DNA from: a virus
Taxonomy: Duplodnaviria; Caudoviricetes
Reading direction: 5' to 3' (one strand)
DNA: 60,423 nucleotides
IMG/VR virus record: IMGVR_UViG_3300037470_000309
Location: 1-60,423 of that record
The notes under the pieces are model-generated. The model saw only the letters and a program-made list of their open reading frames with translations. It made no database searches and had not been told where the DNA came from. A program made the translations under genes and the position numbers. Shown piece after piece: positions 1-60,423 of the stretch. How positions within the stretch are numbered: the first letter of the stretch is position 1; each line of letters starts with the position of its first letter.

Positions 1-1
1 G

Positions 2-868
2 AAGTTCCGGCGCCTGTCGGAGCGTGCACAGCGGGTGTGGTTTTATCTGCTGTCCTGTCCGCACGGCAACTCACTCGGCTGCTTCGTTCTCCCGACCGGA
101 TACATGATGGCCGATCTGGGATGGGATGAGGAAACGGTTTCGAAACACGTTCGCGAACTCGTCTCTAACGGTTTCATAGAGCGCGACGAACGCAGTTTTT
201 TGACCGTGATTATCGGCTGGTGGGGTCACAACACAATCGAGAACGGCAATGTCGCCAAAGGTGCTGTCAAGGCAATCAAGGCGTTGCCGCGCTGTGAACT
301 GTTATCGCGCTTTCTCAAAGACTTAAACGTGTTCCCAAACGTGTTCCCAAACGTGTTGGCAAACGAGTTACGAAACGAGTTCCCGAACGGTATACCAAAC
401 GGTATCGAAACTAAAAAGCCTGAGCCTGAGCCTGAGCCTGAGCCTAAACACTCGGTCGGCGCTGACGCGCCTGATGAGCATTTCGAGGAATTCTGGAAAG
501 CCTACCCGTCGAGGCGGGACTCACCGAACCCGAAGAAGCCGGCGCGGCAGAAATTCAACGCCGCGGTCAAGGGCGGCGTCGATCCGCAAGCCATCATCGC
601 CGCCGCGCGGTCCTACGCCGAGACCTGCCGCCGCAAGGGCACCGAGCCGCAGTACGTCGCCCAGGCGCAGACCTGGCTCAACCAGGAACGATGGAAGCAG
701 GAGCAGTCCGGCAACAGCGCGCCCCAAGACGACCTGCCGGAGTACCTGAAACCGTACCCGCCACCGCAGAACGCCTCGGATGCGGACATGCGCCAATGGC
801 TGGGCAGCCTGCCCGACGAGGTGCGCCGCAAGCACATGATCGAATCGCGGAAATGGGGGAACGCCTGA
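2..868 (+). CDS. Phage replication initiator (5'-truncated)
   Basis: Frame open from base 2 (KFRRLSERAQRVWFYLLSCPHGNSLGCF), wHTH-like N-terminus, PEPEPE linker, C-terminal FEEFWKAYP...TWLNQERW motif typical of phage replication proteins. Confidence 0.8.
   Translation, partial: KFRRLSERAQRVWFYLLSCPHGNSLGCFVLPTGYMMADLGWDEETVSKHVRELVSNGFIERDERSFLTVIIGWWGHNTIENGNVAKGAVKAIKALPRCELLSRFLKDLNVFPNVFPNVLANELRNEFPNGIPNGIETKKPEPEPEPEPKHSVGADAPDEHFEEFWKAYPSRRDSPNPKKPARQKFNAAVKGGVDPQAIIAAARSYAETCRRKGTEPQYVAQAQTWLNQERWKQEQSGNSAPQDDLPEYLKPYPPPQNASDADMRQWLGSLPDEVRRKHMIESRKWGNA
325..408 (+). repeat. Seven tandem 12-bp repeats (consensus AAACG[T/A]GTTCCC), putative origin iterons
   Basis: aaacgtgttccc x2, aaacgtgttggc, aaacgagttacg, aaacgagttccc, gaacggtatacc, aaacggtatcga, inside the initiator gene. 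Confidence 0.75.
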
Positions 869-1041
869 TGACCGACGAAGACCTGACCACCATGGCGAAC
901 ACGGCATTCGACGTTCTGAACTGGGCGCGCCGGATGGGCATGAAGCGGGACGAGCAGATCGAGCAGCTGGTCAAGGCGTTCCGGGTTGATGCCGAGGAAC
1001 GCCAGAAGGCGATCCGCGCGGCGTTCGGCGAGGCAGGGTGA
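868..1041 (+). CDS. Hypothetical protein (57 aa)
   Basis: TGATG coupling to the initiator stop; MTDEDLTTMANTAFDV... Confidence 0.6.
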   Translation: MTDEDLTTMANTAFDVLNWARRMGMKRDEQIEQLVKAFRVDAEERQKAIRAAFGEAG

Positions 1042-1229
1042 CTGACATGTCAGCGACACCAAGCGACATCCGGGAGACGACGGCCCGCTTCAACCAGCCC
1101 CGCGATCTCTACCAGGACGGCTACAACGAGGGCTGCCGGCATCTCCGGGCGTGGTGCGCGATCTCCGCCATCCTCGGGGTCTTCGGCGCCTATGTCGTGC
1201 TGGCGATCGTCGTGGCGGTGCGGGTGTGA
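1038..1229 (+). CDS. Small membrane protein
   Basis: GTGA overlap; C-terminal hydrophobic helix. Confidence 0.55.
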   Translation: MTDMSATPSDIRETTARFNQPRDLYQDGYNEGCRHLRAWCAISAILGVFGAYVVLAIVVAVRV

Positions 1230-1243
1230 GGGAGAGGGCGAAC

Positions 1244-1564
1244 ATGTGGAAGGTGTATCTGGAAGACCGGCCGTGGGACCTGCGATGCTATCTGCATTTG
1301 GTACGACAGCGTGAGGGGCATCTGGACGTGGTGAAGCCCTTCGAAATGACGACGATCCCGCACGGCGGAATGATCGTGGAGCCAAGCATGGGAGTGCTCG
1401 GCGATACCTCGCGCGAGGAGTCTGTGGCGTTCCTCCGGGCGGTCATGGATCAGGCGTGGGAGTTGGGGATCAGGCCGACAAAGTTTCAGGACCACACGAA
1501 CGAACTTAAGGCCCTCCGCGATCATCTGCAGGACATGCGCAAACTGGCGAAGGTTGCGCCCTGA
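1244..1564 (+). CDS. Hypothetical protein
   Basis: Purine-rich RBS upstream of ATG 1244; MWKVYLEDRPWD... Confidence 0.6.
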   Translation: MWKVYLEDRPWDLRCYLHLVRQREGHLDVVKPFEMTTIPHGGMIVEPSMGVLGDTSREESVAFLRAVMDQAWELGIRPTKFQDHTNELKALRDHLQDMRKLAKVAP

Positions 1565-2107
1565 ATGGCGAAGAAGCGCAAAAAGCAGAAGGAGACGCCG
1601 ATGGCAACGAACCCGATGCGGGCGATCCCCGGCGCGCTGGTGATCGACCTGCCTGGCGGACGGATAGCCGAGATCAGCGAGCGGGACTCCGACGAAACAG
1701 CCCAGGGCCAGACCGTCACCCGCACCCGCGTAGCCGATACCCTGCGGCGGATGGAGATGGCCGGGACCATCAATCCGGATCAGAAGCGGGCGGGCGACGA
1801 GTTCCGGCTGGACTTTCAGACCGCGCACCTTCACGGGATACGCCCGCGCCAGATGGAGCGCATCGACTTGGTCTGGAAGTCCGGCGAGGTCCTGTCCCGG
1901 GTCGAGCAGTGCAAGCGGCGCATCTTCCGGGATATCGAGGCGCTCGGCGGAATCGGTGCCGTCGGCTCCATCGCCATGTGGGATATCGTCGGGCGCGAAG
2001 TCAGCCTTCAGGAGTGGGCACAGTACCGCGGCTGGGGCCGGAAGGCGGCGGGCGGCATCGTCGCGGCGTCCCTCGCGGTAATTGTGCGGGTGCGAAATAT
2101 CGCTTGA
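1565..2107 (+). CDS. Putative late-gene regulator (Q-like / DUF6456-like)
   Basis: Last early gene before a promoter-like element and a terminator; C-terminal HTH-like segment VGREVSLQEWAQ. Confidence 0.5.
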   Translation: MAKKRKKQKETPMATNPMRAIPGALVIDLPGGRIAEISERDSDETAQGQTVTRTRVADTLRRMEMAGTINPDQKRAGDEFRLDFQTAHLHGIRPRQMERIDLVWKSGEVLSRVEQCKRRIFRDIEALGGIGAVGSIAMWDIVGREVSLQEWAQYRGWGRKAAGGIVAASLAVIVRVRNIA

Positions 2108-2156
2108 CGACCTGTGGTACCCCGTAATAGCGTTTCGCCCCATCAGTGAGAATTAC

Positions 2157-2188
2157 GCCCGCTCGGGATTTCCGCGGCGGGTTTTTTC
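2157..2188 (+). terminator. Intrinsic terminator (tR'-like)
   Basis: cccgc...gcggg stem followed by TTTTTT. Confidence 0.7.
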
Positions 2189-2251
2189 GTCCCCGCACCC
2201 CTGACATCCCGACCCGTCCCACCGCCACGCGCGGTGCTGTGAGGATTCCGC

Positions 2252-2551
2252 ATGGCGACCTACTCCGAACTCGACGAGCTTGGACGCTCACCGCCCCTGC
2301 GCGACAAGGTACGGGCTGCGATAGCTGTTGCCGCCAACACGATCCGGCAGGAAAGCTCGGCAAACCCCAACCATGCCGAGCGGCTGGCGTGGGCGAAGGC
2401 GGCGGTAGCGAATCTCGACGGTGAGCTTAATCGCTTCATGCCGCTGGTGCTTGCAGCCAACAAGGATCTGTCGAAGGCGCAGATTGCGGGCGCGGCGGAT
2501 TCCGGCATCCAGACGCAGGTCGATGGCGTCGTCAACTTCTTCGCGGTGTGA
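2252..2551 (+). CDS. Hypothetical protein (probable virion accessory)
   Basis: RBS GAGGA; first gene of the late operon. Confidence 0.65.
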   Translation: MATYSELDELGRSPPLRDKVRAAIAVAANTIRQESSANPNHAERLAWAKAAVANLDGELNRFMPLVLAANKDLSKAQIAGAADSGIQTQVDGVVNFFAV

Positions 2552-2554
2552 CCG

Positions 2555-3049
2555 ATGGCAAACGCCGTATATCAGAAGGCCGGGACCTCCGTAACATGGA
2601 CGGACACAACCGGCGACCTGGCGATGACGCTGAACAACCTCGCCGCGGGAGCGGGGCGGCAGGGCGCGGAAAAGGACTGGGGCGTTCTCACGACGGCGCG
2701 GCCGACGCTCTACCATTTCCGTCTGGTCGTACAGCAGGAGACAGCGGGCGTGGTCGGGGAGACGATCGAGCTTTACTGGAAGTCCGGCGATGGAACGGAT
2801 TACGACAACGACGACGGCACTACCGATCTCGCCCTGTCCGCCGAGGACAAGCTGAAGAATCTCAAGTTCCTCGGCGTAGCCCAGGTCGATGAGGCGGCGG
2901 CGGACGTGGATATATCGATCGAGGGCTATTTCCGCGACTTCAACAGCCACGGGATGCCTGTGCTGTTCAACAGGACCGCCGACAATTTGCAGGCGACGGA
3001 CAACGTGACCAAGATCGTGGTGACACCGATCTTCGACGAAATCCAGTAG
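2555..3049 (+). CDS. Hypothetical beta-rich protein (probable virion accessory)
   Basis: Tight operon spacing; beta-strand-rich composition. Confidence 0.65.
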   Translation: MANAVYQKAGTSVTWTDTTGDLAMTLNNLAAGAGRQGAEKDWGVLTTARPTLYHFRLVVQQETAGVVGETIELYWKSGDGTDYDNDDGTTDLALSAEDKLKNLKFLGVAQVDEAAADVDISIEGYFRDFNSHGMPVLFNRTADNLQATDNVTKIVVTPIFDEIQ

Positions 3050-3050
3050 C

Positions 3051-3893
3051 GTGCGCGGATCGCTGCGGCTCGAGGAGCCCCGGCTTCGGGCACCGCGCTG
3101 GCCGTTCCGGCTCAACCGGGCCAGTCCACAGGCGGTCGGGCTGGTCGGCTGGTATCCGGTCGTCCCGCTCAAGGAGAAATCGTCCAACGCGCTGACCGAT
3201 CTCAGCGGGTTCCATCGTCACATAGGGGTCTCCGGCGACGGGCTTGGCCCCGAGTACGAGCTGCAAGCCAATGTCTTCGGCGGGTATTCGATCTTCTGCC
3301 CGGATGTCACGGATGTCGGGGACCGGCTGAAAACGACCGATGCCGTGCTCAAGGATTTGCCGCTCGGGGATTTCTCGGTTGCGCTGTGGGCGCAGAGGTC
3401 GGCCTTCGCAAGCACCAGTGCAGCCATCTCGTTCTCGGGGACGGATGATTGGATCATCTACCCGTTCGACACGTCGCTCGGTAACGGCCCTCGGGTGTTC
3501 TGGCGCGATAAAGCAGCCGATCTCATCAACGTCAACGACGAGCCCTACCCGGCCGGTGTGCCGGTGCGGCTGTTGTTCACGTCGAAAGACGGCAACGATC
3601 ACCGGCTTTACGCCAATGGCCGTCTGGTTGGCACATCAACCGGCACCGGCACGGCCGGCCCGTTCACCGAGCTCGAAATCGGCCACTTCGCCGGGGGCCA
3701 GGACTTTCTCGGCACGCTGTGGGATATCCGCCTCTACAACCGCGCCCTCAGTGCTGGCGAGGCATGGGCCGATTTCGCACCGCAGACCCGCTATGACCTG
3801 TATGACGAGGTTGGTGTGTACAGCGTCGTCAAGGCGGCGGCAGTTGGGGGCGGGGGAACGATCCTGCCGTTCCTGATGCACTATACCGGATAG
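3051..3893 (+). CDS. LamG/concanavalin A-like lectin domain protein
   Basis: GLVGWYP, FSVALW, RLYANGRLV, LEIG...FLGTLWDIRLYNRALSAGE motifs. Confidence 0.85.
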   Translation: MRGSLRLEEPRLRAPRWPFRLNRASPQAVGLVGWYPVVPLKEKSSNALTDLSGFHRHIGVSGDGLGPEYELQANVFGGYSIFCPDVTDVGDRLKTTDAVLKDLPLGDFSVALWAQRSAFASTSAAISFSGTDDWIIYPFDTSLGNGPRVFWRDKAADLINVNDEPYPAGVPVRLLFTSKDGNDHRLYANGRLVGTSTGTGTAGPFTELEIGHFAGGQDFLGTLWDIRLYNRALSAGEAWADFAPQTRYDLYDEVGVYSVVKAAAVGGGGTILPFLMHYTG

Positions 3894-3897
3894 GTGG

Positions 3898-4962
3898 ATG
3901 GCTGCGCTGATTGACATCGTAAAGAAGGGTGCAGCCAACCGTTCGGTGACGCTTCGCATCATCGATTCGACGGACGGCACACCTGAGACCGGCGTGGTGT
4001 TCAACACGTCGGGGATCGATCTCTGGTATCGCCGGGAGAGCAGCGCGAAGGTGTCCATCACCGAGGCCACGCTGGCCGCGCTCACCACGGCGCATACCGA
4101 CGGTGGATTCCTGCACATTTCGGACGGTGAATACCGGCTAGACCTTCCCGACGCGGCCTTTGCGACAGGGGCCAATCACGTTGACGTTGGCGGCACGGTA
4201 ACGGGCATGGTCGTCATTGGCGGCCGGGTGCGGCTGGTCGATTACGATCCCGAGGACACGGTGCGGCTGGGGCTGACGGCTTTACCCAACGCCGCCGCAG
4301 CCGCGGCCGGGGGATTGCCGGTATCCGATGCCGGGGCGCTGGATCTGGACTCCAAGCTGGCTGCGACCAACGAGGTCACCGCCGCGCGGATGGGTGCCCT
4401 GACCGACTGGATCAACGGCGGCCGGCTGGATCTGATCCTCGACGCGCGGGCCAGCCAAGCCAGCGTCGATACGATCGACGGCATTGTCGATGACATCCTT
4501 GCTGACACCGCTGTGATCGGGGCTGCCGGGGCGGGGCTTACCGCTCTGGCAACGCAGGCCAGCGTGGACGCACTCAACGATCCCACGGCGGCAGCGATTG
4601 CGGACGCCGTTCTGGACGAGGCGACGGCAGGCCACACGACGGCCGGGACTTTGGGCAAGGCCATTATCGACATCCTCGCCGACACCAACGAGCTGCAAGG
4701 CGACGACGTGCCGGGCCTGATCGCCGCGCTCAACGACATCGCCGTGGCCGACATCCTGACCACGGCGATGACCGAGTCCTACAATGCCGACGGCTCCGCG
4801 CCGACACTGGCGCAAGCCCTGCATCTGATCATCGCCGTGCTGACCGAGATGAGCTATTCCGGCACCACCGGAACGGCAAAGAAGCTCGACGGGTCCACGA
4901 CGGCGGCGACGTTCACGCTCGACGACGGCACGAGTCCGACGAGCATAACGCGGGCCAGCTGA
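3898..4962 (+). CDS. Putative virion fibre/structural protein
   Basis: Ala/Thr/Asp-rich with PTAAAIADAVLDE and ILADT repeats typical of phage fibre-like proteins. Confidence 0.6.
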   Translation: MAALIDIVKKGAANRSVTLRIIDSTDGTPETGVVFNTSGIDLWYRRESSAKVSITEATLAALTTAHTDGGFLHISDGEYRLDLPDAAFATGANHVDVGGTVTGMVVIGGRVRLVDYDPEDTVRLGLTALPNAAAAAAGGLPVSDAGALDLDSKLAATNEVTAARMGALTDWINGGRLDLILDARASQASVDTIDGIVDDILADTAVIGAAGAGLTALATQASVDALNDPTAAAIADAVLDEATAGHTTAGTLGKAIIDILADTNELQGDDVPGLIAALNDIAVADILTTAMTESYNADGSAPTLAQALHLIIAVLTEMSYSGTTGTAKKLDGSTTAATFTLDDGTSPTSITRAS

Positions 4963-5183
4963 TGGCAATCCGGGCCGTAGTTACGAGGGGGTTCGGCAAC
5001 GGCACCTTCAGCGGCACGATCGCCGATCTCGTGCTGAGAGGCTATTCGCTCCCGGATGAACTGACGCTCACCAAATCCCACTCCCTGACCGGGATTCAGC
5101 ATGACCATGCGCTCACCGGCATCCAGAAAGACCACGCCATGACCGGGATTCAGGCGGGCTACAGCAAGACGGCCAAGCCGTGA
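4962..5183 (+). CDS. Small protein with three H-x-[LM]-TGIQ repeats
   Basis: TGATG coupling; HSLTGIQ/HALTGIQ/HAMTGIQ. Confidence 0.6.
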   Translation: MAIRAVVTRGFGNGTFSGTIADLVLRGYSLPDELTLTKSHSLTGIQHDHALTGIQKDHAMTGIQAGYSKTAKP

Positions 5184-5548
5184 GCGCCTCCGATATCCGC
5201 CGCTTCGAGCCGATGGAATACGCCGTCGGCACCGATGGCAGCATCGTCATCGCCCTGAAAGACGCGGCCGGTGACGCCCTGGGCGTGACTGGTGCCAGCG
5301 CGACATGGGTGCTGTACAGGGCGGTCCCGAGGCGCCGCCGCAAGCCGTTCACCGGCAACGCGGTGCTCACGAAGACAAGCGCCGACAGCGAGATCACGCT
5401 TACCGCCGGGCAGGCCTCCGTCGCCATCGATGCCACCGATCTGTCGGGCAAGTCGGGGATATTCTGGCAGGTGCTGAAAATCACGGACTCGGCCGATGGG
5501 GTCACCGTGCTCGGGCAGGGGACGGTCTATCTGCGGGCGGCGGCGTAG
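5180..5548 (+). CDS. BppU-N/Ig-like adaptor protein
   Basis: Beta-sandwich pattern ending QVLKITD...TVLGQGTVYL. Confidence 0.55.
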   Translation: MSASDIRRFEPMEYAVGTDGSIVIALKDAAGDALGVTGASATWVLYRAVPRRRRKPFTGNAVLTKTSADSEITLTAGQASVAIDATDLSGKSGIFWQVLKITDSADGVTVLGQGTVYLRAAA

Positions 5549-6094
5549 ATGGCGAAGAAGCCGGCGAAGAAGAAACGCTACAGCAACGGCAAGGGCGGGC
5601 CGGCGGATTACGACGGGTCCACGCCGCTGACCGACAGCCGGCGCGAAGCCTTCGTACAGAACATCATCTCGGGCCGGTATCCAACCCGGATAGATGCTTT
5701 CGCGGCGGCAGGTTATGCGCGCCAGACAGGCAACCACACCCGCGCCTACAAGGCTCCGGAAGTCCAGACAAGGCTCCGCTGGCTGCAGGCGCAGGTGCAG
5801 GCGAAGACCATCACGGCCGCCGAGGAGATCGCCAAGCGGTTCAACCGGCTGGCGGCGGAAAGCGTTCGCAAGGCGCTCGATGGACTGCAGCATATCGACG
5901 TGAAGAAGCTGAAGCCGTCGGACATCCGCTCGCTGGCGGAGGTCAGCGTGTCGGCCGCCAAGATGTACGAGCTGCTCGAGGGCCGCGCCACCGACCGCAC
6001 CGAGAACGTGACCCGCGACAAGCTGGATCGCCTGATGGACCAGATGCGCACCGAGATCGACGAGAGGCTCGCCAGTGTCCCGACCGTCCACTGA
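5549..6094 (+). CDS. terS: Terminase small subunit
   Basis: LTDSRREAFVQ...AFAAAGY HTH; directly upstream of TerL. Confidence 0.75.
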   Translation: MAKKPAKKKRYSNGKGGPADYDGSTPLTDSRREAFVQNIISGRYPTRIDAFAAAGYARQTGNHTRAYKAPEVQTRLRWLQAQVQAKTITAAEEIAKRFNRLAAESVRKALDGLQHIDVKKLKPSDIRSLAEVSVSAAKMYELLEGRATDRTENVTRDKLDRLMDQMRTEIDERLASVPTVH

Positions 6095-7628
6095 GCCCCT
6101 GCGCGAGCAGATCGACTGGTATACGGTCAAGCTCAACGCGGCGTTCGAGATCGGCGGCGAGGACGGCTATCACGAGGCTCGCGCCATGCTGGGCCGCGAG
6201 GACCTGTTCTACCTGCTGGTTTACATCCTCAATCGCAAGGACATGCTCCACCCGTGGGTATACGAGCGCGCCCGCGAGGTGCAGGCGTGGCCGGACGGCT
6301 ATCTCGATCTGTGGGCGCGGGAGCACTATAAATCGACCATCTCGACGTTCGGGCTGAACATCCAGTGCATCCTGAATAATCCAGAGATCACCATCGGGAT
6401 ATTCAGCCACACCCGTGACGTGGCCAAGGCGTTCCTGCGCCAGATCATGCAGGAGTTCGAGACCAATGACGATCTGAAGTTCCTCTATCCCGACGTGCTG
6501 TGGCGCGACCCGCGCAGCCAGGCGCCGCGCTGGTCGGAGAACAACGGCATCGTCGTCAAGCGCAAGGGCAACCCGAAGGAGGCCACCATCGAGGCATGGG
6601 GCGTGGTGGACAGCCAGCCGACCTCCAAGCATTTCGACGTGCTCGATTACGACGATCTGGTCACCCTCGATACCGTGTCGGGGCGGGAGGCGGCGACCAA
6701 GATCAGGACCTGCACCGACGCCTGGGCGACCTCTCTCAATCTCGGCCGCCGCGGCGGGGCGGTGCGCTACAAGGGGTCGAAATATCACGCCGTCGATCCC
6801 TATCAGGAAATCCTCCGCCGCGGCTCCGCCAAGGAGCGCCGCTACCCGGCGACCACGAACGGCAAGCCCGACGGCGAGCCGGTGCTGATGAGCCGCGAGG
6901 AGAACGCCAAGAAGCGCCGCGACATGGGGCCGTATGTCTATGGCTGCCAGATGCTTCTCGACCCGAAGGCGGACTCGACGATGGGCTTCAAGCGCGAGTG
7001 GCTGCGCTTCTGGAAGGGAAGCCACTACGACAGCCTCACCAAGATCATCATCGTCGATCCGGCGTCGAAGAAGAAGAAGTCGAGCGACTTCACCGCCATG
7101 TGGGTGCTCGGGCTGGGTGCCGACGGCAACTGGTATGTGATCGACCTGGTTTACGACAAGCTGAGCCTGCGCGATCGCGTCGGCAGCGTGATGACGTTGC
7201 ACCGCGAATACCGGCCTATCTTCGTCGGCTATGAGGAATACGGGCTGCAGGCCGATATCGAGGCGGTCGAGTGGGAGCAGGACCGTCAGACCTACCATTT
7301 CGACATCACTCCGCTCGGCGGCAAGCTGCACAAGGACGACCGCATCCGCCGCCTCCAGCCGCTGTTTGAGCAGCACCGCATCTATCTCCTCGAGCAGCGC
7401 ATCCGGCCTAACTGGGAATCGCAGCAGGTCGATGTGATGAAGCTGTTCGTCGAGGACGAATACGAGCACTTCCCGGTCGGCGCCCACGACGATGCGCTCG
7501 ACGCGCTCTCCCGGATCGAGGACGAGGAAGTCAAGAGCGCCGCGAAGGCGCCCAAGGACGAGGACCTGTCGAAGCTCGATCCCATGCGCGGCAACCGCGC
7601 GCGCCCGCACGGCTGGCTCGGGGCTTAA
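6075..7628 (+). CDS. terL: Terminase large subunit
   Basis: Walker A-like AREHYKST, Walker B DYDDLV, nuclease motifs VDPA, DFTA, HDDALDAL. Confidence 0.93.
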   Translation: MSRPSTEPLREQIDWYTVKLNAAFEIGGEDGYHEARAMLGREDLFYLLVYILNRKDMLHPWVYERAREVQAWPDGYLDLWAREHYKSTISTFGLNIQCILNNPEITIGIFSHTRDVAKAFLRQIMQEFETNDDLKFLYPDVLWRDPRSQAPRWSENNGIVVKRKGNPKEATIEAWGVVDSQPTSKHFDVLDYDDLVTLDTVSGREAATKIRTCTDAWATSLNLGRRGGAVRYKGSKYHAVDPYQEILRRGSAKERRYPATTNGKPDGEPVLMSREENAKKRRDMGPYVYGCQMLLDPKADSTMGFKREWLRFWKGSHYDSLTKIIIVDPASKKKKSSDFTAMWVLGLGADGNWYVIDLVYDKLSLRDRVGSVMTLHREYRPIFVGYEEYGLQADIEAVEWEQDRQTYHFDITPLGGKLHKDDRIRRLQPLFEQHRIYLLEQRIRPNWESQQVDVMKLFVEDEYEHFPVGAHDDALDALSRIEDEEVKSAAKAPKDEDLSKLDPMRGNRARPHGWLGA

Positions 7629-7630
7629 AC

Positions 7631-9769
7631 ATGGCCGAGCCGCTGAAAGGCACGCCCTTGCCCGACGAGAAGCCGGGCGGGCCCGACGCCGATTTCCTGC
7701 GGGAGGCAAGGGAGCGCTACGTCAACGGCTGGCAGTATGACCAGGACAACCGGGAAGAGGCGCAGGAGGACCTTGAGTTCGGCGCCGGCGAGCAGTGGCC
7801 GCAGGAAATCCGCAAGGAGCGCAAGGAGGACAACCGGCCGATCCTGACCTTCAACCAGATGCCGAAATTCGTGCATCAGGTGGCCGGCGACATCCGGCAG
7901 AACAAGCCCGCCATCAAGGTGCGCCCGGCCGACGACGTATCGGATGAGGAGACCGCCGATATCTTCTCCGGGCTGATCCGCCATGTCGAGGCGCGCTCGG
8001 ATGCCGGCATCGCCTACCAGACCGCGGCCGAAGGGGCAGCGTGGTGCGGCATAGGGCATTTCCGCATCGTCACGGAATATTCGACCGACGACACGTTCGA
8101 GCAGGACATCCGCATCCGGCGGATCACCGATTACGCCGCGGTCACCTGGGACCCGGAAGCCGTCGAGCCAACCCGCGAGGATGCGCGCTGGTGCTTCGTC
8201 GAGCAGTCGATGGACCGGGAAGGATTCAAGAAGAAGTATCCCAAGGCGAGCACGGCGGATTTCGACTTCACGCGCGAGCAGGAAGGCAGCGTGCCGGGCT
8301 GGCAGACCAGGGACTCCGTTCGGGTCGCCGAATACTGGACCAAGACGCCGGAGAAGCGGACGCTCGCGCTGCTGGAGGACGGGCGCACGATCGACGCCAC
8401 CGATCTCGCCGAGGTGGACCTTGCCGCCATGGAGGAGCCGCCGGTCACGGAGTCCGGCCTGCCGGTCAAGGCCGCCTATGTCGGCGAGGACAACGACATC
8501 CTGCTTGCCGTCCGCACTCGCGTCGTCTGGCGCGACAAGGTGGAGATGCGCGTCATCAACGGCGTCGAGGTGCTGGAGGGCCCGTTTCACTGGCCGGGCC
8601 GCCATATCCCGGTCATCCCGGTACTGGGCGAGGAGATCCATGTCGGGCGCCGCACCGTCCGGCACGGCGTGATCCGCTTCGCCAAGGATCCGCAGCGGGC
8701 GTACAATTTCTGGCGAACGGCGCAGACCGAGATGATCGCGCTGCAGCCCAAGGTGCCGTGGCTGGTCACCATCACCAACATCCACGGGCTGGAATCCTAC
8801 TGGCGGCAGGCCAACAACCGGAACCTGCCGTATTTGCTCTACAGGCCGGACGAGAAGAACAACGGCGCGGCGCCGTCGCGCAACGTGCCGCAGATGGGGT
8901 CTTCGGGCATGGCGCAGGAAATCCTGCTCGCCTCGGAGGACCTCAAGAGCACGACGGGCATCTACGACGCCGCCCTGGGCGCGCGGTCGAACGAGAAGTC
9001 CGGCATCGCCATTGCCCAGCGCAAGCAGGAATCCGATGTCGGCACCTTCGCCTATTCGGACAACCTCACCCGCGCCCTGAGGTATGCCGGCCGCCAGCTC
9101 GTGGACCTGATCCCCAAGGTTTACGACACCGAGCGCACCATCCGCGTGCTCAACGAGGACGAATCGACCGAGGCCGTGGTCATCAACCAGAAGGTGACGG
9201 ACCCGGAGACCGGGAAGGAAACCGCGATCCACGACATCACCATCGGGAAATACGATGTGGTCGTGTCCACCGGACCGTCCTTCACCACCAAGCGCCAGGA
9301 AGCCGCCGCCGGGATGATCGACTGGATGAAGGCCGATCCGGAAGGGGCGTCATTGATCCGCGACCTGATCGCCAAGAACCTCGACTGGCCGGGCGCCGAC
9401 GAGATGGCGGAACGGTTCCGGAAAGCCCTTCCTCCGGGACTGGTGGAACCGGAGGAGGACGAGGAGCCGGCCCCCGAGCAGCCGCCGACCCCGGAGCAGC
9501 AGGCGGCGATGATGGAGGCGCAGACCGCACAGGCCGAGCAGCAGCGCAAGGCGCTGGAGTCCGCCGCGAAGGCGGAGAAGACCGAGGCCGAGACCGAAGG
9601 GCTCCGACTCGACAACGCAAAGAAGGCGCTGGAACTGGCGCTGGCGGACGGGGTGCTCGATCCGATCGTCGATCGATTGATAGAACAGCGGCTGGCCGAG
9701 ATGTCCAACCCGCAGCCCGGGCAGCAACAGCAGCCGGCTATGGCCGGCGGACCCGGCCCGCAGCAGTAA
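7631..9769 (+). CDS. P22-like portal protein
   Basis: GEQW...RPILTFN, AKDPQRAYN, GKYDVVVSTGPSFTTKRQEA, C-terminal coiled barrel. Confidence 0.93.
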   Translation: MAEPLKGTPLPDEKPGGPDADFLREARERYVNGWQYDQDNREEAQEDLEFGAGEQWPQEIRKERKEDNRPILTFNQMPKFVHQVAGDIRQNKPAIKVRPADDVSDEETADIFSGLIRHVEARSDAGIAYQTAAEGAAWCGIGHFRIVTEYSTDDTFEQDIRIRRITDYAAVTWDPEAVEPTREDARWCFVEQSMDREGFKKKYPKASTADFDFTREQEGSVPGWQTRDSVRVAEYWTKTPEKRTLALLEDGRTIDATDLAEVDLAAMEEPPVTESGLPVKAAYVGEDNDILLAVRTRVVWRDKVEMRVINGVEVLEGPFHWPGRHIPVIPVLGEEIHVGRRTVRHGVIRFAKDPQRAYNFWRTAQTEMIALQPKVPWLVTITNIHGLESYWRQANNRNLPYLLYRPDEKNNGAAPSRNVPQMGSSGMAQEILLASEDLKSTTGIYDAALGARSNEKSGIAIAQRKQESDVGTFAYSDNLTRALRYAGRQLVDLIPKVYDTERTIRVLNEDESTEAVVINQKVTDPETGKETAIHDITIGKYDVVVSTGPSFTTKRQEAAAGMIDWMKADPEGASLIRDLIAKNLDWPGADEMAERFRKALPPGLVEPEEDEEPAPEQPPTPEQQAAMMEAQTAQAEQQRKALESAAKAEKTEAETEGLRLDNAKKALELALADGVLDPIVDRLIEQRLAEMSNPQPGQQQQPAMAGGPGPQQ

Positions 9770-9779
9770 GGAGATGGAG

Positions 9780-9950
9780 ATGGCGTCATACCCCGGCGGC
9801 CCGACCAAGGCCGAGATGGACCGCTACAAGGCGGAGGAGGATTTGCGCACGCTGGCCGAGGCGGCGCGCATCCGGAAGGACAAGGGCCGGCTGGCAGCCG
9901 CGCGGAAATGCGCCAAGGACAAGATGGCGGCGGTGGAGGCGAAGGCGTGA
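9780..9950 (+). CDS. Small phage protein (56 aa)
   Basis: RBS AAGGAG; AEEDLRTLAEAARIRKDKGRL. Confidence 0.65.
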   Translation: MASYPGGPTKAEMDRYKAEEDLRTLAEAARIRKDKGRLAAARKCAKDKMAAVEAKA

Positions 9951-10057
9951 CGGCTCTTGCCGTGATCGCCGGCATTCTGGCGCTCGGCTATGCCGGGCTC
10001 GTGCTCGCGTTCTGGCTGACGGGGCGGAGAGACCACATGGAACGCCGCGCCACCTGA
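9947..10057 (+). CDS. Small membrane peptide (36 aa)
   Basis: GTGA overlap; single hydrophobic helix. Confidence 0.4.
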   Translation: MTALAVIAGILALGYAGLVLAFWLTGRRDHMERRAT

Positions 10058-10097
10058 CCGCCTGTTAATTTTTCCGACCTCTCCGGAGGTCTCCGAC

Positions 10098-10122
10098 AAC
10101 CCCGCCTCGTGCGGGGTTTTTT
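10098..10122 (+). terminator. Intrinsic terminator
   Basis: aaccccgc-ctcgt-gcggggtt followed by TTTT. Confidence 0.7.
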
Positions 10123-10162
10123 CATGCCGCAGAGGCCGAGCGCCTGAGAAAGGAAGCGACCG

Positions 10163-11398
10163 ATGACCGAGACCGTCGACTCCGTCAACAAGACGCCCGC
10201 GCCCGTGCCCGACAACGAAGCGAGCTCCAACCGCTTCGTCGATCCGATGTTCCTGGAGAAGGCCGAAGCCCGCCTCGCCGACGAGCCGGACCAGACGGCC
10301 GCGGAGATCGCCGCCGGGAAGGCCGAAGAGGCCGCCGCCGAGGAAAAGGCGCGCATCGATCGGGGCGACCTGTCGGCGGACGAGCTGAAGGCGGTTCTCG
10401 ACGACAACCCGGACCCCGGCTCGGAGGCCGGGGCAGGCGATGATCAGGGCGAGGATGGAAAGCCCGTGGGGGCGGGTGACGCCGGCACCGCAAAGGACGG
10501 CGACGATCCCGGATCGAAGTCCGGGACGGGGGCCGAAGAGGCCAAGGCTGGCGAGGATGACAACGCCGGCGAGGAAGACGACGAGGACGAGCAGGCGAAA
10601 GACGGCGAGCAGGGCAAGAAGCCGCGCCGCCGCAGCCGCGCCCGCCGCGAGCGCAGGGCGATGGAGCGTAAGCTCGCCGCGCTCGAAAGCGAGATCGCGA
10701 CGCTCAAGGGCACCAAGCCCGCCGCTACCGCCGCAGAGGCGGAGGCCGCAGAGGCCGACGAGATCGGACCGGCACCGACCATCGAAGATCACGAGTTCGA
10801 CACCGGCGAATGGGCGAAAGCCTACACCGAATGGTCGGACAAGCGCATCGACCAGAGCATCCGGAAGGCCATCGAGACCCCGAAGAAAGCCGAGCAGGCC
10901 GCCGCCGCCGAAGAGGCGAGCAAGAAGGCATGGGCAACCTTCCGCGAGCGCGAGGACGATGCCCGCGACCGTTACGACGATTACGACGATGTGGTCTACG
11001 ACACGACCCGGTTCATTCCGGAGTCCGCCGCGAGCCTGATCGTGGAGTCCGAGCAGGGGCCGGAACTGGCCTACTGGCTTGCGACCCATCAGGACGAGGC
11101 GATGAAGCTCCGGGGGCTGAGCGAAGTGCAGCTCGCCCGCGAGATCGGGCGCATCGAGACCCGACTGGCCGCACAGGCCCCGCCGGACGATACCGGCGAC
11201 GACAATTCCGAAGGCGCCGAAGAGGCGAAGGCCGCCGCAGTGGCGGAGCCGAAACCGACTTCGCAGCGGCAGAAGCCGCGGACCCCAACCAAGGCGCCCG
11301 ATCCCGTCCCCACGCTCCGGGGCAGCGCGGCACCCAGCCGCGACCCCAGCAAGATGAGCCAGGATGAATACGAGGCGTGGCGCCGCAGTAAAGGATAG
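10163..11398 (+). CDS. Scaffolding protein
   Basis: Acidic, GPELAYWLA, C-terminal KAPDPV...MSQDEYEAWR; sits between portal and coat. Confidence 0.85.
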   Translation: MTETVDSVNKTPAPVPDNEASSNRFVDPMFLEKAEARLADEPDQTAAEIAAGKAEEAAAEEKARIDRGDLSADELKAVLDDNPDPGSEAGAGDDQGEDGKPVGAGDAGTAKDGDDPGSKSGTGAEEAKAGEDDNAGEEDDEDEQAKDGEQGKKPRRRSRARRERRAMERKLAALESEIATLKGTKPAATAAEAEAAEADEIGPAPTIEDHEFDTGEWAKAYTEWSDKRIDQSIRKAIETPKKAEQAAAAEEASKKAWATFREREDDARDRYDDYDDVVYDTTRFIPESAASLIVESEQGPELAYWLATHQDEAMKLRGLSEVQLAREIGRIETRLAAQAPPDDTGDDNSEGAEEAKAAAVAEPKPTSQRQKPRTPTKAPDPVPTLRGSAAPSRDPSKMSQDEYEAWRRSKG

Positions 11399-11406
11399 CC
11401 ACTCCC

Positions 11407-12639
11407 ATGACCCAGCAAATTCTGGAGCCGAGCATCATCGCCAAGGAAGCGCTGATGCAGCTCGAAAACTCGCTCGTGATGGCCGGTCTCGTCCATCGCG
11501 ACTACAAGAAGGAGTTCGTCAAGATCGGCGACACCGTGACCATCCGCAAGCCGGTGAAGTTCACGGTGACCGACGGCGCCACCCGCTCCAACCAGGATGT
11601 CGAGGAAGGTGCGACCTCCATCGTCATCGACAAGCGCAAGCACGTCTCGTGGAACTTCTCGACGCAGGACCTCACCCTGACGATCGAGCAGTACAGCGAG
11701 CGCTACATCAAGCCGGCGATGATCGTCCTCGCCGACCAGGTGGATCGCGACCTGATGGACCTCTACAAGCACATCTGGAACTGGGTCGGCACGCCGGGCC
11801 AGGCGATCAACTCGTTCAGCGACCTCAAGGAAGCGCCGCAGCGTCTCGACGAGATGGCGGTGCCGGCGGACATGCGCCGCGGCGTCCTCTCGCCGGACGA
11901 TGCGTGGAACATGGTCGCCAACCTGTCGGGTCTCGCGCTCAACGACAAGTCGGGCAGCCCGCAGGAGCAGGCCTACCGGCGCGGCCGTCTCGGCAGCGTC
12001 GCCGACATCGACCTCTACAAAGCGCAGAACGTCAAGCGCCACACGGTCGGTGCCCATGCCGGCACGCCGCTGGTCGATGGGGCCTCGCAGACCACCACCT
12101 ACGCGGACGTGCTGACCTCCTACCAGCAGACCCTCACCACCGACGGCTGGGACGCCTCGATCGACTTGAAGGCGGGCGACGTGTTCACCCTCGACGCGGT
12201 GTTCGCGGTCAACCCGGTGAACAAGGACACGCTGGACTTCCTGCAGCAGTTCGTCCTGGTCTCGGACATCACCACCAACGCGACCACGACCTTGGACACC
12301 GACCTGACCATCTCGCCGCCGATCATCACCTCCGGTCCCTACCAGACCGTCTCGGCGGCGCCGGCCGATGGTGCCACCATCGTCTATCTCGGCACGGCCT
12401 CGACGGCGTACCCCCAGAACCTCGTGTTCCACAAGAACGCGCTGGCGCTGGTCATGTGCCCGCTGGAGATGCCGGACTCGGCAGGATGGAAGGCGCGGCA
12501 GTCGCACCGCAACGTCAGCGTGCGGCTGGTCAAGGACTATAACATCGATGACGATCAGGAGATCATTCGCGCTGATATTCTCTACGGCGTGAAGGCGATC
12601 TACCCGGAGCTCGCTACCCGCGTCTCCGGCGCGTCGTAA
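11407..12639 (+). CDS. P22 gp5-like major capsid protein
   Basis: KIGDTVTIRKP, YIKPAM, NLVFHKNALAL, RADILYG motifs. Confidence 0.93.
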   Translation: MTQQILEPSIIAKEALMQLENSLVMAGLVHRDYKKEFVKIGDTVTIRKPVKFTVTDGATRSNQDVEEGATSIVIDKRKHVSWNFSTQDLTLTIEQYSERYIKPAMIVLADQVDRDLMDLYKHIWNWVGTPGQAINSFSDLKEAPQRLDEMAVPADMRRGVLSPDDAWNMVANLSGLALNDKSGSPQEQAYRRGRLGSVADIDLYKAQNVKRHTVGAHAGTPLVDGASQTTTYADVLTSYQQTLTTDGWDASIDLKAGDVFTLDAVFAVNPVNKDTLDFLQQFVLVSDITTNATTTLDTDLTISPPIITSGPYQTVSAAPADGATIVYLGTASTAYPQNLVFHKNALALVMCPLEMPDSAGWKARQSHRNVSVRLVKDYNIDDDQEIIRADILYGVKAIYPELATRVSGAS

Positions 12640-12720
12640 CCCTGACCCGCTGAACCACAAGGACTGACAGGCACGGGCGGCCACAGCGCCGCCCGTCGCC
12701 GTTTCAAGGAGTGAACGAAA

Positions 12721-13014
12721 ATGGCAGTCGAACACACGACCACCTCGAACAAGCGCAATATCGGTGGCATCACGCCCAATGACGGCAAGGTCTTCGGGCA
12801 GTCGGCCACCGACCTGATCGCCTTCTACGGCACGACTCCCGTGGTGCAGCCGTCCGGTGCCGCACAGGCCACCATCACGGCGACCTGGGTGACGCTCTCG
12901 GCCGGTACCGGGTTCGGCTTCCTGCTCTCGGACGAGATCATTTCGGTGATCGCGTTCCTGAAGGAAGTCGCGACCGTCTTCAAGACGCTGGGCCTGTGGA
13001 AGGGCTCTTCCTGA
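12721..13014 (+). CDS. Putative head-associated small protein
   Basis: Follows the coat gene; GQSATDLIAFYGTTPVVQ...LGL. Confidence 0.6.
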   Translation: MAVEHTTTSNKRNIGGITPNDGKVFGQSATDLIAFYGTTPVVQPSGAAQATITATWVTLSAGTGFGFLLSDEIISVIAFLKEVATVFKTLGLWKGSS

Positions 13015-13874
13015 TGCCCTTTCGCCTGGACTTCACGACAACGGGCCTCGTCCCTGACGAGACCTACGTCGCGAACGACAGGCAGAACGCGCAAAGTGGG
13101 GTGCCGTTCATCGGGCTTGTTCCCGAGCCGAACGGCATCCCGCTCGCGGTTGTCGGCGGCGGGCCATCGGCGGCCCGTCACCTCGACACCATTCGTCACT
13201 GGCCGGGCCATGTCTGGGCCGTCAACCAGTCCGCGGCATGGCTGGCGAAAGAAGGCATTACCGACAGGATATGGCTGTTCACCGTCGATCCCGACCCGCT
13301 TCTCGCGGGGCAGGAATGGATCGATGGCGTGGAACGGGCCTTGCTCGGCACCACCTGCGATCCGCTCCTCGTAACGACACTGGCAGGACGCGGTGCCGAC
13401 GTGCGGCTGTTCAACCCGCAGATATCGCCCGAGAACGAGGGCATCATGGCAATCGGCGGGTCGAGCGTGTGCCGTACCTTCATGCCGGCGCTCTGCCTCG
13501 GATACCCAAGCGTTGCCTATTTCGGCTGCGAAGGCTCGTTCGAGGGCGAGTTCGACGCCGATGGAGATTTCCGTCCCCAAACCCATTGGGGCCGCAACGA
13601 GTCGCGTCCGCGCCAGATGGTGGTGCGCTGCGGCGAACAGGATTTCGTGACCACCCCGGATTTCTACCTGACGACGCGTACGCTCGCCGAAGCGCTCCGC
13701 CGCTACCCCGGCGGCATGACCGAGGAAAGCGGCGGGCTGCTGCGCGGCATGCTCGAGCACCCCGATACGTGGGAAGTGGTCGCGCTGTCGCCGGCTCTGG
13801 CGCAGAGCGTCGTCACCGGCGACCTCGCGCAGGTCGTCAACGAAGCCAACCGCTACGTCCCGAGGACCGCATGA
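13014..13874 (+). CDS. DUF115/MAF (MptE-like, glycosyltransferase-related) protein
   Basis: LAVVGGGPS, WAVN, VDP, GGSSV, LGYPSVAYFGCEGSF motifs. Confidence 0.7.
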   Translation: MPFRLDFTTTGLVPDETYVANDRQNAQSGVPFIGLVPEPNGIPLAVVGGGPSAARHLDTIRHWPGHVWAVNQSAAWLAKEGITDRIWLFTVDPDPLLAGQEWIDGVERALLGTTCDPLLVTTLAGRGADVRLFNPQISPENEGIMAIGGSSVCRTFMPALCLGYPSVAYFGCEGSFEGEFDADGDFRPQTHWGRNESRPRQMVVRCGEQDFVTTPDFYLTTRTLAEALRRYPGGMTEESGGLLRGMLEHPDTWEVVALSPALAQSVVTGDLAQVVNEANRYVPRTA

Positions 13875-14110
13875 TCGATTGCAGGGACTTCCCGCCCAGC
13901 ATCCTGCCCGACCTGATCGACGCCCTGCGGCAGGGCAACGAGGCCAAGGCCGCCGAGCTTATCGCGTTTTCGCACGAAGCATGGCGCCAGTGGGGCGAGG
14001 AGCAGAACCGGATCGCTGAGGGCATCGGCGTCTACGTCATGCCCGGCGCCGGCCCGGTCCGCACGGAAGAGGCCATCCGCGCCGCTACCCCGAAATCGTG
14101 GCGCAACTGA
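13871..14110 (+). CDS. Hypothetical protein
   Basis: ATGA overlap; MIDCRDFPPSIL... Confidence 0.55.
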   Translation: MIDCRDFPPSILPDLIDALRQGNEAKAAELIAFSHEAWRQWGEEQNRIAEGIGVYVMPGAGPVRTEEAIRAATPKSWRN

Positions 14111-14133
14111 AGTCTGATCAAGGAGACAAGCCA

Positions 14134-14499
14134 ATGCCAGTCAACGGAGAAATCCAGCGTCGCCTGAGAGAGTACGAAACCCCGCAATGGGGCTACCGAA
14201 GGGGAAAGGACGGGGGGGTCGAAAAGGACCTGTTCGACGGCACCCTGCCGAAGGGATGGTTCGATAGCCCGGCGAGGGTGGACGGCGCCGATGACGACAA
14301 GCCGTCCGATCCTGAGCCCGTGAACGCCCCGGAGCCGGCCGACAACCGAATCGAAGCCGTGACGCCGCCCTACGACGACCGCTACGGCTTCCACCATCTG
14401 CGGCTGGAGATGCAGCGGCGCACCGGGAAAGGCCCGGTGCCGGGCACCACGAGGGTGGACCTGATCAAGGCGCTGGAAGCGCTGGACACCGCCCCGTGA
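14134..14499 (+). CDS. Hypothetical protein
   Basis: RBS AAGGAG; LPKGWFDSPA motif. Confidence 0.6.
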   Translation: MPVNGEIQRRLREYETPQWGYRRGKDGGVEKDLFDGTLPKGWFDSPARVDGADDDKPSDPEPVNAPEPADNRIEAVTPPYDDRYGFHHLRLEMQRRTGKGPVPGTTRVDLIKALEALDTAP

Positions 14500-15158
14500 A
14501 GCACGTCTTTCTCGCGACCCCGGTTCATTCCGGGGACGTGCCGTGCGAATACGTCAGCAGCCTCTTGGATACTGCCATCCTGCTGCTGCGCAACGGCGTG
14601 GCCTATACGCACAGCTTCATCATCGGCGATGCGCTGGTGCATGACGCGCGCAACCGGCTGGCGGCGTGGTTCCTGGCCTCGCCGGCAACCGACCTCCTGT
14701 TCATCGACGCCGATCTCGGCTGGGACCCGGCGGCGGCGCTGCGTCTCGCGCTCTCGCCCCATGACGTGATCGGCGGCGCCTACCCGCAGAAGCGCGAGGA
14801 CGGCGAGATGTACAACGTCGCCGCCCTGAAGCCGGGCGCGACGGGGCTGATGCAGTGCGACTATCTCGGGGCCGGGTTTCTCAAGATATCGCGCCGCGCC
14901 TTCAAGAAGCTGATCCCGCTGCACGAGGACAAGCGCTACCACGACGCGCACGGGACCGAATGCTGCGGCCTGTTCGAGGCGCCGATCGAGGGCGGCAAGA
15001 TCACGGGCGAGGATGCCCTGTTCTGCCGCTACTGGCGGGAGGCCGGCGGCAAGGTGTTCCTCGATCCCGACATCACGTTCCTGCATGTCGGCCGGAAAGC
15101 CTATCGCGGCAACTTCGCCGAGCTGATGGCGCGGGCCCCGAAGGGAGAGGCGGCCTGA
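14496..15158 (+). CDS. GT-A fold glycosyltransferase
   Basis: FLATP, ARNRL, FIDAD (DxD), GAGFLKI, GEDALFC, HVG motifs. Confidence 0.8.
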   Translation: MKHVFLATPVHSGDVPCEYVSSLLDTAILLLRNGVAYTHSFIIGDALVHDARNRLAAWFLASPATDLLFIDADLGWDPAAALRLALSPHDVIGGAYPQKREDGEMYNVAALKPGATGLMQCDYLGAGFLKISRRAFKKLIPLHEDKRYHDAHGTECCGLFEAPIEGGKITGEDALFCRYWREAGGKVFLDPDITFLHVGRKAYRGNFAELMARAPKGEAA

Positions 15159-15159
15159 C

Positions 15160-18036
15160 GTGGCAACCACGGCGCTGAACCTCATCACCCGCACGCTGCG
15201 CCTGATCGGCGTGATCGAGGCCGGGGAAACGCCATCGGCCGAGGATTCCAGCGACGCGCTCACGGCCCTGAACGAGATGCTTTTCAGCTGGGAGAAGCAG
15301 CGCGTTCCCGGCCTGTCGCATACCGCGCTCGCGCTGAGCGACAACATCACGCTGGACGATGCATGGCTGGAGGGGCTCCGCTTCAACCTCGCCGTCCGGC
15401 TCGCGCCTGAATACGGGAATCCGGTTCCCGACTGGATAACCAAGCAGGCGGTCGATACGTTCGAGGCGTTCCGCCTGCGCCGCGCCGACGCCGCGGACGC
15501 CGCGGACGCGACCATTAAGACCGCGGACAACGTGATCACCCGCGCGCTGCGCCTGATCAACGTGCTGAAACCCGGCGAGCAGCCGGCCGCCTTCGACAAG
15601 ACCAACGGGCTCGCGGTGCTCAACGACATGCTGTTCGCGTGGGAGCGCGAAGGCATCGACTACACGCATGTCTCGCTGGCCATCGGCGATGCCCTGACCG
15701 TCGATGATTCATGGATCGACGGCGTGCGGTTCAATCTCGCCGTCAGGCTCGCCCCCGAATACGGCGTGCCGATCCCCGAGCTCGTCGCGACGCGCGCGCT
15801 CGGCGCGTTCGAGGCCATCAAGCGGCCGGTCGCCGCGGTGGTCCAGGACGGCGCCACGGAAACCGCGGTCACCGCCGACATGACGATCCGCCGCGCGCTC
15901 CAGATCGTCGGCGTCATCGAGGCCGGGGAAGACCCGACCACCGGCAACCTCAACCACGGGCTCGCGACCCTCAACCAGATGCTCGCCGCGTGGGAGCGCG
16001 AGAACATCGAGTATGCGCACAGCGATCTCCTGATCAGCGGCACCCTCGCGGTGGACGCGAGCTGGGTCGAGGGCGTCCGCCTCAATCTGGCGCTCCGCCT
16101 GGCGCCGGAATACGGCAGACAGGCGCCGCAATGGCTGATCGACCGCGCAGCCCAGACCTACGAGAGCTTCAGGCGACCGCTGGCCGCCAACCCGACGGAC
16201 GGCGATACCGTCACCAGCAATACCGCCGCCAATATGGTGAAGCGGTCGCTCCGTCTGGTGGGGCTTCTGAAGCCCGGCGAGGAAGTCACGACGGCGGCGG
16301 AGAACAACGGCTTCGCGACGCTCAATGAAATGCTCCATTCGTGGGAGCGCGAAGGCGTCGATTACGCCCATACCAACATCACGTCGGCGGCGACGGCGCT
16401 CAGCGTCGACGAAACGCAGATGGAAGCCGTCAGGTTTAACCTCGCCATCCGCTTCGCCGCGGAGTACCGGGTCGAGGCGCCGGCATGGATCGTCGAGCGC
16501 GCCCGCGAGCTCTACAACAGTCTCCGCCGTCCCGTCGCCGCCGCGCCCGCCGATGGCGATACCGTAACCGCGAATACGGCGGCGAATATGATCAAGCGCG
16601 CGATGCGCCTGATCGGGGTTATCAACGCCTACGAAGACCTCAAGGCCACCGACGAGAACAACGCGCTGGTCGTGCTCAACGACATGCTGCATGGCTGGGA
16701 GCGCATGGGGATCGATTACGATCACACCAGCCTCGCCATAGGCGATGCGCTCGCGGTAGATGAGACATGGATGGAGGCCGTCAGGTTCAATCTGGCGGTG
16801 CGCCTTGCAGGGGAGTACCGCGTCGAAGTCCCGGCGTGGATTTCGGCCGTCGCAACGTCTGGCTTCGAGGCCATCCAGCGCCCGGTCTCGGCCGACCCCG
16901 CCGATCCGGATACCATATCGGCGAACACCGCCGCCAACATGATCAAGCGGGCCATGCGGCTTGTCGGCATCATCCGGGCCGGCGAGGACCTGACGGCCGG
17001 CGACGAGAACAATGCGCTGGCGACGTTGAACGAGATGCTTCATTCCTGGGAACGGGAAGGCATCGAATACGATCATACCACCCTGACCATCGCGCAGGCC
17101 GTCGCGGTCGATGAAACCCAGATGGAGGCGGTCCGCTTCAATCTGGCGGCAAGGCTCGCCACCGAATACGGCAAGCCCGCCGATCAATGGGTGATCGGAC
17201 GTGCGGCGCAGCTTTACGAACACCTGCGCCGGCCGGTGCGCGCCGATCCCACGGACACCGATACGGTCACCGGCAACACGGCGGCCAACATGATCAAGCG
17301 ATCCCTTCGGTTGATCGGGGTGATCGAAGCCTACGAGGACCCGACGGCATCGGTCGAGAACAATGCGCTGGCGGTTCTCAACGAGATGCTCCATTCGTGG
17401 GAGCGCGAGGGGATAGACTACGACCATACCTCGCTCGCCATCGGCGATGCGCTGACGGTGGACGAGACGCAGATGGAGGCCGTGCGCTTCAATCTTGCCT
17501 GCCATCTGGCGATCGAGCACAGGCGCGAGACCCCGGAATGGCTTGCCCTGCGGGCGCGCGAGACCTACATGCAGCTCCGCCGGCCGGTCGCCGCTGACCC
17601 GGCGGACGGCCAGACGGTTTCTTCCCGCACGGCGCAGAACATCATCCAGCGCGCGCTCCGGATGATTCAGGTGATCGAGCCCGGCGAGGCGGCAACGGCG
17701 AGCGACCTCGCCAACTGCCTCGCCACCCTCAACGACATGCTGCATGGCTGGCAGAACGAAGGCGTCGATTTCCAGCATGTCGATGTCGTGCTGGCGGACA
17801 CGCTGCTGATCGACGTGTCGTGGATCGAGACGGTGCGGGTCAACCTCGCCGTCCGGCTGGCGGCGGACTATCCGGAGGCGCGGGTCTCGCCGATGCTTGT
17901 AACTCGAGCGGCGGCGACGTTCGCTTCCATGCAGGCGCACAAGTTCGAATACGACGACGACCTGGCTGTAGACCTTGCCTTGCAGCCGCAGCACTTCAAC
18001 CGCCGTCTCGGCTCCTATGACATAGACGATGGATGA
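15160..18036 (+). CDS. Head-tail adaptor made of eight tandem P22 gp4-like domains
   Basis: Eight ~117-aa units TAxxxIxRALRLIGV...LNEMLxxWE...AVRFNLAVRLAPEY in the gp4 syntenic slot. Confidence 0.85.
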   Translation: MATTALNLITRTLRLIGVIEAGETPSAEDSSDALTALNEMLFSWEKQRVPGLSHTALALSDNITLDDAWLEGLRFNLAVRLAPEYGNPVPDWITKQAVDTFEAFRLRRADAADAADATIKTADNVITRALRLINVLKPGEQPAAFDKTNGLAVLNDMLFAWEREGIDYTHVSLAIGDALTVDDSWIDGVRFNLAVRLAPEYGVPIPELVATRALGAFEAIKRPVAAVVQDGATETAVTADMTIRRALQIVGVIEAGEDPTTGNLNHGLATLNQMLAAWERENIEYAHSDLLISGTLAVDASWVEGVRLNLALRLAPEYGRQAPQWLIDRAAQTYESFRRPLAANPTDGDTVTSNTAANMVKRSLRLVGLLKPGEEVTTAAENNGFATLNEMLHSWEREGVDYAHTNITSAATALSVDETQMEAVRFNLAIRFAAEYRVEAPAWIVERARELYNSLRRPVAAAPADGDTVTANTAANMIKRAMRLIGVINAYEDLKATDENNALVVLNDMLHGWERMGIDYDHTSLAIGDALAVDETWMEAVRFNLAVRLAGEYRVEVPAWISAVATSGFEAIQRPVSADPADPDTISANTAANMIKRAMRLVGIIRAGEDLTAGDENNALATLNEMLHSWEREGIEYDHTTLTIAQAVAVDETQMEAVRFNLAARLATEYGKPADQWVIGRAAQLYEHLRRPVRADPTDTDTVTGNTAANMIKRSLRLIGVIEAYEDPTASVENNALAVLNEMLHSWEREGIDYDHTSLAIGDALTVDETQMEAVRFNLACHLAIEHRRETPEWLALRARETYMQLRRPVAADPADGQTVSSRTAQNIIQRALRMIQVIEPGEAATASDLANCLATLNDMLHGWQNEGVDFQHVDVVLADTLLIDVSWIETVRVNLAVRLAADYPEARVSPMLVTRAAATFASMQAHKFEYDDDLAVDLALQPQHFNRRLGSYDIDDG

Positions 18037-18140
18037 CCATGCCTAACAGGACCATGGCCGGGGGAAAGAGCCGGCCCAAGCCGAAGCCGAAGCCGAAGCC
18101 GAAGCCCAAGCCCGTCAAGCGCCCGCGGCCGGGGTACTGA
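18033..18140 (+). CDS. Tiny basic (KP)n peptide
   Basis: ATGA overlap; SRPKPKPKPKPKPKPVKRPRPGY. Confidence 0.45.
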   Translation: MTMPNRTMAGGKSRPKPKPKPKPKPKPVKRPRPGY

Positions 18141-18141
18141 T

Positions 18142-18423
18142 GTGAAGCTGGTCCGGCTGAATCGCGAGCGCGAGCGCCGCGAGAAGCGGGAACGAGACTC
18201 GGCCAAGGCGTGGCTGGTGAACGCCGCTCGCAACGCACCCATGGATATCGACGGGTTCGGGCTGGTGGTCTATCGCAACGAGCCAGACGGCACGATTACC
18301 ACGCGCACCAACTTCTTTACGCGGAACACGATGGACACCGCGCGGCTGCCGGAACTGGCAAGGCGGGAACTGGATCACTGGGGCCGCAAGGTGACCCGGC
18401 CCGATCCGGACGATGACGACTGA
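18142..18423 (+). CDS. Hypothetical protein
   Basis: Operon-contiguous ORF coupled to the gp10-like gene. Confidence 0.55.
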   Translation: MKLVRLNRERERREKRERDSAKAWLVNAARNAPMDIDGFGLVVYRNEPDGTITTRTNFFTRNTMDTARLPELARRELDHWGRKVTRPDPDDDD

Positions 18424-19814
18424 TGCTGATTCCCTTCGCCGTCAACAGCTACAAGGCCCGCGCGCTTCCGTTCTCCGCCCAGCGGTGCGTCAACTACTTC
18501 GCCGAGTCCGCCCCGAAGGACGCCAAGACGCCGGTCATCGTCTACAACGCGCCGGGCATCGCGTCCTTCTCCGACGGTCTCGCGGGGGCCGTGCGCGGCA
18601 GCCACCGGATGAACGGCATCGCCTACGTGGTGGCGGGCGACCGGCTCTACAGCATCGCCGCGACCGGGACGGAAACATCTCTCGGGACCATCAACACCTC
18701 GACCGGCCCGGTTTCGATGGCGTCCAACCGGGCCGACCCGCAGCAGCTCTGCTTCGTCGATGGAACCGACGGCTGGATCTACGACACGTCGTCGGGTTTG
18801 CAGGAGATCGTGGACGCCGATTTCGAGGCGGCCGATACGGTCACCTTTCAGGACGGGTATTTCATCTTCAGCGTGGCCGGCACGTCGAAGTTCCGGATAT
18901 CAGCCCTCGATGACGGGCTGGATCACACCGCGACCGACTTCGCCGAGGCCGAGTCCAACGCCGACGAGGTGGTGGCGGTGTGGTCCTCGCAGCAGCAGCT
19001 GTGGGTGTTCAAGGAAACGATCACCGAGATCTACTACAACTCGGGTAACGCCGACTTTCCGTTCGAACGGATCGCCGGCGGGGTGATCGAGCGGGGCTGC
19101 GCCGCGGCGTTCTCCATCGCGGCCGACGACAACACGCTGTTCTGGCTCGGCAACGATCGGGTGATCTACCGCGCCGCCGGGGCGCCGATCCGCATCTCGA
19201 CCCACGCGATCGAGGAAGAGCTGCGCGGCAAGGATGTCTCCGATGCGCGGGGCTGGTTCGTCACCCTGGCCGGGCACAAGTTCTACCATCTGGTTTTCCC
19301 GACCGCGCGGCTCGCCTTCGTCTATGACGTGGCGGCCCAGCTCTGGCACGAGCGGGAGAGCTTCGGGGTGCGACACTTCCGGTTCACCACCTATGTCGAG
19401 GCCTATGGCAAGCATCTGGTGGGGGATGCGTTTCAGGGCCGCGTCGGCGAGCTCGACATGGACACCTTCACCGAATTCGGCGGCACCATGCAGGGCATTA
19501 TGACCGGCCCGCCCATCCACAACGATCGCAAGCGGGTGTTCCACCGCCTGCTCGAGATCGACATCGAATCGGGCGTCGGCACCACGTCGGGCCAGGAGCC
19601 GCAGATGTGGCTGGACTGGTCGGATGACGGCGGCCGCACCTTCTCCGTCCGCAAGCCGAAGCGCAGCATGGGCAAGATCGGCGAATACCGGCAGCGGCTG
19701 CGCTGGACCCGGCTGGGCTCGGCACGGGAGCGCGTCTACCGGCTGACCGTGGCGGATGCCGTGAAACGCTCCGTGATGGCGGCGCATCTCAACGGACAGG
19801 AAGGAGCGCACTGA
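18423..19814 (+). CDS. P22 gp10-like tail hub (packaged DNA stabilisation protein)
   Basis: QRCVNYF, DGYFIF, AESNAD, FPFERI, GCAA, WSDDGGRTF, GEYRQRLRWTRLG. Confidence 0.9.
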   Translation: MLIPFAVNSYKARALPFSAQRCVNYFAESAPKDAKTPVIVYNAPGIASFSDGLAGAVRGSHRMNGIAYVVAGDRLYSIAATGTETSLGTINTSTGPVSMASNRADPQQLCFVDGTDGWIYDTSSGLQEIVDADFEAADTVTFQDGYFIFSVAGTSKFRISALDDGLDHTATDFAEAESNADEVVAVWSSQQQLWVFKETITEIYYNSGNADFPFERIAGGVIERGCAAAFSIAADDNTLFWLGNDRVIYRAAGAPIRISTHAIEEELRGKDVSDARGWFVTLAGHKFYHLVFPTARLAFVYDVAAQLWHERESFGVRHFRFTTYVEAYGKHLVGDAFQGRVGELDMDTFTEFGGTMQGIMTGPPIHNDRKRVFHRLLEIDIESGVGTTSGQEPQMWLDWSDDGGRTFSVRKPKRSMGKIGEYRQRLRWTRLGSARERVYRLTVADAVKRSVMAAHLNGQEGAH

Positions 19815-20074
19815 TGCCGCAGCTCAACGCGCCGCCGGCCGCGCAAGCCCTGACCGAGCGCAGCGGACAGGTCTCGCTGGGCTGGGCACAGTGGTTCACG
19901 CAGCTATGGCGGACGGTGGTGCCGGAGCGGGCGTTCTACATCCCGACCACGGACGGCGCGCCGGCATTCACACCCGAGGCGAGGGCAGGGTTCGCGCCGA
20001 TGACCTTCGATCCCGCGACCGGGATTCTCTACATCCACGACGAATCCAACTGGCTGAGCACGACACTGACATAA
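19814..20074 (+). CDS. Small tail-associated protein (gp26 position)
   Basis: TGATG coupling; WAQWFTQLW motif; position after gp10. Confidence 0.55.
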   Translation: MPQLNAPPAAQALTERSGQVSLGWAQWFTQLWRTVVPERAFYIPTTDGAPAFTPEARAGFAPMTFDPATGILYIHDESNWLSTTLT

Positions 20075-20646
20075 TGAAAAATTTCCAGCTTATCGGCCGC
20101 GGGCTCGACATGGTGCCGCTGCATCACGCGCTGATCCGCCAGCCCGGTCTGTGGAACCGGCACGCCTTCCGCCGCACCTATGAAAACACCCCGCATTCGG
20201 AGGTCGATGACATCTGGCTGCGCTATTCGGACGAGAACAGGACCGCCGATCCCAGAGACACGGCGGCGGTGCAGAACGACCATTCCGCCGTCTGGTATCC
20301 CGAGGCCGCGAAGCTGCCGGAAGCGAAAAAGCTGGTCATGGACCTGATGCACTATCTCGGGGCCTATGCGCTGGAGCGGCTGGTGATTTCCAGACTGGCG
20401 CCGGCGAAGCGGATTCTCCCCCACGCCGACGCGGTTGGGGATTACGTCCATCTCCGCGACATCGCGCGCTACCACATCGTTGTTCAAGGCCTTCCCGGCT
20501 CCATGTTCCATTGCGGCGACGAGACCGTGAACATGCAGACCGGCGAAATCTGGTGGTTTTCCGCCCACGAAACCCATTCGGTCGAGAATAATTCAGCGGA
20601 CGACCGCGTTCACCTGATGGCTGATCTCCGGCAATGGCCGTGCTGA
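20074..20646 (+). CDS. Aspartyl/asparaginyl beta-hydroxylase-like 2OG-Fe(II) oxygenase
   Basis: ILPHAD (HxD), RYHIV, GEIWWF, HSVENNSADDRVHL. Confidence 0.85.
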   Translation: MKNFQLIGRGLDMVPLHHALIRQPGLWNRHAFRRTYENTPHSEVDDIWLRYSDENRTADPRDTAAVQNDHSAVWYPEAAKLPEAKKLVMDLMHYLGAYALERLVISRLAPAKRILPHADAVGDYVHLRDIARYHIVVQGLPGSMFHCGDETVNMQTGEIWWFSAHETHSVENNSADDRVHLMADLRQWPC

Positions 20647-21095
20647 CGTGCGCCGTCGAATCCTTCATCGATCGGCTCGACGAGCTGAAACCGTTGCTTC
20701 CCGGACACTGGGAGGAGCTGGCGCTGGACAAGGACCAGGTGCCGCTCGATCCGCAATACGAGGTGTATTTCGACCGGGAACGGAAGGGCGAACTGCTGTT
20801 CGTCACCCTGCGGTCATCCGGTGCGATGGTGGGCTACTTCATCGCCTTCATCGCGCAGGGCCTCCACTACCGGACCTGTCTCACCTGTACGATGGATATC
20901 TTCTACGTCCATCCGGACCACAGGGGCAGGGGCGGAGGCTTGCGGCTGTTCCGGTTCGTGAAATCGGAGCTGCAACGGCGCGGCGTACAGCGCTGGTTCG
21001 TCGGATCGAAGCTCCACCGGGACGCGAGCCGGCTGTTCGAGGCGATGGGGTTCGAGCCCGTGGAGACTTATTACAGCCTGTGGCTTGGAGAGTGA
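20634..21095 (+). CDS. GNAT acetyltransferase
   Basis: DIFYVHPDHRGRGGGLRL, LFEAMGF. Confidence 0.85.
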   Translation: MAVLTCAVESFIDRLDELKPLLPGHWEELALDKDQVPLDPQYEVYFDRERKGELLFVTLRSSGAMVGYFIAFIAQGLHYRTCLTCTMDIFYVHPDHRGRGGGLRLFRFVKSELQRRGVQRWFVGSKLHRDASRLFEAMGFEPVETYYSLWLGE

Positions 21096-21096
21096 C

Positions 21097-22074
21097 ATGG
21101 TAGCAGCAGCGATCGCCGGGTCCGCCGTCATCGGTGCCGGCGCGTCCATGATGGCCGGACGCGCGCAGGGCAAGTCTGCGGAAGCCGCCGCCGCCATGCA
21201 GGCCGAGGCGACCCGCGAATCGGTCGCCGAGCAGCGCCGCCAGTTCGACCTCACCCGCGCCGACTTCGCGCCGTACCGCGATGTCGGGCAGAATGCGCTG
21301 CTCGAGTTCTCGGCGCTGTACGGGATCGGGCGCAACGGGCTTCTCCCCATGACGGCGGCGGAGGCGGGGCAGCAGACGGCAGCGACAGCGGCACCGCAGA
21401 CCGCCACCGCCCCGTCCTTCACCCGGCGGATGATGGACCGCAAACAGGCGCAACAGCTCCGCAGCCAGGGGTTTACGGTGCGTTCCGTCGGGGACCACTC
21501 GATCGACGACGGCACCAACGAGTCCATCGATCTCGCCTACGACGTGATGGACCCGTTCTCAGCCCGGGCGTCGATATCCGGTGGGGGTGCCGCTGGCGCC
21601 GCGGGCACCGGCGGCCAGAGCCCGGTCAGCCGCTCGATGGAAGAAGCCCGCAACCGCTTCATGGAGACGCCGGGCTACCAGTTCCGCTTCGATGAGGGTA
21701 TTCGGGCGCTGGACCGCTCCGCTGCCGCACGGGGAAGCCTCAGGGGCGGCGCGCATGAACGGGGGCTGATCCGCTACGGCCACGGTATCGGGTCGGAGGA
21801 GTTCGGCAACTATGCCAACCGTCTCGCCTCCCTCGCCGGGGTCGGGCAGTCGGCGACCGGCTCCACCGCCGCGGCGGGGCAGGCCAGTGCCGGGAATATC
21901 TCCAACATCCTGATGACCGGGGCGGCCGGGCAGGGAAACGCGCTTCAGAACGCCGCGACCGCCCGCGCCTCGGGATATGCCGGGGTCGGGAACGCCGCGA
22001 GCGGTGCCGTCCAGAATTATCTATTCCATAACGCGCTGCAGAACCGCAGCCTTAGCAACGCCGATTATCTGTAG
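21097..22074 (+). CDS. DNA ejection protein (gp7-like)
   Basis: Gly/Ala-rich N-terminus, PYRDVG, TPGYQFR, SAAARG motifs. Confidence 0.8.
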   Translation: MVAAAIAGSAVIGAGASMMAGRAQGKSAEAAAAMQAEATRESVAEQRRQFDLTRADFAPYRDVGQNALLEFSALYGIGRNGLLPMTAAEAGQQTAATAAPQTATAPSFTRRMMDRKQAQQLRSQGFTVRSVGDHSIDDGTNESIDLAYDVMDPFSARASISGGGAAGAAGTGGQSPVSRSMEEARNRFMETPGYQFRFDEGIRALDRSAAARGSLRGGAHERGLIRYGHGIGSEEFGNYANRLASLAGVGQSATGSTAAAGQASAGNISNILMTGAAGQGNALQNAATARASGYAGVGNAASGAVQNYLFHNALQNRSLSNADYL

Positions 22075-22083
22075 GCGCCGGAC

Positions 22084-23847
22084 ATGCAACTCCCCGCTCT
22101 CCAAATCCGCCAGCCGGACCTCGGCAACGCGCTCTACAAGGCCGCCGTCATCAAATCGATGGGCACACGGAACAAGCTCGCCGAGGCGAAGCTGGCGCGC
22201 GAGGGGAAGGTCGCCGATCTCTCCGGGCAGGCGATGGCCGACATGACCGGGCCGAGAAACGCACTGGCCGCCCGCGCCGCCGACCCGGGAATCGGCGAGG
22301 ACGTGGACGCCATGGGGGCGGAACCGGGCCGGTCGGCCGACGCCATCCCGGAATCCTTGCGTGCGCTCGCCGCCATCGCACCCGACCGGGCGCAGAAGAT
22401 CGTCGATCTCACCGGCAAGCTGAATGACCGCCAGAAGGAGACGGCGAAGGAGAACAGCGCGCGCGCGGCGAAGCTCGCCATCGGGGTTCTCGATGCCCCG
22501 GACGCGCAGAAGCCGGCGGCCTACGCGCAGGCCCTCCAGATCGCCGGCCAGAACGGCTATCCCGTCGATACCCTGCCGCCCGAATGGGGCCCGGAGGCGC
22601 AGCAGAGCCTAAACACGGTGGTGCTGGAAGCCCTGTCGTTCGACGACATCCTCAAGATGCGCAAGGACGAGCCGAAGATCATCGAGATTTTCGACGACAA
22701 GACCGGGCGCAAGCAGAAGGGCTACATGCAGGCCGGCAAGTTCGTGCCCGTCGGCGGCACCGCGGCCGAGGATATCGACGGCGCCAAGGACCCGGCCCGC
22801 GTGCGCGAGGCCAACTGGCTGGTCGAGAACAAGATATTCCCGAACCTCAAGGCGGCCTACGAGGCGACCCGCACCCGCGTCGGCATGTCGGGCGCGGACG
22901 TGCGCACCAAGGGGCTCACCTGGGTTTCCAGCCAGAAGGACCGCTTCAGCCGTCAGGTCTACGACTCCCCGGAGAAGCAGGCCGCCGCCCTTGCCGCCTA
23001 CGAGAAGTTCGTCGCCGGCGACACCGAGGGCGCGTTGAAGGACCTGCAATCCATCGCGCCCAAGGAGGAGGCCGCCAAGCCGGGCTTCATCGAGCGCACC
23101 GTCAAGAGCCTGTTCGGATCGACCGACAAGCCGCCCGAGTCGGAGGCGAAGCCCGCAGCGAAGCCGGCCGCAGACATCACGGATCGCGTAAAACAGAAAT
23201 ACAAGGCGATCGCGCCCTATGACCTGTCGGTCATCGACAGCCGCAGCAAAGGCATTTCGGAAGGCCGCAAGCTGGAGTTCTATACGCCCGACCAGGAGGA
23301 CAATCCGACACCGGGCCGCCCCACCGTCGAAGTCTTCGACCCGAGCTTCAAGGGCGACGACCTGACCGATATGGTGGCGGCGGACTTTCTGCATTACCTC
23401 GGAAAAAACGATCCCAAGTTGGTCGAATTGCGCGAGCAGTTCCGCAAGTCCTTGACGCCAGAGCAGCAGGAAACCGATCGCCGCGCGTATGAGCTTGCGG
23501 GCAAGGGCGAGCACGGCGGCCCGCCGGAGACGCGCCCCTACGAAAAATGGTTCGACGTTCATCGGCTCGACCAGTATCTCGGATCGATGTTCCTGCCGAA
23601 AGGATCGGAGAACCGCAAGGAGTGGGTGCGGGCGATGACGCCGGATCAGAAGGAAATCCTCGGCAACATCAAGACGTATCTGGAGCAGGGCAGTCCGGCG
23701 GAGAAACCCAAGGGCGAGACCCGCAAGGCTCCCGACGGCAAGGACTATCCCGTGGTCAGCGACAAGGCCGCCTACGACAAGGTTCCTGCCGGGTCGGTCT
23801 ACTGGCACGCCGGCAAGAAGCAGTTCGTGACCAAGGGCCAGAAGTAG
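22084..23847 (+). CDS. Internal virion/ejection protein (gp20-like position)
   Basis: Position between gp7-like and gp16-like genes; helical; C-terminal YDKVPAGSVYW motif. Confidence 0.65.
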   Translation: MQLPALQIRQPDLGNALYKAAVIKSMGTRNKLAEAKLAREGKVADLSGQAMADMTGPRNALAARAADPGIGEDVDAMGAEPGRSADAIPESLRALAAIAPDRAQKIVDLTGKLNDRQKETAKENSARAAKLAIGVLDAPDAQKPAAYAQALQIAGQNGYPVDTLPPEWGPEAQQSLNTVVLEALSFDDILKMRKDEPKIIEIFDDKTGRKQKGYMQAGKFVPVGGTAAEDIDGAKDPARVREANWLVENKIFPNLKAAYEATRTRVGMSGADVRTKGLTWVSSQKDRFSRQVYDSPEKQAAALAAYEKFVAGDTEGALKDLQSIAPKEEAAKPGFIERTVKSLFGSTDKPPESEAKPAAKPAADITDRVKQKYKAIAPYDLSVIDSRSKGISEGRKLEFYTPDQEDNPTPGRPTVEVFDPSFKGDDLTDMVAADFLHYLGKNDPKLVELREQFRKSLTPEQQETDRRAYELAGKGEHGGPPETRPYEKWFDVHRLDQYLGSMFLPKGSENRKEWVRAMTPDQKEILGNIKTYLEQGSPAEKPKGETRKAPDGKDYPVVSDKAAYDKVPAGSVYWHAGKKQFVTKGQK

Positions 23848-23850
23848 CCA

Positions 23851-26800
23851 GTGGCGACCGTCCTGACCTTCGGCGAAAACGACGCCCCGGTCTTCGGAGC
23901 GGATGACGCCTTCGCCTTCGGCGCTCGGGACATCCCTGCGTTCGGCGCCGACGATGCACCCGCTTTCCCGGATGGCGAGCCGGCGGACCTCCCTGCCGCC
24001 GTGCGCGCCGGCGTGGCCGGGGATGCTGTACCGGTCGCCCCGGCCGCGTCACAAGAGGATAGCTGGGCGGCGCTCGGCAGGAAGGTGATCGAGAACGCGC
24101 CCACGATGTTCAAGCAGGCGGCCGGCGGTGCCCTTCAGGCGATCGCCGAGACCCCACCGTCCCCGCCTCCCGGAATCGAGCCGACCGATCCGATGTGGCA
24201 GGGCGTCGTCTCCGCCCACCGCGAGCGCATCGGCAAGGGCGGTCCGGACGAGACCGGGCGTAAAATCTACGAGGAGGCGACCGCCGATCTCAAGGCCAAC
24301 GCGCCCAAGGTCGATCCGGAAAGCCTCAAGGGCTACGCCTACGACATCGCGCAGGGCATCGTCCAGATGGGCCCCGCCATTACCGCGGCCATCGCCGCCC
24401 GCAGCCCGGCCCCGGCGGTCGGCATCATCGCCACGCAGGTCGGCGGGCACCGCTACGGCGAATCCCGTGCGGAAGGGCGCACCCCCGAGCAGGCGGCGAC
24501 CGACGCCGTGTTTTACGCCGCCGCCGAGGCGATCCCGGAAAGCGTCCCGCTCGGCATCCTGATGAAGCCCGGCGGCAAGTTCCTTTCCCGCGTCCTCAAG
24601 GTCGGCGGCGCCGAGGGCGTGCAGGAGATGTTCACCGAGGCCCTGCAGACCGGCTACGACGCCGGCGCGCTGGGCGAGGAGATGACGTGGGGCGAGGCCG
24701 TCGATCAGATCCGCCGGGCCGGCATCGTGGGCGTCGGGGTCGGCGGTGGCATCGCGGTCGTGACACAACCGTTCGACCGTGGCGCGCAGCCCACGGAGCC
24801 GCCGCCTGACGCGCAGGAAGGCCCGACAGCCCCGGCACCCGGGACGGCCCCTGTGCGCGAGGATATGGCCGCAGCGGAGACGGACTTCGGGCAGGACGAC
24901 TCTCCCGCCTTCCCCGAGGGCGCCGTGCCGGCCGAGACGGTGATCGGGCAGGAAGCGGAGCCGGGGCAGGACGTTGGCGGTTATGTAGAAGGTGAAAAGT
25001 ATTCGGGCCACGTATCGGATGTCACCGCGCTTGATCCGAAAACGCTCAGGGTTCGCGATGCTGGCGAGGTTCGCGAGGTTTCCGATGAAGTCGCCCGGAA
25101 CATGGATTTCTCGGAGCCCGTAGAGATCACCCTGTTTGCCGATGGCACCAGGATCATCAACGACGGTCACCATAGGGTTGCTGCCGCAAAGCGGCTCGGG
25201 ATGAAGTCCATTCCGGTTCGCCTGATCGGTGTTAACGCCAGAGCACCGGCCATTAATGCAGCAGTCGATGAATCGCGTGCGCTTAGCGCCGAGCAGCCCG
25301 ACGCGCCCATCCTGACTGACATGGCAGAGCCGGCCGAGGAAATCACCCCGCAGGCCCCGGAAACCGTGGCACAGGAGCCGGTCGGGGCGCCCGAGGAAAT
25401 CAGTCCCGCGTTGCGTTCTCCGGAATTAATTAATCGTCCGAAAAGCGACGTGGCCGCTGCGCCCGAGCAAGCATCACCGGCCCAACCCGCTGAAACGCAA
25501 GCCGTTTCCGAGACCGCGCGCGCCGCCGACACCACCTCGCCCGAGACCACGCACGCTCGCCTCGCCAAGCCCGTCCTCGCCAGCACGGTATCCCTGACCC
25601 CGGACGCCATTGCCAAGGCGCACGGCATCGAGACCCGCGAGGCGTCCCGGCTGTTGCAGGAGATGGCGAAGCGGGGAGAAATCCGGGCCGTCTCGTCGAC
25701 CACGGCCTACGACAACCTGGTGAAGCGCCGCGGCCAGATCGAAGGCAGCACATCCATCAAGCCGGCGGCGAAGAAACGCGTGCTGGCGAAGATCGACGAG
25801 CAGATCGCACAGGTAGGTGGCAAGGTCCGCTACCGCAGGCCGCAGAAAAGGGGACCGCTGACGCTTTCGCAGTTCGTGGCATCCAAAGGCGGCATCAGGG
25901 ATGAGGGCGGCGAGTTGTCCGCGATGGACCTTGGCAACCGCACCATGATCCCCGGCTTCGGCCCCCTTGTCCGGTCGAAAGGCCGGCAGCTCGACTATGC
26001 CCGCGAGGCTGCCGTCGAGGTAGGATATCTTCCCGAAGGCTCGACCGTCGCCGATTTCCTCGACGCCATCCGGCGGGACACGTCCGGGAAAGACGCGCGC
26101 GGCAAGGTGTTCTCCCAAGCCGACGAGAGCGAGGTTGCCGGGCGCATCGAGACAGCGGAGAGCGAAGCCGAGCAGGCGCGCGAGAGCAACGCCCGCGCGG
26201 AGATCGCGGCCGCCGTCAAGTCGATCGGCATGGTGCCGGCCGACGAAACAGGCGCCGTGGCCCGTGTCATGGCCGGCGAAGATTCCCTCGATGTTGTTGC
26301 TGACATCTGGGAGCGTGCGGCGCTACAATCGGAGTCCGATGCCCGAGACGAAATCGAAGATACCGCCCGCCGAGAGGGCGAAGAGGCTCCGCCGCTTGGC
26401 GAGCGATCCGCGCCTGAGCGCGAAGAAGAAACGCGAGCTGCGGATGCTGGCCGCACAGGGCGACAAGCTGGGCGCGCTGATGAAGAAGCGGGACGCGGCG
26501 AAGGCGTAAAGCCGCTCTACGCCAACCGTCCCGTCACCAACGCCGCCGATATCGTCGCATGGGCCAAGGCCCAGGGCTTCAAGCAGACCCTCCGCCCCGA
26601 AGACATGCACGTCACCGTCGCGTTCTCGCGCGAGCCGGTGGAGTGGGAAGCGGTCGGCGAGACCGCCAAGCAGATCGGGTCGGCGCCGGGCGGGGCGCGC
26701 GCCGTCGAGAAACTCGGCGACGAGGGCGCGGTCGTGCTGCGCTTCGAGAACGGCCAGTTGAAGAAGCGCTGGCAGCTGTATCGCAACGCCGGCGCATCAT

Positions 26801-29800
26801 GGGACTTCGAGGGCTACAAGCCGCACATCACCATCACCTATGACGCTGGCGATCTCGACCTGTCCAAGGTCGAGCCGTACAACGGCCCGATCCGTCTGGG
26901 GCCGGAGCAACAGGAAGACCTCGACACCGACGCGACCAGCAAGGTGGATGAGGTTCCGACCGGCGCACAACCTGTCACCACCGAACAGACTCCCCAAGGC
27001 GAGCAGGCCGTCATCCCCGGAACCGAGCGCTCCGCCCGGCAGGCGCAAGCCGCGCGGGAAGCCGAGGGCAGGGGACGCATCCGGTCGCGAACCGAGCAGA
27101 AGGACGCCGACGAGGGGCTGTTCGCGGAGAAGCGGGACGACGAGACACCGCTGTTTCAGCGTTCCGAAACCGCTCCGGAGCCGCCGTTCTTCTCCGCGCT
27201 CACCCGCGCCGTCGAGGCGATGAAGCTCCCGAAGGCGCCGGCGCGGCAATGGCTCGGCTCGATCCGCAACGCGGCCGGCGTGAAGGCCGAGGAGATCGAG
27301 TGGTCGGGCGTCGCCGAATGGCTGGACGCGCAGACCGGCGCCGTCTCGAAAGAGGACCTGCTGGCCTTCCTGCGCGAGAACGAGGTGCGCGTCGAGGAGG
27401 TGGTGAAGGGCGGGGCAGTGCGACCGCGGCTCACACAAGAAGAACTCCAAAGGCTGCAAGACTTTTACGATTATATGCGCAATGGCGAGCGCTTGGGTGC
27501 CGCCGACCTCCGGGAATTTCGTAGGCTGGAAGCATTGCAGGAGCAGGATGCCGCCGAGGTGGTGGAGACCAAGTTCGCCTCCCACACCCTCCCCGGCGGC
27601 GAGAATTACCGCGAGCTGCTGCTGACGCTGCCGAGCGACAGCGCCGCCGCAGAAGAAGCGCGCGCGGCACGGATTGAAGAACTTCAAGCGCGACGGGACC
27701 GTGTGCTGGCACGAGATGGTCCGGGACGCGATGTGACGCTTGGCAACATTGATATGCAGATATCTATGGTGCGACGGGAGACCGAATCGCGCGCCGACTT
27801 CCGCGCCGGCCATTTCGACGAGCCCAACGTGCTCGCCCATATCCGCTTCAACGAGCGCACCGACGCCGACGGCAGCCGGGTGCTGTTCATCGAGGAAATC
27901 CAGTCCGACTGGCACCAGAAGGGGCGGAAGCAGGGGTATCGCGACGAGGCGGCTGTTCGCCGTGCGCAGCAAGCGAGGGAGCGCGCCAATAGCGCCGCCC
28001 GCGCGCTGCGTGAGGCGGAGGAAGCCATCCGGGAGTTCCGCCCGAGCCCCACAATGAGCCGCATCGACGGCGCCAATGCGCGCGCTCGGCTCGACCGCGA
28101 GCGGCAGCGACTCGAACAGGAATGGCGGCAAGCCAGTCAGGACCTCGACGAGATTGACCGGACCACCGATACCGGCGGCGTCCCCGACGCCCCGTTCAAG
28201 TCCTCCTGGCACGAGATCGCCTTCAAGCGCGCGCTGCGCTGGGCGGCCGAGAACGGCTTCGACAGGATCGCGTGGACGACCGGCGAGCAGCAGGCGGAGC
28301 GGTACGATCTAAGCAAGAAAGTATCCTACCTTCGCTACAAGAAGAACCCGGACGGCACATTCCATCTGAAGGCCAAGACGATAGAAGGTCGCGATTTAAC
28401 ACTCGGCGAGAACATCCCCGAAGCACAGCTTCCCGACCATATAGGCAAGGACATCGCCGACAAGATCGCCCGCGGCGAGCGCAGCAACCATCCGGGTCAG
28501 CAGTGGAGCGATCTTTACAGTCCAGACCTCAAGGTCGGCGGCGAGGGCATGAAGGGCTTCTACGACCGGATACTCCCGCGCTTCGCCAACAAATACGCGA
28601 AGAAGTGGGGGGCGAAGGTTGGAACCGTGAATATTGCCGGCGAGCGGCCCGGCCTGTGGCGCAGCGGCGATACGCGCGAGGCGGCACGCCAGCGGCAGAG
28701 CATGACGGAGGTCCACGCGCTCCCCATCACCCCCGAGATGCGCGAGAGCGTCACCGCCGGCCAGCCGCTATTCAAGACCGAGGAGCAGGTCTCCGGCGCC
28801 GGCCGCGTCCGCACGCGCTACCACTTCGCCGACGAGTTCGCCGGCAGGCGCGAGGCTGTTTCACGTGAAATCCGCAAGCTGCTCGACGGCATGGGGCTGC
28901 ACGACGTCGGGCTCCGGATCGCCGACCGGATCACCGCATCGGTCGATCGGGGCCCGGAATGGGACGCCGAGGGCCGCTACTTCCACGGCGTGATCGACCT
29001 GGCGCTCGCCGGCAAGGACACCCCGCGCGCGGCCCGTCACGAAGCCATCCATGCGATGCGCGAGCTCGGCCTGTTCACGGAGCCGGAATGGAAGCTGCTG
29101 TCGCAGGCATCGGAGAAGATGTGGCGCGAGCAGTACGGGATCGACAGCCTCTACGAGGGCTTCCCGGAATGGGTGAAGACCGAGGAGGGCATCGCCCACG
29201 CCTATTCAGACTGGCGCGCAGGCGACCTCCGGATCGGCGGGCTGATCCGGCGCGCCTTCGCCAAGGTCAGGAAGTTCCTCGAGGCGCTCGCCAACGCGCT
29301 GCGCGGGCAGGGCTTCCAGACGGTCGATGACGTGTTCGCCCGGGTCGAGGGCGGCGAGGCTGGCACGCGGGAGCGGAGGCGCACCGGCCGGCGAGGCACG
29401 GAGCGGTTCAGCCTCACCCCCGACACCCCCGACAGCGCAGAGAACCGCCAGACGGCCGGCCAGGGCATGATCGCCCGCGGCCAGCCGCTCGACCGCGCCA
29501 TGCGGCTCCCGTTCGACTGGTTCGGCGGCGTCAACGAAAAGGGCGAGTGGAAGCCGGGGCTCAAGCTGTTCGACAAGGCCGAGACCGCGTTCAAGACCGC
29601 CCGCTTTCCCGACCGCGCGCCCTTCGGATGGACCAACACGCTGCTGGAGAATGCAAGGCGCGGCCTGATCGACCGCTACGGGCTGGACCCCGAATACGTG
29701 AAGCGGGAACGCAAGCTCGACCTCGACAAGCGCGAGATCGCCGAGAAGGGCGCGGAGATCATCCAGAGCCTCGCCAAAAGCAATATCGGGGCCGAGGAAG

Positions 29801-32049
29801 CCAAGGTCCTGCAGTCCGTCTTGACCGGCGAGGAAATCCCGACCGGCGAGATGGCGAAGCTGTCCGCCCCGATCCGCCAGGCCATCGACGATCTCGGCGC
29901 CGAAGCCGTTTCTCTCGGTCTCGTTTCCCCGGAATCCTACAACCGCAACCGCGGCACCTATCTGCATCGCGTCTACATGAAGCACGAAGGCGACCAACCC
30001 GCATTGTCGCGATGGTTCACCAGCTTCATGACCAAGAAGCGGAAGAGGATACAGGGCGACGCGCTGAAGGGCCGCGGCATGTTCCTCGAAGTGCCTATTG
30101 ATCGAGCCATGCAGGACGTGTCCGAGTTCCGCGAAGGCCGCAGGGGCGCGCCGGTCAAGGGCGAGAAATTCACCGTCCTCGACAAATATGCCGACCAAGG
30201 CACGTTGGAGATCGTGGAACCGGCCACCCCGAAGATCGAGCGGCGCATCTACTGGCCGGCGGACAAGGCGATCCCGGACCGCTACAGCGACTTCGCCGAT
30301 CAGGGGACGTGGGAAGTAAGGGCTACCGCAAAGGGCAAGATCACGCTCTGGCGCGACTTCACCAAGCCGGAACGGACCCGCATGGGCGAAATCCTCGACG
30401 CCCGCTACACCATCGGCAAGACCTTCATGCTGATGGCGCAGGATCTCTCGACGGGCCGGTTCTACCGCGACATCGCGCAGAATTCGACGTGGACCCGCAC
30501 CGCGACCCCAAACGGCAAATGGGCCAATCCGACCGAATACCGCCGGCTGTGGCAGGACGACTCGGTCGAATGGGTCAAGGTGCCCGATACCGACATCCCC
30601 AATACCGGCGGCAAGAAGCGCTGGGGCGCGCTGGCGGGCAAATTCGTGCGGGCGGAAATCTGGCGTGACCTCAACGAGGCCGACATCCTGTCGAAGCCCA
30701 ACCTGTGGACGCAGCTGCTGACGCAGTGGAAGCTCAACAAGACCGCCCGCTCCCCGGTCGTGCACATGAACAACGTCATGTCGAACATGGTGTTCATGGA
30801 CCTCGCCGACGTGCGGCTGCAGGACCTTGTGCGCGGCATCCGCGCCTATGTGAACGAGACGGCGGACTTCAAAGAGGCGCAGGAGAACGGCGCGTTCGGC
30901 TCCGACATCATCAGCCAGGAGATCCGGCGCAACGTGCTGCAGCCCATCCTCGAGGATTTGCAGCGGCAGGTATCCGCAGGCAACCCGGTGCTGGCGAAGT
31001 TCGGCGCCCTGGGTAAGGTGGCCGATGCGATCTGGCGCACCGGCAAGGCCGCCGATCGCAAGATGGTCGAGATGTACCGCATGGAGGATGAAATCTTCCG
31101 GATGGCGATGTACATGCGCCGCCGCTCGCTCGGAGACAATGCGGAGAACGCCGCTTCGGAAGCCCTGCAGCAGTTCCTCAATTACGACATCAAGGCGCCG
31201 TGGGTGAACGCCGCCCGCCGGACCGCGCTGCCCTTCATCGCCTACACCTATCGCGCCGTCCCGGTCATCGCCCGCTCGATCGCGACGCGGCCGTGGAAGC
31301 TCGCCAAGTATTTCCTGATCGCGCAGGCGGCGAGCTACATGGCCTACATGATGGCGCCGGGCGACGAGGACGAGGAACGAAGGTCAATGCGCGAAGAGGA
31401 GCGGGGCTACACCTGGATCGGGGTCGAGCGGATGCAGCGCATGCCCTACCGGGATACGCACGGCAACCCGGTCTTCCTCGACATCCGCAGGTGGATACCG
31501 GCCGGCGACGTGTTCGATCTCAGCCAGGGTCACGGCGCGTTTTCCATCCCCGCCCCGATCCAGTTCGGCGGGCCGCTGATGCTGGCGGCCGAGCTCGCGC
31601 TCAACAAGTCGGCCTTCACCGGGGAGCCGATCACCAACGAGATGACCGACACCGGAGCCGACAAGGCCGGCAAGATCGCCGACTGGGCGTGGAAGTCATG
31701 GATGCCGTCGGCGGCGTGGATCCCGGGCTCGTGGTACTGGGAGAAGATCGGGCTCGCGCTCGACGGCGCGACCGATCCGAAGGGAAGGCCATACCCGGTC
31801 CCGGAAGCCGTGGCATCCTCCTTCGGCGTGAAGCTGAAACCGCAGGACGTGGAGTCCAACCTCGACTGGCGCGCCTACGAGTTCGACAAGGCCAGGCGCG
31901 CATTGAGGGCCGAGGAGCGCCGGATCGCCCGGCAGCGGGACCGGAACATTGTGTCGGAGGAGGCGTTCCGCGAGGCGATCGACAGCATCGAGACGAAGCG
32001 CCGGCGCCTGCAGGAGCGCGAGGAGGAAGTCTTCCCCCCTACGCGGTAA
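23851..32049 (+). CDS. Giant polyvalent ejection protein (gp16 position) with ParB-like, Acb1-like 2H and zincin-like domains
   Basis: 2732 aa; DGHHRVAAA, HVT/HIT pair, IEEIQSDWHQ block, RHEAIH (HExxH), LPD38-like C-terminus. Confidence 0.8.
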   Translation: MATVLTFGENDAPVFGADDAFAFGARDIPAFGADDAPAFPDGEPADLPAAVRAGVAGDAVPVAPAASQEDSWAALGRKVIENAPTMFKQAAGGALQAIAETPPSPPPGIEPTDPMWQGVVSAHRERIGKGGPDETGRKIYEEATADLKANAPKVDPESLKGYAYDIAQGIVQMGPAITAAIAARSPAPAVGIIATQVGGHRYGESRAEGRTPEQAATDAVFYAAAEAIPESVPLGILMKPGGKFLSRVLKVGGAEGVQEMFTEALQTGYDAGALGEEMTWGEAVDQIRRAGIVGVGVGGGIAVVTQPFDRGAQPTEPPPDAQEGPTAPAPGTAPVREDMAAAETDFGQDDSPAFPEGAVPAETVIGQEAEPGQDVGGYVEGEKYSGHVSDVTALDPKTLRVRDAGEVREVSDEVARNMDFSEPVEITLFADGTRIINDGHHRVAAAKRLGMKSIPVRLIGVNARAPAINAAVDESRALSAEQPDAPILTDMAEPAEEITPQAPETVAQEPVGAPEEISPALRSPELINRPKSDVAAAPEQASPAQPAETQAVSETARAADTTSPETTHARLAKPVLASTVSLTPDAIAKAHGIETREASRLLQEMAKRGEIRAVSSTTAYDNLVKRRGQIEGSTSIKPAAKKRVLAKIDEQIAQVGGKVRYRRPQKRGPLTLSQFVASKGGIRDEGGELSAMDLGNRTMIPGFGPLVRSKGRQLDYAREAAVEVGYLPEGSTVADFLDAIRRDTSGKDARGKVFSQADESEVAGRIETAESEAEQARESNARAEIAAAVKSIGMVPADETGAVARVMAGEDSLDVVADIWERAALQSESDARDEIEDTARREGEEAPPLGERSAPEREEETRAADAGRTGRQAGRADEEAGRGEGVKPLYANRPVTNAADIVAWAKAQGFKQTLRPEDMHVTVAFSREPVEWEAVGETAKQIGSAPGGARAVEKLGDEGAVVLRFENGQLKKRWQLYRNAGASWDFEGYKPHITITYDAGDLDLSKVEPYNGPIRLGPEQQEDLDTDATSKVDEVPTGAQPVTTEQTPQGEQAVIPGTERSARQAQAAREAEGRGRIRSRTEQKDADEGLFAEKRDDETPLFQRSETAPEPPFFSALTRAVEAMKLPKAPARQWLGSIRNAAGVKAEEIEWSGVAEWLDAQTGAVSKEDLLAFLRENEVRVEEVVKGGAVRPRLTQEELQRLQDFYDYMRNGERLGAADLREFRRLEALQEQDAAEVVETKFASHTLPGGENYRELLLTLPSDSAAAEEARAARIEELQARRDRVLARDGPGRDVTLGNIDMQISMVRRETESRADFRAGHFDEPNVLAHIRFNERTDADGSRVLFIEEIQSDWHQKGRKQGYRDEAAVRRAQQARERANSAARALREAEEAIREFRPSPTMSRIDGANARARLDRERQRLEQEWRQASQDLDEIDRTTDTGGVPDAPFKSSWHEIAFKRALRWAAENGFDRIAWTTGEQQAERYDLSKKVSYLRYKKNPDGTFHLKAKTIEGRDLTLGENIPEAQLPDHIGKDIADKIARGERSNHPGQQWSDLYSPDLKVGGEGMKGFYDRILPRFANKYAKKWGAKVGTVNIAGERPGLWRSGDTREAARQRQSMTEVHALPITPEMRESVTAGQPLFKTEEQVSGAGRVRTRYHFADEFAGRREAVSREIRKLLDGMGLHDVGLRIADRITASVDRGPEWDAEGRYFHGVIDLALAGKDTPRAARHEAIHAMRELGLFTEPEWKLLSQASEKMWREQYGIDSLYEGFPEWVKTEEGIAHAYSDWRAGDLRIGGLIRRAFAKVRKFLEALANALRGQGFQTVDDVFARVEGGEAGTRERRRTGRRGTERFSLTPDTPDSAENRQTAGQGMIARGQPLDRAMRLPFDWFGGVNEKGEWKPGLKLFDKAETAFKTARFPDRAPFGWTNTLLENARRGLIDRYGLDPEYVKRERKLDLDKREIAEKGAEIIQSLAKSNIGAEEAKVLQSVLTGEEIPTGEMAKLSAPIRQAIDDLGAEAVSLGLVSPESYNRNRGTYLHRVYMKHEGDQPALSRWFTSFMTKKRKRIQGDALKGRGMFLEVPIDRAMQDVSEFREGRRGAPVKGEKFTVLDKYADQGTLEIVEPATPKIERRIYWPADKAIPDRYSDFADQGTWEVRATAKGKITLWRDFTKPERTRMGEILDARYTIGKTFMLMAQDLSTGRFYRDIAQNSTWTRTATPNGKWANPTEYRRLWQDDSVEWVKVPDTDIPNTGGKKRWGALAGKFVRAEIWRDLNEADILSKPNLWTQLLTQWKLNKTARSPVVHMNNVMSNMVFMDLADVRLQDLVRGIRAYVNETADFKEAQENGAFGSDIISQEIRRNVLQPILEDLQRQVSAGNPVLAKFGALGKVADAIWRTGKAADRKMVEMYRMEDEIFRMAMYMRRRSLGDNAENAASEALQQFLNYDIKAPWVNAARRTALPFIAYTYRAVPVIARSIATRPWKLAKYFLIAQAASYMAYMMAPGDEDEERRSMREEERGYTWIGVERMQRMPYRDTHGNPVFLDIRRWIPAGDVFDLSQGHGAFSIPAPIQFGGPLMLAAELALNKSAFTGEPITNEMTDTGADKAGKIADWAWKSWMPSAAWIPGSWYWEKIGLALDGATDPKGRPYPVPEAVASSFGVKLKPQDVESNLDWRAYEFDKARRALRAEERRIARQRDRNIVSEEAFREAIDSIETKRRRLQEREEEVFPPTR

Positions 32050-32236
32050 AATACGCGACGCCGCACAGCACGGCGACGATCAGCCCGGCATAGCTCCCGA
32101 GCGCCGGGTTTATGCCGAGAAACCACGAGACCTTGTAGCCGGTTATCATGCCGGAGACCACGAGACCGCTCCCCATCATGGTGAGGGCGAGAACCCGCCA
32201 CGGGTCGGCGGTCAGGGCGGTGAGGGCTTCGATCAT
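32039..32236 (-). CDS. Small two-TM membrane protein (moron)
   Basis: MIEALTALTADPWRVLAL...; coupled to the lipoprotein gene. Confidence 0.55.
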   Translation of the reverse strand: MIEALTALTADPWRVLALTMMGSGLVVSGMITGYKVSWFLGINPALGSYAGLIVAVLCGVAYFTA

Positions 32237-32457
32237 TCGGCGTGCTGGACGCGGATGTAGCCCTGCTCCTTGAAGTCCTTGATGCACTGGGCCTCTCGCA
32301 TGGCGATGCCCTGCATTCTGAATTCTCCACCAGATAGCCCGGTATAGAACGGGCCGCAGGTGGCCGTCTGTCCGGTCGAGACGTTGCGCATCGTGACGGG
32401 CGTGGTCTGGCAGGCCGCCAGCATCAGGCCAAGCAGGCATACGACAGTCCGCGTCAT
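32233..32457 (-). CDS. Small lipoprotein (moron)
   Basis: RBS GGAGG; lipobox LAAC; two further Cys. Confidence 0.7.
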   Translation of the reverse strand: MTRTVVCLLGLMLAACQTTPVTMRNVSTGQTATCGPFYTGLSGGEFRMQGIAMREAQCIKDFKEQGYIRVQHAE

Positions 32458-32525
32458 CGTCACCTCCCTCGGTTGCGGAAAGCATAGGCCGGATCGCCGG
32501 CCTTTTCCATATGGAGAAATTCTGA

Positions 32526-33878
32526 ATGGCATCGCTTTTCATCGTACCCGCCGAGCAGGTGTTCGACGCCAACGGCGACCCGATTTCCGGGGCGAAGCTG
32601 AACGCCTATGAAAGCGGGACGCTGACCAGAAAGGACACCTTCTCCGATTCCGGGCTGACGACGGCGAACGCCAACCCGGTTGTCGCCGATGCAGACGGCC
32701 GGTTCATCCCGATCTACATCGAGAGCGGCGATTACCGTTTCGTCCTCACCGACGCCGCCGATGTGGAGATATGGGACGCCGATCCGGTCTCCGGCTCGGC
32801 CGGGGCATCCGGCGCCGTCGAGGATGTCAGCGCCTCGCAGAACGTCGAGATCGACGATGCCACGAAGGTGTTCGCGGTGGACGCCTCGGGCGGTGCGGTC
32901 ACGATCACGCTGCTTGCCGCGGCTACTGCCGGGGATGGATTCGAGATCACGGTCAAGAAGACCGACACCTCCGTTAACCTGGTCACCATCGACGGCAACG
33001 GGGCGGAGACCATCGACGGGGCGACGACGCTTGTTCTGTCGGCCAAGGATCAGTCCGTTACGCTGCGTTGCGATGCGGGCGAATGGCATGTGGTTTCGTC
33101 CTATGCGATGTCGGCCGGCATCGTGACGTGGCGAAAGGGCGCCGATATCGCCTCCGCCTCTCCCTTGGTGCTGGGAACGGATGGCAACTATTTCGACGTT
33201 ACCGGCACCACGGGGTTCTCCGCCATCACGGTCGCAGCCGGAACATTGTTCATGCTGCAATTCGACGCCGCGCTTACCCTGACACATGGTGCCTCCCTCG
33301 ATCTTCCCGGAGAAGCCAATATCACGACGGCGGCGGGGGACCGGCTGATCGGGTTCGCCGAAGCGGCAAACACCGTGCAGGTGCTGAGCTATTTCAGGGC
33401 GGATGGACAACCGCTGGCTACGAAGTCAGGAGGCGTCGTCCAGGTCGTCAACACCCAAGACGGCGCGGTGGCGACGGGCACCACGGCCCTTCCCGCCGAT
33501 GACACAATCCCGCAGAACGATGAGGGCGATGAGTACCTGGAACTCGCCATCACGCCGACCGATGCCGGCAACACCCTCCTGATCGACGTTGTGCTGTGTT
33601 ACACACACAGCGTCGATACAGCCATCGCTGTGGCGCTGTTTCAAGACGCCACCGCTGCCGCTCTTGCCGCGGTCGCTAACAATCTAGGTGCGGCGGGCGC
33701 GGCGGAAGTCGCCGCATTTCGGCACACCATGACCGCCGGCACAACCTCGGAGACGACATTCAAGGTCCGCGCCGGTGGAAACACGGGATCGACAATGACG
33801 GTCAACGGCGCCAGCAGCGCCCGGCTGTACGGCGGCGTCATCGCCTCGTCTATCACCATCACGGAGATTGCGGCATGA
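32526..33878 (+). CDS. Tail fibre/tailspike-position protein
   Basis: N-terminal DANGDPISGAKL...NPVVADADGRF attachment-type domain; C-terminal VVQVV...SITITEIAA. Confidence 0.8.
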   Translation: MASLFIVPAEQVFDANGDPISGAKLNAYESGTLTRKDTFSDSGLTTANANPVVADADGRFIPIYIESGDYRFVLTDAADVEIWDADPVSGSAGASGAVEDVSASQNVEIDDATKVFAVDASGGAVTITLLAAATAGDGFEITVKKTDTSVNLVTIDGNGAETIDGATTLVLSAKDQSVTLRCDAGEWHVVSSYAMSAGIVTWRKGADIASASPLVLGTDGNYFDVTGTTGFSAITVAAGTLFMLQFDAALTLTHGASLDLPGEANITTAAGDRLIGFAEAANTVQVLSYFRADGQPLATKSGGVVQVVNTQDGAVATGTTALPADDTIPQNDEGDEYLELAITPTDAGNTLLIDVVLCYTHSVDTAIAVALFQDATAAALAAVANNLGAAGAAEVAAFRHTMTAGTTSETTFKVRAGGNTGSTMTVNGASSARLYGGVIASSITITEIAA

Positions 33879-34096
33879 TCTGGTACGTCCACCGTAGAGG
33901 CGACGGCTCCATTGCTTCTGCCCATTCGGAACTCCGCCCCGGCTATGCCGAGGAAGAAGTCGCGGATACCGATCCGGAGCTGGCGACGATCCTCAACCCG
34001 CCGAAACCGGAAAAGCCGCTCACCGCCGAGGAGCTGTACGACATGCTGCTCCCGGACATGCCGCAGATCGAAGCGCGCCGGCCGCGAAGGTCCTAG
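33875..34096 (+). CDS. Small protein, possible fibre chaperone
   Basis: ATGA overlap with the fibre gene. Confidence 0.5.
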   Translation: MIWYVHRRGDGSIASAHSELRPGYAEEEVADTDPELATILNPPKPEKPLTAEELYDMLLPDMPQIEARRPRRS

Positions 34097-34266
34097 CTAC
34101 TCTCCCATCCGATCATCTGCGCGCCTTCCGGAATCTTCGTGCAGGCTGCGGCGATGATGCGCTCGCGATGCGGTGGGTGCGATAGCATCTCGGGATCATC
34201 GAGCGGCAGCGTCACCGATCCTTCGCGGCCGTCGAGCAGAAAGCGAATCGTGATTGTTTCGCGCAT
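34093..34266 (-). CDS. Hypothetical protein (57 aa)
   Basis: RBS GGAGGGG; MRETITIRFLLDGREG... Confidence 0.5.
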   Translation of the reverse strand: MRETITIRFLLDGREGSVTLPLDDPEMLSHPPHRERIIAAACTKIPEGAQMIGWESS

Positions 34267-34304
34267 ATCTCCCCTCCGCTAAAGCCTGCACTCTACCACG
34301 CGCC

Positions 34305-34448
34305 CTAAAGCACCGCCCACAGGACCAGCGCCCCGACTCCGATCCCGGCCGCAAAGGCGACAAGCGAATTGGAGAGCCAGGACACGGCGACGATCACCCC
34401 GATCGCCGTCATGACCGCCTTCTCGAAAACCCGGTCAATCAAAGCCAT
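34305..34448 (-). CDS. Small membrane protein (47 aa)
   Basis: MALIDRVFEKAVMTAIGVIVAV...; strongly hydrophobic. Confidence 0.4.
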   Translation of the reverse strand: MALIDRVFEKAVMTAIGVIVAVSWLSNSLVAFAAGIGVGALVLWAVL

Positions 34449-34510
34449 GCCCGATTGCAACCCGACACGCGGAGGTTGTCAATGTTGAAATCCGCCGCCC
34501 GGAGGTAATC

Positions 34511-34818
34511 ATGAAGCGCTTCCCTTTTTCATAATCGCCCTCGCGGGCGTCATCCTCGCTTTGTTCCTGACCGAGCCGGCGCGGGGGCAGGCTATCTGCG
34601 GCGAGCGGGACGAAATCATCGCCAATCTCGACCGCGAATACGGCGAGCGGCTGGTGGCGCACGGCATCGTTGACCAACAGAACGTGCTCGAACGCTTCGA
34701 ATCGCGGGACGGCACGACATGGACGCTATTGCTGACCGGGACGGACGGATGGTCCTGTCCAATCGCCGCCGGGGAGGCGTGGCAGCCCGTCATGCCGGTT
34801 GTCGGCGAGCCGTCGTGA
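34511..34818 (+). other. Exported small protein gene split by a -1 frame change near 34522-34529
   Basis: GGAGGT RBS and ATG 34511 stop at TAA 34532; the -1 frame gives a signal peptide plus CGERDEIIANL...TWTLLLT...SC domain. Confidence 0.6.
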
Positions 34819-35108
34819 TGCTGGCGCACAAGATGGTCGATCTCCCGGAGCCGAGCGCGTCGGCCGTGGTGACGATCCGCGCCGACATAGAGCCGGTCGG
34901 GATGAACAAGGGCGTGGTGTTCTGGGTAAAGCGGAGACGTACCCATATCGGCCGGATGATCGGCGATTCCATGAATCCGGAGTCGGCCGACGTGTTCATG
35001 GAGGCCGAGGGAGAGACGCTGTATGGCCGCCGGCTGGTGGCCGATCACGGGGAGCGGGTGCTTTGGGGCGAACGGTTTGATCTCGGCAACAGCGGGCTAC
35101 TGAAATGA
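34818..35108 (+). CDS. Hypothetical protein
   Basis: TGATG coupling; MLAHKMVDLP... Confidence 0.5.
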   Translation: MLAHKMVDLPEPSASAVVTIRADIEPVGMNKGVVFWVKRRRTHIGRMIGDSMNPESADVFMEAEGETLYGRRLVADHGERVLWGERFDLGNSGLLK

Positions 35109-35181
35109 AGCTCGTCTGGCTGCTGATCGCGGCCGTCTATGTGCTGATCGCCATGTGGAAAACGGAGAAGGGTCGCGGCCA

Positions 35182-35445
35182 ATGAATGACGTATCGCTCA
35201 GGGAATACATGGAGTCGCAGGTCAGGGCGCTCGACCGGCATGTGGACTTGCAGATCGCCGCCATCAAGGATGCGACGGCGGCGGCGCTGAAAACCATCCC
35301 GACCAAGGAGGATATCGACCGGCGGCTGAACGCGCTGGAAAAGAACCAGTCCTACGCGGCCGGCCGGTCGGCGCTGTTCGGAGCGTTCGGCGGGGTCGCC
35401 GTGTCTCTTCTCGGGCTGATCATCGCCTACATGGTGAAGGGCTGA
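35182..35445 (+). CDS. Coiled-coil plus C-terminal TM protein (holin/XhlA-like candidate)
   Basis: RLNALEK coiled coil followed by a TM helix. Confidence 0.55.
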   Translation: MNDVSLREYMESQVRALDRHVDLQIAAIKDATAAALKTIPTKEDIDRRLNALEKNQSYAAGRSALFGAFGGVAVSLLGLIIAYMVKG

Positions 35446-35681
35446 TGATCACCGTAACCCAGTTGACCGCCGCCCTCGGCCTGATCGGAACCATCGGGGG
35501 AGGGGCTTACTTCCTCGACGCCCGCTACGCCCGTGTGGAGCAGGTGGGGGCGAACTCACAGCAGATCGCGCTGATCCGGATCGAGAACGCCGCGGCCTCG
35601 GGGAACGTCACGCTTCTCCGCAGGCTGTGCGACGATTTCCGGCAGACCCACGGCTGGACACCCTCCGCGTGCAAGCGGTGA
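35445..35681 (+). CDS. N-terminal TM protein
   Basis: TGATG coupling; hydrophobic N-terminus then LDARYA. Confidence 0.55.
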   Translation: MITVTQLTAALGLIGTIGGGAYFLDARYARVEQVGANSQQIALIRIENAAASGNVTLLRRLCDDFRQTHGWTPSACKR

Positions 35682-35723
35682 GGGCTATCGAGCGGCGGGA
35701 GCGGTGAGGGGTGGCCGGGCGCT

Positions 35724-35978
35724 CTACTTGTATTCGTAGCTGTACGATGGCATCCGTTTCTCGATCTCCTTGCGATATATCAACCGTTCGCAGGAGGCGC
35801 ACGTAATGTCAATGACCTCATACAGATCGACGCCATCTATATCGCCCTCGTAATAGCCGGTCTCGACCTCGGTCTTGTGCAATGTGCGGATCATTTCGTC
35901 GGTCCACGGCGCATTGCAGAACGCACAGATCGGCCGCGCACCCTCAGCAAAGCCGTCAACTTTTTCTGTAGCGTCCAT
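35724..35978 (-). CDS. Small Zn-ribbon protein (moron)
   Basis: CAFC...CASC; RBS GAGG; own promoter upstream. Confidence 0.6.
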
Positions 35979-36063
35979 ATCGCCTCAGGGGTGAGAACTG
36001 ACCGGGGCCGCTTGCATTGCAGAGGCGGACACCCGGTCTAGAGCAGTCCATTCCAACGTCCCG

Positions 36064-36091
36064 ATTATACCACACCGCTTTGTGAAGGCAA
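36064..36091 (-). promoter_or_regulatory. Sigma70-type promoter for the Zn-ribbon moron
   Basis: Minus strand TTGCCT-16 nt-TATAAT with extended TG. Confidence 0.55.
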
Positions 36092-36160
36092 TCCCATCCG
36101 CCCCTTGCGGGTCCGTCGCCGCTCCGGATGAAGCGGTATAGCAGCATCAGGAGAAGAAGC

Positions 36161-36451
36161 ATGTTGACCGTACTCCACGTACTTCCGAGCAAGCACGAGT
36201 CCCTCATTCAGACGCCGTATGTCGGCGCCGAGCCCGTTTCCGAAAGAAGTGACAACATCAAAAAGGTCTGGATCGAGCGGCCTGATGGCGGACGGCATGC
36301 GCTCGAAAATGGCACCGTTTTCGTCATGAACGATAACGGCAAGACCGTCGCCCGCTACTATCTCGGCGGCTGGGCGGACCCGCAGGACGAAGGCTGCGAA
36401 CTATCCAACGCGGTCCGTAATCAGAATGCCGTACCCGTCCCTACGGCCTGA
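36161..36451 (+). CDS. Hypothetical protein
   Basis: RBS AGGAG; VFVMNDNGKTVARY motif. Confidence 0.6.
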   Translation: MLTVLHVLPSKHESLIQTPYVGAEPVSERSDNIKKVWIERPDGGRHALENGTVFVMNDNGKTVARYYLGGWADPQDEGCELSNAVRNQNAVPVPTA

Positions 36452-36508
36452 TTCTCGCCACCGGGGCCGTCGTCACTGGCGGCCTCGACCCCTGATACGG
36501 AGACTGAC

Positions 36509-36658
36509 ATGGACCCGCTCGTCCTAAAATACCTTGCCGGCGGCGGCGTTCTGCTGCTCGCAACCGTTCTCGTATGGGCCGACAAGATCGACAAGGCGAT
36601 CATGGCAACCCTGCTTCTGGGGGCAGCGGCGGCCGTCGGATTCCAACTCACACCCTGA
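36509..36658 (+). CDS. Two-TM peptide, holin candidate
   Basis: RBS GGAG; 49 aa with two hydrophobic helices. Confidence 0.5.
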   Translation: MDPLVLKYLAGGGVLLLATVLVWADKIDKAIMATLLLGAAAAVGFQLTP

Positions 36659-36678
36659 CCAACCAAAGGAGCTAGGAA

Positions 36679-36930
36679 ATGAAAGCACTTCTCACCGTCA
36701 TCACCGCCGCCCTGCTGCTCGGGGCGTGCTCGTATGTGGACCGCGCCGTCGATTTCACGACCGAATACGGGGCCAAGGGTCTCGCCAACGCCGTCGAGGG
36801 CGAGTGCCGGCGCTCCATGGCGCAGCGGAAACAGGCCTATGCCGTCTATCTCGCCGAACAGGTGAAGGTCGGCACCGGGAAGATGCTTCCCCTCGATTGC
36901 GATAATGACGGCGTGCCCGACACGCTGTAG
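36679..36930 (+). CDS. Lipoprotein
   Basis: RBS AAGGAG; lipobox LGAC. Confidence 0.7.
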   Translation: MKALLTVITAALLLGACSYVDRAVDFTTEYGAKGLANAVEGECRRSMAQRKQAYAVYLAEQVKVGTGKMLPLDCDNDGVPDTL

Positions 36931-36964
36931 GCCCCGCTGCTGAAGTAACACGAAAGGCAGTCCC

Positions 36965-39106
36965 ATGGCTGACGGGGCCCACGATCACGATCTCTTCCAT
37001 CTCGCCACCAAGGCAGACCTCGCCGCGCTGGAAACCCGCGTCAAAGCCCTTGAGGACGCCCCGCAGCCGCCTGCTGACGAGCAGCCGGCCGATCCTGTAC
37101 TCGAAGACCCGCCGGAAGCGGACCCGCCTGTAGACCCCCCGGAAACGCCACAGGACCCGCCCGAGCAGCCGGAGGAGGACCCCACGCTTCCCAGGCCAGA
37201 CTGGAACTTCCACATGCTCACGGAGGCGGTACGCGCCGATGACGCGTTTCTCTCTCTCCACATGCACCCGTCGAGCTATTACCGCTCCCAGAACCGGATC
37301 GTCATACCGGACGATCTGCCGCTGGAATATCACCGGCAGCGGAACCCGTTGAACGAGGGCGCCTACCGGCTGCAGCTCGCGCCGGTCACGGAAGACGAGA
37401 TCGGCGGCTGGCAGACGGTCGCCGAGGACAGCCCCGACCCCACCGCCCTGCGGTCCAGGTTCGATTTCGACGCCCATGGTCTGACGGAGGGGCTCTATTT
37501 CCTGCGCATCCTGCGGCCCAACGGGCAGGCGGGGGCGCGGACCCATGTCTATGTCGATCACGGCACGCTGGCGGAAAACCAGACCTTCATGGCGATCACC
37601 GAGCAGAATTACACATCGCGCCATGGCCTTTCGACCAGCGGCGTCGTACCGCTTGCGTTCGACCCGCGAATCCAGCCGCTTCTGCCGAGAGAGCCGGGAC
37701 CGATCGAGGGCAATAACTTCACGTCGGAGCCACTCGTCGCGCACCGCGCCGTCGCGCGCTACATCCCGCATATCGACGCGCAGGGACGGATGGGGGCGGA
37801 GACCCGTCAGTACTACTACACCCACCAGATTACCGAGGAGCTTCCGAGCACGCCGATCTTCGACGGGCCGCGCGGCATGGCGGTCGTACCTCCTGCAACC
37901 CAGATGGCATGGACCCACACTGGCGGGCTCTGGTATTGGGATGCGCACGGCTTCCGCATGATGAAGCCCGACGGGCATTTCATCACTCTGGCAGGCTGGC
38001 GGCACGTCGCGGGCAAGGCGGGAATGCTGGAGCTGGTCGGCGACTGGTCGGGCTGCCCGGAGCCGCACGGCGTCCGCGAGATGTGGGGCGGCCACTTTCT
38101 GCCGAACAGCCTCAGGATGGAGAACGGCCGGCACCTGACGAACCCCAGATGCCTGCTGTTCGACACGCCGCACAACCGCGTTCTCGTGGCGGAGTTCGAC
38201 AAGGACACCATGCCGGGGCAGGTGCCGTGCAAGATCACCGTTTTCGCGGACAATCTGATGGGCCCGTGGCAGGGGATAATGGGGGCCGACGCCAGTGAGA
38301 TCGTCATCGGCGAGCGGTTCGGCAACCGCCTCGGCGTGTGGAAAGAGGATGGCACGTTCCTCTACTACATCGTGGATGGCTCGGCGCAGGCCGGGCTGAT
38401 CGACGCGACCTCCGAACCAACCAGCCGGCGGCTTTCCAACAAGGCTTTAAAGAGCATGGGACCCCGCCAGCCCAGCGTGGCCGAGATACGCCAGTTCCCC
38501 ATGATCTGGCCGGAGGGGCTGGCGCGCTACGAAGATGGCGGGCGCAAATGGGCCTATGTCGCGTCGTCGGCGATGAGCCAATGCCTGCGTTTCGAGATCG
38601 CGCCGGGCGGCGATCGCCAAGTCGTGATCCAGGAGATGCCGGACGACGGCTTTGCCAACCTGGTGATCTGCCATGATGACAGCGTTTATCCGAAAGGCAC
38701 CATGCTGGTGTCCGACTGGACCGCTTCTTCCTTCGGCCAGCCGAAGCCCTACGCGCAGAACGGCCAGCGGATCGGGAGCCGGTTCGACAAGAAGTCGCAC
38801 TTCTTCGGTCGCGGCGGAGTCGCGAATCACGACTACGCAACGGCTTGCTGCGTGGGGGACGCGCGGATCGGCCAGTGGGGCCTCGCCTTCACGGGCTCGT
38901 CCCTCGGGCCGACCCGGATCAGTAAGACGATGGACCGCGATCCCGACCTGTTCTACGGCGATTACGTCGCGGGAAGGGAGGAGTGGCTGAAACGTGGCTA
39001 TGACGTGATCTACGACCCGTCGCTGCATTCGCTGCCGCTGCCGTGGGGCGAGGATGCGCGGATCGACACCTATCTGGCGGCGGAAGGGCACGCGCGGCCG
39101 GTCTGA
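36965..39106 (+). CDS. Large hypothetical protein, possible beta-propeller
   Basis: ATKADLAALETRVKALE coiled coil, Pro/Asp linker, repeated P-x-G blade-like segments. Confidence 0.65.
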   Translation: MADGAHDHDLFHLATKADLAALETRVKALEDAPQPPADEQPADPVLEDPPEADPPVDPPETPQDPPEQPEEDPTLPRPDWNFHMLTEAVRADDAFLSLHMHPSSYYRSQNRIVIPDDLPLEYHRQRNPLNEGAYRLQLAPVTEDEIGGWQTVAEDSPDPTALRSRFDFDAHGLTEGLYFLRILRPNGQAGARTHVYVDHGTLAENQTFMAITEQNYTSRHGLSTSGVVPLAFDPRIQPLLPREPGPIEGNNFTSEPLVAHRAVARYIPHIDAQGRMGAETRQYYYTHQITEELPSTPIFDGPRGMAVVPPATQMAWTHTGGLWYWDAHGFRMMKPDGHFITLAGWRHVAGKAGMLELVGDWSGCPEPHGVREMWGGHFLPNSLRMENGRHLTNPRCLLFDTPHNRVLVAEFDKDTMPGQVPCKITVFADNLMGPWQGIMGADASEIVIGERFGNRLGVWKEDGTFLYYIVDGSAQAGLIDATSEPTSRRLSNKALKSMGPRQPSVAEIRQFPMIWPEGLARYEDGGRKWAYVASSAMSQCLRFEIAPGGDRQVVIQEMPDDGFANLVICHDDSVYPKGTMLVSDWTASSFGQPKPYAQNGQRIGSRFDKKSHFFGRGGVANHDYATACCVGDARIGQWGLAFTGSSLGPTRISKTMDRDPDLFYGDYVAGREEWLKRGYDVIYDPSLHSLPLPWGEDARIDTYLAAEGHARPV

Positions 39107-39254
39107 TTAAAAACCCGGACATCGATTACTTTCTGGATCGCTGTGCGGTGCTGCGGTGAGCCTGTAGAGCTGCTGTGGCGGGAGAGCCGGGAGTAGGCCA
39201 GTTATACCAAACCGCCTTTCCGTATAACTCACCGCCGGTGAACTGTATTCTGTA

Positions 39255-40409
39255 TCACTCCCCCCGCATTAGCGGAGACCGGAGGAGGGCTTTGATCCCC
39301 GCTGGCATGTGCTTACAGGAACATTCCGGGTAAGCGCATAGAAGGTGAAGGTCAGCCGTCATGCATGCTTCGCGAATGCACTCCGCCACGTATTCCGCGT
39401 CCTCGGCGGGATCGGGGGCGCTTGTCACGGAGTCGTTGAACAGGACCCGTACCAGCTTGTAGCGGTAGGGCATCAGTGCTGCTCCTCCGCACGCATTCTG
39501 TAGCGAGAAGCCGCCTCCTCCGCCGTCTCCGGTCGCAGCCTTCCTGATTTCGCGCCCGCGTTCCAGGCATCCCGCAGGGCGGCTTCGATGGCCGCTATGG
39601 TCGCCTTCGTCTCGGTTTGGTTGACCGGCGGCAGCGCCATTATGGCGCGGGCTCTTGCGGCGAAGTCCATCATCCTTGCTCCGGCTGTCGGGGCGTCTCC
39701 ATCTTCGCCAACTCGTCCGCGAAGGCATGGAACGCGGCAGATATGGCGGGGTTGCTGGCGTCCCTGTGGTTGAAATGGGCTGCGGCGATTCGCCGGGCAG
39801 CCAGCTCTATGCGTTCAATATCGGTCATCTACCCTTTCTCCCTTGCCCGCAGGCTTGCTATCGTGAGGGCGAGGGCAGGGGTGGCGGCCTCCGCGACCCT
39901 TCGTCCTCTTTCTGCCGTCGTTTTGCCCGGATATACTCCGCAACGCGTGCCTCATACATCTCTCGGGCATCCGGGACGCTGGACATCAGCGCAACCCCGG
40001 CGGTGAAGCCGTCGATCCAGTCGGCAGGCGATTGCACGGTCATGGCTGCGCCTCCGTGTTGTCCGGCATTCTGTCCAGAAGAAGCGCGGCCCACCGTTTG
40101 ATGGCCTCCACGTCGTCAAATTCAAGATGCACAGCGTAGGGGCTTTGCGCGCCTTCATAGCGAGGCTTGCCGACATCCCAGTCCCGCAGGCCGGCGAACA
40201 GCTCGTCAATGTCCATCATCTCCTCCTATCGGTCATGGCGTGAAGGCCGCGCGCACGTCCTCAGGGCTCGGCAGGTGGTCGTCAAGCCCGGCGGCTTGCA
40301 TCCGCTGCAACAGCGCCTCCGCTTCCTCGTATCGCCGTTGCGCCAAGGCCAGTTCGTCCCGGCGGGTTTTCACGAAGTCCCAAAGCGCCGCCTGTAGCTC
40401 TTTGTCCAT
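39255..40409 (-). CDS. Cluster of six small leftward hypothetical genes (39255-39473, 39473-39673, 39670-39828, 39858-40043, 40040-40219, 40233-40409)
   Basis: Overlapping start/stop codons and RBSs. Confidence 0.55.
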
Positions 40410-40458
40410 ATCATTTCCCCTCACATCGTAAGCCGGTTTGCGAACACGCCATGAACGT

Positions 40459-40881
40459 CTATAGTCGGCCATCCTTCAAATCCCTGATAAGCCTCATCAG
40501 ATAATGCGACGGGCGAAACCACTCTCCCCGGATGCGCGATTTTTTGAACCGCTTGTGCATCTTCGCTTCATCGCTCTCAGTGCCGGGCATGGTGGCGACA
40601 AGCCGCAGCGTCTCGTGGTGGGCCGTCTGTAGGGCACCGAAGCGCATCTTCGGATCGGACGAAAAGCCGATCTTGATCGGTCCGCTCTCGCCCGCCTGAA
40701 TGAAATAGACGAAGCCCTGTGCGCGCCGATAGAACGGCTCCTGAATGTACCGCTCTTCTTCCTCGGTAATCGGGCAATGCCGTTTCAGGAGCGGGCGCCT
40801 TTCCAGCCCGTAGCGTGCCAGCACCTCGCGCTCCCGGTTCATCGCCTCCATTCCATCGTCGGGGTTGTCCCATCGTGCCAT
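40459..40881 (-). CDS. T5orf172/MUG113 (GIY-YIG-like) domain protein
   Basis: GFVYFIQ...IKIGFS.DP..R...LQT...E..MH.RF...RIRGEWF. Confidence 0.85.
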   Translation of the reverse strand: MARWDNPDDGMEAMNREREVLARYGLERRPLLKRHCPITEEEERYIQEPFYRRAQGFVYFIQAGESGPIKIGFSSDPKMRFGALQTAHHETLRLVATMPGTESDEAKMHKRFKKSRIRGEWFRPSHYLMRLIRDLKDGRL

Positions 40882-41001
40882 TGCTGTGCCGACTCCTGTG
40901 CGATCACGTTCCCCGTTTATACCACGATTTACGCTGCCCCCGCACCCTGTAACCCGCATAAATCCGCCATTTCTGCCGTTTTTCTGGTCCGCGCAACCCG
41001 G

Positions 41002-41047
41002 ACTGAAAATGCAGGTGTCGGTGGTTCGATTCCGCCCCTGGGCACCA
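41002..41047 (+). other. attP core identical in form to the 3' half of tRNA-Phe(GAA)
   Basis: actgaaaatgcaggtgtcggtggttcgattccgcccctgggcacca: anticodon loop, T-arm and CCA, with no D-arm or 5' half; adjacent to integrase. Confidence 0.88.
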
Positions 41048-41062
41048 CTTTCTCTTACAATA

Positions 41063-42097
41063 TCAAGCATCTGTCGATTCCGCTGCCTTGCTATGCAGGT
41101 GCCCATGTGCCGACATTTGTGCGGCGTCATGCAGATCGGCGATATTCAGGAAGGCGTAGGACCGCTCGGTTACGGCCACCGTCTTGTGCCCCAGCCACCG
41201 GCTGACGCGGAAGATATCGACGCCCGACTGTAGCAGCCACGATCCGCAGGTGCGTCTGAGGTCGTGCCAGCGCAAATCCTCGATTCCCGCCCGTCTCGCG
41301 GCTCCGGCAAGCCCTCGGGTGAGCCGCCGATACCGTTCCCCCTCCCCAGTACAGAAGACCCAGGGCGCGCTTATGTGGCGCGCTATTGAGCGTAGTGCGG
41401 CAATGGCTCCGTCGGTCAGCGGGACCGTGCGCGGTGTGCCGGTTTTCGTGACAGGTACGAACACCTCCCGCCGGCCGTAATGGACCTGATCCCATGTCAG
41501 GGAAAGCTGCTCTTCCCGCCTCAGTCCGGTGTGGACGGCGAAGGCGATGGCGGGCCTGAGGTACGGGCTGGCCGCTTCTATGAGGCGGTCGAATTCTTCT
41601 CGCGTGAGATAGCGAGTGCGGGGATCGCCCACCTTCACCCGTCGCTTGTCCATCATCTTGACCGGGTTTGCGTCCGCCCAGCCCCAGCCTATCGCGGAAC
41701 GGTAGGCAGACGACAGACAGGCGAGGTCCCGTCTCACCGTCGAGGCTGACGCGCCCTCCCGCCTGCGGTAGGATATGAACTGATCCAGCTTGGTCAGCGT
41801 GACCTGGTGGAGGTACAAGCCTGAGAAATGCGGCACCATGTGCTGGGCCGATATGATGTACCGCTCCTGTGACGACGGCGCGAGGTCGGGCAGGTGTTCG
41901 GAGGTAAAGCGCAGCATCATGTCATCGAAGGTCCGGGCCGGCTCCCCGCCGCGCCTTTGCCGCCCGAGCTCTTCGCGGAGCTCCTTTTCAAACTCTTCCG
42001 CAGTTCGCTTAACTGTCGTGTGAGCCGACCGTCTGATTTCCCGGCCGTCGTGCTGAAATCGTATCCACCAGACCTTGCCGCGCCTGTAGATGGACAT
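41063..42097 (-). CDS. int: Tyrosine integrase
   Basis: HTGLRREE (R), TKT (K), HDLRRT (HxxR), LGH, SY catalytic residues. Confidence 0.95.
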   Translation of the reverse strand: MSIYRRGKVWWIRFQHDGREIRRSAHTTVKRTAEEFEKELREELGRQRRGGEPARTFDDMMLRFTSEHLPDLAPSSQERYIISAQHMVPHFSGLYLHQVTLTKLDQFISYRRREGASASTVRRDLACLSSAYRSAIGWGWADANPVKMMDKRRVKVGDPRTRYLTREEFDRLIEAASPYLRPAIAFAVHTGLRREEQLSLTWDQVHYGRREVFVPVTKTGTPRTVPLTDGAIAALRSIARHISAPWVFCTGEGERYRRLTRGLAGAARRAGIEDLRWHDLRRTCGSWLLQSGVDIFRVSRWLGHKTVAVTERSYAFLNIADLHDAAQMSAHGHLHSKAAESTDA

Positions 42098-42273
42098 GGC
42101 GGAACCTCCCGAGAATTGCGCCAGTTCGTGAGCTTGTCCGGGTCGAACCGCCAGACGCCTTCGAGCTTGTAGGCTCCCGGCAACTTACCCTCCCGCGCCC
42201 ACAGCCGGATAGTAGAGCCGTCAACCCCCAGAATCACAACGGCGCCGGTTATGTCAACGGGCTGCGTCATCAT
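41917..42273 (-). CDS. xis: Excisionase (HTH_17-like)
   Basis: LGVDGSTIRLWAREGKLPGAYKLEGVWRFD; C-terminus overlaps int. Confidence 0.75.
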   Translation of the reverse strand: MMTQPVDITGAVVILGVDGSTIRLWAREGKLPGAYKLEGVWRFDPDKLTNWRNSREVPPCPSTGAARSGGYDFSTTAGKSDGRLTRQLSELRKSLKRSSAKSSGGKGAAGSRPGPSMT

Positions 42274-42302
42274 CCGTCTCTGGCACACATCAGCCGCACG
42301 GG

Positions 42303-43530
42303 TCAGTCCTCCAGCGCGGCGCGGCGAAGCTGATGCCAGGCGTCCACCAATGGTTGTCCCTCCACCGTCTCTAGCGCGGCACGAAGGGCGTCGATGTTTC
42401 TCAGCCTGACAACCGCCCGGCTCCGTTCCACGTCGTAAGGGCTGGCGGCTCGTTTCGCCTCGTCAGGATCATCGGAAAACAGGTGCGGGTCGGTCATACG
42501 GCACATCGCGGCGATGATTTCATTATCCATCTGCGCTCTCCCCCGTGCTGGCGGCGAGCAGTTGCCATATTTCCAATTCCGCATCGGCACGTTGCTTAGT
42601 GGCTTCACGCATAGCCGCTACATCCCCCCGCGCTGCTGCGTCGAGGCCATGCCCGGAAGCATTACGCACGCGCTCTAGCAATTCCCTCGGCACCACCACC
42701 ATCCCCGCCATATCCCCGGTATCGGCGAGGGCTTCGTCGGCTACCTTCATGCGGCGGTAGAACTCACGGGCAAGCTGTTCCCATTTGATCCCCGTCTGGT
42801 CGCCAACTGTGTAGTTTGCGGCACAATCAACCAGCGCCTCCCGAATCGCCACACACCGCGCCCGCGCTTCGTCCCGTTCCCGCTCCATGGCGGTGAGGGC
42901 GGCGTGGAGGTCGCGTAACTCGTGCTTCCACCACGGGCCGCAGAACGCACCCTCTGTGCCGTAAGCCTCGTGAACAATTTCGTTGATGCGTTCAGGCTCG
43001 GATGGCGCGGGCTTGATGCGTCCACAGCAGCATTGATCAGCCATTGTCCTCATCCTTCCCAAGGGCGGCGCGGATACGGTTGGGCAGGTTGTCGTTTGTG
43101 TCGTTCCAAAATTCGTCGATGAACCCGACGGACTCCCCGAGCAGCCCCTCCATCTCGCGCACCCTTGCGCACAGCGCCCGCAGGTTGCCCTTGGTGAAAT
43201 ACCCGCGCGGCGCTCCGGTCATGGACCCCATAAAGCAGCCATCGGGTATCGGGTCGGGGGCCACTTGGTCGGTAGCGTCAAGCCAGCGTTCAATCCGTTC
43301 CAGCGGCTCGATATCCGGTGTGTCTGTCATCGGCCGGTCTCCGCGTTACAGGTCGGGCAGGGCCGCCCGCGCTTGTCGAGATACCAGGGCTCCGATTCCG
43401 CTACCCATCCGGTGTCGTGGCCGCACCGCCGGCATTTGAGTTGCACCATGTCGGAGCCGGCATCGACAACGTGCATCATGATGCGGCGCTTTCGCGTTCG
43501 CGGGAGAGTGTCGAACAACAGATTGGTCAT
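42303..43530 (-). CDS. Four small early genes (42303-42530, 42523-43044, 43037-43330, 43327-43530 Zn ribbon)
   Basis: Coupled ORFs; the last has CRRC...CPTC. Confidence 0.55.
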
Positions 43531-43868
43531 CGGTCTCTCCCCCGCTGTTTGAGATAGTCGGCGTACAGCTCGCGGGCGTAGGCTCGTAAGGCTGTCCGCA
43601 GAACGGTGTCCGGCAGCATCTCCCGCAGCGTTGAAATCTCGCCGTCCTCATGGCACTGTACATGGACGGAATGCCGTAGCGGGATCGCCTCGTCATCGCT
43701 CTTGAGCGCCTTGCCGGCGGTCCCGATATGGGCGGGATCAACAGCGTCATCCGGTGCCGCCCGCCAGCCCGTGACGAGGCAGGGCTGCTCGCGGAGCCAG
43801 TCCAGGTACTTGCGATCCCGGACCACGCCTTTCTGGTACACGGCGCGCATGGGGCGGACCTGAGTCAT
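43527..43868 (-). CDS. DUF968-like HNH-related protein
   Basis: YLDWLREQPCLVTG...PAHI...KSDD.AIPL...H..CH. Confidence 0.65.
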   Translation of the reverse strand: MTQVRPMRAVYQKGVVRDRKYLDWLREQPCLVTGWRAAPDDAVDPAHIGTAGKALKSDDEAIPLRHSVHVQCHEDGEISTLREMLPDTVLRTALRAYARELYADYLKQRGRDR

Positions 43869-43869
43869 G

Positions 43870-44500
43870 TCAGCGGGGTTCCGGCCACGGGATCATCGGG
43901 CAGTGTGGGTCGCGGCAGCCATCAGGTTCCCCGTCGCAATCGGCCTCGCAGCGTGGGCAGGTCAGCTTTTCGTCAAGGCCAAGATTCGGCAGGCCAAGCG
44001 AGCGGCGGTATTCCAAGCGGTCCATCACTTCCTCCGGTGCGGTTTGCGTCCCATCGCCAGCCCCATCACCCACGGCGCGGCGCGCCCAAGCGGTACATTC
44101 CAGACCAGCCACATGAGAAAACGGCGCATCGTGCTCATCGGTATCTTCCCTCGTGATCAATCCCGGAACGGGCACTCGAAATCGCAGTACTCAGACCCGG
44201 CCAGCATGCAGGTCCCGTCCGGTAGCTGGCCGCAGTTGGCCACCGCTTCCTCGTAGGGATCCTCGTCCACGTCCCAATCGTGTAGATTGTGGTCAGTCCA
44301 CATCGCATCTATCCTCTCTCGTCCTGTGGCGGGGCGGGGAGGGGCACGGTATGGAGATAGAACCCCATCACGCCGGCGATATGGAGCGCCCGATCCCGAC
44401 ATGGCTGGCATACCGACAGCGGGGCTCGCCCGGGCCAGAACACGTCGAACTCCGCTGCATTGGTGCAATCGTTTGATCCGCAGTCCATCATCTCCCCCAT
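43870..44500 (-). CDS. Three small Cys-rich hypothetical genes (~43870-44160, 44157-44303, 44309-44500)
   Basis: Cys clusters; starts uncertain. Confidence 0.45.
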
Positions 44501-44594
44501 CAGGCCGCTACCGGCTGTGCCCGCAGGGGCGCACCATTCCGGGCCAGCGGATCAATGGTGCATGCCGGGACCATCCCGGCTTCCCCTGCGGTTC

Positions 44595-45119
44595 TCATGC
44601 CGCTTGCCCGGCTTGCCGGCGCAGCTCGTCCGGCTTCACTCCGATCATCTCGGATACGATGCCGAGCACGGCCTGTTTCGACTCCTCGAAATCCCGTTTA
44701 CCCATTGCCTTCATGGACTGCGATTTCGCCGTATAGACGGTGACAACCGCGTCCTTCGCGGTCACGACGGCGTAATCGTCCATCGGCTTGACGAACGCCG
44801 CGATCCGCTGCGCTTCGGCCTTGCTGGCGCCGACGATGGACCGCTCGTCGGCATAGCCGGCCTTGATAAGCGCCCACTTCCGAAGATGTTCCGAGGTCGG
44901 GAACCGCTCCACCTGTTCGTCCGACAGGCTCTGCCATGCGTCATGCAGCGCCGCGAAATAGTGGCGGTGGCTGGTCTCCGATCGGTCGTGGAACTCGACC
45001 AGCCGGTACTGCATGCCGACCACGAACCGCTTGTCCGCCTGTACGGGCCAGTAGTTGCCGGGCGGGCGCATGCAGCCTTCGTCGGTCCAGACGAACGGGA
45101 AGGGGGACTGGTCGCTCAT
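44595..45119 (-). CDS. Recombination-module hypothetical protein (NinB-like?)
   Basis: Coupled to the exonuclease; SHRHYFA, SQSMKAMGKRDF. Confidence 0.55.
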   Translation of the reverse strand: MSDQSPFPFVWTDEGCMRPPGNYWPVQADKRFVVGMQYRLVEFHDRSETSHRHYFAALHDAWQSLSDEQVERFPTSEHLRKWALIKAGYADERSIVGASKAEAQRIAAFVKPMDDYAVVTAKDAVVTVYTAKSQSMKAMGKRDFEESKQAVLGIVSEMIGVKPDELRRQAGQAA

Positions 45120-45754
45120 GCCGCGGCCCTTCTCTCTGCCATCTTCTGCAGCACGGCCAGGATTTCATCGCGGTCCTTTCGGAGCGTCGTCAGCCGGACG
45201 GCGAGTTGTGCCTGTAGTTGAAGGTCCGGCTCCTGCCGGATCGTCAGAAGCGGCAGCTCGGGGTGGAAGAAAATCAGGTCGCACCAATTGCGCGCGCAGA
45301 TCATCATCTGGCCCTGCGTCTGTTGAACGTAATCCGGCGGGCAGCGACCGTGCTTTTGGTGGTACAGGATCGCGTCTATGTGGCGGTCGGCTTTTAATGC
45401 CTTCACCTCGACCATGCCGGCATCGCCGACCAACCCATCCGGCGAGCACCCGATATGCCCGGTATCGTCGGTTGCGAAGCCGACAGGCACGATCTCCACG
45501 TCATGGGCGAACTCATAGAGCGCGAGGGCCTGCCCCTCCATCTCCCGGCCGCGCTCGGTCCAGCCGTTGCCTTCCCATGCTTCCAGCGGCTTGCCGGCGA
45601 ACAGCTCGGCCGCCAGCGTCCGCACATAGGCGGCGGCCTGTTTCGACGGCTCACCCGTGCTGGTGACGACCTTCGAGAACTCGGAAGCGGTTGGCATGCC
45701 AGCGCGCAGCGCGTACCACTCCGGGGATCGCTGCTCTACATCGTGAATGATCAT
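45116..45754 (-). CDS. Lambda-type (YqaJ) exonuclease
   Basis: QRSPEWYALRAGMPTASEF, GCSPDGLV, EVK, QTQGQM. Confidence 0.9.
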   Translation of the reverse strand: MIIHDVEQRSPEWYALRAGMPTASEFSKVVTSTGEPSKQAAAYVRTLAAELFAGKPLEAWEGNGWTERGREMEGQALALYEFAHDVEIVPVGFATDDTGHIGCSPDGLVGDAGMVEVKALKADRHIDAILYHQKHGRCPPDYVQQTQGQMMICARNWCDLIFFHPELPLLTIRQEPDLQLQAQLAVRLTTLRKDRDEILAVLQKMAERRAAA

Positions 45755-45764
45755 GATGCACCTG

Positions 45765-46787
45765 CTAGTAAGAGATGGAGACGCGGGGGATGGTCTTCTG
45801 GGCGATGAGGGTCACTGCGGCCTTCGCATCTCTCTCCGACAACCCGCCCTTTACGAAAGCATCGGCGGCGGCCTTGTTGATCGCGCCACGGTGCTTTTTG
45901 TTTGCCTCACGCGCGGCGGCCTCTTCTGTTTCCCGCGCGGCCATCTCTTCGGCTTCGCGGCGCAACCGTTCCTCAGCATCTTTGGCGGCTTGCGCAGCTC
46001 GGCGCTCAGCCTGTTCGGCCGCGAGCTTTAGCTCAAGCTCCCGCCGCTCGGCATCGGCTTTAGCCTTGGCTGCCTCGGCCTCTACCCGTTCCCGTTCCTC
46101 ACGCGCCTTGCGCTCGGCTTCCTCTGCGGCGCGCTGTGTGGCCTCCTTGCGGATTTGTTCCTCGCGTTCGGCGCGCTCGCGTTCCTCGGCCTCTTTGCGG
46201 AGACGCTCCAATTCGGCCTGTTCGGCGTCGTGCTTTTGGCGCTTCGCTATGGCATCACGGATCGACGTTATCGCCCGCTCCTTGGTCTGTGCGGCGATAA
46301 GCGCAAGCTCTTCCCAGCGGTCTTCGCCGATGGACTCGGATTCGATTTCCGCCAGCCGGTCCTTCATTGCTTGCAGCGGGATTTCAAGCCAGGACTCGGC
46401 CGTGTGCCGTCCAGCCTCTTCCATCTCGGATAGGTCGGCCTGATGCTTCGCAATCCGGTCCTTCTCGCGCTGCTCGATCTCCCGGATTGGCGCTTCGTGA
46501 ACTTCGATCATGCCGTCGATTTCCGCCATGATCTCCTTGGCCTGCTGGTCAACACGGCGGCCATATTCGAGGCTGGCAGCCTTCTCTTCTTTCCGTGCCT
46601 TCTCTACTGCCGCCTTCGTCTGGCGCAGCTTGTAGATGTGGCTCCGGGCTTCCTTGTTGCCCTTCGGATCCTCGTAATTGAAGCGCGCCTCTTCGTTCAT
46701 GCGGCGGAGCGTGTCGAGTTGAGATCGGAACTCGTTGTAAGCGGCAATGGCGCTGTTGTGGCCGATTGTTGCAGGTAGAGCGTCCAT
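45765..46787 (-). CDS. Coiled-coil protein of the recombination module
   Basis: Glu/Ala/Arg-rich; sits between ERF and exonuclease. Confidence 0.7.
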   Translation of the reverse strand: MDALPATIGHNSAIAAYNEFRSQLDTLRRMNEEARFNYEDPKGNKEARSHIYKLRQTKAAVEKARKEEKAASLEYGRRVDQQAKEIMAEIDGMIEVHEAPIREIEQREKDRIAKHQADLSEMEEAGRHTAESWLEIPLQAMKDRLAEIESESIGEDRWEELALIAAQTKERAITSIRDAIAKRQKHDAEQAELERLRKEAEERERAEREEQIRKEATQRAAEEAERKAREERERVEAEAAKAKADAERRELELKLAAEQAERRAAQAAKDAEERLRREAEEMAARETEEAAAREANKKHRGAINKAAADAFVKGGLSERDAKAAVTLIAQKTIPRVSISY

Positions 46788-46788
46788 G

Positions 46789-47529
46789 TTATTTTCCCTT
46801 CTGCTTGCGCTTCGCTTCGAGCGCCGTCTTGGCTTCGTTGAAGCGCGAGGCTGCGAGGTCGTCTATGCTGGGCACATTGAGGAAGGCGAGGAACTTCGCC
46901 GTATCCGCGCCGGTCTCCTTCATCAGGTCGATGAGCGTGGTTTTCTGGTCGGCGGTGATGAGGCGCGCCGCCCCATCGGTCGCGTCGTCATCCTGCCCCT
47001 TCGCGGCGAGCCCGGTGGCGGCAAGGAGCGTATAGCGTTCCAGATAGGTGACAGTGGAGCCGACGGCCTGAATGTTGTTCTTGGACCCGGACTGATCAGC
47101 CCCGGCCTGCATCGAAACCCGTTCGCTGTGCCCCTGCTCATGTGTTAGAATGCAGGTCACGCGGATCATGCCGCCGTCAAGCTGCTCGACCTCCCAGCGA
47201 TGGGAAAGGCCGTGCTGGCTCAGGGCGGCCCCGATGGCGGCGGCGGCAACGTCGAGGGTGACGTATTCGTACTCGGTGCGCTTCTCGCCCGTCCCGAAGC
47301 CGGCGCGCTTGTTCTTGCTGACTGTCGGCGGATTTTCCTTGAACGCATTGAGCGCCACGACGAACGCCTTGCGGGCTTGCGTGGCCTCCCAACGTTCTTG
47401 CAAGTCCATCAGCTTGGATAGCTTGTCGAGGTCCGCCCCTTGCTCCACCGCGATCTGGAGCATCTGCATCGGCGTAATCGCTGGCGCGATCTCCCGCGGT
47501 TCCATCTTCGTTACGGCGTTTTCAGTCAT
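46789..47529 (-). CDS. erf: ERF-family ssDNA annealing protein
   Basis: VTCILTHEQGH, QAVGSTVTYLERYTL, DDD motifs. Confidence 0.88.
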   Translation of the reverse strand: MTENAVTKMEPREIAPAITPMQMLQIAVEQGADLDKLSKLMDLQERWEATQARKAFVVALNAFKENPPTVSKNKRAGFGTGEKRTEYEYVTLDVAAAAIGAALSQHGLSHRWEVEQLDGGMIRVTCILTHEQGHSERVSMQAGADQSGSKNNIQAVGSTVTYLERYTLLAATGLAAKGQDDDATDGAARLITADQKTTLIDLMKETGADTAKFLAFLNVPSIDDLAASRFNEAKTALEAKRKQKGK

Positions 47530-47568
47530 TGCTTTCTCCCTCTATCGCGGTGCTGGCGAACTCAGGCA

Positions 47569-50500
47569 TCACCGCTGCATCTCCACTATCGGAATCGGGT
47601 CGTAATAGTCGGCGGCCATCCAGACGGCGGCGCGCTTGTAGTGGACGCCATTGATGAACTTGCGGTACATTTCGTCGGCGGCGCGCTTCCTGGATTTCCG
47701 CCACGGCCCTGCAAATATCCAGTTGCGACGGCCGGGCAGACGAACCACGCCGCGATAGCGCACGTTGACGCCTTCGTTGATATGGATGATGGAATCGCCG
47801 TCGCGGTAGTAGGTCATTCGCTGTTCTCCCGCAGGATGGCGTCACACTGTTCGCAAAGCGGCCCCGCATCGCCGTGATAAATACTGTCCTCTTCGCAGCG
47901 CCCGGTCGGCTCTTCGCACTCGCTGCAAAGCTGGCGCGTGCCGGGATAATGCCGGGCGTTGATGGCCCGGTGTGCGTCCTGCGACAGCTCGCGCCGCTGT
48001 CCGCGATTCCGGCGCTCCATTTCCTCATCGATCCAGTCGCTCATTCGCTGTTCTCCCGCAGGATGGCGTCGATCAGCCGTTGTGCCGCTGCGAATTCCAT
48101 GCGCCGGTTTTCGATGGGAGTAGGCGGGCGGCGTTGCATGGCAGCCTGTTCCATCCGTGCCGCCTCCGATGAAAAGATGCGGCACACGCGGTTCAAGAGA
48201 CTGTCGGATTGCATCTCGGCAAGAACTTCTTCGTCCGTCATTTCTTCCCGTTTCGTCACGGCATCCTCCCCACCGCATCCATGCACTCCCACACCACCCA
48301 GGGTATGAGCACGAAGGCGACGATGACGATCAGCCACCAGTCGGCGGCGGTGTATTTGCGGGGCCGGTCATCCTTGATCCAGTCGGGGTCGTATTGGTTC
48401 ATGTCCGGAACTCCCGGCTGGCATCGCCGTAAACCTCGACCAGCTTTTCGTCGGACCAGTATTCCGGGTGCTCGCGGTCCAGCTTGCGCAGCTCGCCAAC
48501 GGTCATGATTTTCAGCCCGGCCGTGACGGCCTCCTGACACATGAACTCGCCGTACCAGCACGCGGCTGTCAGGCACTTGTTGCAGACCAGAACCTTGTCG
48601 AGGTCGGAGAGGCGGCGGGTCATGACGGGTCTCCCGATTTCTCAACGAAATCAGGGTGGTACTGCAAAAGGAAACCGCGTATAGTGGTGACCTCGTTGCC
48701 GTTCGCGTCCTTGATAAAGTGGTACAGGCGGGCAGGCCACTTGCAGTTGCCGCAGAAGCCTTCGCCGTGCGCGATGCCCCAAGTGAAACCGCTGCCGAGC
48801 ATCTGCGCCGTGAGTCCGGTCTGTTCTTCTCCGCAGTTCAGGCAAGGGTGGTTGTCAATAATGCTCACCTTGCCGTCTTCGGCTCTGTCCATCGGCGGCG
48901 CGGCGAACGGAACGAAATAGGCGTCCAGCGCCGCAATGATGCTTTCAGCAGTGTCTGGTTTCGCTTCGATGAGGTCGCGCCAGTTGAACCGCTCGACGCG
49001 CGCCTCCTCTTCCGTGCACAGGCTCATGACGGACTCCCGGCGAGGCCACAAAAGCCGAGGCGCGGGGCCTCAGGATTTGGCCGCGTCAATAGGTCGAATT
49101 CGCCACTGTCATCGAAGCCCGAATACTCGTACTGCCATCGGTGCCCATCAAACTCGAATGTCCCGTTGTGCGATTTGCGCTCGCGGTCGAAACGCGCATC
49201 CAAGTAGGCTCGGTGTTCCACGCTCTCGCGGTAAATGCGCCGCTCAATCCAAGCGCTGGCACTCCACCGCCACGCCTGGCACAGTGAGGCGATGCACGGC
49301 GTCGATAATGTCCGGCACTCGCCTTCGTTCTCGCGCGGGTTGGACCAGATATCGGGTGAGAGCGTCCTGTGACACGCGCACTGCCGCGCCTCCTCTTCCG
49401 TGCGCAGGCTCATCGTCCCGCCTCCGCTTTGTCCAGAAGCCTGAGCGCGCGGCCGGCCGAGACGGAGCGGCCGCCGGAAAGGGATTGCTCGTCAACGAGA
49501 CACATGAACCGGCTTGCCCACGCGGGCGGTGTGTGCCGTTTTCCATCCTCGGTGAGTCGATAGCCGGTGTAGTCGGCGCGGGCGTTGGGCGCCCCATGAT
49601 CGCAAAGGAACCGGGCGATGGGGCAATCCCACACACGGCCGCAAACCCCGACCTCCGCACGCGGGCTCATCCCCGCCAGCCACGCCCGGAACTTCGCCCT
49701 GGTCAACCGCCTGTCGCTCATGACGCCCTCTCATGGAGAAGGCCATCAATGGCGTCGGCTACGTCGGTGGGGGTGACAGAGCCCATCTGCGCTTTGCCGT
49801 AAGTTGCGGTTTTAAAGAAAATCGCGGATGCAGCATTATTGTTCACACCAAACTCATCGCCATATTTGGAGCTGAAACAGCGGCGCGATGTGATATGGTC
49901 CCACCATCCAATAGCGCATCCCGCCGTTCCGCATCCGGGGTCACAGAACGGCGAACGAAAGTCCCAAAATTCAGCAGCGGCTGGTGTTCGCAGGAAGTCG
50001 CTCAGAAACCCCAGTCGCTGTATCGGCATCATCCGTGCGGCGGCGTCTTTGAGAGCGCCCCCCTTCGGCACGATGCCCTGCCGCGCTTCCCTGAGGATGC
50101 GTTGCGGCTCCGTCTCCTGTACGGTGGTCTGTGGCATGAAGTCGAACATCTCAGTCCTCCTGTTCGTTCGCGAATGCGATGAGCCCGCGCACGCAATCCA
50201 TGCTGTCGATCTGCTGGTTAAGCGCGCGGCGGATTTCGCGTGCGTTCCTGGCAAGTGGCGGCAGCACTTCGGTTTCGAGGAAGCGGGCGAACTCAGCGCG
50301 CGCTTTCGGCGGCAGTTTCATCGCCACGTCGCGCAGGCGTTCGCGGTCGAACAGGGAAACACCGCGCCCGTTGGCATCGCGCGTTTCGAAGTCCACCGAC
50401 CACTTGAACGTAAGCCCGGCGTGTTCGGCGACGACATAGCAGCCGGCCGGCCCGGACAGGCGCACGCTGGCCCCGCCCTCAATCCCGATGGCCTTGTCCC

Positions 50501-52227
50501 ACGGAACCTCGCCGTCATGCAGATGCACGACGGTATCGTTCAGGGCTATCAGGTTGTCCGCTTTATCGACGGCCTCCGCGTATGTCATATCAAAGCGCAT
50601 CTCAGTTCTCCGGTGTGTCGTTGACGGTGCCGGCGATCCTGACCATCCGAACCGCCGGATAATAGGAGCCGTCAGAAAGCCGGTGCGGCCCGCAATGAAC
50701 GGAGCCGATGCACGCTGTCTCTGCCTTGTGTCCGCAGAACGGGCAGACCATCCGTATCTGCTCCGGCTCCATCGGCTTGCCGGTTAAATGGTTGATCGGT
50801 TTCATTCGACGATCCCCAGGTCGAAGAGCCCGCCCTTCACATCCGAGCGGGCATCGTGCAGAATGTCTTCCAACAGCATGACGTAGCGGCCGACGATCCT
50901 CCGGGCCTCAGGGTCCGCAATGGACGCGTGACGGTCGGCGAGGGCGTTGCGGCAGGCCTGCAAATCGTCTCTCATTCCGGCGAGCTGGTCGGCATCATCG
51001 CGGCGGGTATCGGTCCATTTGTAATGCACGCCCATGTCTCACCCCTTCTCCGTGGTATCGTCGCCCGCGATACGCTGGACGAGGGTGCGTGCGATTTCCC
51101 AATTGTGGGCCGCACCCTTCGCCAAGCAGTAGTAGGCTTGCTCTTGGTTGCCCCATTCCGGCGACGTGTAGGACCGCCAGTGGCCGAGAAGGTTGTCCAG
51201 CGCCTCCACCAGCGCCTCGCGGTCCTGCGTGAGCCGGGTGTTTGACTCTTCCAACGCATCCCGTTCCGCGCAGACATCGCCGACGCTCACAATGACCGGC
51301 ATTCCAAATGGCGTTTCGGCGTACAGCGGATTTGTCGGGAAGCTCCGTGCGTCATAATCGAATACGCACGTCATCCGTGGCGTCGGCATCTCACTTCTCC
51401 ATTACAGCGGTATAGGCGGTGCGGACGGCCCGCAGAGTGTCGTGGAAGGCGTCTTTGCAGCCCGCCGCCATATGAACTGACATCGCGTCTTCTGCCCTTG
51501 CCACCGCATCCAGCAGCCCGAGGAACGCCCTTGCGTCCTTCTCCGTCATGGGGCCCGTGAGTTCCTGTTCGCCGTCGTCTGAGACGACAAACCACAAAGT
51601 GCGGTGCTTGGAATCGCCGTAGAAAAATCCGTCCCGTAGCTTCGGCATGGCGGCCTCCTATGCCTCGACCGCGGCGTAAATCACGCTCAGCACATTCGAG
51701 AAGATGTGCTCGGAATGGAGTTCGTCGTTGCGATACACGGCGATGGTCAGCAGGTGCGCCATATGGCCGTCGGTATTGCCCCATTCGATGCTCGTGACGC
51801 CACCGCGCCCGACCTGATAGGATTCGTCACCGTCCTGATTGCAGGCGACATGCACTGCGCGGATTTGCAGCTTCACGCGGTGTTGGTCTGTGATGAAGGC
51901 GGTCATCGGTCCTGCTCCCCTTGAGGTGCGTTAGGTGGTGGTCGGATTGAGCCATGCGCGCACGGCCTCCGGGCTGCCATAGCAGGCGGGCGGCGCGTAG
52001 TTGGCGAGCCACATGCCGTAATCGTGCAGGCACTCGCGGTTGATATGATCGGCGCGGCGAAGGGCTCCCATCAGGTCGTTCGCCAGCACGGCGGTCAGGA
52101 ACGATCCGGGCGGGATGCGGTTTTCGATGTAGCGCTGCATGGCGCCTCGCATGTGCTGCGGGATCAGCCCGCCCGCGTCGTAATCGATCGGCCTGCCGTC
52201 AACGGTGGTGATGGTTGTCTCGGTCAT
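47569..52227 (-). CDS. Leftward early operon of ~16 small hypothetical genes (47569-47817, 47814-48044, 48041-48259, 48256-48402, 48399-48623, 48620-49027, 49024-49413, 49410-49721, 49718-50149, 50151-50600, 50602-50805, 50802-51035, 51039-51389, 51391-51648, 51658-51906, 51931-52227)
   Basis: Chain of ATGA/GTGA-coupled ORFs downstream of pL; many Cys-rich. Confidence 0.65.
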
Positions 52228-52259
52228 CGGTAGCCCCATCGCTGTTGTGCTATGGGGAG

Positions 52260-52300
52260 ACGGTAAGCCAAACTTACCATAGTGTCAAGCGAAACTTACC
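52260..52300 (-). promoter_or_regulatory. pL with operators OL1 (52262-52278) and OL2 (52284-52300)
   Basis: Minus strand TTGACA-17 nt-TACCGT; GGTAAG-N5-CTTACC operator. Confidence 0.8.
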
Positions 52301-52374
52301 TAGGAAGGCAAAAAAAAATGGGCGGTGCCCGACCGCCCCTGAGAATCGCTACCTGCGCGGGCCTGGAAACGTTA

Positions 52375-52782
52375 CTACGTTCTCGCCCGACCGGTAGGGT
52401 GTGATTCCGCACCTTCGGGCGGCGTGCTCTTGTTCGCCAGAGCTTCGATAAGGCTGCTGACCACCCGTCGTTCTCCGGGAGGGAGCATATGATAGGTTGC
52501 AATTGCTTGGGCGTCCTCTTCGGTCATGCCAACCCCCAATGGTTCTCCCTGCCCGTGAATCAGCCAATCTCTGTTGACTGAAAGCAGGTGAGCCAGTCTG
52601 TGCCACTTCTGAGGGCGTGGCAATGGGGCGGGCTTACCTTCGGGTGCGCCGCCTTCCAGTTGCACGATGCGATTGCGGGAAACGCCGATCTTCTTGCCCA
52701 GCTCGGCCTGCGACCAGCCCTTGCGCTTGCGCGCCCAGCGAAGCCGCCCGGCGAATGTTTTTAGCTGTGTCCAGTCGTCCAT
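52375..52782 (-). CDS. CI-like repressor (XRE HTH, no peptidase domain evident)
   Basis: RLRWARKRKGWSQAELGKKIGVSRNRIVQLE; divergent from cro. Confidence 0.85.
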   Translation of the reverse strand: MDDWTQLKTFAGRLRWARKRKGWSQAELGKKIGVSRNRIVQLEGGAPEGKPAPLPRPQKWHRLAHLLSVNRDWLIHGQGEPLGVGMTEEDAQAIATYHMLPPGERRVVSSLIEALANKSTPPEGAESHPTGRART

Positions 52783-52790
52783 AGCCTAAG

Positions 52791-52859
52791 TGTAAGTTCC
52801 GCTTGGCAAAATTTCGCCGTAAGAAACACTTGACGCTGAGGGTAAGTTTGGCTTACCCT
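52791..52859 (+). promoter_or_regulatory. pR with operators OR3 (52791-52807), OR2 (52818-52834), OR1 (52841-52857)
   Basis: TTGACG-18 nt-TACCCT; OR1 is the exact reverse complement of OL1. Confidence 0.8.
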
Positions 52860-52868
52860 GCGCCGGCT

Positions 52869-53096
52869 ATGGACAGCATCGATCACGCACAGATTATCGA
52901 TTTGCCGGATGCAATCGCCCGCGCCGGTGGGACGGCGATGGTCGGACGCGCGTTCGGCATCACATCGCAGGCGGTGTCGCAATGGTCACGGTGCCCGGCT
53001 GACCGGGCACGAAAACTAGCTGAGCTGGCGGGGGTGCATCCCTACCAGATTCGGCCGGACCTGTACGACCCGCCGGCAACCGCCGCGGTGAGCTAA
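52869..53096 (+). CDS. cro: Cro/YdaS-like regulator
   Basis: AGG...FGITSQAVSQW..CP..RA...IRPDLY. Confidence 0.85.
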   Translation: MDSIDHAQIIDLPDAIARAGGTAMVGRAFGITSQAVSQWSRCPADRARKLAELAGVHPYQIRPDLYDPPATAAVS

Positions 53097-53213
53097 TGCA
53101 GCACCGCCTCGACCACCGCCCACACGAAGGCCACCGCTATGACGGCGAGGGTCCATTTGATGATCCAGTTCGGAGGCATGGCGGGCACCTGACCGCACGA
53201 TAGAAGACACACC

Positions 53214-53243
53214 GACCCGCCCCTTCGGGGAGCGGGTCTTTTT
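53214..53243 (+). terminator. Intrinsic terminator (tR1-like)
   Basis: gacccgc-cccTTCGggg-agcgggtc followed by TTTTT. Confidence 0.75.
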
Positions 53244-53364
53244 ACGGCCGGAGCACGAAACGACCCCCAAGGGATGGCGGGTAACTTTGTGGAAAACCTA
53301 CTAGCTGTTGACGCAACAACATACGTTAAGCCGTTGAAACCATTAAGGGTTAGGAGACTTCCCG

Positions 53365-53847
53365 ATGGCAGATAAGACAGACATCACCGTTTCGGTCATG
53401 CCGAAGGTCGAGGAAAAGATCGTCGAGCTTTCCGGGAAGCTGGAACGGATCATGGCGGAGCGCGCCCCGGAGGCGTGGGACGCGGCCTTGGCCGTCGTGC
53501 AGGTCGGGGCCATTCGCAATCTCGTCGTGGGCCTGATCGCAATCGTGATCGCCATCATCGCGTGGACAGTCTTCGCCCGATTGTATCGCAAATGGCGCGA
53601 ATTGGATGGGCCGTGGGCGGTCTATCGGGCCGAATATCACAACTACATGAATTCCTCGGCGAATCGACCCGACAAGCCAACCGCCGGCAAGGGCGGTTTC
53701 GAGGCCAGTGTTGCGGCGGGGTTCTTCGTCATTGGCTTGCTGAGCACGCTCAGTGCCGTAGCTAACCTGTTGAGCGTCTGGACGTGGGTCGCCCTGTTCC
53801 GTCCCGAGCTCGTCATCGCCAAGCGCATTCTCGACGGGGTGCTGTAG
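53365..53847 (+). CDS. Membrane protein
   Basis: RBS AGGAG; two hydrophobic segments. Confidence 0.65.
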   Translation: MADKTDITVSVMPKVEEKIVELSGKLERIMAERAPEAWDAALAVVQVGAIRNLVVGLIAIVIAIIAWTVFARLYRKWRELDGPWAVYRAEYHNYMNSSANRPDKPTAGKGGFEASVAAGFFVIGLLSTLSAVANLLSVWTWVALFRPELVIAKRILDGVL

Positions 53848-54218
53848 CAACCAGCGGGGCGGGGCCATGCACACATCACGACACGCGGACGGGGGCGGTG
53901 GCCCTCCTTTCCTGCGCCCCGGCCCGGATTGCGGAGGTCACGCACAGCCGCGCCAGCACGATGGTTGCCGCAGTGGCGAGCAGGATGAAATCGGATTCGT
54001 CGTCGTGGGTCTGGAAGGGTAGGGGATGAAACCGATACTCAGGCCGGTTTGCTGGATTATTGGACATCGTTGGGCGCGCAGCGGGCATTACGAATGCTGC
54101 TGGCGCTGTGGCGACATTCGCCTGCGGAAATTCACTCGCTTCTATCAACGGATTAACGCGCGGCGGCTTGGCGGCAGACCGCGCAATGATCGTCTGAAAT
54201 TCAAAATCGCTTCCTTGC

Positions 54219-54629
54219 ATGGTGAAAACCATAGCGAGGGAGGGTTCCAACGTGTCGGAAGATCGTTCCGAGAATCCGGAAATGTACACGGCTGATCAGG
54301 TCATAGAGGAAACCCGGCGGATGGTGCGCGAGTGCGCGGCGCCGGCGGAGGGTCTGAGCATCAAGGCCCAGAAGCGGCGGGCGGCGCAGTACATCGGGCT
54401 GACGTTCAACCGCTTGGAAGACCTCTGGTACGGGGAAGCCAAGCCCTCGGTCGAGGAATGGCTGCTTATTCAATGGCGGGCGCGGCAGGCGCGGGAACGT
54501 GCCGAGCGGCGAATGGGGTTGGTCGATGACATACGCCAGAAAGTTAACCGCGCGTTTCCTGATCGAGATGAGCGAGATCACGGGCCGCTTGAGCATATGG
54601 CTCGCCGAAAGCGCCGAGAGGATCGCTGA
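54219..54629 (+). CDS. Putative CII-position regulator
   Basis: HTH-like KRRAAQYIGLTFNRLEDLWYGEA; start uncertain. Confidence 0.5.
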   Translation: MVKTIAREGSNVSEDRSENPEMYTADQVIEETRRMVRECAAPAEGLSIKAQKRRAAQYIGLTFNRLEDLWYGEAKPSVEEWLLIQWRARQARERAERRMGLVDDIRQKVNRAFPDRDERDHGPLEHMARRKRREDR

Positions 54630-54935
54630 CCGCGAACGCTGGCGCCAGCACGGGGGGCGATAGATGCACGGAGTCACCGAACATCGAACACCGGCACGGC
54701 GGGTTTGTCTCCGTCGTGGGCTTACCGGCTTGCCGCGCGGCCGGGGTGTGAAAGCGCGGCAACTTCCCATCCAGAGCTTCGGGCACGTCGCAGTGTCCGG
54801 AGGGCGGCGCCCGTCCCTTCCTCACCGGGCGTCGTCGTCGAGCAACGGCAAGTCTGACGTTGCGTCTCCCTGTGAAACTGCGCCGGGACGTGCTGTACCG
54901 AGTCGCGTCCCGGTTCCTTTCGGCGGGGTGAGGGG

Positions 54936-56111
54936 ATGACGGTACGGGTGATCGAAGGCGATTGCCGGGACGTTCTGCCGACGATGGAGGCGGAGAGCAT
55001 GCATTGCGTCGTTACCTCGCCTCCGTATTTCGGCCTGCGCGATTACGGCGTTGCGGGCCAGATCGGACTTGAGCCGACGCCCGACGAATTCATTGCCGAG
55101 CTGGTGGCTGTGTTCCGTGAGGTTCGCCGCGTGCTCCGCAAGGATGGAACCGTTTGGTTGAACCTGGGGGACTCGTATGCGGCCGGCGGGCACGGCGGTG
55201 GCGGAACCTTCATGAAAATGCGGGGCGGGGACGGCAATCCCGCCACGGGAGCCTGGGCGCACCGGAAGGACAAGAAGGGCTGGCGATCGCCGCCGACGGG
55301 ATACAAGCCAAAAGACCTCTTGATGATCCCCGCCCGTGTCGCGCTTGCCCTACAGGCGGATGGCTGGTGGCTACGGTCTGAAATTATCTGGGCCAAGCCG
55401 AATCCAATGCCGGAAAGTGTAACAGATAGGCCCACTTCGGCACACGAGAAAATCTATCTGCTGACCAAATCCCAGCGGTATTTCTATGACGCGGATGCGG
55501 TGCGGGAAGCCGAGTCGGTTCCTGATTGGGATAACGGAACACGCGTTTTTGGTGGGGCAAATAAACATGGCGCAAACGCGCAACATGGTAGCCGAACGAC
55601 TGGGCGGCTCGCGACAGTGCGGCCTCAACGCGCTCGGGCAATCGAGATTGCTCGGGAAAAAGGTCTGACGGAAGCGCACCTCGCCGCCATACGTGCGGCT
55701 GGCGTGAGCGATACCGGCAAGGCGCAAGTAACGCAATCGGGCTTCGGCAAAAACACACCTGAGATTATCAGGCTCGCATCTGAAGCGAAGGCAGCCCTCG
55801 GGGGGTATTACCGCGAGTTTCTTACGCTGCCAGAAGGTCGCAACCTCCGCAACGTCTGGACCATCGCAACAGCACCATTTTCCGAGGCGCATTTCGCGAC
55901 CTTCCCGCCGGCGCTTGCTGAGCGTTGCATCAAGGCCGGGTGTCCATCGGATGGAACCGTACTGGATCCATTCGGCGGGGCAGGGACCACCGGCCTTGTC
56001 GCGGATCGTCTGAAACGCAACGCCGTCTTGATCGAACTCAATCCGACCTATGCCGCCATGGCCCGCAAGCGGATTGCCGGCGACTGCCCAATGTTCACGG
56101 AGGTTGCATGA
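54936..56111 (+). CDS. N4/N6 DNA methyltransferase (beta class)
   Basis: VTSPPY, HFATFP, VLDPFGGAGTT. Confidence 0.92.
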   Translation: MTVRVIEGDCRDVLPTMEAESMHCVVTSPPYFGLRDYGVAGQIGLEPTPDEFIAELVAVFREVRRVLRKDGTVWLNLGDSYAAGGHGGGGTFMKMRGGDGNPATGAWAHRKDKKGWRSPPTGYKPKDLLMIPARVALALQADGWWLRSEIIWAKPNPMPESVTDRPTSAHEKIYLLTKSQRYFYDADAVREAESVPDWDNGTRVFGGANKHGANAQHGSRTTGRLATVRPQRARAIEIAREKGLTEAHLAAIRAAGVSDTGKAQVTQSGFGKNTPEIIRLASEAKAALGGYYREFLTLPEGRNLRNVWTIATAPFSEAHFATFPPALAERCIKAGCPSDGTVLDPFGGAGTTGLVADRLKRNAVLIELNPTYAAMARKRIAGDCPMFTEVA

Positions 56112-56923
56112 CCGACCTCCTGACCCTCGTCAAGGAGATCAACCACCGCTGGGAGCAGGCCGACCGGCTGGACGGACAAGCCGACGATCACCGTATAGCA
56201 GCCGGGATCAGGCTGGCGGAGGCGCGCGAGATCGTCGGCGATACGGGCTGGCAGAAATGGTGCGCCGAGCACATCCCCGACCGTTCCATCCGTGACGTTT
56301 ACCGGCTGTTGAAGATCGGGCAGGCCGGCGATCCGGAGAAAGCCCTGTCGGACGAACGTGAACAGAACCGGGAAGCGCAGCGCAAATCGCGCGCGAAGGT
56401 GACGCCGCCGCCTGACATGTCAGTCACCCGCAAGCCGGTGGAGCCGTTCCGGCAGGTGCTCGATATCCTTCCAAAGCTCGCGCCCAAGGAGGTCGAGGCC
56501 GTTGCCGAGACCGCCGGCTATCAAATGCGGAAGGCGCTCCCCAAACCGGACGCCTCACCCCGCGATGCATTGATCAAAGCGATAGAGGCGGTTGACGACG
56601 ACACCCTTGCCGACGTGCTGATCCGCATCTTCTGGCACCGGATCGGCGACGTGCTGGCGAGGAAGATCGGAGAGACGGAATCCCCAGCGAAAGCACCGGA
56701 CGACGTTGCGGCTCAGGCGGTGAACCGGCCTGCGGCGGAGTCGGATGCGAGTAGGCCGAGCGGGGGCGGCGGAAACCCCCGCGCCATTCCGGAGCGCCGC
56801 GAGGGGTCGCCAGCCCCCGAAGCCACGCCGACGCCGACTTCCCCCGGCGGCCAAGGCGGAACAGCGGCCCCCGATCCCTACCGGGATGTTCCCGAGATTC
56901 CCGAGTTCGCGAGGCGGGTGTGA
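56108..56923 (+). CDS. Hypothetical protein (DUF3102-like N-terminus)
   Basis: AGIRLAEARE...WQKWCAEH. Confidence 0.6.
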   Translation: MTDLLTLVKEINHRWEQADRLDGQADDHRIAAGIRLAEAREIVGDTGWQKWCAEHIPDRSIRDVYRLLKIGQAGDPEKALSDEREQNREAQRKSRAKVTPPPDMSVTRKPVEPFRQVLDILPKLAPKEVEAVAETAGYQMRKALPKPDASPRDALIKAIEAVDDDTLADVLIRIFWHRIGDVLARKIGETESPAKAPDDVAAQAVNRPAAESDASRPSGGGGNPRAIPERREGSPAPEATPTPTSPGGQGGTAAPDPYRDVPEIPEFARRV

Positions 56924-57123
56924 TGCAGCTTTCGATTCCCATGCCCGCCCAGCCCCGCAACCGCCGCTACGAGCGCGCCTCCACATGGGAGGTGGTCATG
57001 TTCCTGCGGCGGGCGCAATACACCGTCCGGAGGCAGGGCCGGTTGCACAGCGTCAACGGCAAGCGGCTCACGACGTACGAGCTCAAGCGGCTCGCCGGCT
57101 GGGTACGGGGGATGGCCGTATGA
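56923..57123 (+). CDS. Hypothetical protein
   Basis: Coupled ORF. Confidence 0.55.
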   Translation: MQLSIPMPAQPRNRRYERASTWEVVMFLRRAQYTVRRQGRLHSVNGKRLTTYELKRLAGWVRGMAV

Positions 57124-57806
57124 CAAACCCCGTCGTCATCGGCGATTGCGAGCTTTGGCTGGGCGACTGCCTCGAATTGCTCCCGACGCTCGGCAAGGTG
57201 GATGCGGTGGTGACGGACCCGGTTTGGCCGAACTGCCCTGCAGGCCTTTTGCCCGGCGCCGACGACCCGGCGCTGCTGTGGCGCTCGAGCTGGGAGCGGA
57301 TGCCTCAGATGGCGCGCGCCGTCGTCGTCATGCGCCACGATAGCGACCCGCGGTTTCTCGCCCCGGTCTGGCTGCCCTACGCGCGAGCTGTGATCCTGCC
57401 CTACGTCATGCCCGGTTACATCGGGCGGCTCCTTGGCGGCGACGAAATAGCTTACTGCTTCGGCTCGCCGATTCCAAGTCGCGAGGGCCAGCGCGTCATT
57501 CCCGGACGGGCACCGTCAGTCCAGCCTGACGGGCGCAAGGCGAACGGGCATCCCTGCAGCCGCGCATTGAAGCATTTTGAGTTCCTGACGCGCTGGTGGA
57601 GCGAGTCCGGCGAAACCATCCTCGACCCCTTCATGGGCTCCGGCACCACCTTGGTCGCATGCGCCAGACTCGGCAGGTGCGGGATCGGTATCGAGATTGA
57701 AGAACGTTACTTTGAAATCGCCTGCAAACGTGTCGAGCAAGCCTACGCACAACCGGACTTCTTCGTCTCCCGTCCCGCGCCGGCGAAACAGGACTCGCTG
57801 ATATGA
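57120..57806 (+). CDS. Short N4/N6 DNA methyltransferase-like protein
   Basis: GDC, TDPVW (variant motif IV), HP, ILDPFMGSGTT, GIEIEERYF. Confidence 0.85.
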   Translation: MTNPVVIGDCELWLGDCLELLPTLGKVDAVVTDPVWPNCPAGLLPGADDPALLWRSSWERMPQMARAVVVMRHDSDPRFLAPVWLPYARAVILPYVMPGYIGRLLGGDEIAYCFGSPIPSREGQRVIPGRAPSVQPDGRKANGHPCSRALKHFEFLTRWWSESGETILDPFMGSGTTLVACARLGRCGIGIEIEERYFEIACKRVEQAYAQPDFFVSRPAPAKQDSLI

Positions 57807-58057
57807 CCAATACCATCGAAACGCGCCTGCCACGGGACGCAAGGCTGCGGGGTGCGTTGAAGGCCTGCCGCGGGCTGGCGGAGGCGGGAAAGCCGATCAC
57901 GGTAGTCGCAGTCACCGCACGGCTGCGCAGCGAAGGGATCAGCGAAGCCATCGTGCGCATCCGCATGTGGGAGCTGCGCGACCTCGGCTATCTGAAAACA
58001 TCGCGGCCCAACCGATTCGAGCCGACGGTCTGGACGCTTTGCGAGGTCACCGCATGA
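57803..58057 (+). CDS. Small wHTH-like hypothetical protein
   Basis: Coupled ORF; ELRDLGYL. Confidence 0.5.
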   Translation: MTNTIETRLPRDARLRGALKACRGLAEAGKPITVVAVTARLRSEGISEAIVRIRMWELRDLGYLKTSRPNRFEPTVWTLCEVTA

Positions 58058-58485
58058 AGCCGCGCGGCCGCATAGCGTCGATCCAGCAGCTTGTTGCCGA
58101 AGCGTTCGGCGTGTCCCTGCGGCAGATGATGTCCCGCCAGCGCAGCCCGGATTATGTCCGGCCACGCCTCATCGGCATGTACCTGGCCCGCGAGACGACC
58201 GGGCTGCCCTTCCGGCAGATCGGCCGCGCCTTCGATCGGGACCATTCGACGGTAAGCGATGCCCACACCCGGGTCGCCGGATGGATCGAGGCGGAGCCGG
58301 CGCTGCGCCAACAGGTTTCTGCCCTGCGCGCCCAGATCGACGAGCAGTTCGCCGCCGATCTGGATGCCGCGAAGCTGGTCGAGACAATCGCCGGCAAGGT
58401 CACCACCGCCTACCGCGACTGGCTTCTGGATATGGCGAAGCTGGACGGGGAAGAGCTGCTGCGCCGGTTCGGGAGGGAGCCGTGA
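58054..58485 (+). CDS. DnaA C-terminal HTH-like protein
   Basis: IQQLVAEAFGV...PRLIGMYLARE...IGRAFDRDHSTV. Confidence 0.85.
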   Translation: MKPRGRIASIQQLVAEAFGVSLRQMMSRQRSPDYVRPRLIGMYLARETTGLPFRQIGRAFDRDHSTVSDAHTRVAGWIEAEPALRQQVSALRAQIDEQFAADLDAAKLVETIAGKVTTAYRDWLLDMAKLDGEELLRRFGREP

Positions 58486-58847
58486 TCCGTCACCACGGCT
58501 GGACACCCAAGCGGCTTGAGCGCCTGCCCAAACTGCTGGCGGAGGGTCTGTCCGCAAGAGAGATCGCCGAACGTCTGGGGGGAGGCATCACCAAGAACGC
58601 GGTGGTCGGCATGGCGCATCGGCTGGACCTGTCATTCGCCCGCAGTCCAACGCAGCAGCAGTTACCGGCGGATTTCGTTCCGCCACCCGAACCCGTCAAG
58701 GCCACCCCCATCGTCATCGCGCGCGACCCGAAGAAGGACCCCAGTCTCTGCGCCATACCGGGCTGCACGAAAACCCGCGTGCGTCCGTACCCACACTGCC
58801 AGCACCACGACCAGGAACGCATTCAGGCAAAGCGGAGGGCCGCATGA
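58482..58847 (+). CDS. GcrA-like regulator (N-terminal HTH)
   Basis: WTPKRLERL..L.AEGLSAREIAERLGGGITKNAVVGMAHRL; C-terminal Cys/His. Confidence 0.8.
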   Translation: MIRHHGWTPKRLERLPKLLAEGLSAREIAERLGGGITKNAVVGMAHRLDLSFARSPTQQQLPADFVPPPEPVKATPIVIARDPKKDPSLCAIPGCTKTRVRPYPHCQHHDQERIQAKRRAA

Positions 58848-59254
58848 TGTATGCCTGTCTGATCCTGCCGTTTCCCGGCTCCGTCAACACGCTCTGGCGC
58901 GCCTACAACAACCGGAACATCAAGTCCGCCCGGGGGCGCGAGTACGACAAGGACGCCGCCCGCGCGCTGGAAAGGCAACGGCCGCTGCCCTTCTTCTCCA
59001 AGCCGGTGCAAATCGTCGCGAGCATGGGGCGGCCGGACAAGCGGCGACGGGATATCGACAACCACTGGAAAGCGGCCGGCGATGCGCTGGTAGCAGCGGG
59101 CGTTCTCGCCGACGATTCCCTGATCCATCGGCTCACCCTGCAATGGGTAGACGACGTGACTGGCGTGCGCGTGGAAATCGAGGAAATCGCTACCGAGACC
59201 GCTTCTCCGCTCTTCGGGAACGCCGTCGAGCGCGCTGCGAGGAGCGTGGCGTAG
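58844..59254 (+). CDS. rusA: RusA Holliday junction resolvase
   Basis: LPFPGSVN, PDKRRRDIDNHWK...D...DDS. Confidence 0.9.
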   Translation: MMYACLILPFPGSVNTLWRAYNNRNIKSARGREYDKDAARALERQRPLPFFSKPVQIVASMGRPDKRRRDIDNHWKAAGDALVAAGVLADDSLIHRLTLQWVDDVTGVRVEIEEIATETASPLFGNAVERAARSVA

Positions 59255-59326
59255 ATGGACTCCCGTGACATGGCCCTCGCCGACTATCTCGCAGCGGCGG
59301 ACGAAGAGAAGCGGAGGGCGGGTTGA

Positions 59327-60423
59327 GTGCCGGCCTACTACAACGAGATCGATCCGTTCGCCGCAGCATGGCTGCGCAACCTCATATCCGAGGGGCTGAT
59401 CGCGCCCGGCGACGTGGACGAGCGCTCGATCGAGGATGTCCGGCCCGATGACCTCGAAGGCTACGAACAGTGCCATTTCTTCGCCGGGATCGGCGGATGG
59501 TCACTCGCGCTGCGTCTCGCCGGATGGCCCGACGACCGACCTGTTTGGACAGGAAGCTGCCCCTGTCCCCCTTTCAGCACAGCCGGCAAGCGCGTTGCGT
59601 GCCCATGCTGCCAGAGCCGCGTGCTTGTCTGGTGCCCTCGACGAACTGGCTTCGCAATATGCGCGGACTGCCACCACGCTTGGCTTGCCGACGCCCGCCA
59701 CCTTTGGCCGGAGCTGTGGCGACTCGTCTCCGTCCGCCGCCCTGCAAGAATTTATGGCGAGCAGGTTGCGTCGCCAGAAGGCGTGGTCTGGCTCTCCGGA
59801 GTACGCGGTTCGCTGGAAATCTGTCGATACGCTGTTGGGGCCTCGGATTTGCCGGCTGCAGGCGTTGGAGCGCCGAACATCCGACAGCGGTTTTTCTGGA
59901 TGGCCGACGCCGCGGGCGAACGAGAACGTGCAAACGAATCTGGCCGAAATAGCCGCAAAAGGCAGTTCGTGGAAGGGGCAAGGTCGCGGCGCAACTGTAG
60001 CGACGATGGCCATGCTGGCTGGCTGGCCGACGCCGAACACGCCATCGGGCGGCCGCTCGGTATCGCCGGAGAAGATGGATGCGACGGGCCGGACGGCGGA
60101 CGGGAAGAAGCACACGGCCAGCCTCGAACATGCGGTGAAGTTCGTCGGATGGGCGACCCCGACCGCGAACCCGGCGAACGGCGAGCCGGAAGCCTTCCTC
60201 GAACGGAAGCGCCGGGCGAAGGCGGCGTTTGGCGCAGCATCCCCATCGTCTGCGACGACGGAAAAATCCGCCGCGTCCCCTGCGATGCGAAAGGCCGCGT
60301 TGAACCCGCGCTTTTCCCTCTGGCTGATGCTGGGGCCGTTCGCAACCGCGTGGGCCTCCTGCGGGGAAGCGGTAACGCGATCAATCCGTTCGTCGCGGCG
60401 GACTTCATCCGGGCAGGGGAGGT
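59327..60423 (+). CDS. C5 cytosine DNA methyltransferase (3'-truncated)
   Basis: YYNEIDP, FFAGIGGW, GSCPCPPFS, GEQV, RQRFFW, GNAI; frame open to the window end. Confidence 0.88.
   Translation, partial: MPAYYNEIDPFAAAWLRNLISEGLIAPGDVDERSIEDVRPDDLEGYEQCHFFAGIGGWSLALRLAGWPDDRPVWTGSCPCPPFSTAGKRVACPCCQSRVLVWCPRRTGFAICADCHHAWLADARHLWPELWRLVSVRRPARIYGEQVASPEGVVWLSGVRGSLEICRYAVGASDLPAAGVGAPNIRQRFFWMADAAGERERANESGRNSRKRQFVEGARSRRNCSDDGHAGWLADAEHAIGRPLGIAGEDGCDGPDGGREEAHGQPRTCGEVRRMGDPDREPGERRAGSLPRTEAPGEGGVWRSIPIVCDDGKIRRVPCDAKGRVEPALFPLADAGAVRNRVGLLRGSGNAINPFVAADFIRAGE

Follow-up and report, generated by a model that had tools for sequence, protein, structure and literature searches.

The window, by which we mean the whole 60,423-bp stretch of phage DNA analysed, carries a P22-like structural module with the gene order portal, scaffold, coat, adaptor array and gp10-like hub. 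The array lies in the slot held by gp4 in P22. The genes of the module, a conserved upstream gene and a candidate tailspike are as follows.

7631 to 9769, plus strand: P22-type portal (PF16510, 3.3e-196; Sf6 portal 7sfs, 1.2e-58; P22 portal 3lj5, 5e-48)
10163 to 11398, plus strand: P22-type scaffold
11407 to 12639, plus strand: P22-type coat
14496 to 15158, plus strand: conserved upstream gene, phrog_1574, with no assigned function (59% identical in the relative L005)
15160 to 18036, plus strand: adaptor-array gene encoding 958 aa, with eight gp4-type units in tandem (stop codon 18034 to 18036)
18423 to 19814, plus strand: gp10-like tail hub, Hc3 (phrog_578, 3.2e-113; hexameric chains 9vyg_M, 6.5e-35, and 7eeq_1, 2e-23)
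32526 to 33878, plus strand: tailspike candidate, the N-terminal ~120 aa of which match tailspike head-binding domains (9vyg_n, 2.4e-14; 7eeq_A, 9.4e-12)

The array ORF opens with a GTG start codon, 1 nt past the stop of the upstream gene, and is preceded at a distance of about 10 nt by a Shine-Dalgarno-like run (GGGAGAGG). The same gene slot is used in L005, L069 and L109/L112. In the part of the genome that is present (87% complete by CheckV), the array is the sole adaptor gene, as had been concluded from the ORF list: a PF11650 search of the 60,423-bp record gave four matches, all within the array ORF, and a search of 574 ORFs with the unit profile (hmmsearch --max) returned only noise outside it (E>2). 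The array product is the phage's head-to-tail adaptor. Its segments are listed below.

15160 to 15510, plus strand: unit 1, 'first-type', orthologous to the first unit in the two-unit protein P0009, with the most canonical alpha1-alpha2 loop
15511 to 15861, plus strand: unit 2, internal, with no settled placement in the unit tree
15862 to 17619, plus strand: units 3 to 7, internal, one clade in the unit tree (98/91); singly 15862 to 16212, 16213 to 16566, 16567 to 16917, 16918 to 17268 and 17269 to 17619
17620 to 17940, plus strand: helical core of unit 8, orthologous to the final units of P0009 and L005
17941 to 18033, plus strand: C-terminal arm of unit 8 (aa 928 to 958), the sole segment matching the arm of single-unit adaptors (profile positions ~107 to 132)

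Eight diverged units in one gene

The presence of eight tandem units in the 958-aa ORF, first noted in a preliminary description of this DNA, was confirmed from the ORF and the unit alignment, with unit boundaries at residues 1-117, 118-234, 235-351, 352-469, 470-586, 587-703, 704-820 and 821-958. The repeat period is, as described there, mostly 351 nt (in six cases, with 354 nt in the seventh). Unit 1 does begin at 15160, but the register given earlier is 9 nt off from unit 2 on. Among the motifs that had been assigned to every unit, LN[EDQ]ML..W[EQ] is present in all eight, whereas VR[FLV]NLA is present in seven, with LRFNLA in its place in unit 1.

The units are strongly diverged. Pairwise identity between them is 38-68% at the amino acid level and 52-67% at the nucleotide level, 31-67% of codons differ at columns with the same residue, and NG86 dS is 0.8-2.1, with synonymous sites saturated. 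No DNA-level array was seen at the locus by Tandem Repeats Finder, and a DNA repeat search within the array found copies just 60-74% alike and no long exact repeat. With units of such low DNA identity and no long exact repeat, an assembler had nothing to collapse or inflate. In addition, a 12,212-bp Logan contig spans positions 13500-18066 of the window without a single difference or gap; as it derives from the sole run that contains the sequence, maybe the source sample, it adds another assembler but not another sample. The contiguous sequence is the same from either assembler, at ~14x word depth. The eight-unit array is a genuine single gene, and the earlier judgement that it is not a collapsed or over-assembled repeat stands. 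The opposing explanation, that the real genome has fewer units and that the array is an assembly or annotation artefact, can point to the occurrence of the sequence in one run only; set against the agreement of the two assemblers, the low DNA identity of the units, the frame that stays open across all eight units under purifying selection and the presence of arrays in many other assemblies, it is exceedingly improbable. In read mapping, a single joint from 15497 to 15892 (skipping 394 nt, with 21 letters on the shorter side) was dismissed as a spurious short match, the skipped length not being a multiple of the period.

Family membership and polarity of the units

The assignment of the units to the gp4 type was borne out by profile searches. 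The array protein matches Pfam PF11650 (P22_Tail-4) with 93.1 bits (cut-off 21; E 2.5e-26) and PHROG 637 ('head-tail adaptor Ad3') in eight stretches (E 2.3e-73), and every unit scores 110-137 bits over positions 3-106 of an HMM built solely from 93 single-unit adaptors. A profile of the units aligns over unit positions 3-104 to the gp4 chains 8eb7, 8eao, 8tvu, 4v4k and 5gai (E 7e-4 to 2e-3), a better result than that of phmmer with the full-length array protein against the PDB, which reached gp4 at E 0.27-0.53 only. In a comparison of predicted with predicted models, the ESM Atlas model of unit 8 resembles P22_Tail-4 cluster models with a TM of 0.73 by query and 0.66-0.75 by row.

P22 gp4 and Sf6 gp7 belong to the same domain family as each unit, fill the same coat-to-hub slot in combination with a P22-type portal, and have a C-terminal arm and, in all probability, a four-helix core in common with unit 8. 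In contrast to these proteins, which are single domains (150-166 aa in solved chains) forming one dodecameric ring, the window protein comprises eight fused units, seven of them without the arm. One domain per chain, as in the P22 gp4 family, is thus not what is found in this 958-aa protein, and by its sequence it is a variant architecture of the P22 gp4-type family and not a canonical member. With its eight diverged units, one virion module contains several paralogous modules of the adaptor fold; the units are encoded by one uninterrupted ORF, unlike the separate genes of multi-ring barrels. SU10/T7-type adaptors (PF24175, SU10_adaptor) have a helical core with an insertion of ~100-240 aa between helices 2 and 3, which is in none of the eight units.

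The two ends of the array differ from its middle. The arm portion of the single-unit profile is matched by unit 8 with +24.1 bits, as far as profile position 132, while units 1-7 score -13 to -30, in keeping with the earlier remark that only unit 8 has a distinct C-terminal tail. The arm of the Sf6 adaptor inserts between two portal protomers (Sf6 paper), and the arm of unit 8 is by analogy a probable portal-binding arm, with the portal at 7631-9769 as its likely docking partner. At the other end, unit 1 has the highest score for the alpha1-alpha2 loop (36 bits, compared with 2-26 for the other units); the loop of unit 8 is also fairly canonical, at 26 bits. This loop region (residues 16-36) is reported to rearrange on assembly of the Sf6 adaptor (Sf6 paper), and in ΦcrAss001 residues 15-26 of the same region are reported to bind the six-fold muzzle in ring 5. 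In 15 of 19 other arrays, compared with 6.1 expected, the first unit is likewise the one with the highest loop score, in a set of arrays that are phylogenetically non-independent. Unit 1 is therefore likely to be the hub-facing end of the array, with the hub at 18423-19814 as its presumptive partner.

The unit tree points to the same polarity. The first unit of P0009 pairs with unit 1 of the window (99/88; 71% identity) and its second unit with unit 8 (100/97), and in a separate lineage of H(n)B architecture a single clade contains the first units from 11 of the 12 loci, regardless of unit number. As read from these sequence comparisons, the design is polar, with a conserved first-type unit, an expandable middle and a last unit that alone has the C-terminal arm. 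Internal units cluster within proteins, a pattern that concerted evolution or independent expansion could give. Among units 4-7, dN/dS is 0.15-0.30, and pairs within units 3-7 that include unit 3 have values of 0.33-0.54.

Arrays in relatives and the number of units

An exhaustive profile search gave 3609 matches, and the counts reported here rest on the best 150 of these. The author of the preliminary description knew of no described phage with this architecture, and the view that the array is singular was not upheld: among the best 150 of 3609, arrays of 2-8 units make up 50 of the 149 real matches (metagenomes), a six-unit array occupies the same slot in an unrelated 41%-GC phage, and a single lineage contains proteins of 2, 3, 4, 5, 5, 6 and 7 units with terminal units 45-65% identical. 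The suggested search for homologues with different repeat counts thus yielded relatives with 2 to 7 units. The earlier text had also raised the possibility that multi-repeat gp4 proteins are common and already characterised; they do recur in metagenomes, but no description of a fused adaptor array was found in the literature or deposited phages searched.

Unit number also differs between sister phages (5 versus 2, 5 versus 4 and 3 versus 2). In three near-identical pairs (P0014/P0156, P0017/P0158 and P0004/P0006) the members are just one unit apart; such pairs could be assembly collapses. Uncultured single-unit relatives have 124-145 aa, and all 93 single-unit relatives carry the C-terminal arm. 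Many related arrays (P0004-P0007, L097-L116) end in a unit of the SU10_adaptor type, and architectures such as BHHHHB occur. The HB, HHB, HHHB and HHHHB forms are represented by L111, L101, L098 and L109. Versions in separate genes were also found, with four genes in L033 and two each in L079, L083, L084, L087 and L090.

Several candidates and searches gave nothing further. P0010 (4834 aa, 45 stretches) was rejected as a giant array, being a G-rich wrong-frame repeat with ~3.5 bits per stretch, and phrog_12985 (238 positions), considered as a two-unit family, has just one unit, into which a beta segment is inserted. No arrays longer than 1677 aa were found, in a search that is itself weak evidence; IMG/VR scans with P0017 and P0014 gave no matches, and nothing useful came from single-sequence PDB searches with the two end units of L109. 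Neighbour genes, compared across six H(n)B loci, showed no trend of scaling with unit number; the gene just downstream encodes 375 to 1717 aa, from unrelated families.

The distribution of unit numbers bears on how the units may be arranged. Within the best 150 of 3609, 48 of 50 arrays have 2, 3, 4 or 6 units, all divisors of 12. These numbers count against a stack of rings and are those expected if consecutive units lie side by side in pseudo-symmetric rings, since one ring could be completed as 6x2, 4x3, 3x4 or 2x6; in the window, three chains would supply 24 positions in two rings, one of the options in the preliminary description. A side-by-side link would also be the shortest if both ends of the core lie on one face, as seems probable, a point of some weight given that linkers in certain arrays have only 6-7 residues, and a fused pair would fit the 2:1 adaptor:hub interface of Sf6. 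However, a rule limited to divisors of 12 is ruled out by the 5-, 7- and 8-unit proteins, the first two being clearly distinct relatives, and the variation of unit number between sister phages is difficult to reconcile with lateral closure. Such an arrangement would moreover bring just one arm per chain to the portal, at odds with the conservation of the arm in single-unit adaptors; it has no need for distinct conserved first, middle and last types among equivalent positions; and for HHHHHB and BHHHHB it would yield 2 or 4 beta-domains per 12-position ring. We consider the lateral arrangement, and with it the option of 24 domains in two rings, quite unlikely.

The linkers bear on another option of the preliminary description, in which the protein is a polyprotein cut at RRPVAADP-type linkers into ~13-kDa monomers that then form one or several rings. 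Units 3-7 each close with an RRPVAADPxDxDTV-type linker of 12-13 aa, and the motif is kept between units 2-7 of the window array, as would be expected of a cleavage site; cleavage would also deliver eight non-identical subunits from a single gene at fixed stoichiometry. Conservation of the linkers in the window array is, however, no higher than that of the cores. In other arrays they are A/T/P/D-rich but vary in sequence and length (4-15 aa), which suggests that they are spacers and not a shared cleavage site. The freed internal units would be without the docking arm found in all single-unit relatives, no protease family match was found among the scanned window ORFs (terminase through tailspike only), and the module has a P22-type scaffold gene; to our knowledge, P22-type modules need no prohead protease. 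Cleavage into monomers is accordingly a very doubtful reading.

Arrangement of the array in the virion

Polarity of the units together with a freely varying repeat number leads us to propose a neck of eight stacked rings, built by twelve chains and linked covalently, whose length follows repeat number, a proposal to which we give about an even chance. Twelve array chains would assemble on the portal, where unit 8 would dock as the P22 and Sf6 adaptors do, with its arm inserted between the subunits of the portal. Below unit 8, each of units 7 to 1 would close one more dodecameric ring, successive rings being joined by the 12-13-residue linkers, which occupy the position of the arm. The distal ring, formed by unit 1, would provide the 12-to-6 interface for the gp10-like hub and for the head-binding domains of the tailspike. 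The outcome would be a neck channel of eight chained rings with an estimated length of ~25-37 nm, the upper bound taken from ΦcrAss001 (23 nm for five rings) and the lower from helices of 16-18 residues. Repeat number would determine how long the neck is, and the neck would change in evolution by gain or loss of middle units. With twelve chains and stacked units, the earlier puzzle that 8 does not divide 12 disappears. Architectures like BHHHHB are naturally read as a portal ring, spacer rings and a fibre or hub ring, which the same proposal suggests.

Stacked rings of adaptor-fold proteins have precedents, and these support a stack. ΦcrAss001 has five stacked dodecameric rings (R1-R5, ~23 nm) made by four paralogous adaptor-fold proteins (gp43, gp40, gp35 and gp34). 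Like the window, it thus has several paralogous adaptor-fold modules per virion; ring number varies among its relatives, and its last ring fits a six-fold partner. It differs in being a crassvirus, in which the modules come from separate genes and each bear an additional beta-sandwich domain, whereas the window units are helix-only, covalently linked and only presumptively stacked. In phi24B (gp64/gp62) and Ralstonia phage GP4 (neck adaptor and tail adaptor), duplicated adaptors form two rings, the proximal docking on the portal and the distal providing the 12-to-6 transition to the nozzle and the fibre anchor. This pair is encoded by two separate genes with 18% identity, unlike the single fused chain of the window, and the two-unit relatives (P0009, L005 and the HB forms) resemble its fused version. 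In the accounts of these two-ring phages, a fixed ring number, of one to three, is stated for known phages, with no fused chain among them. In Sf6, the hub binds solely a pre-formed dodecameric adaptor ring. The low dN/dS of units 4-7 also speaks for a stack, as internal units under constraint.

Other observations weigh against stacking. Among them are the clustering of internal units within proteins, which has two possible causes, and the one-unit difference in near-identical pairs, which could reflect collapse in assembly. Descriptions of adaptors place both ends of the helical core, in all likelihood, on the portal-proximal face, so that in a stack each linker must climb one ring height; this is feasible for linkers of 12-13 residues and tight for relatives with 6-7. 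The fairly canonical loop of unit 8 would allow the hub to sit directly on that unit. Finally, the ESM Atlas monomer model of the array (pTM 0.25, pLDDT 0.59) has no confident inter-unit packing, which is weak counter-evidence because P22 gp4 is itself monomeric when off the portal (Sf6 paper).

The last two observations are also in line with an arrangement in which only unit 8 is part of a dodecameric ring, and units 1-7 of the twelve chains hang from it as flexible strings of helical bundles, a collar or whiskers with unit 1 as a conserved tip binding capsid, fibre or host surface. Unit 8 would then combine the arm with the hub-facing loop, any repeat number would be permitted, as is seen, and a tip function is also compatible with a conserved first unit. 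On the other hand, twelve N-terminal chains would have to exit a ring whose distal face holds the hub and the tailspike head-binding domains, and internal units that score 110-130 bits with low dN/dS are under more constraint than a spacer bead requires. It is the loop of unit 1, and likewise that of the first unit in most other arrays, that most resembles canonical hub-binding adaptors. Whiskers of the adaptor fold were not found described in the literature searched, whereas stacked adaptor rings were. This arrangement is unlikely, though it deserves serious consideration. Extended to uncultured P22-like podophages in general, the stacked-ring proposal would have twelve chains of n units build n rings, with VNTR-like unequal recombination of middle units adding or removing rings; we offer this tentatively, as a possibility that falls somewhat short of probable.

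Podophage tails are regarded as short and fixed in design, and their known lengthening is by separate paralogous ring genes (ΦcrAss001, phi24B) or by long tubes (N4-like, phi29-like). What is new here is the fused adaptor array; stacked paralogous adaptor rings from separate genes were already known from ΦcrAss001 (five) and phi24B (two). At present, annotation pipelines label proteins of this kind as hypothetical or as single adaptors. Should the units be displayed and not stacked, the array would be the first adaptor-fold appendage. If they are stacked, a fused array of variable unit number would be a third and, in genetic terms, very simple route to lengthening, in which the repeat number of one gene sets the length, and it would raise the question of how a chain of potentially ring-forming units orders itself on the portal. 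In that case neck length would be able to evolve rapidly, adjusted to how thick the host capsule or envelope is, and the neck lumen might provide space for ejected cargo. The series from 2 to 8 units constitutes a natural experiment in which repeat number can be set against neck length and host envelope.

The eight-unit gene and its neighbourhood

The array sits within a P22-like morphogenesis module of the window (64% G+C; CheckV completeness, 87%), in which the following features were located.

6075-7628, terminase large subunit
7631-9769, P22-type portal (PF16510, 3e-196; Sf6 portal, 1e-58; P22 portal, 5e-48)
10163-11398, scaffold
11407-12639, P22-type coat
14496-15158, conserved gene, phrog_1574
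15160-18036, plus strand, adaptor array, 958 aa, GTG start
18039-18423, two small ORFs between array and hub
18423-19814, gp10-like hub (phrog_578, 3e-113; hexameric chains 9vyg_M, 6.5e-35, and 7eeq_1, 2e-23)
from 21085, ejection-type genes
32526-33878, tailspike candidate, its N-terminus resembling head-binding domains

The array starts 1 base past the stop of the upstream gene, with a GGGAGAGG run about 10 nt upstream. Unit boundaries, set by anchoring on the LN.ML..W motif, fall at residues 1-117, 118-234, 235-351, 352-469, 470-586, 587-703, 704-820, and 821-958 (period, 351 nt in six instances and 354 nt in one). These boundaries bear out the eight tandem units of the preliminary description, which placed the start of unit 1 identically but those from unit 2 on three codons away. 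The units are 38 to 68% identical in protein and 52 to 67% in DNA, codons differ at 31 to 67% of the residues common to two units, and between-unit dS (NG86) is 0.8 to 2.1. Tandem Repeats Finder did not detect the array in the DNA, the longest copies inside it being only 60 to 74% alike. Because the DNA of the units has diverged to this degree, the array gives an assembler no basis for collapsing or inflating it. Furthermore, a 12,212-bp Logan contig, from the sole public run with the array sequence, matches positions 13500-18066 with 0 differences and 0 gaps; since this run may be the source sample, the match represents a second assembler, not a second sample. Diverged units, saturated codons, and the identical second assembly uphold the earlier argument against repeat over-assembly and make an assembly artefact barely credible, confirming that the eight-unit array is a real feature. 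Internal units are under purifying selection (dN/dS, 0.15 to 0.30 among units 4 to 7).

The array scored 93.1 bits against Pfam P22_Tail-4 (PF11650; cut-off, 21), and PHROG 637, "head-tail adaptor Ad3," matched it in eight stretches. Against a single-unit profile built from 93 single-unit relatives of 120 to 145 aa, units 1 to 8 each scored 110 to 137 bits over positions 3-106, and only in unit 8 did the match reach position 132, in the C-terminal arm that binds the portal in gp4-type adaptors. The eight-unit profile also aligned, at unit positions 3-104, with P22 gp4 chains from tail machines of known structure (8eb7, 8eao, 8tvu, 4v4k, and 5gai; E, 7e-4 to 2e-3). In line with this, unit 8 of the ESM Atlas ESMFold model of the array protein itself (pTM, 0.25; pLDDT, 0.59) resembled predicted P22_Tail-4 cluster models (TM, 0.73 by query and 0.66 to 0.75 by row). 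The gp4 fold of the units, proposed earlier together with a C-terminal tail in unit 8 alone, is thus supported, if not settled, by sequence matches and by comparison of one prediction with another. As also stated before, no second adaptor-like ORF was found in the 60,423-bp record (87% complete), and the array protein must therefore serve as the adaptor.

Immediately after the array, a putative 33-aa ORF (18039-18140, plus strand) specifies a highly basic peptide containing consecutive KP dipeptides, which are written by a 6-nt tandem GCCGAA repeat at 18074-18112. The interval separating hub and ejection genes (19891-21095, plus strand) encodes an Asp/Asn beta-hydroxylase-like cupin (PF05118, 7e-13) and a GNAT acetyltransferase (PF00583, 2e-9), which are oddly placed for modifying enzymes and may modify virion proteins. 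Behind the ejection-type genes, a 2732-aa ORF (23851-32049, plus strand) contains an Acb1 anti-CBASS phosphodiesterase domain (aa 888-1030; PF23474, 6e-39; also phrog_755) as well as a region similar to an endolysin PHROG at aa 1316-1487 and another, at aa 1728-1877, similar to a giant unknown PHROG; its product may be an injected giant protein carrying the counter-defence enzyme along.

Arrays of other unit numbers

When 1.84 billion representatives were searched exhaustively by HMMER, the unit profile returned 3609 matches at E<=1e-3. Unit counts rest on the best 150 of these minus one rejected cluster: 1 unit was found in 99 of the 149, 2 in 15, 3 in 21, 4 in 4, 5 in 1, 6 in 8, and 8 in 1, the array's own cluster; arrays are over-represented among these best 149 of 3609 because scores sum over units. 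The rejected cluster, P0010, is a wrong-frame low-complexity repeat. Similar in nature is a 761-aa antisense ORF (15709-17994, minus strand) that runs through the window array and results from high G+C combined with the repeat; wrong-frame repeat ORFs of this kind may be put out by gene callers. Near the window protein's own subfamily, arrays are rare: motif-based scans found 1 among 60 IMG/VR loci, none among 4 loci from species genomes, and none among 27 from JGI metagenome contigs.

Two kinds of unit were distinguished: helix-only (H), to which all eight window units belong, and B, with an insertion of about 100 to 240 aa between helices 2 and 3 like that of SU10/T7-type adaptors. Among the best 149 of 3609 matches, the architectures HH, HHH, HHHHHB, BHHHHB, BB, and BBB were seen, and the arm belonged to the last unit in 22 cases and to another unit in 2.

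Arrays of different length occupy the same genomic slot. On a 4-kb contig (L005; 57% G+C), a phrog_1574-like gene (59% identical) is followed by a two-unit adaptor, a 149-aa ORF, and the start of the hub (62% identical). On a 34.8-kb viral contig (L069; 41% G+C), the order is terminase, phrog_156 portal, scaffold, phrog_283 coat, six-unit adaptor (731 aa), 140-aa ORF, phrog_578 hub, and ejection protein. The 149- and 140-aa ORFs, in the slot of the window's 33-aa ORF, are unrelated.

In a further lineage, H(n)B, n helix-only units precede a terminal B unit. Complete ORFs at 20 IMG/VR loci have 2 units (five loci), 3 (nine), 4 (four), or 5 (two), and database proteins have 4, 5, 5, 6, and 7, with terminal units only 45 to 65% identical; the two annotated loci carry the portal, scaffold, coat, and hub families of the window module. 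In a tree of terminal units, sisters differ in unit number (5 versus 2, 5 versus 4, 3 versus 2, 7 versus 6, and 4 versus 5). A single clean unit separates the members of three near-identical pairs (P0014/P0156, 100% identical except for a 119-aa gap; P0017/P0158, 97.5%, 111-aa gap; P0004/P0006, 98.9%, 127-aa gap), in which assembly collapse is possible because the internal units are very alike. At six H(n)B loci (L097, L100, L106, L109, L112, and L115), the ORF right after the array is of 375 to 1717 aa, belongs to unrelated families, and matches no PHROG; around it, the portal, coat, and hub families are conserved, and this hypervariable ORF is probably a receptor-binding cassette.

Separate adaptor genes were also observed. 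Four adjacent adaptor-like genes of about 230 aa each, with a beta insertion, lie at 5318-8086 of a 50.6-kb viral contig (L033) and are the unfused counterpart of the array. At other metagenome loci, two separate genes are adjacent (L079), overlapping (L083), or about 2 kb apart (L084, L087, and L090), resembling the neck-adaptor and tail-adaptor design of phi24B and GP4.

The preliminary description knew of no described phage with this architecture. The array is not a one-off: arrays of other unit counts recur in metagenomes, at L005 and L069, and in the H(n)B lineage, and the homologues with other repeat counts for which it proposed to search have 2 to 7 units. Eight is the highest number found, and all numbers from 2 to 8 occur, 5 and 7 included. 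The 5- and 7-unit proteins argue against closing a 12-position ring with whole chains. An arrangement of units side by side, fewer chains closing the ring, would suit the short linkers and the 2, 3, 4, or 6 units of 48 of 50 arrays (best 149 of 3609 matches); it is nonetheless improbable, given the 5-, 7-, and 8-unit proteins, the differing numbers in sister phages, and the single arm per chain.

Polarity of the chain

A maximum-likelihood tree built on 73 units pairs the first unit of a two-unit relative (P0009) with window unit 1 (support, 99/88; 71% identity versus 39 to 49% to other window units) and its second with unit 8 (100/97). Window units 3 to 7 form one clade (98/91), and unit 2 is placed in no supported group. 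Similarly, in P0011, P0012, P0014, P0015, P0017, P0020, and P0024, end units are common between proteins and middle units group within each protein, a pattern that may stem from either independent expansion or concerted evolution. First units of H(n)B arrays fall in one well-separated clade at 11 of 12 loci regardless of unit number; the exception, L097, is an artefact of a filter that dropped its true first unit.

Scored against the single-unit profile, the alpha1-alpha2 loop gives 36 bits in unit 1, 26 in unit 8, and 2 to 22 in internal units; alpha4 gives 14, 15, and 2 to 9; and the C-terminal arm gives -22.7, +24, and -12.7 to -29.9. Of 19 other arrays, which are mutually non-independent, 15 have their highest loop score in the first unit, versus 6.1 expected by chance. 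Both array ends are specialised and conserved. In Sf6, adaptor residues 16-36 differ between free and assembled protein; in ΦcrAss001, residues 15-26 of ring 5 adopt two conformations, binding a six-fold muzzle. Published accounts of the two phages put the loop at the distal, hub-facing end, and the adaptor arm reaches up to the portal; from N to C terminus, the chain would thus run from hub end through an expandable middle to portal end. Cleavage of a polyprotein into monomers is very unlikely, as internal units lack the arm, linkers differ between arrays, and no protease family was found among the ORFs scanned from terminase through tailspike.

A proposed neck of stacked rings

The simplest and best-supported reading, in which we place about even confidence, is that the array is a fused form of stacked adaptor rings. 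Twelve chains would build each neck, with the unit 8 ring seated on the portal, units 7 to 2 as spacer rings, and the unit 1 ring receiving hub and tailspikes; linkers of 12-13 residues would occupy the arm's place. In Sf6, the hub binds only at the two-adaptor interface of a pre-formed dodecamer, and the tailspike head-binding domain also touches adaptors. In ΦcrAss001, the products of four paralogous genes form five rings (about 23 nm in total), a barrel proposed by its authors to span a roughly 30-nm capsule and to store cargo. Both phi24B and Ralstonia phage GP4 have a neck adaptor as well as a tail adaptor, and the phi24B authors give one to three as the number of adaptor rings. In these phages, the duplicated adaptors are stacked from separate genes, whereas the window encodes one fused chain for which stacking is proposed.

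According to adaptor descriptions, the upper domain contains the beta insertion, which separates helices 2 and 3, and helix 4 ends at the portal, where the hook is also located. From this we infer that the helical core has its two ends on the portal-proximal face, so that each linker in a stack must climb one ring, which is feasible with 12-13 residues and tight with the 6-7-residue linkers of some relatives. The 74 linkers in 37 arrays are of 4 to 15 residues (median, 10; one further junction was mis-parsed). Alternatively, unit 8 alone could sit in the ring with the remaining units displayed as a collar. A collar is compatible with a free unit number and with the low-confidence monomer model; we consider it unlikely, since twelve chains would have to thread past hub and spikes and the canonical hub-type loop of unit 1 would be left unexplained.

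No description of a tandem-domain adaptor was found in open PMC papers and bioRxiv. With four array queries, tblastn against 50,697 deposited phage records found single-unit genes only: one record for P0001 (8 units), none for P0029 (3 units) or P0024 (6 units), and 26 for P0038 (2 units), including Xylella phage Xfas53 and P22-like coliphages, where the inspected rows placed both units on one gene of about 120 aa or matched one unit only. The array clusters looked up were named "hypothetical protein" or had no name. Collectively, these results class the array as a new variant: the adaptor family and ring stacking are already known, and the fused, variable-number array is new. The window array is the extreme member of a recurrent, undescribed architecture in uncultured P22-like phages.
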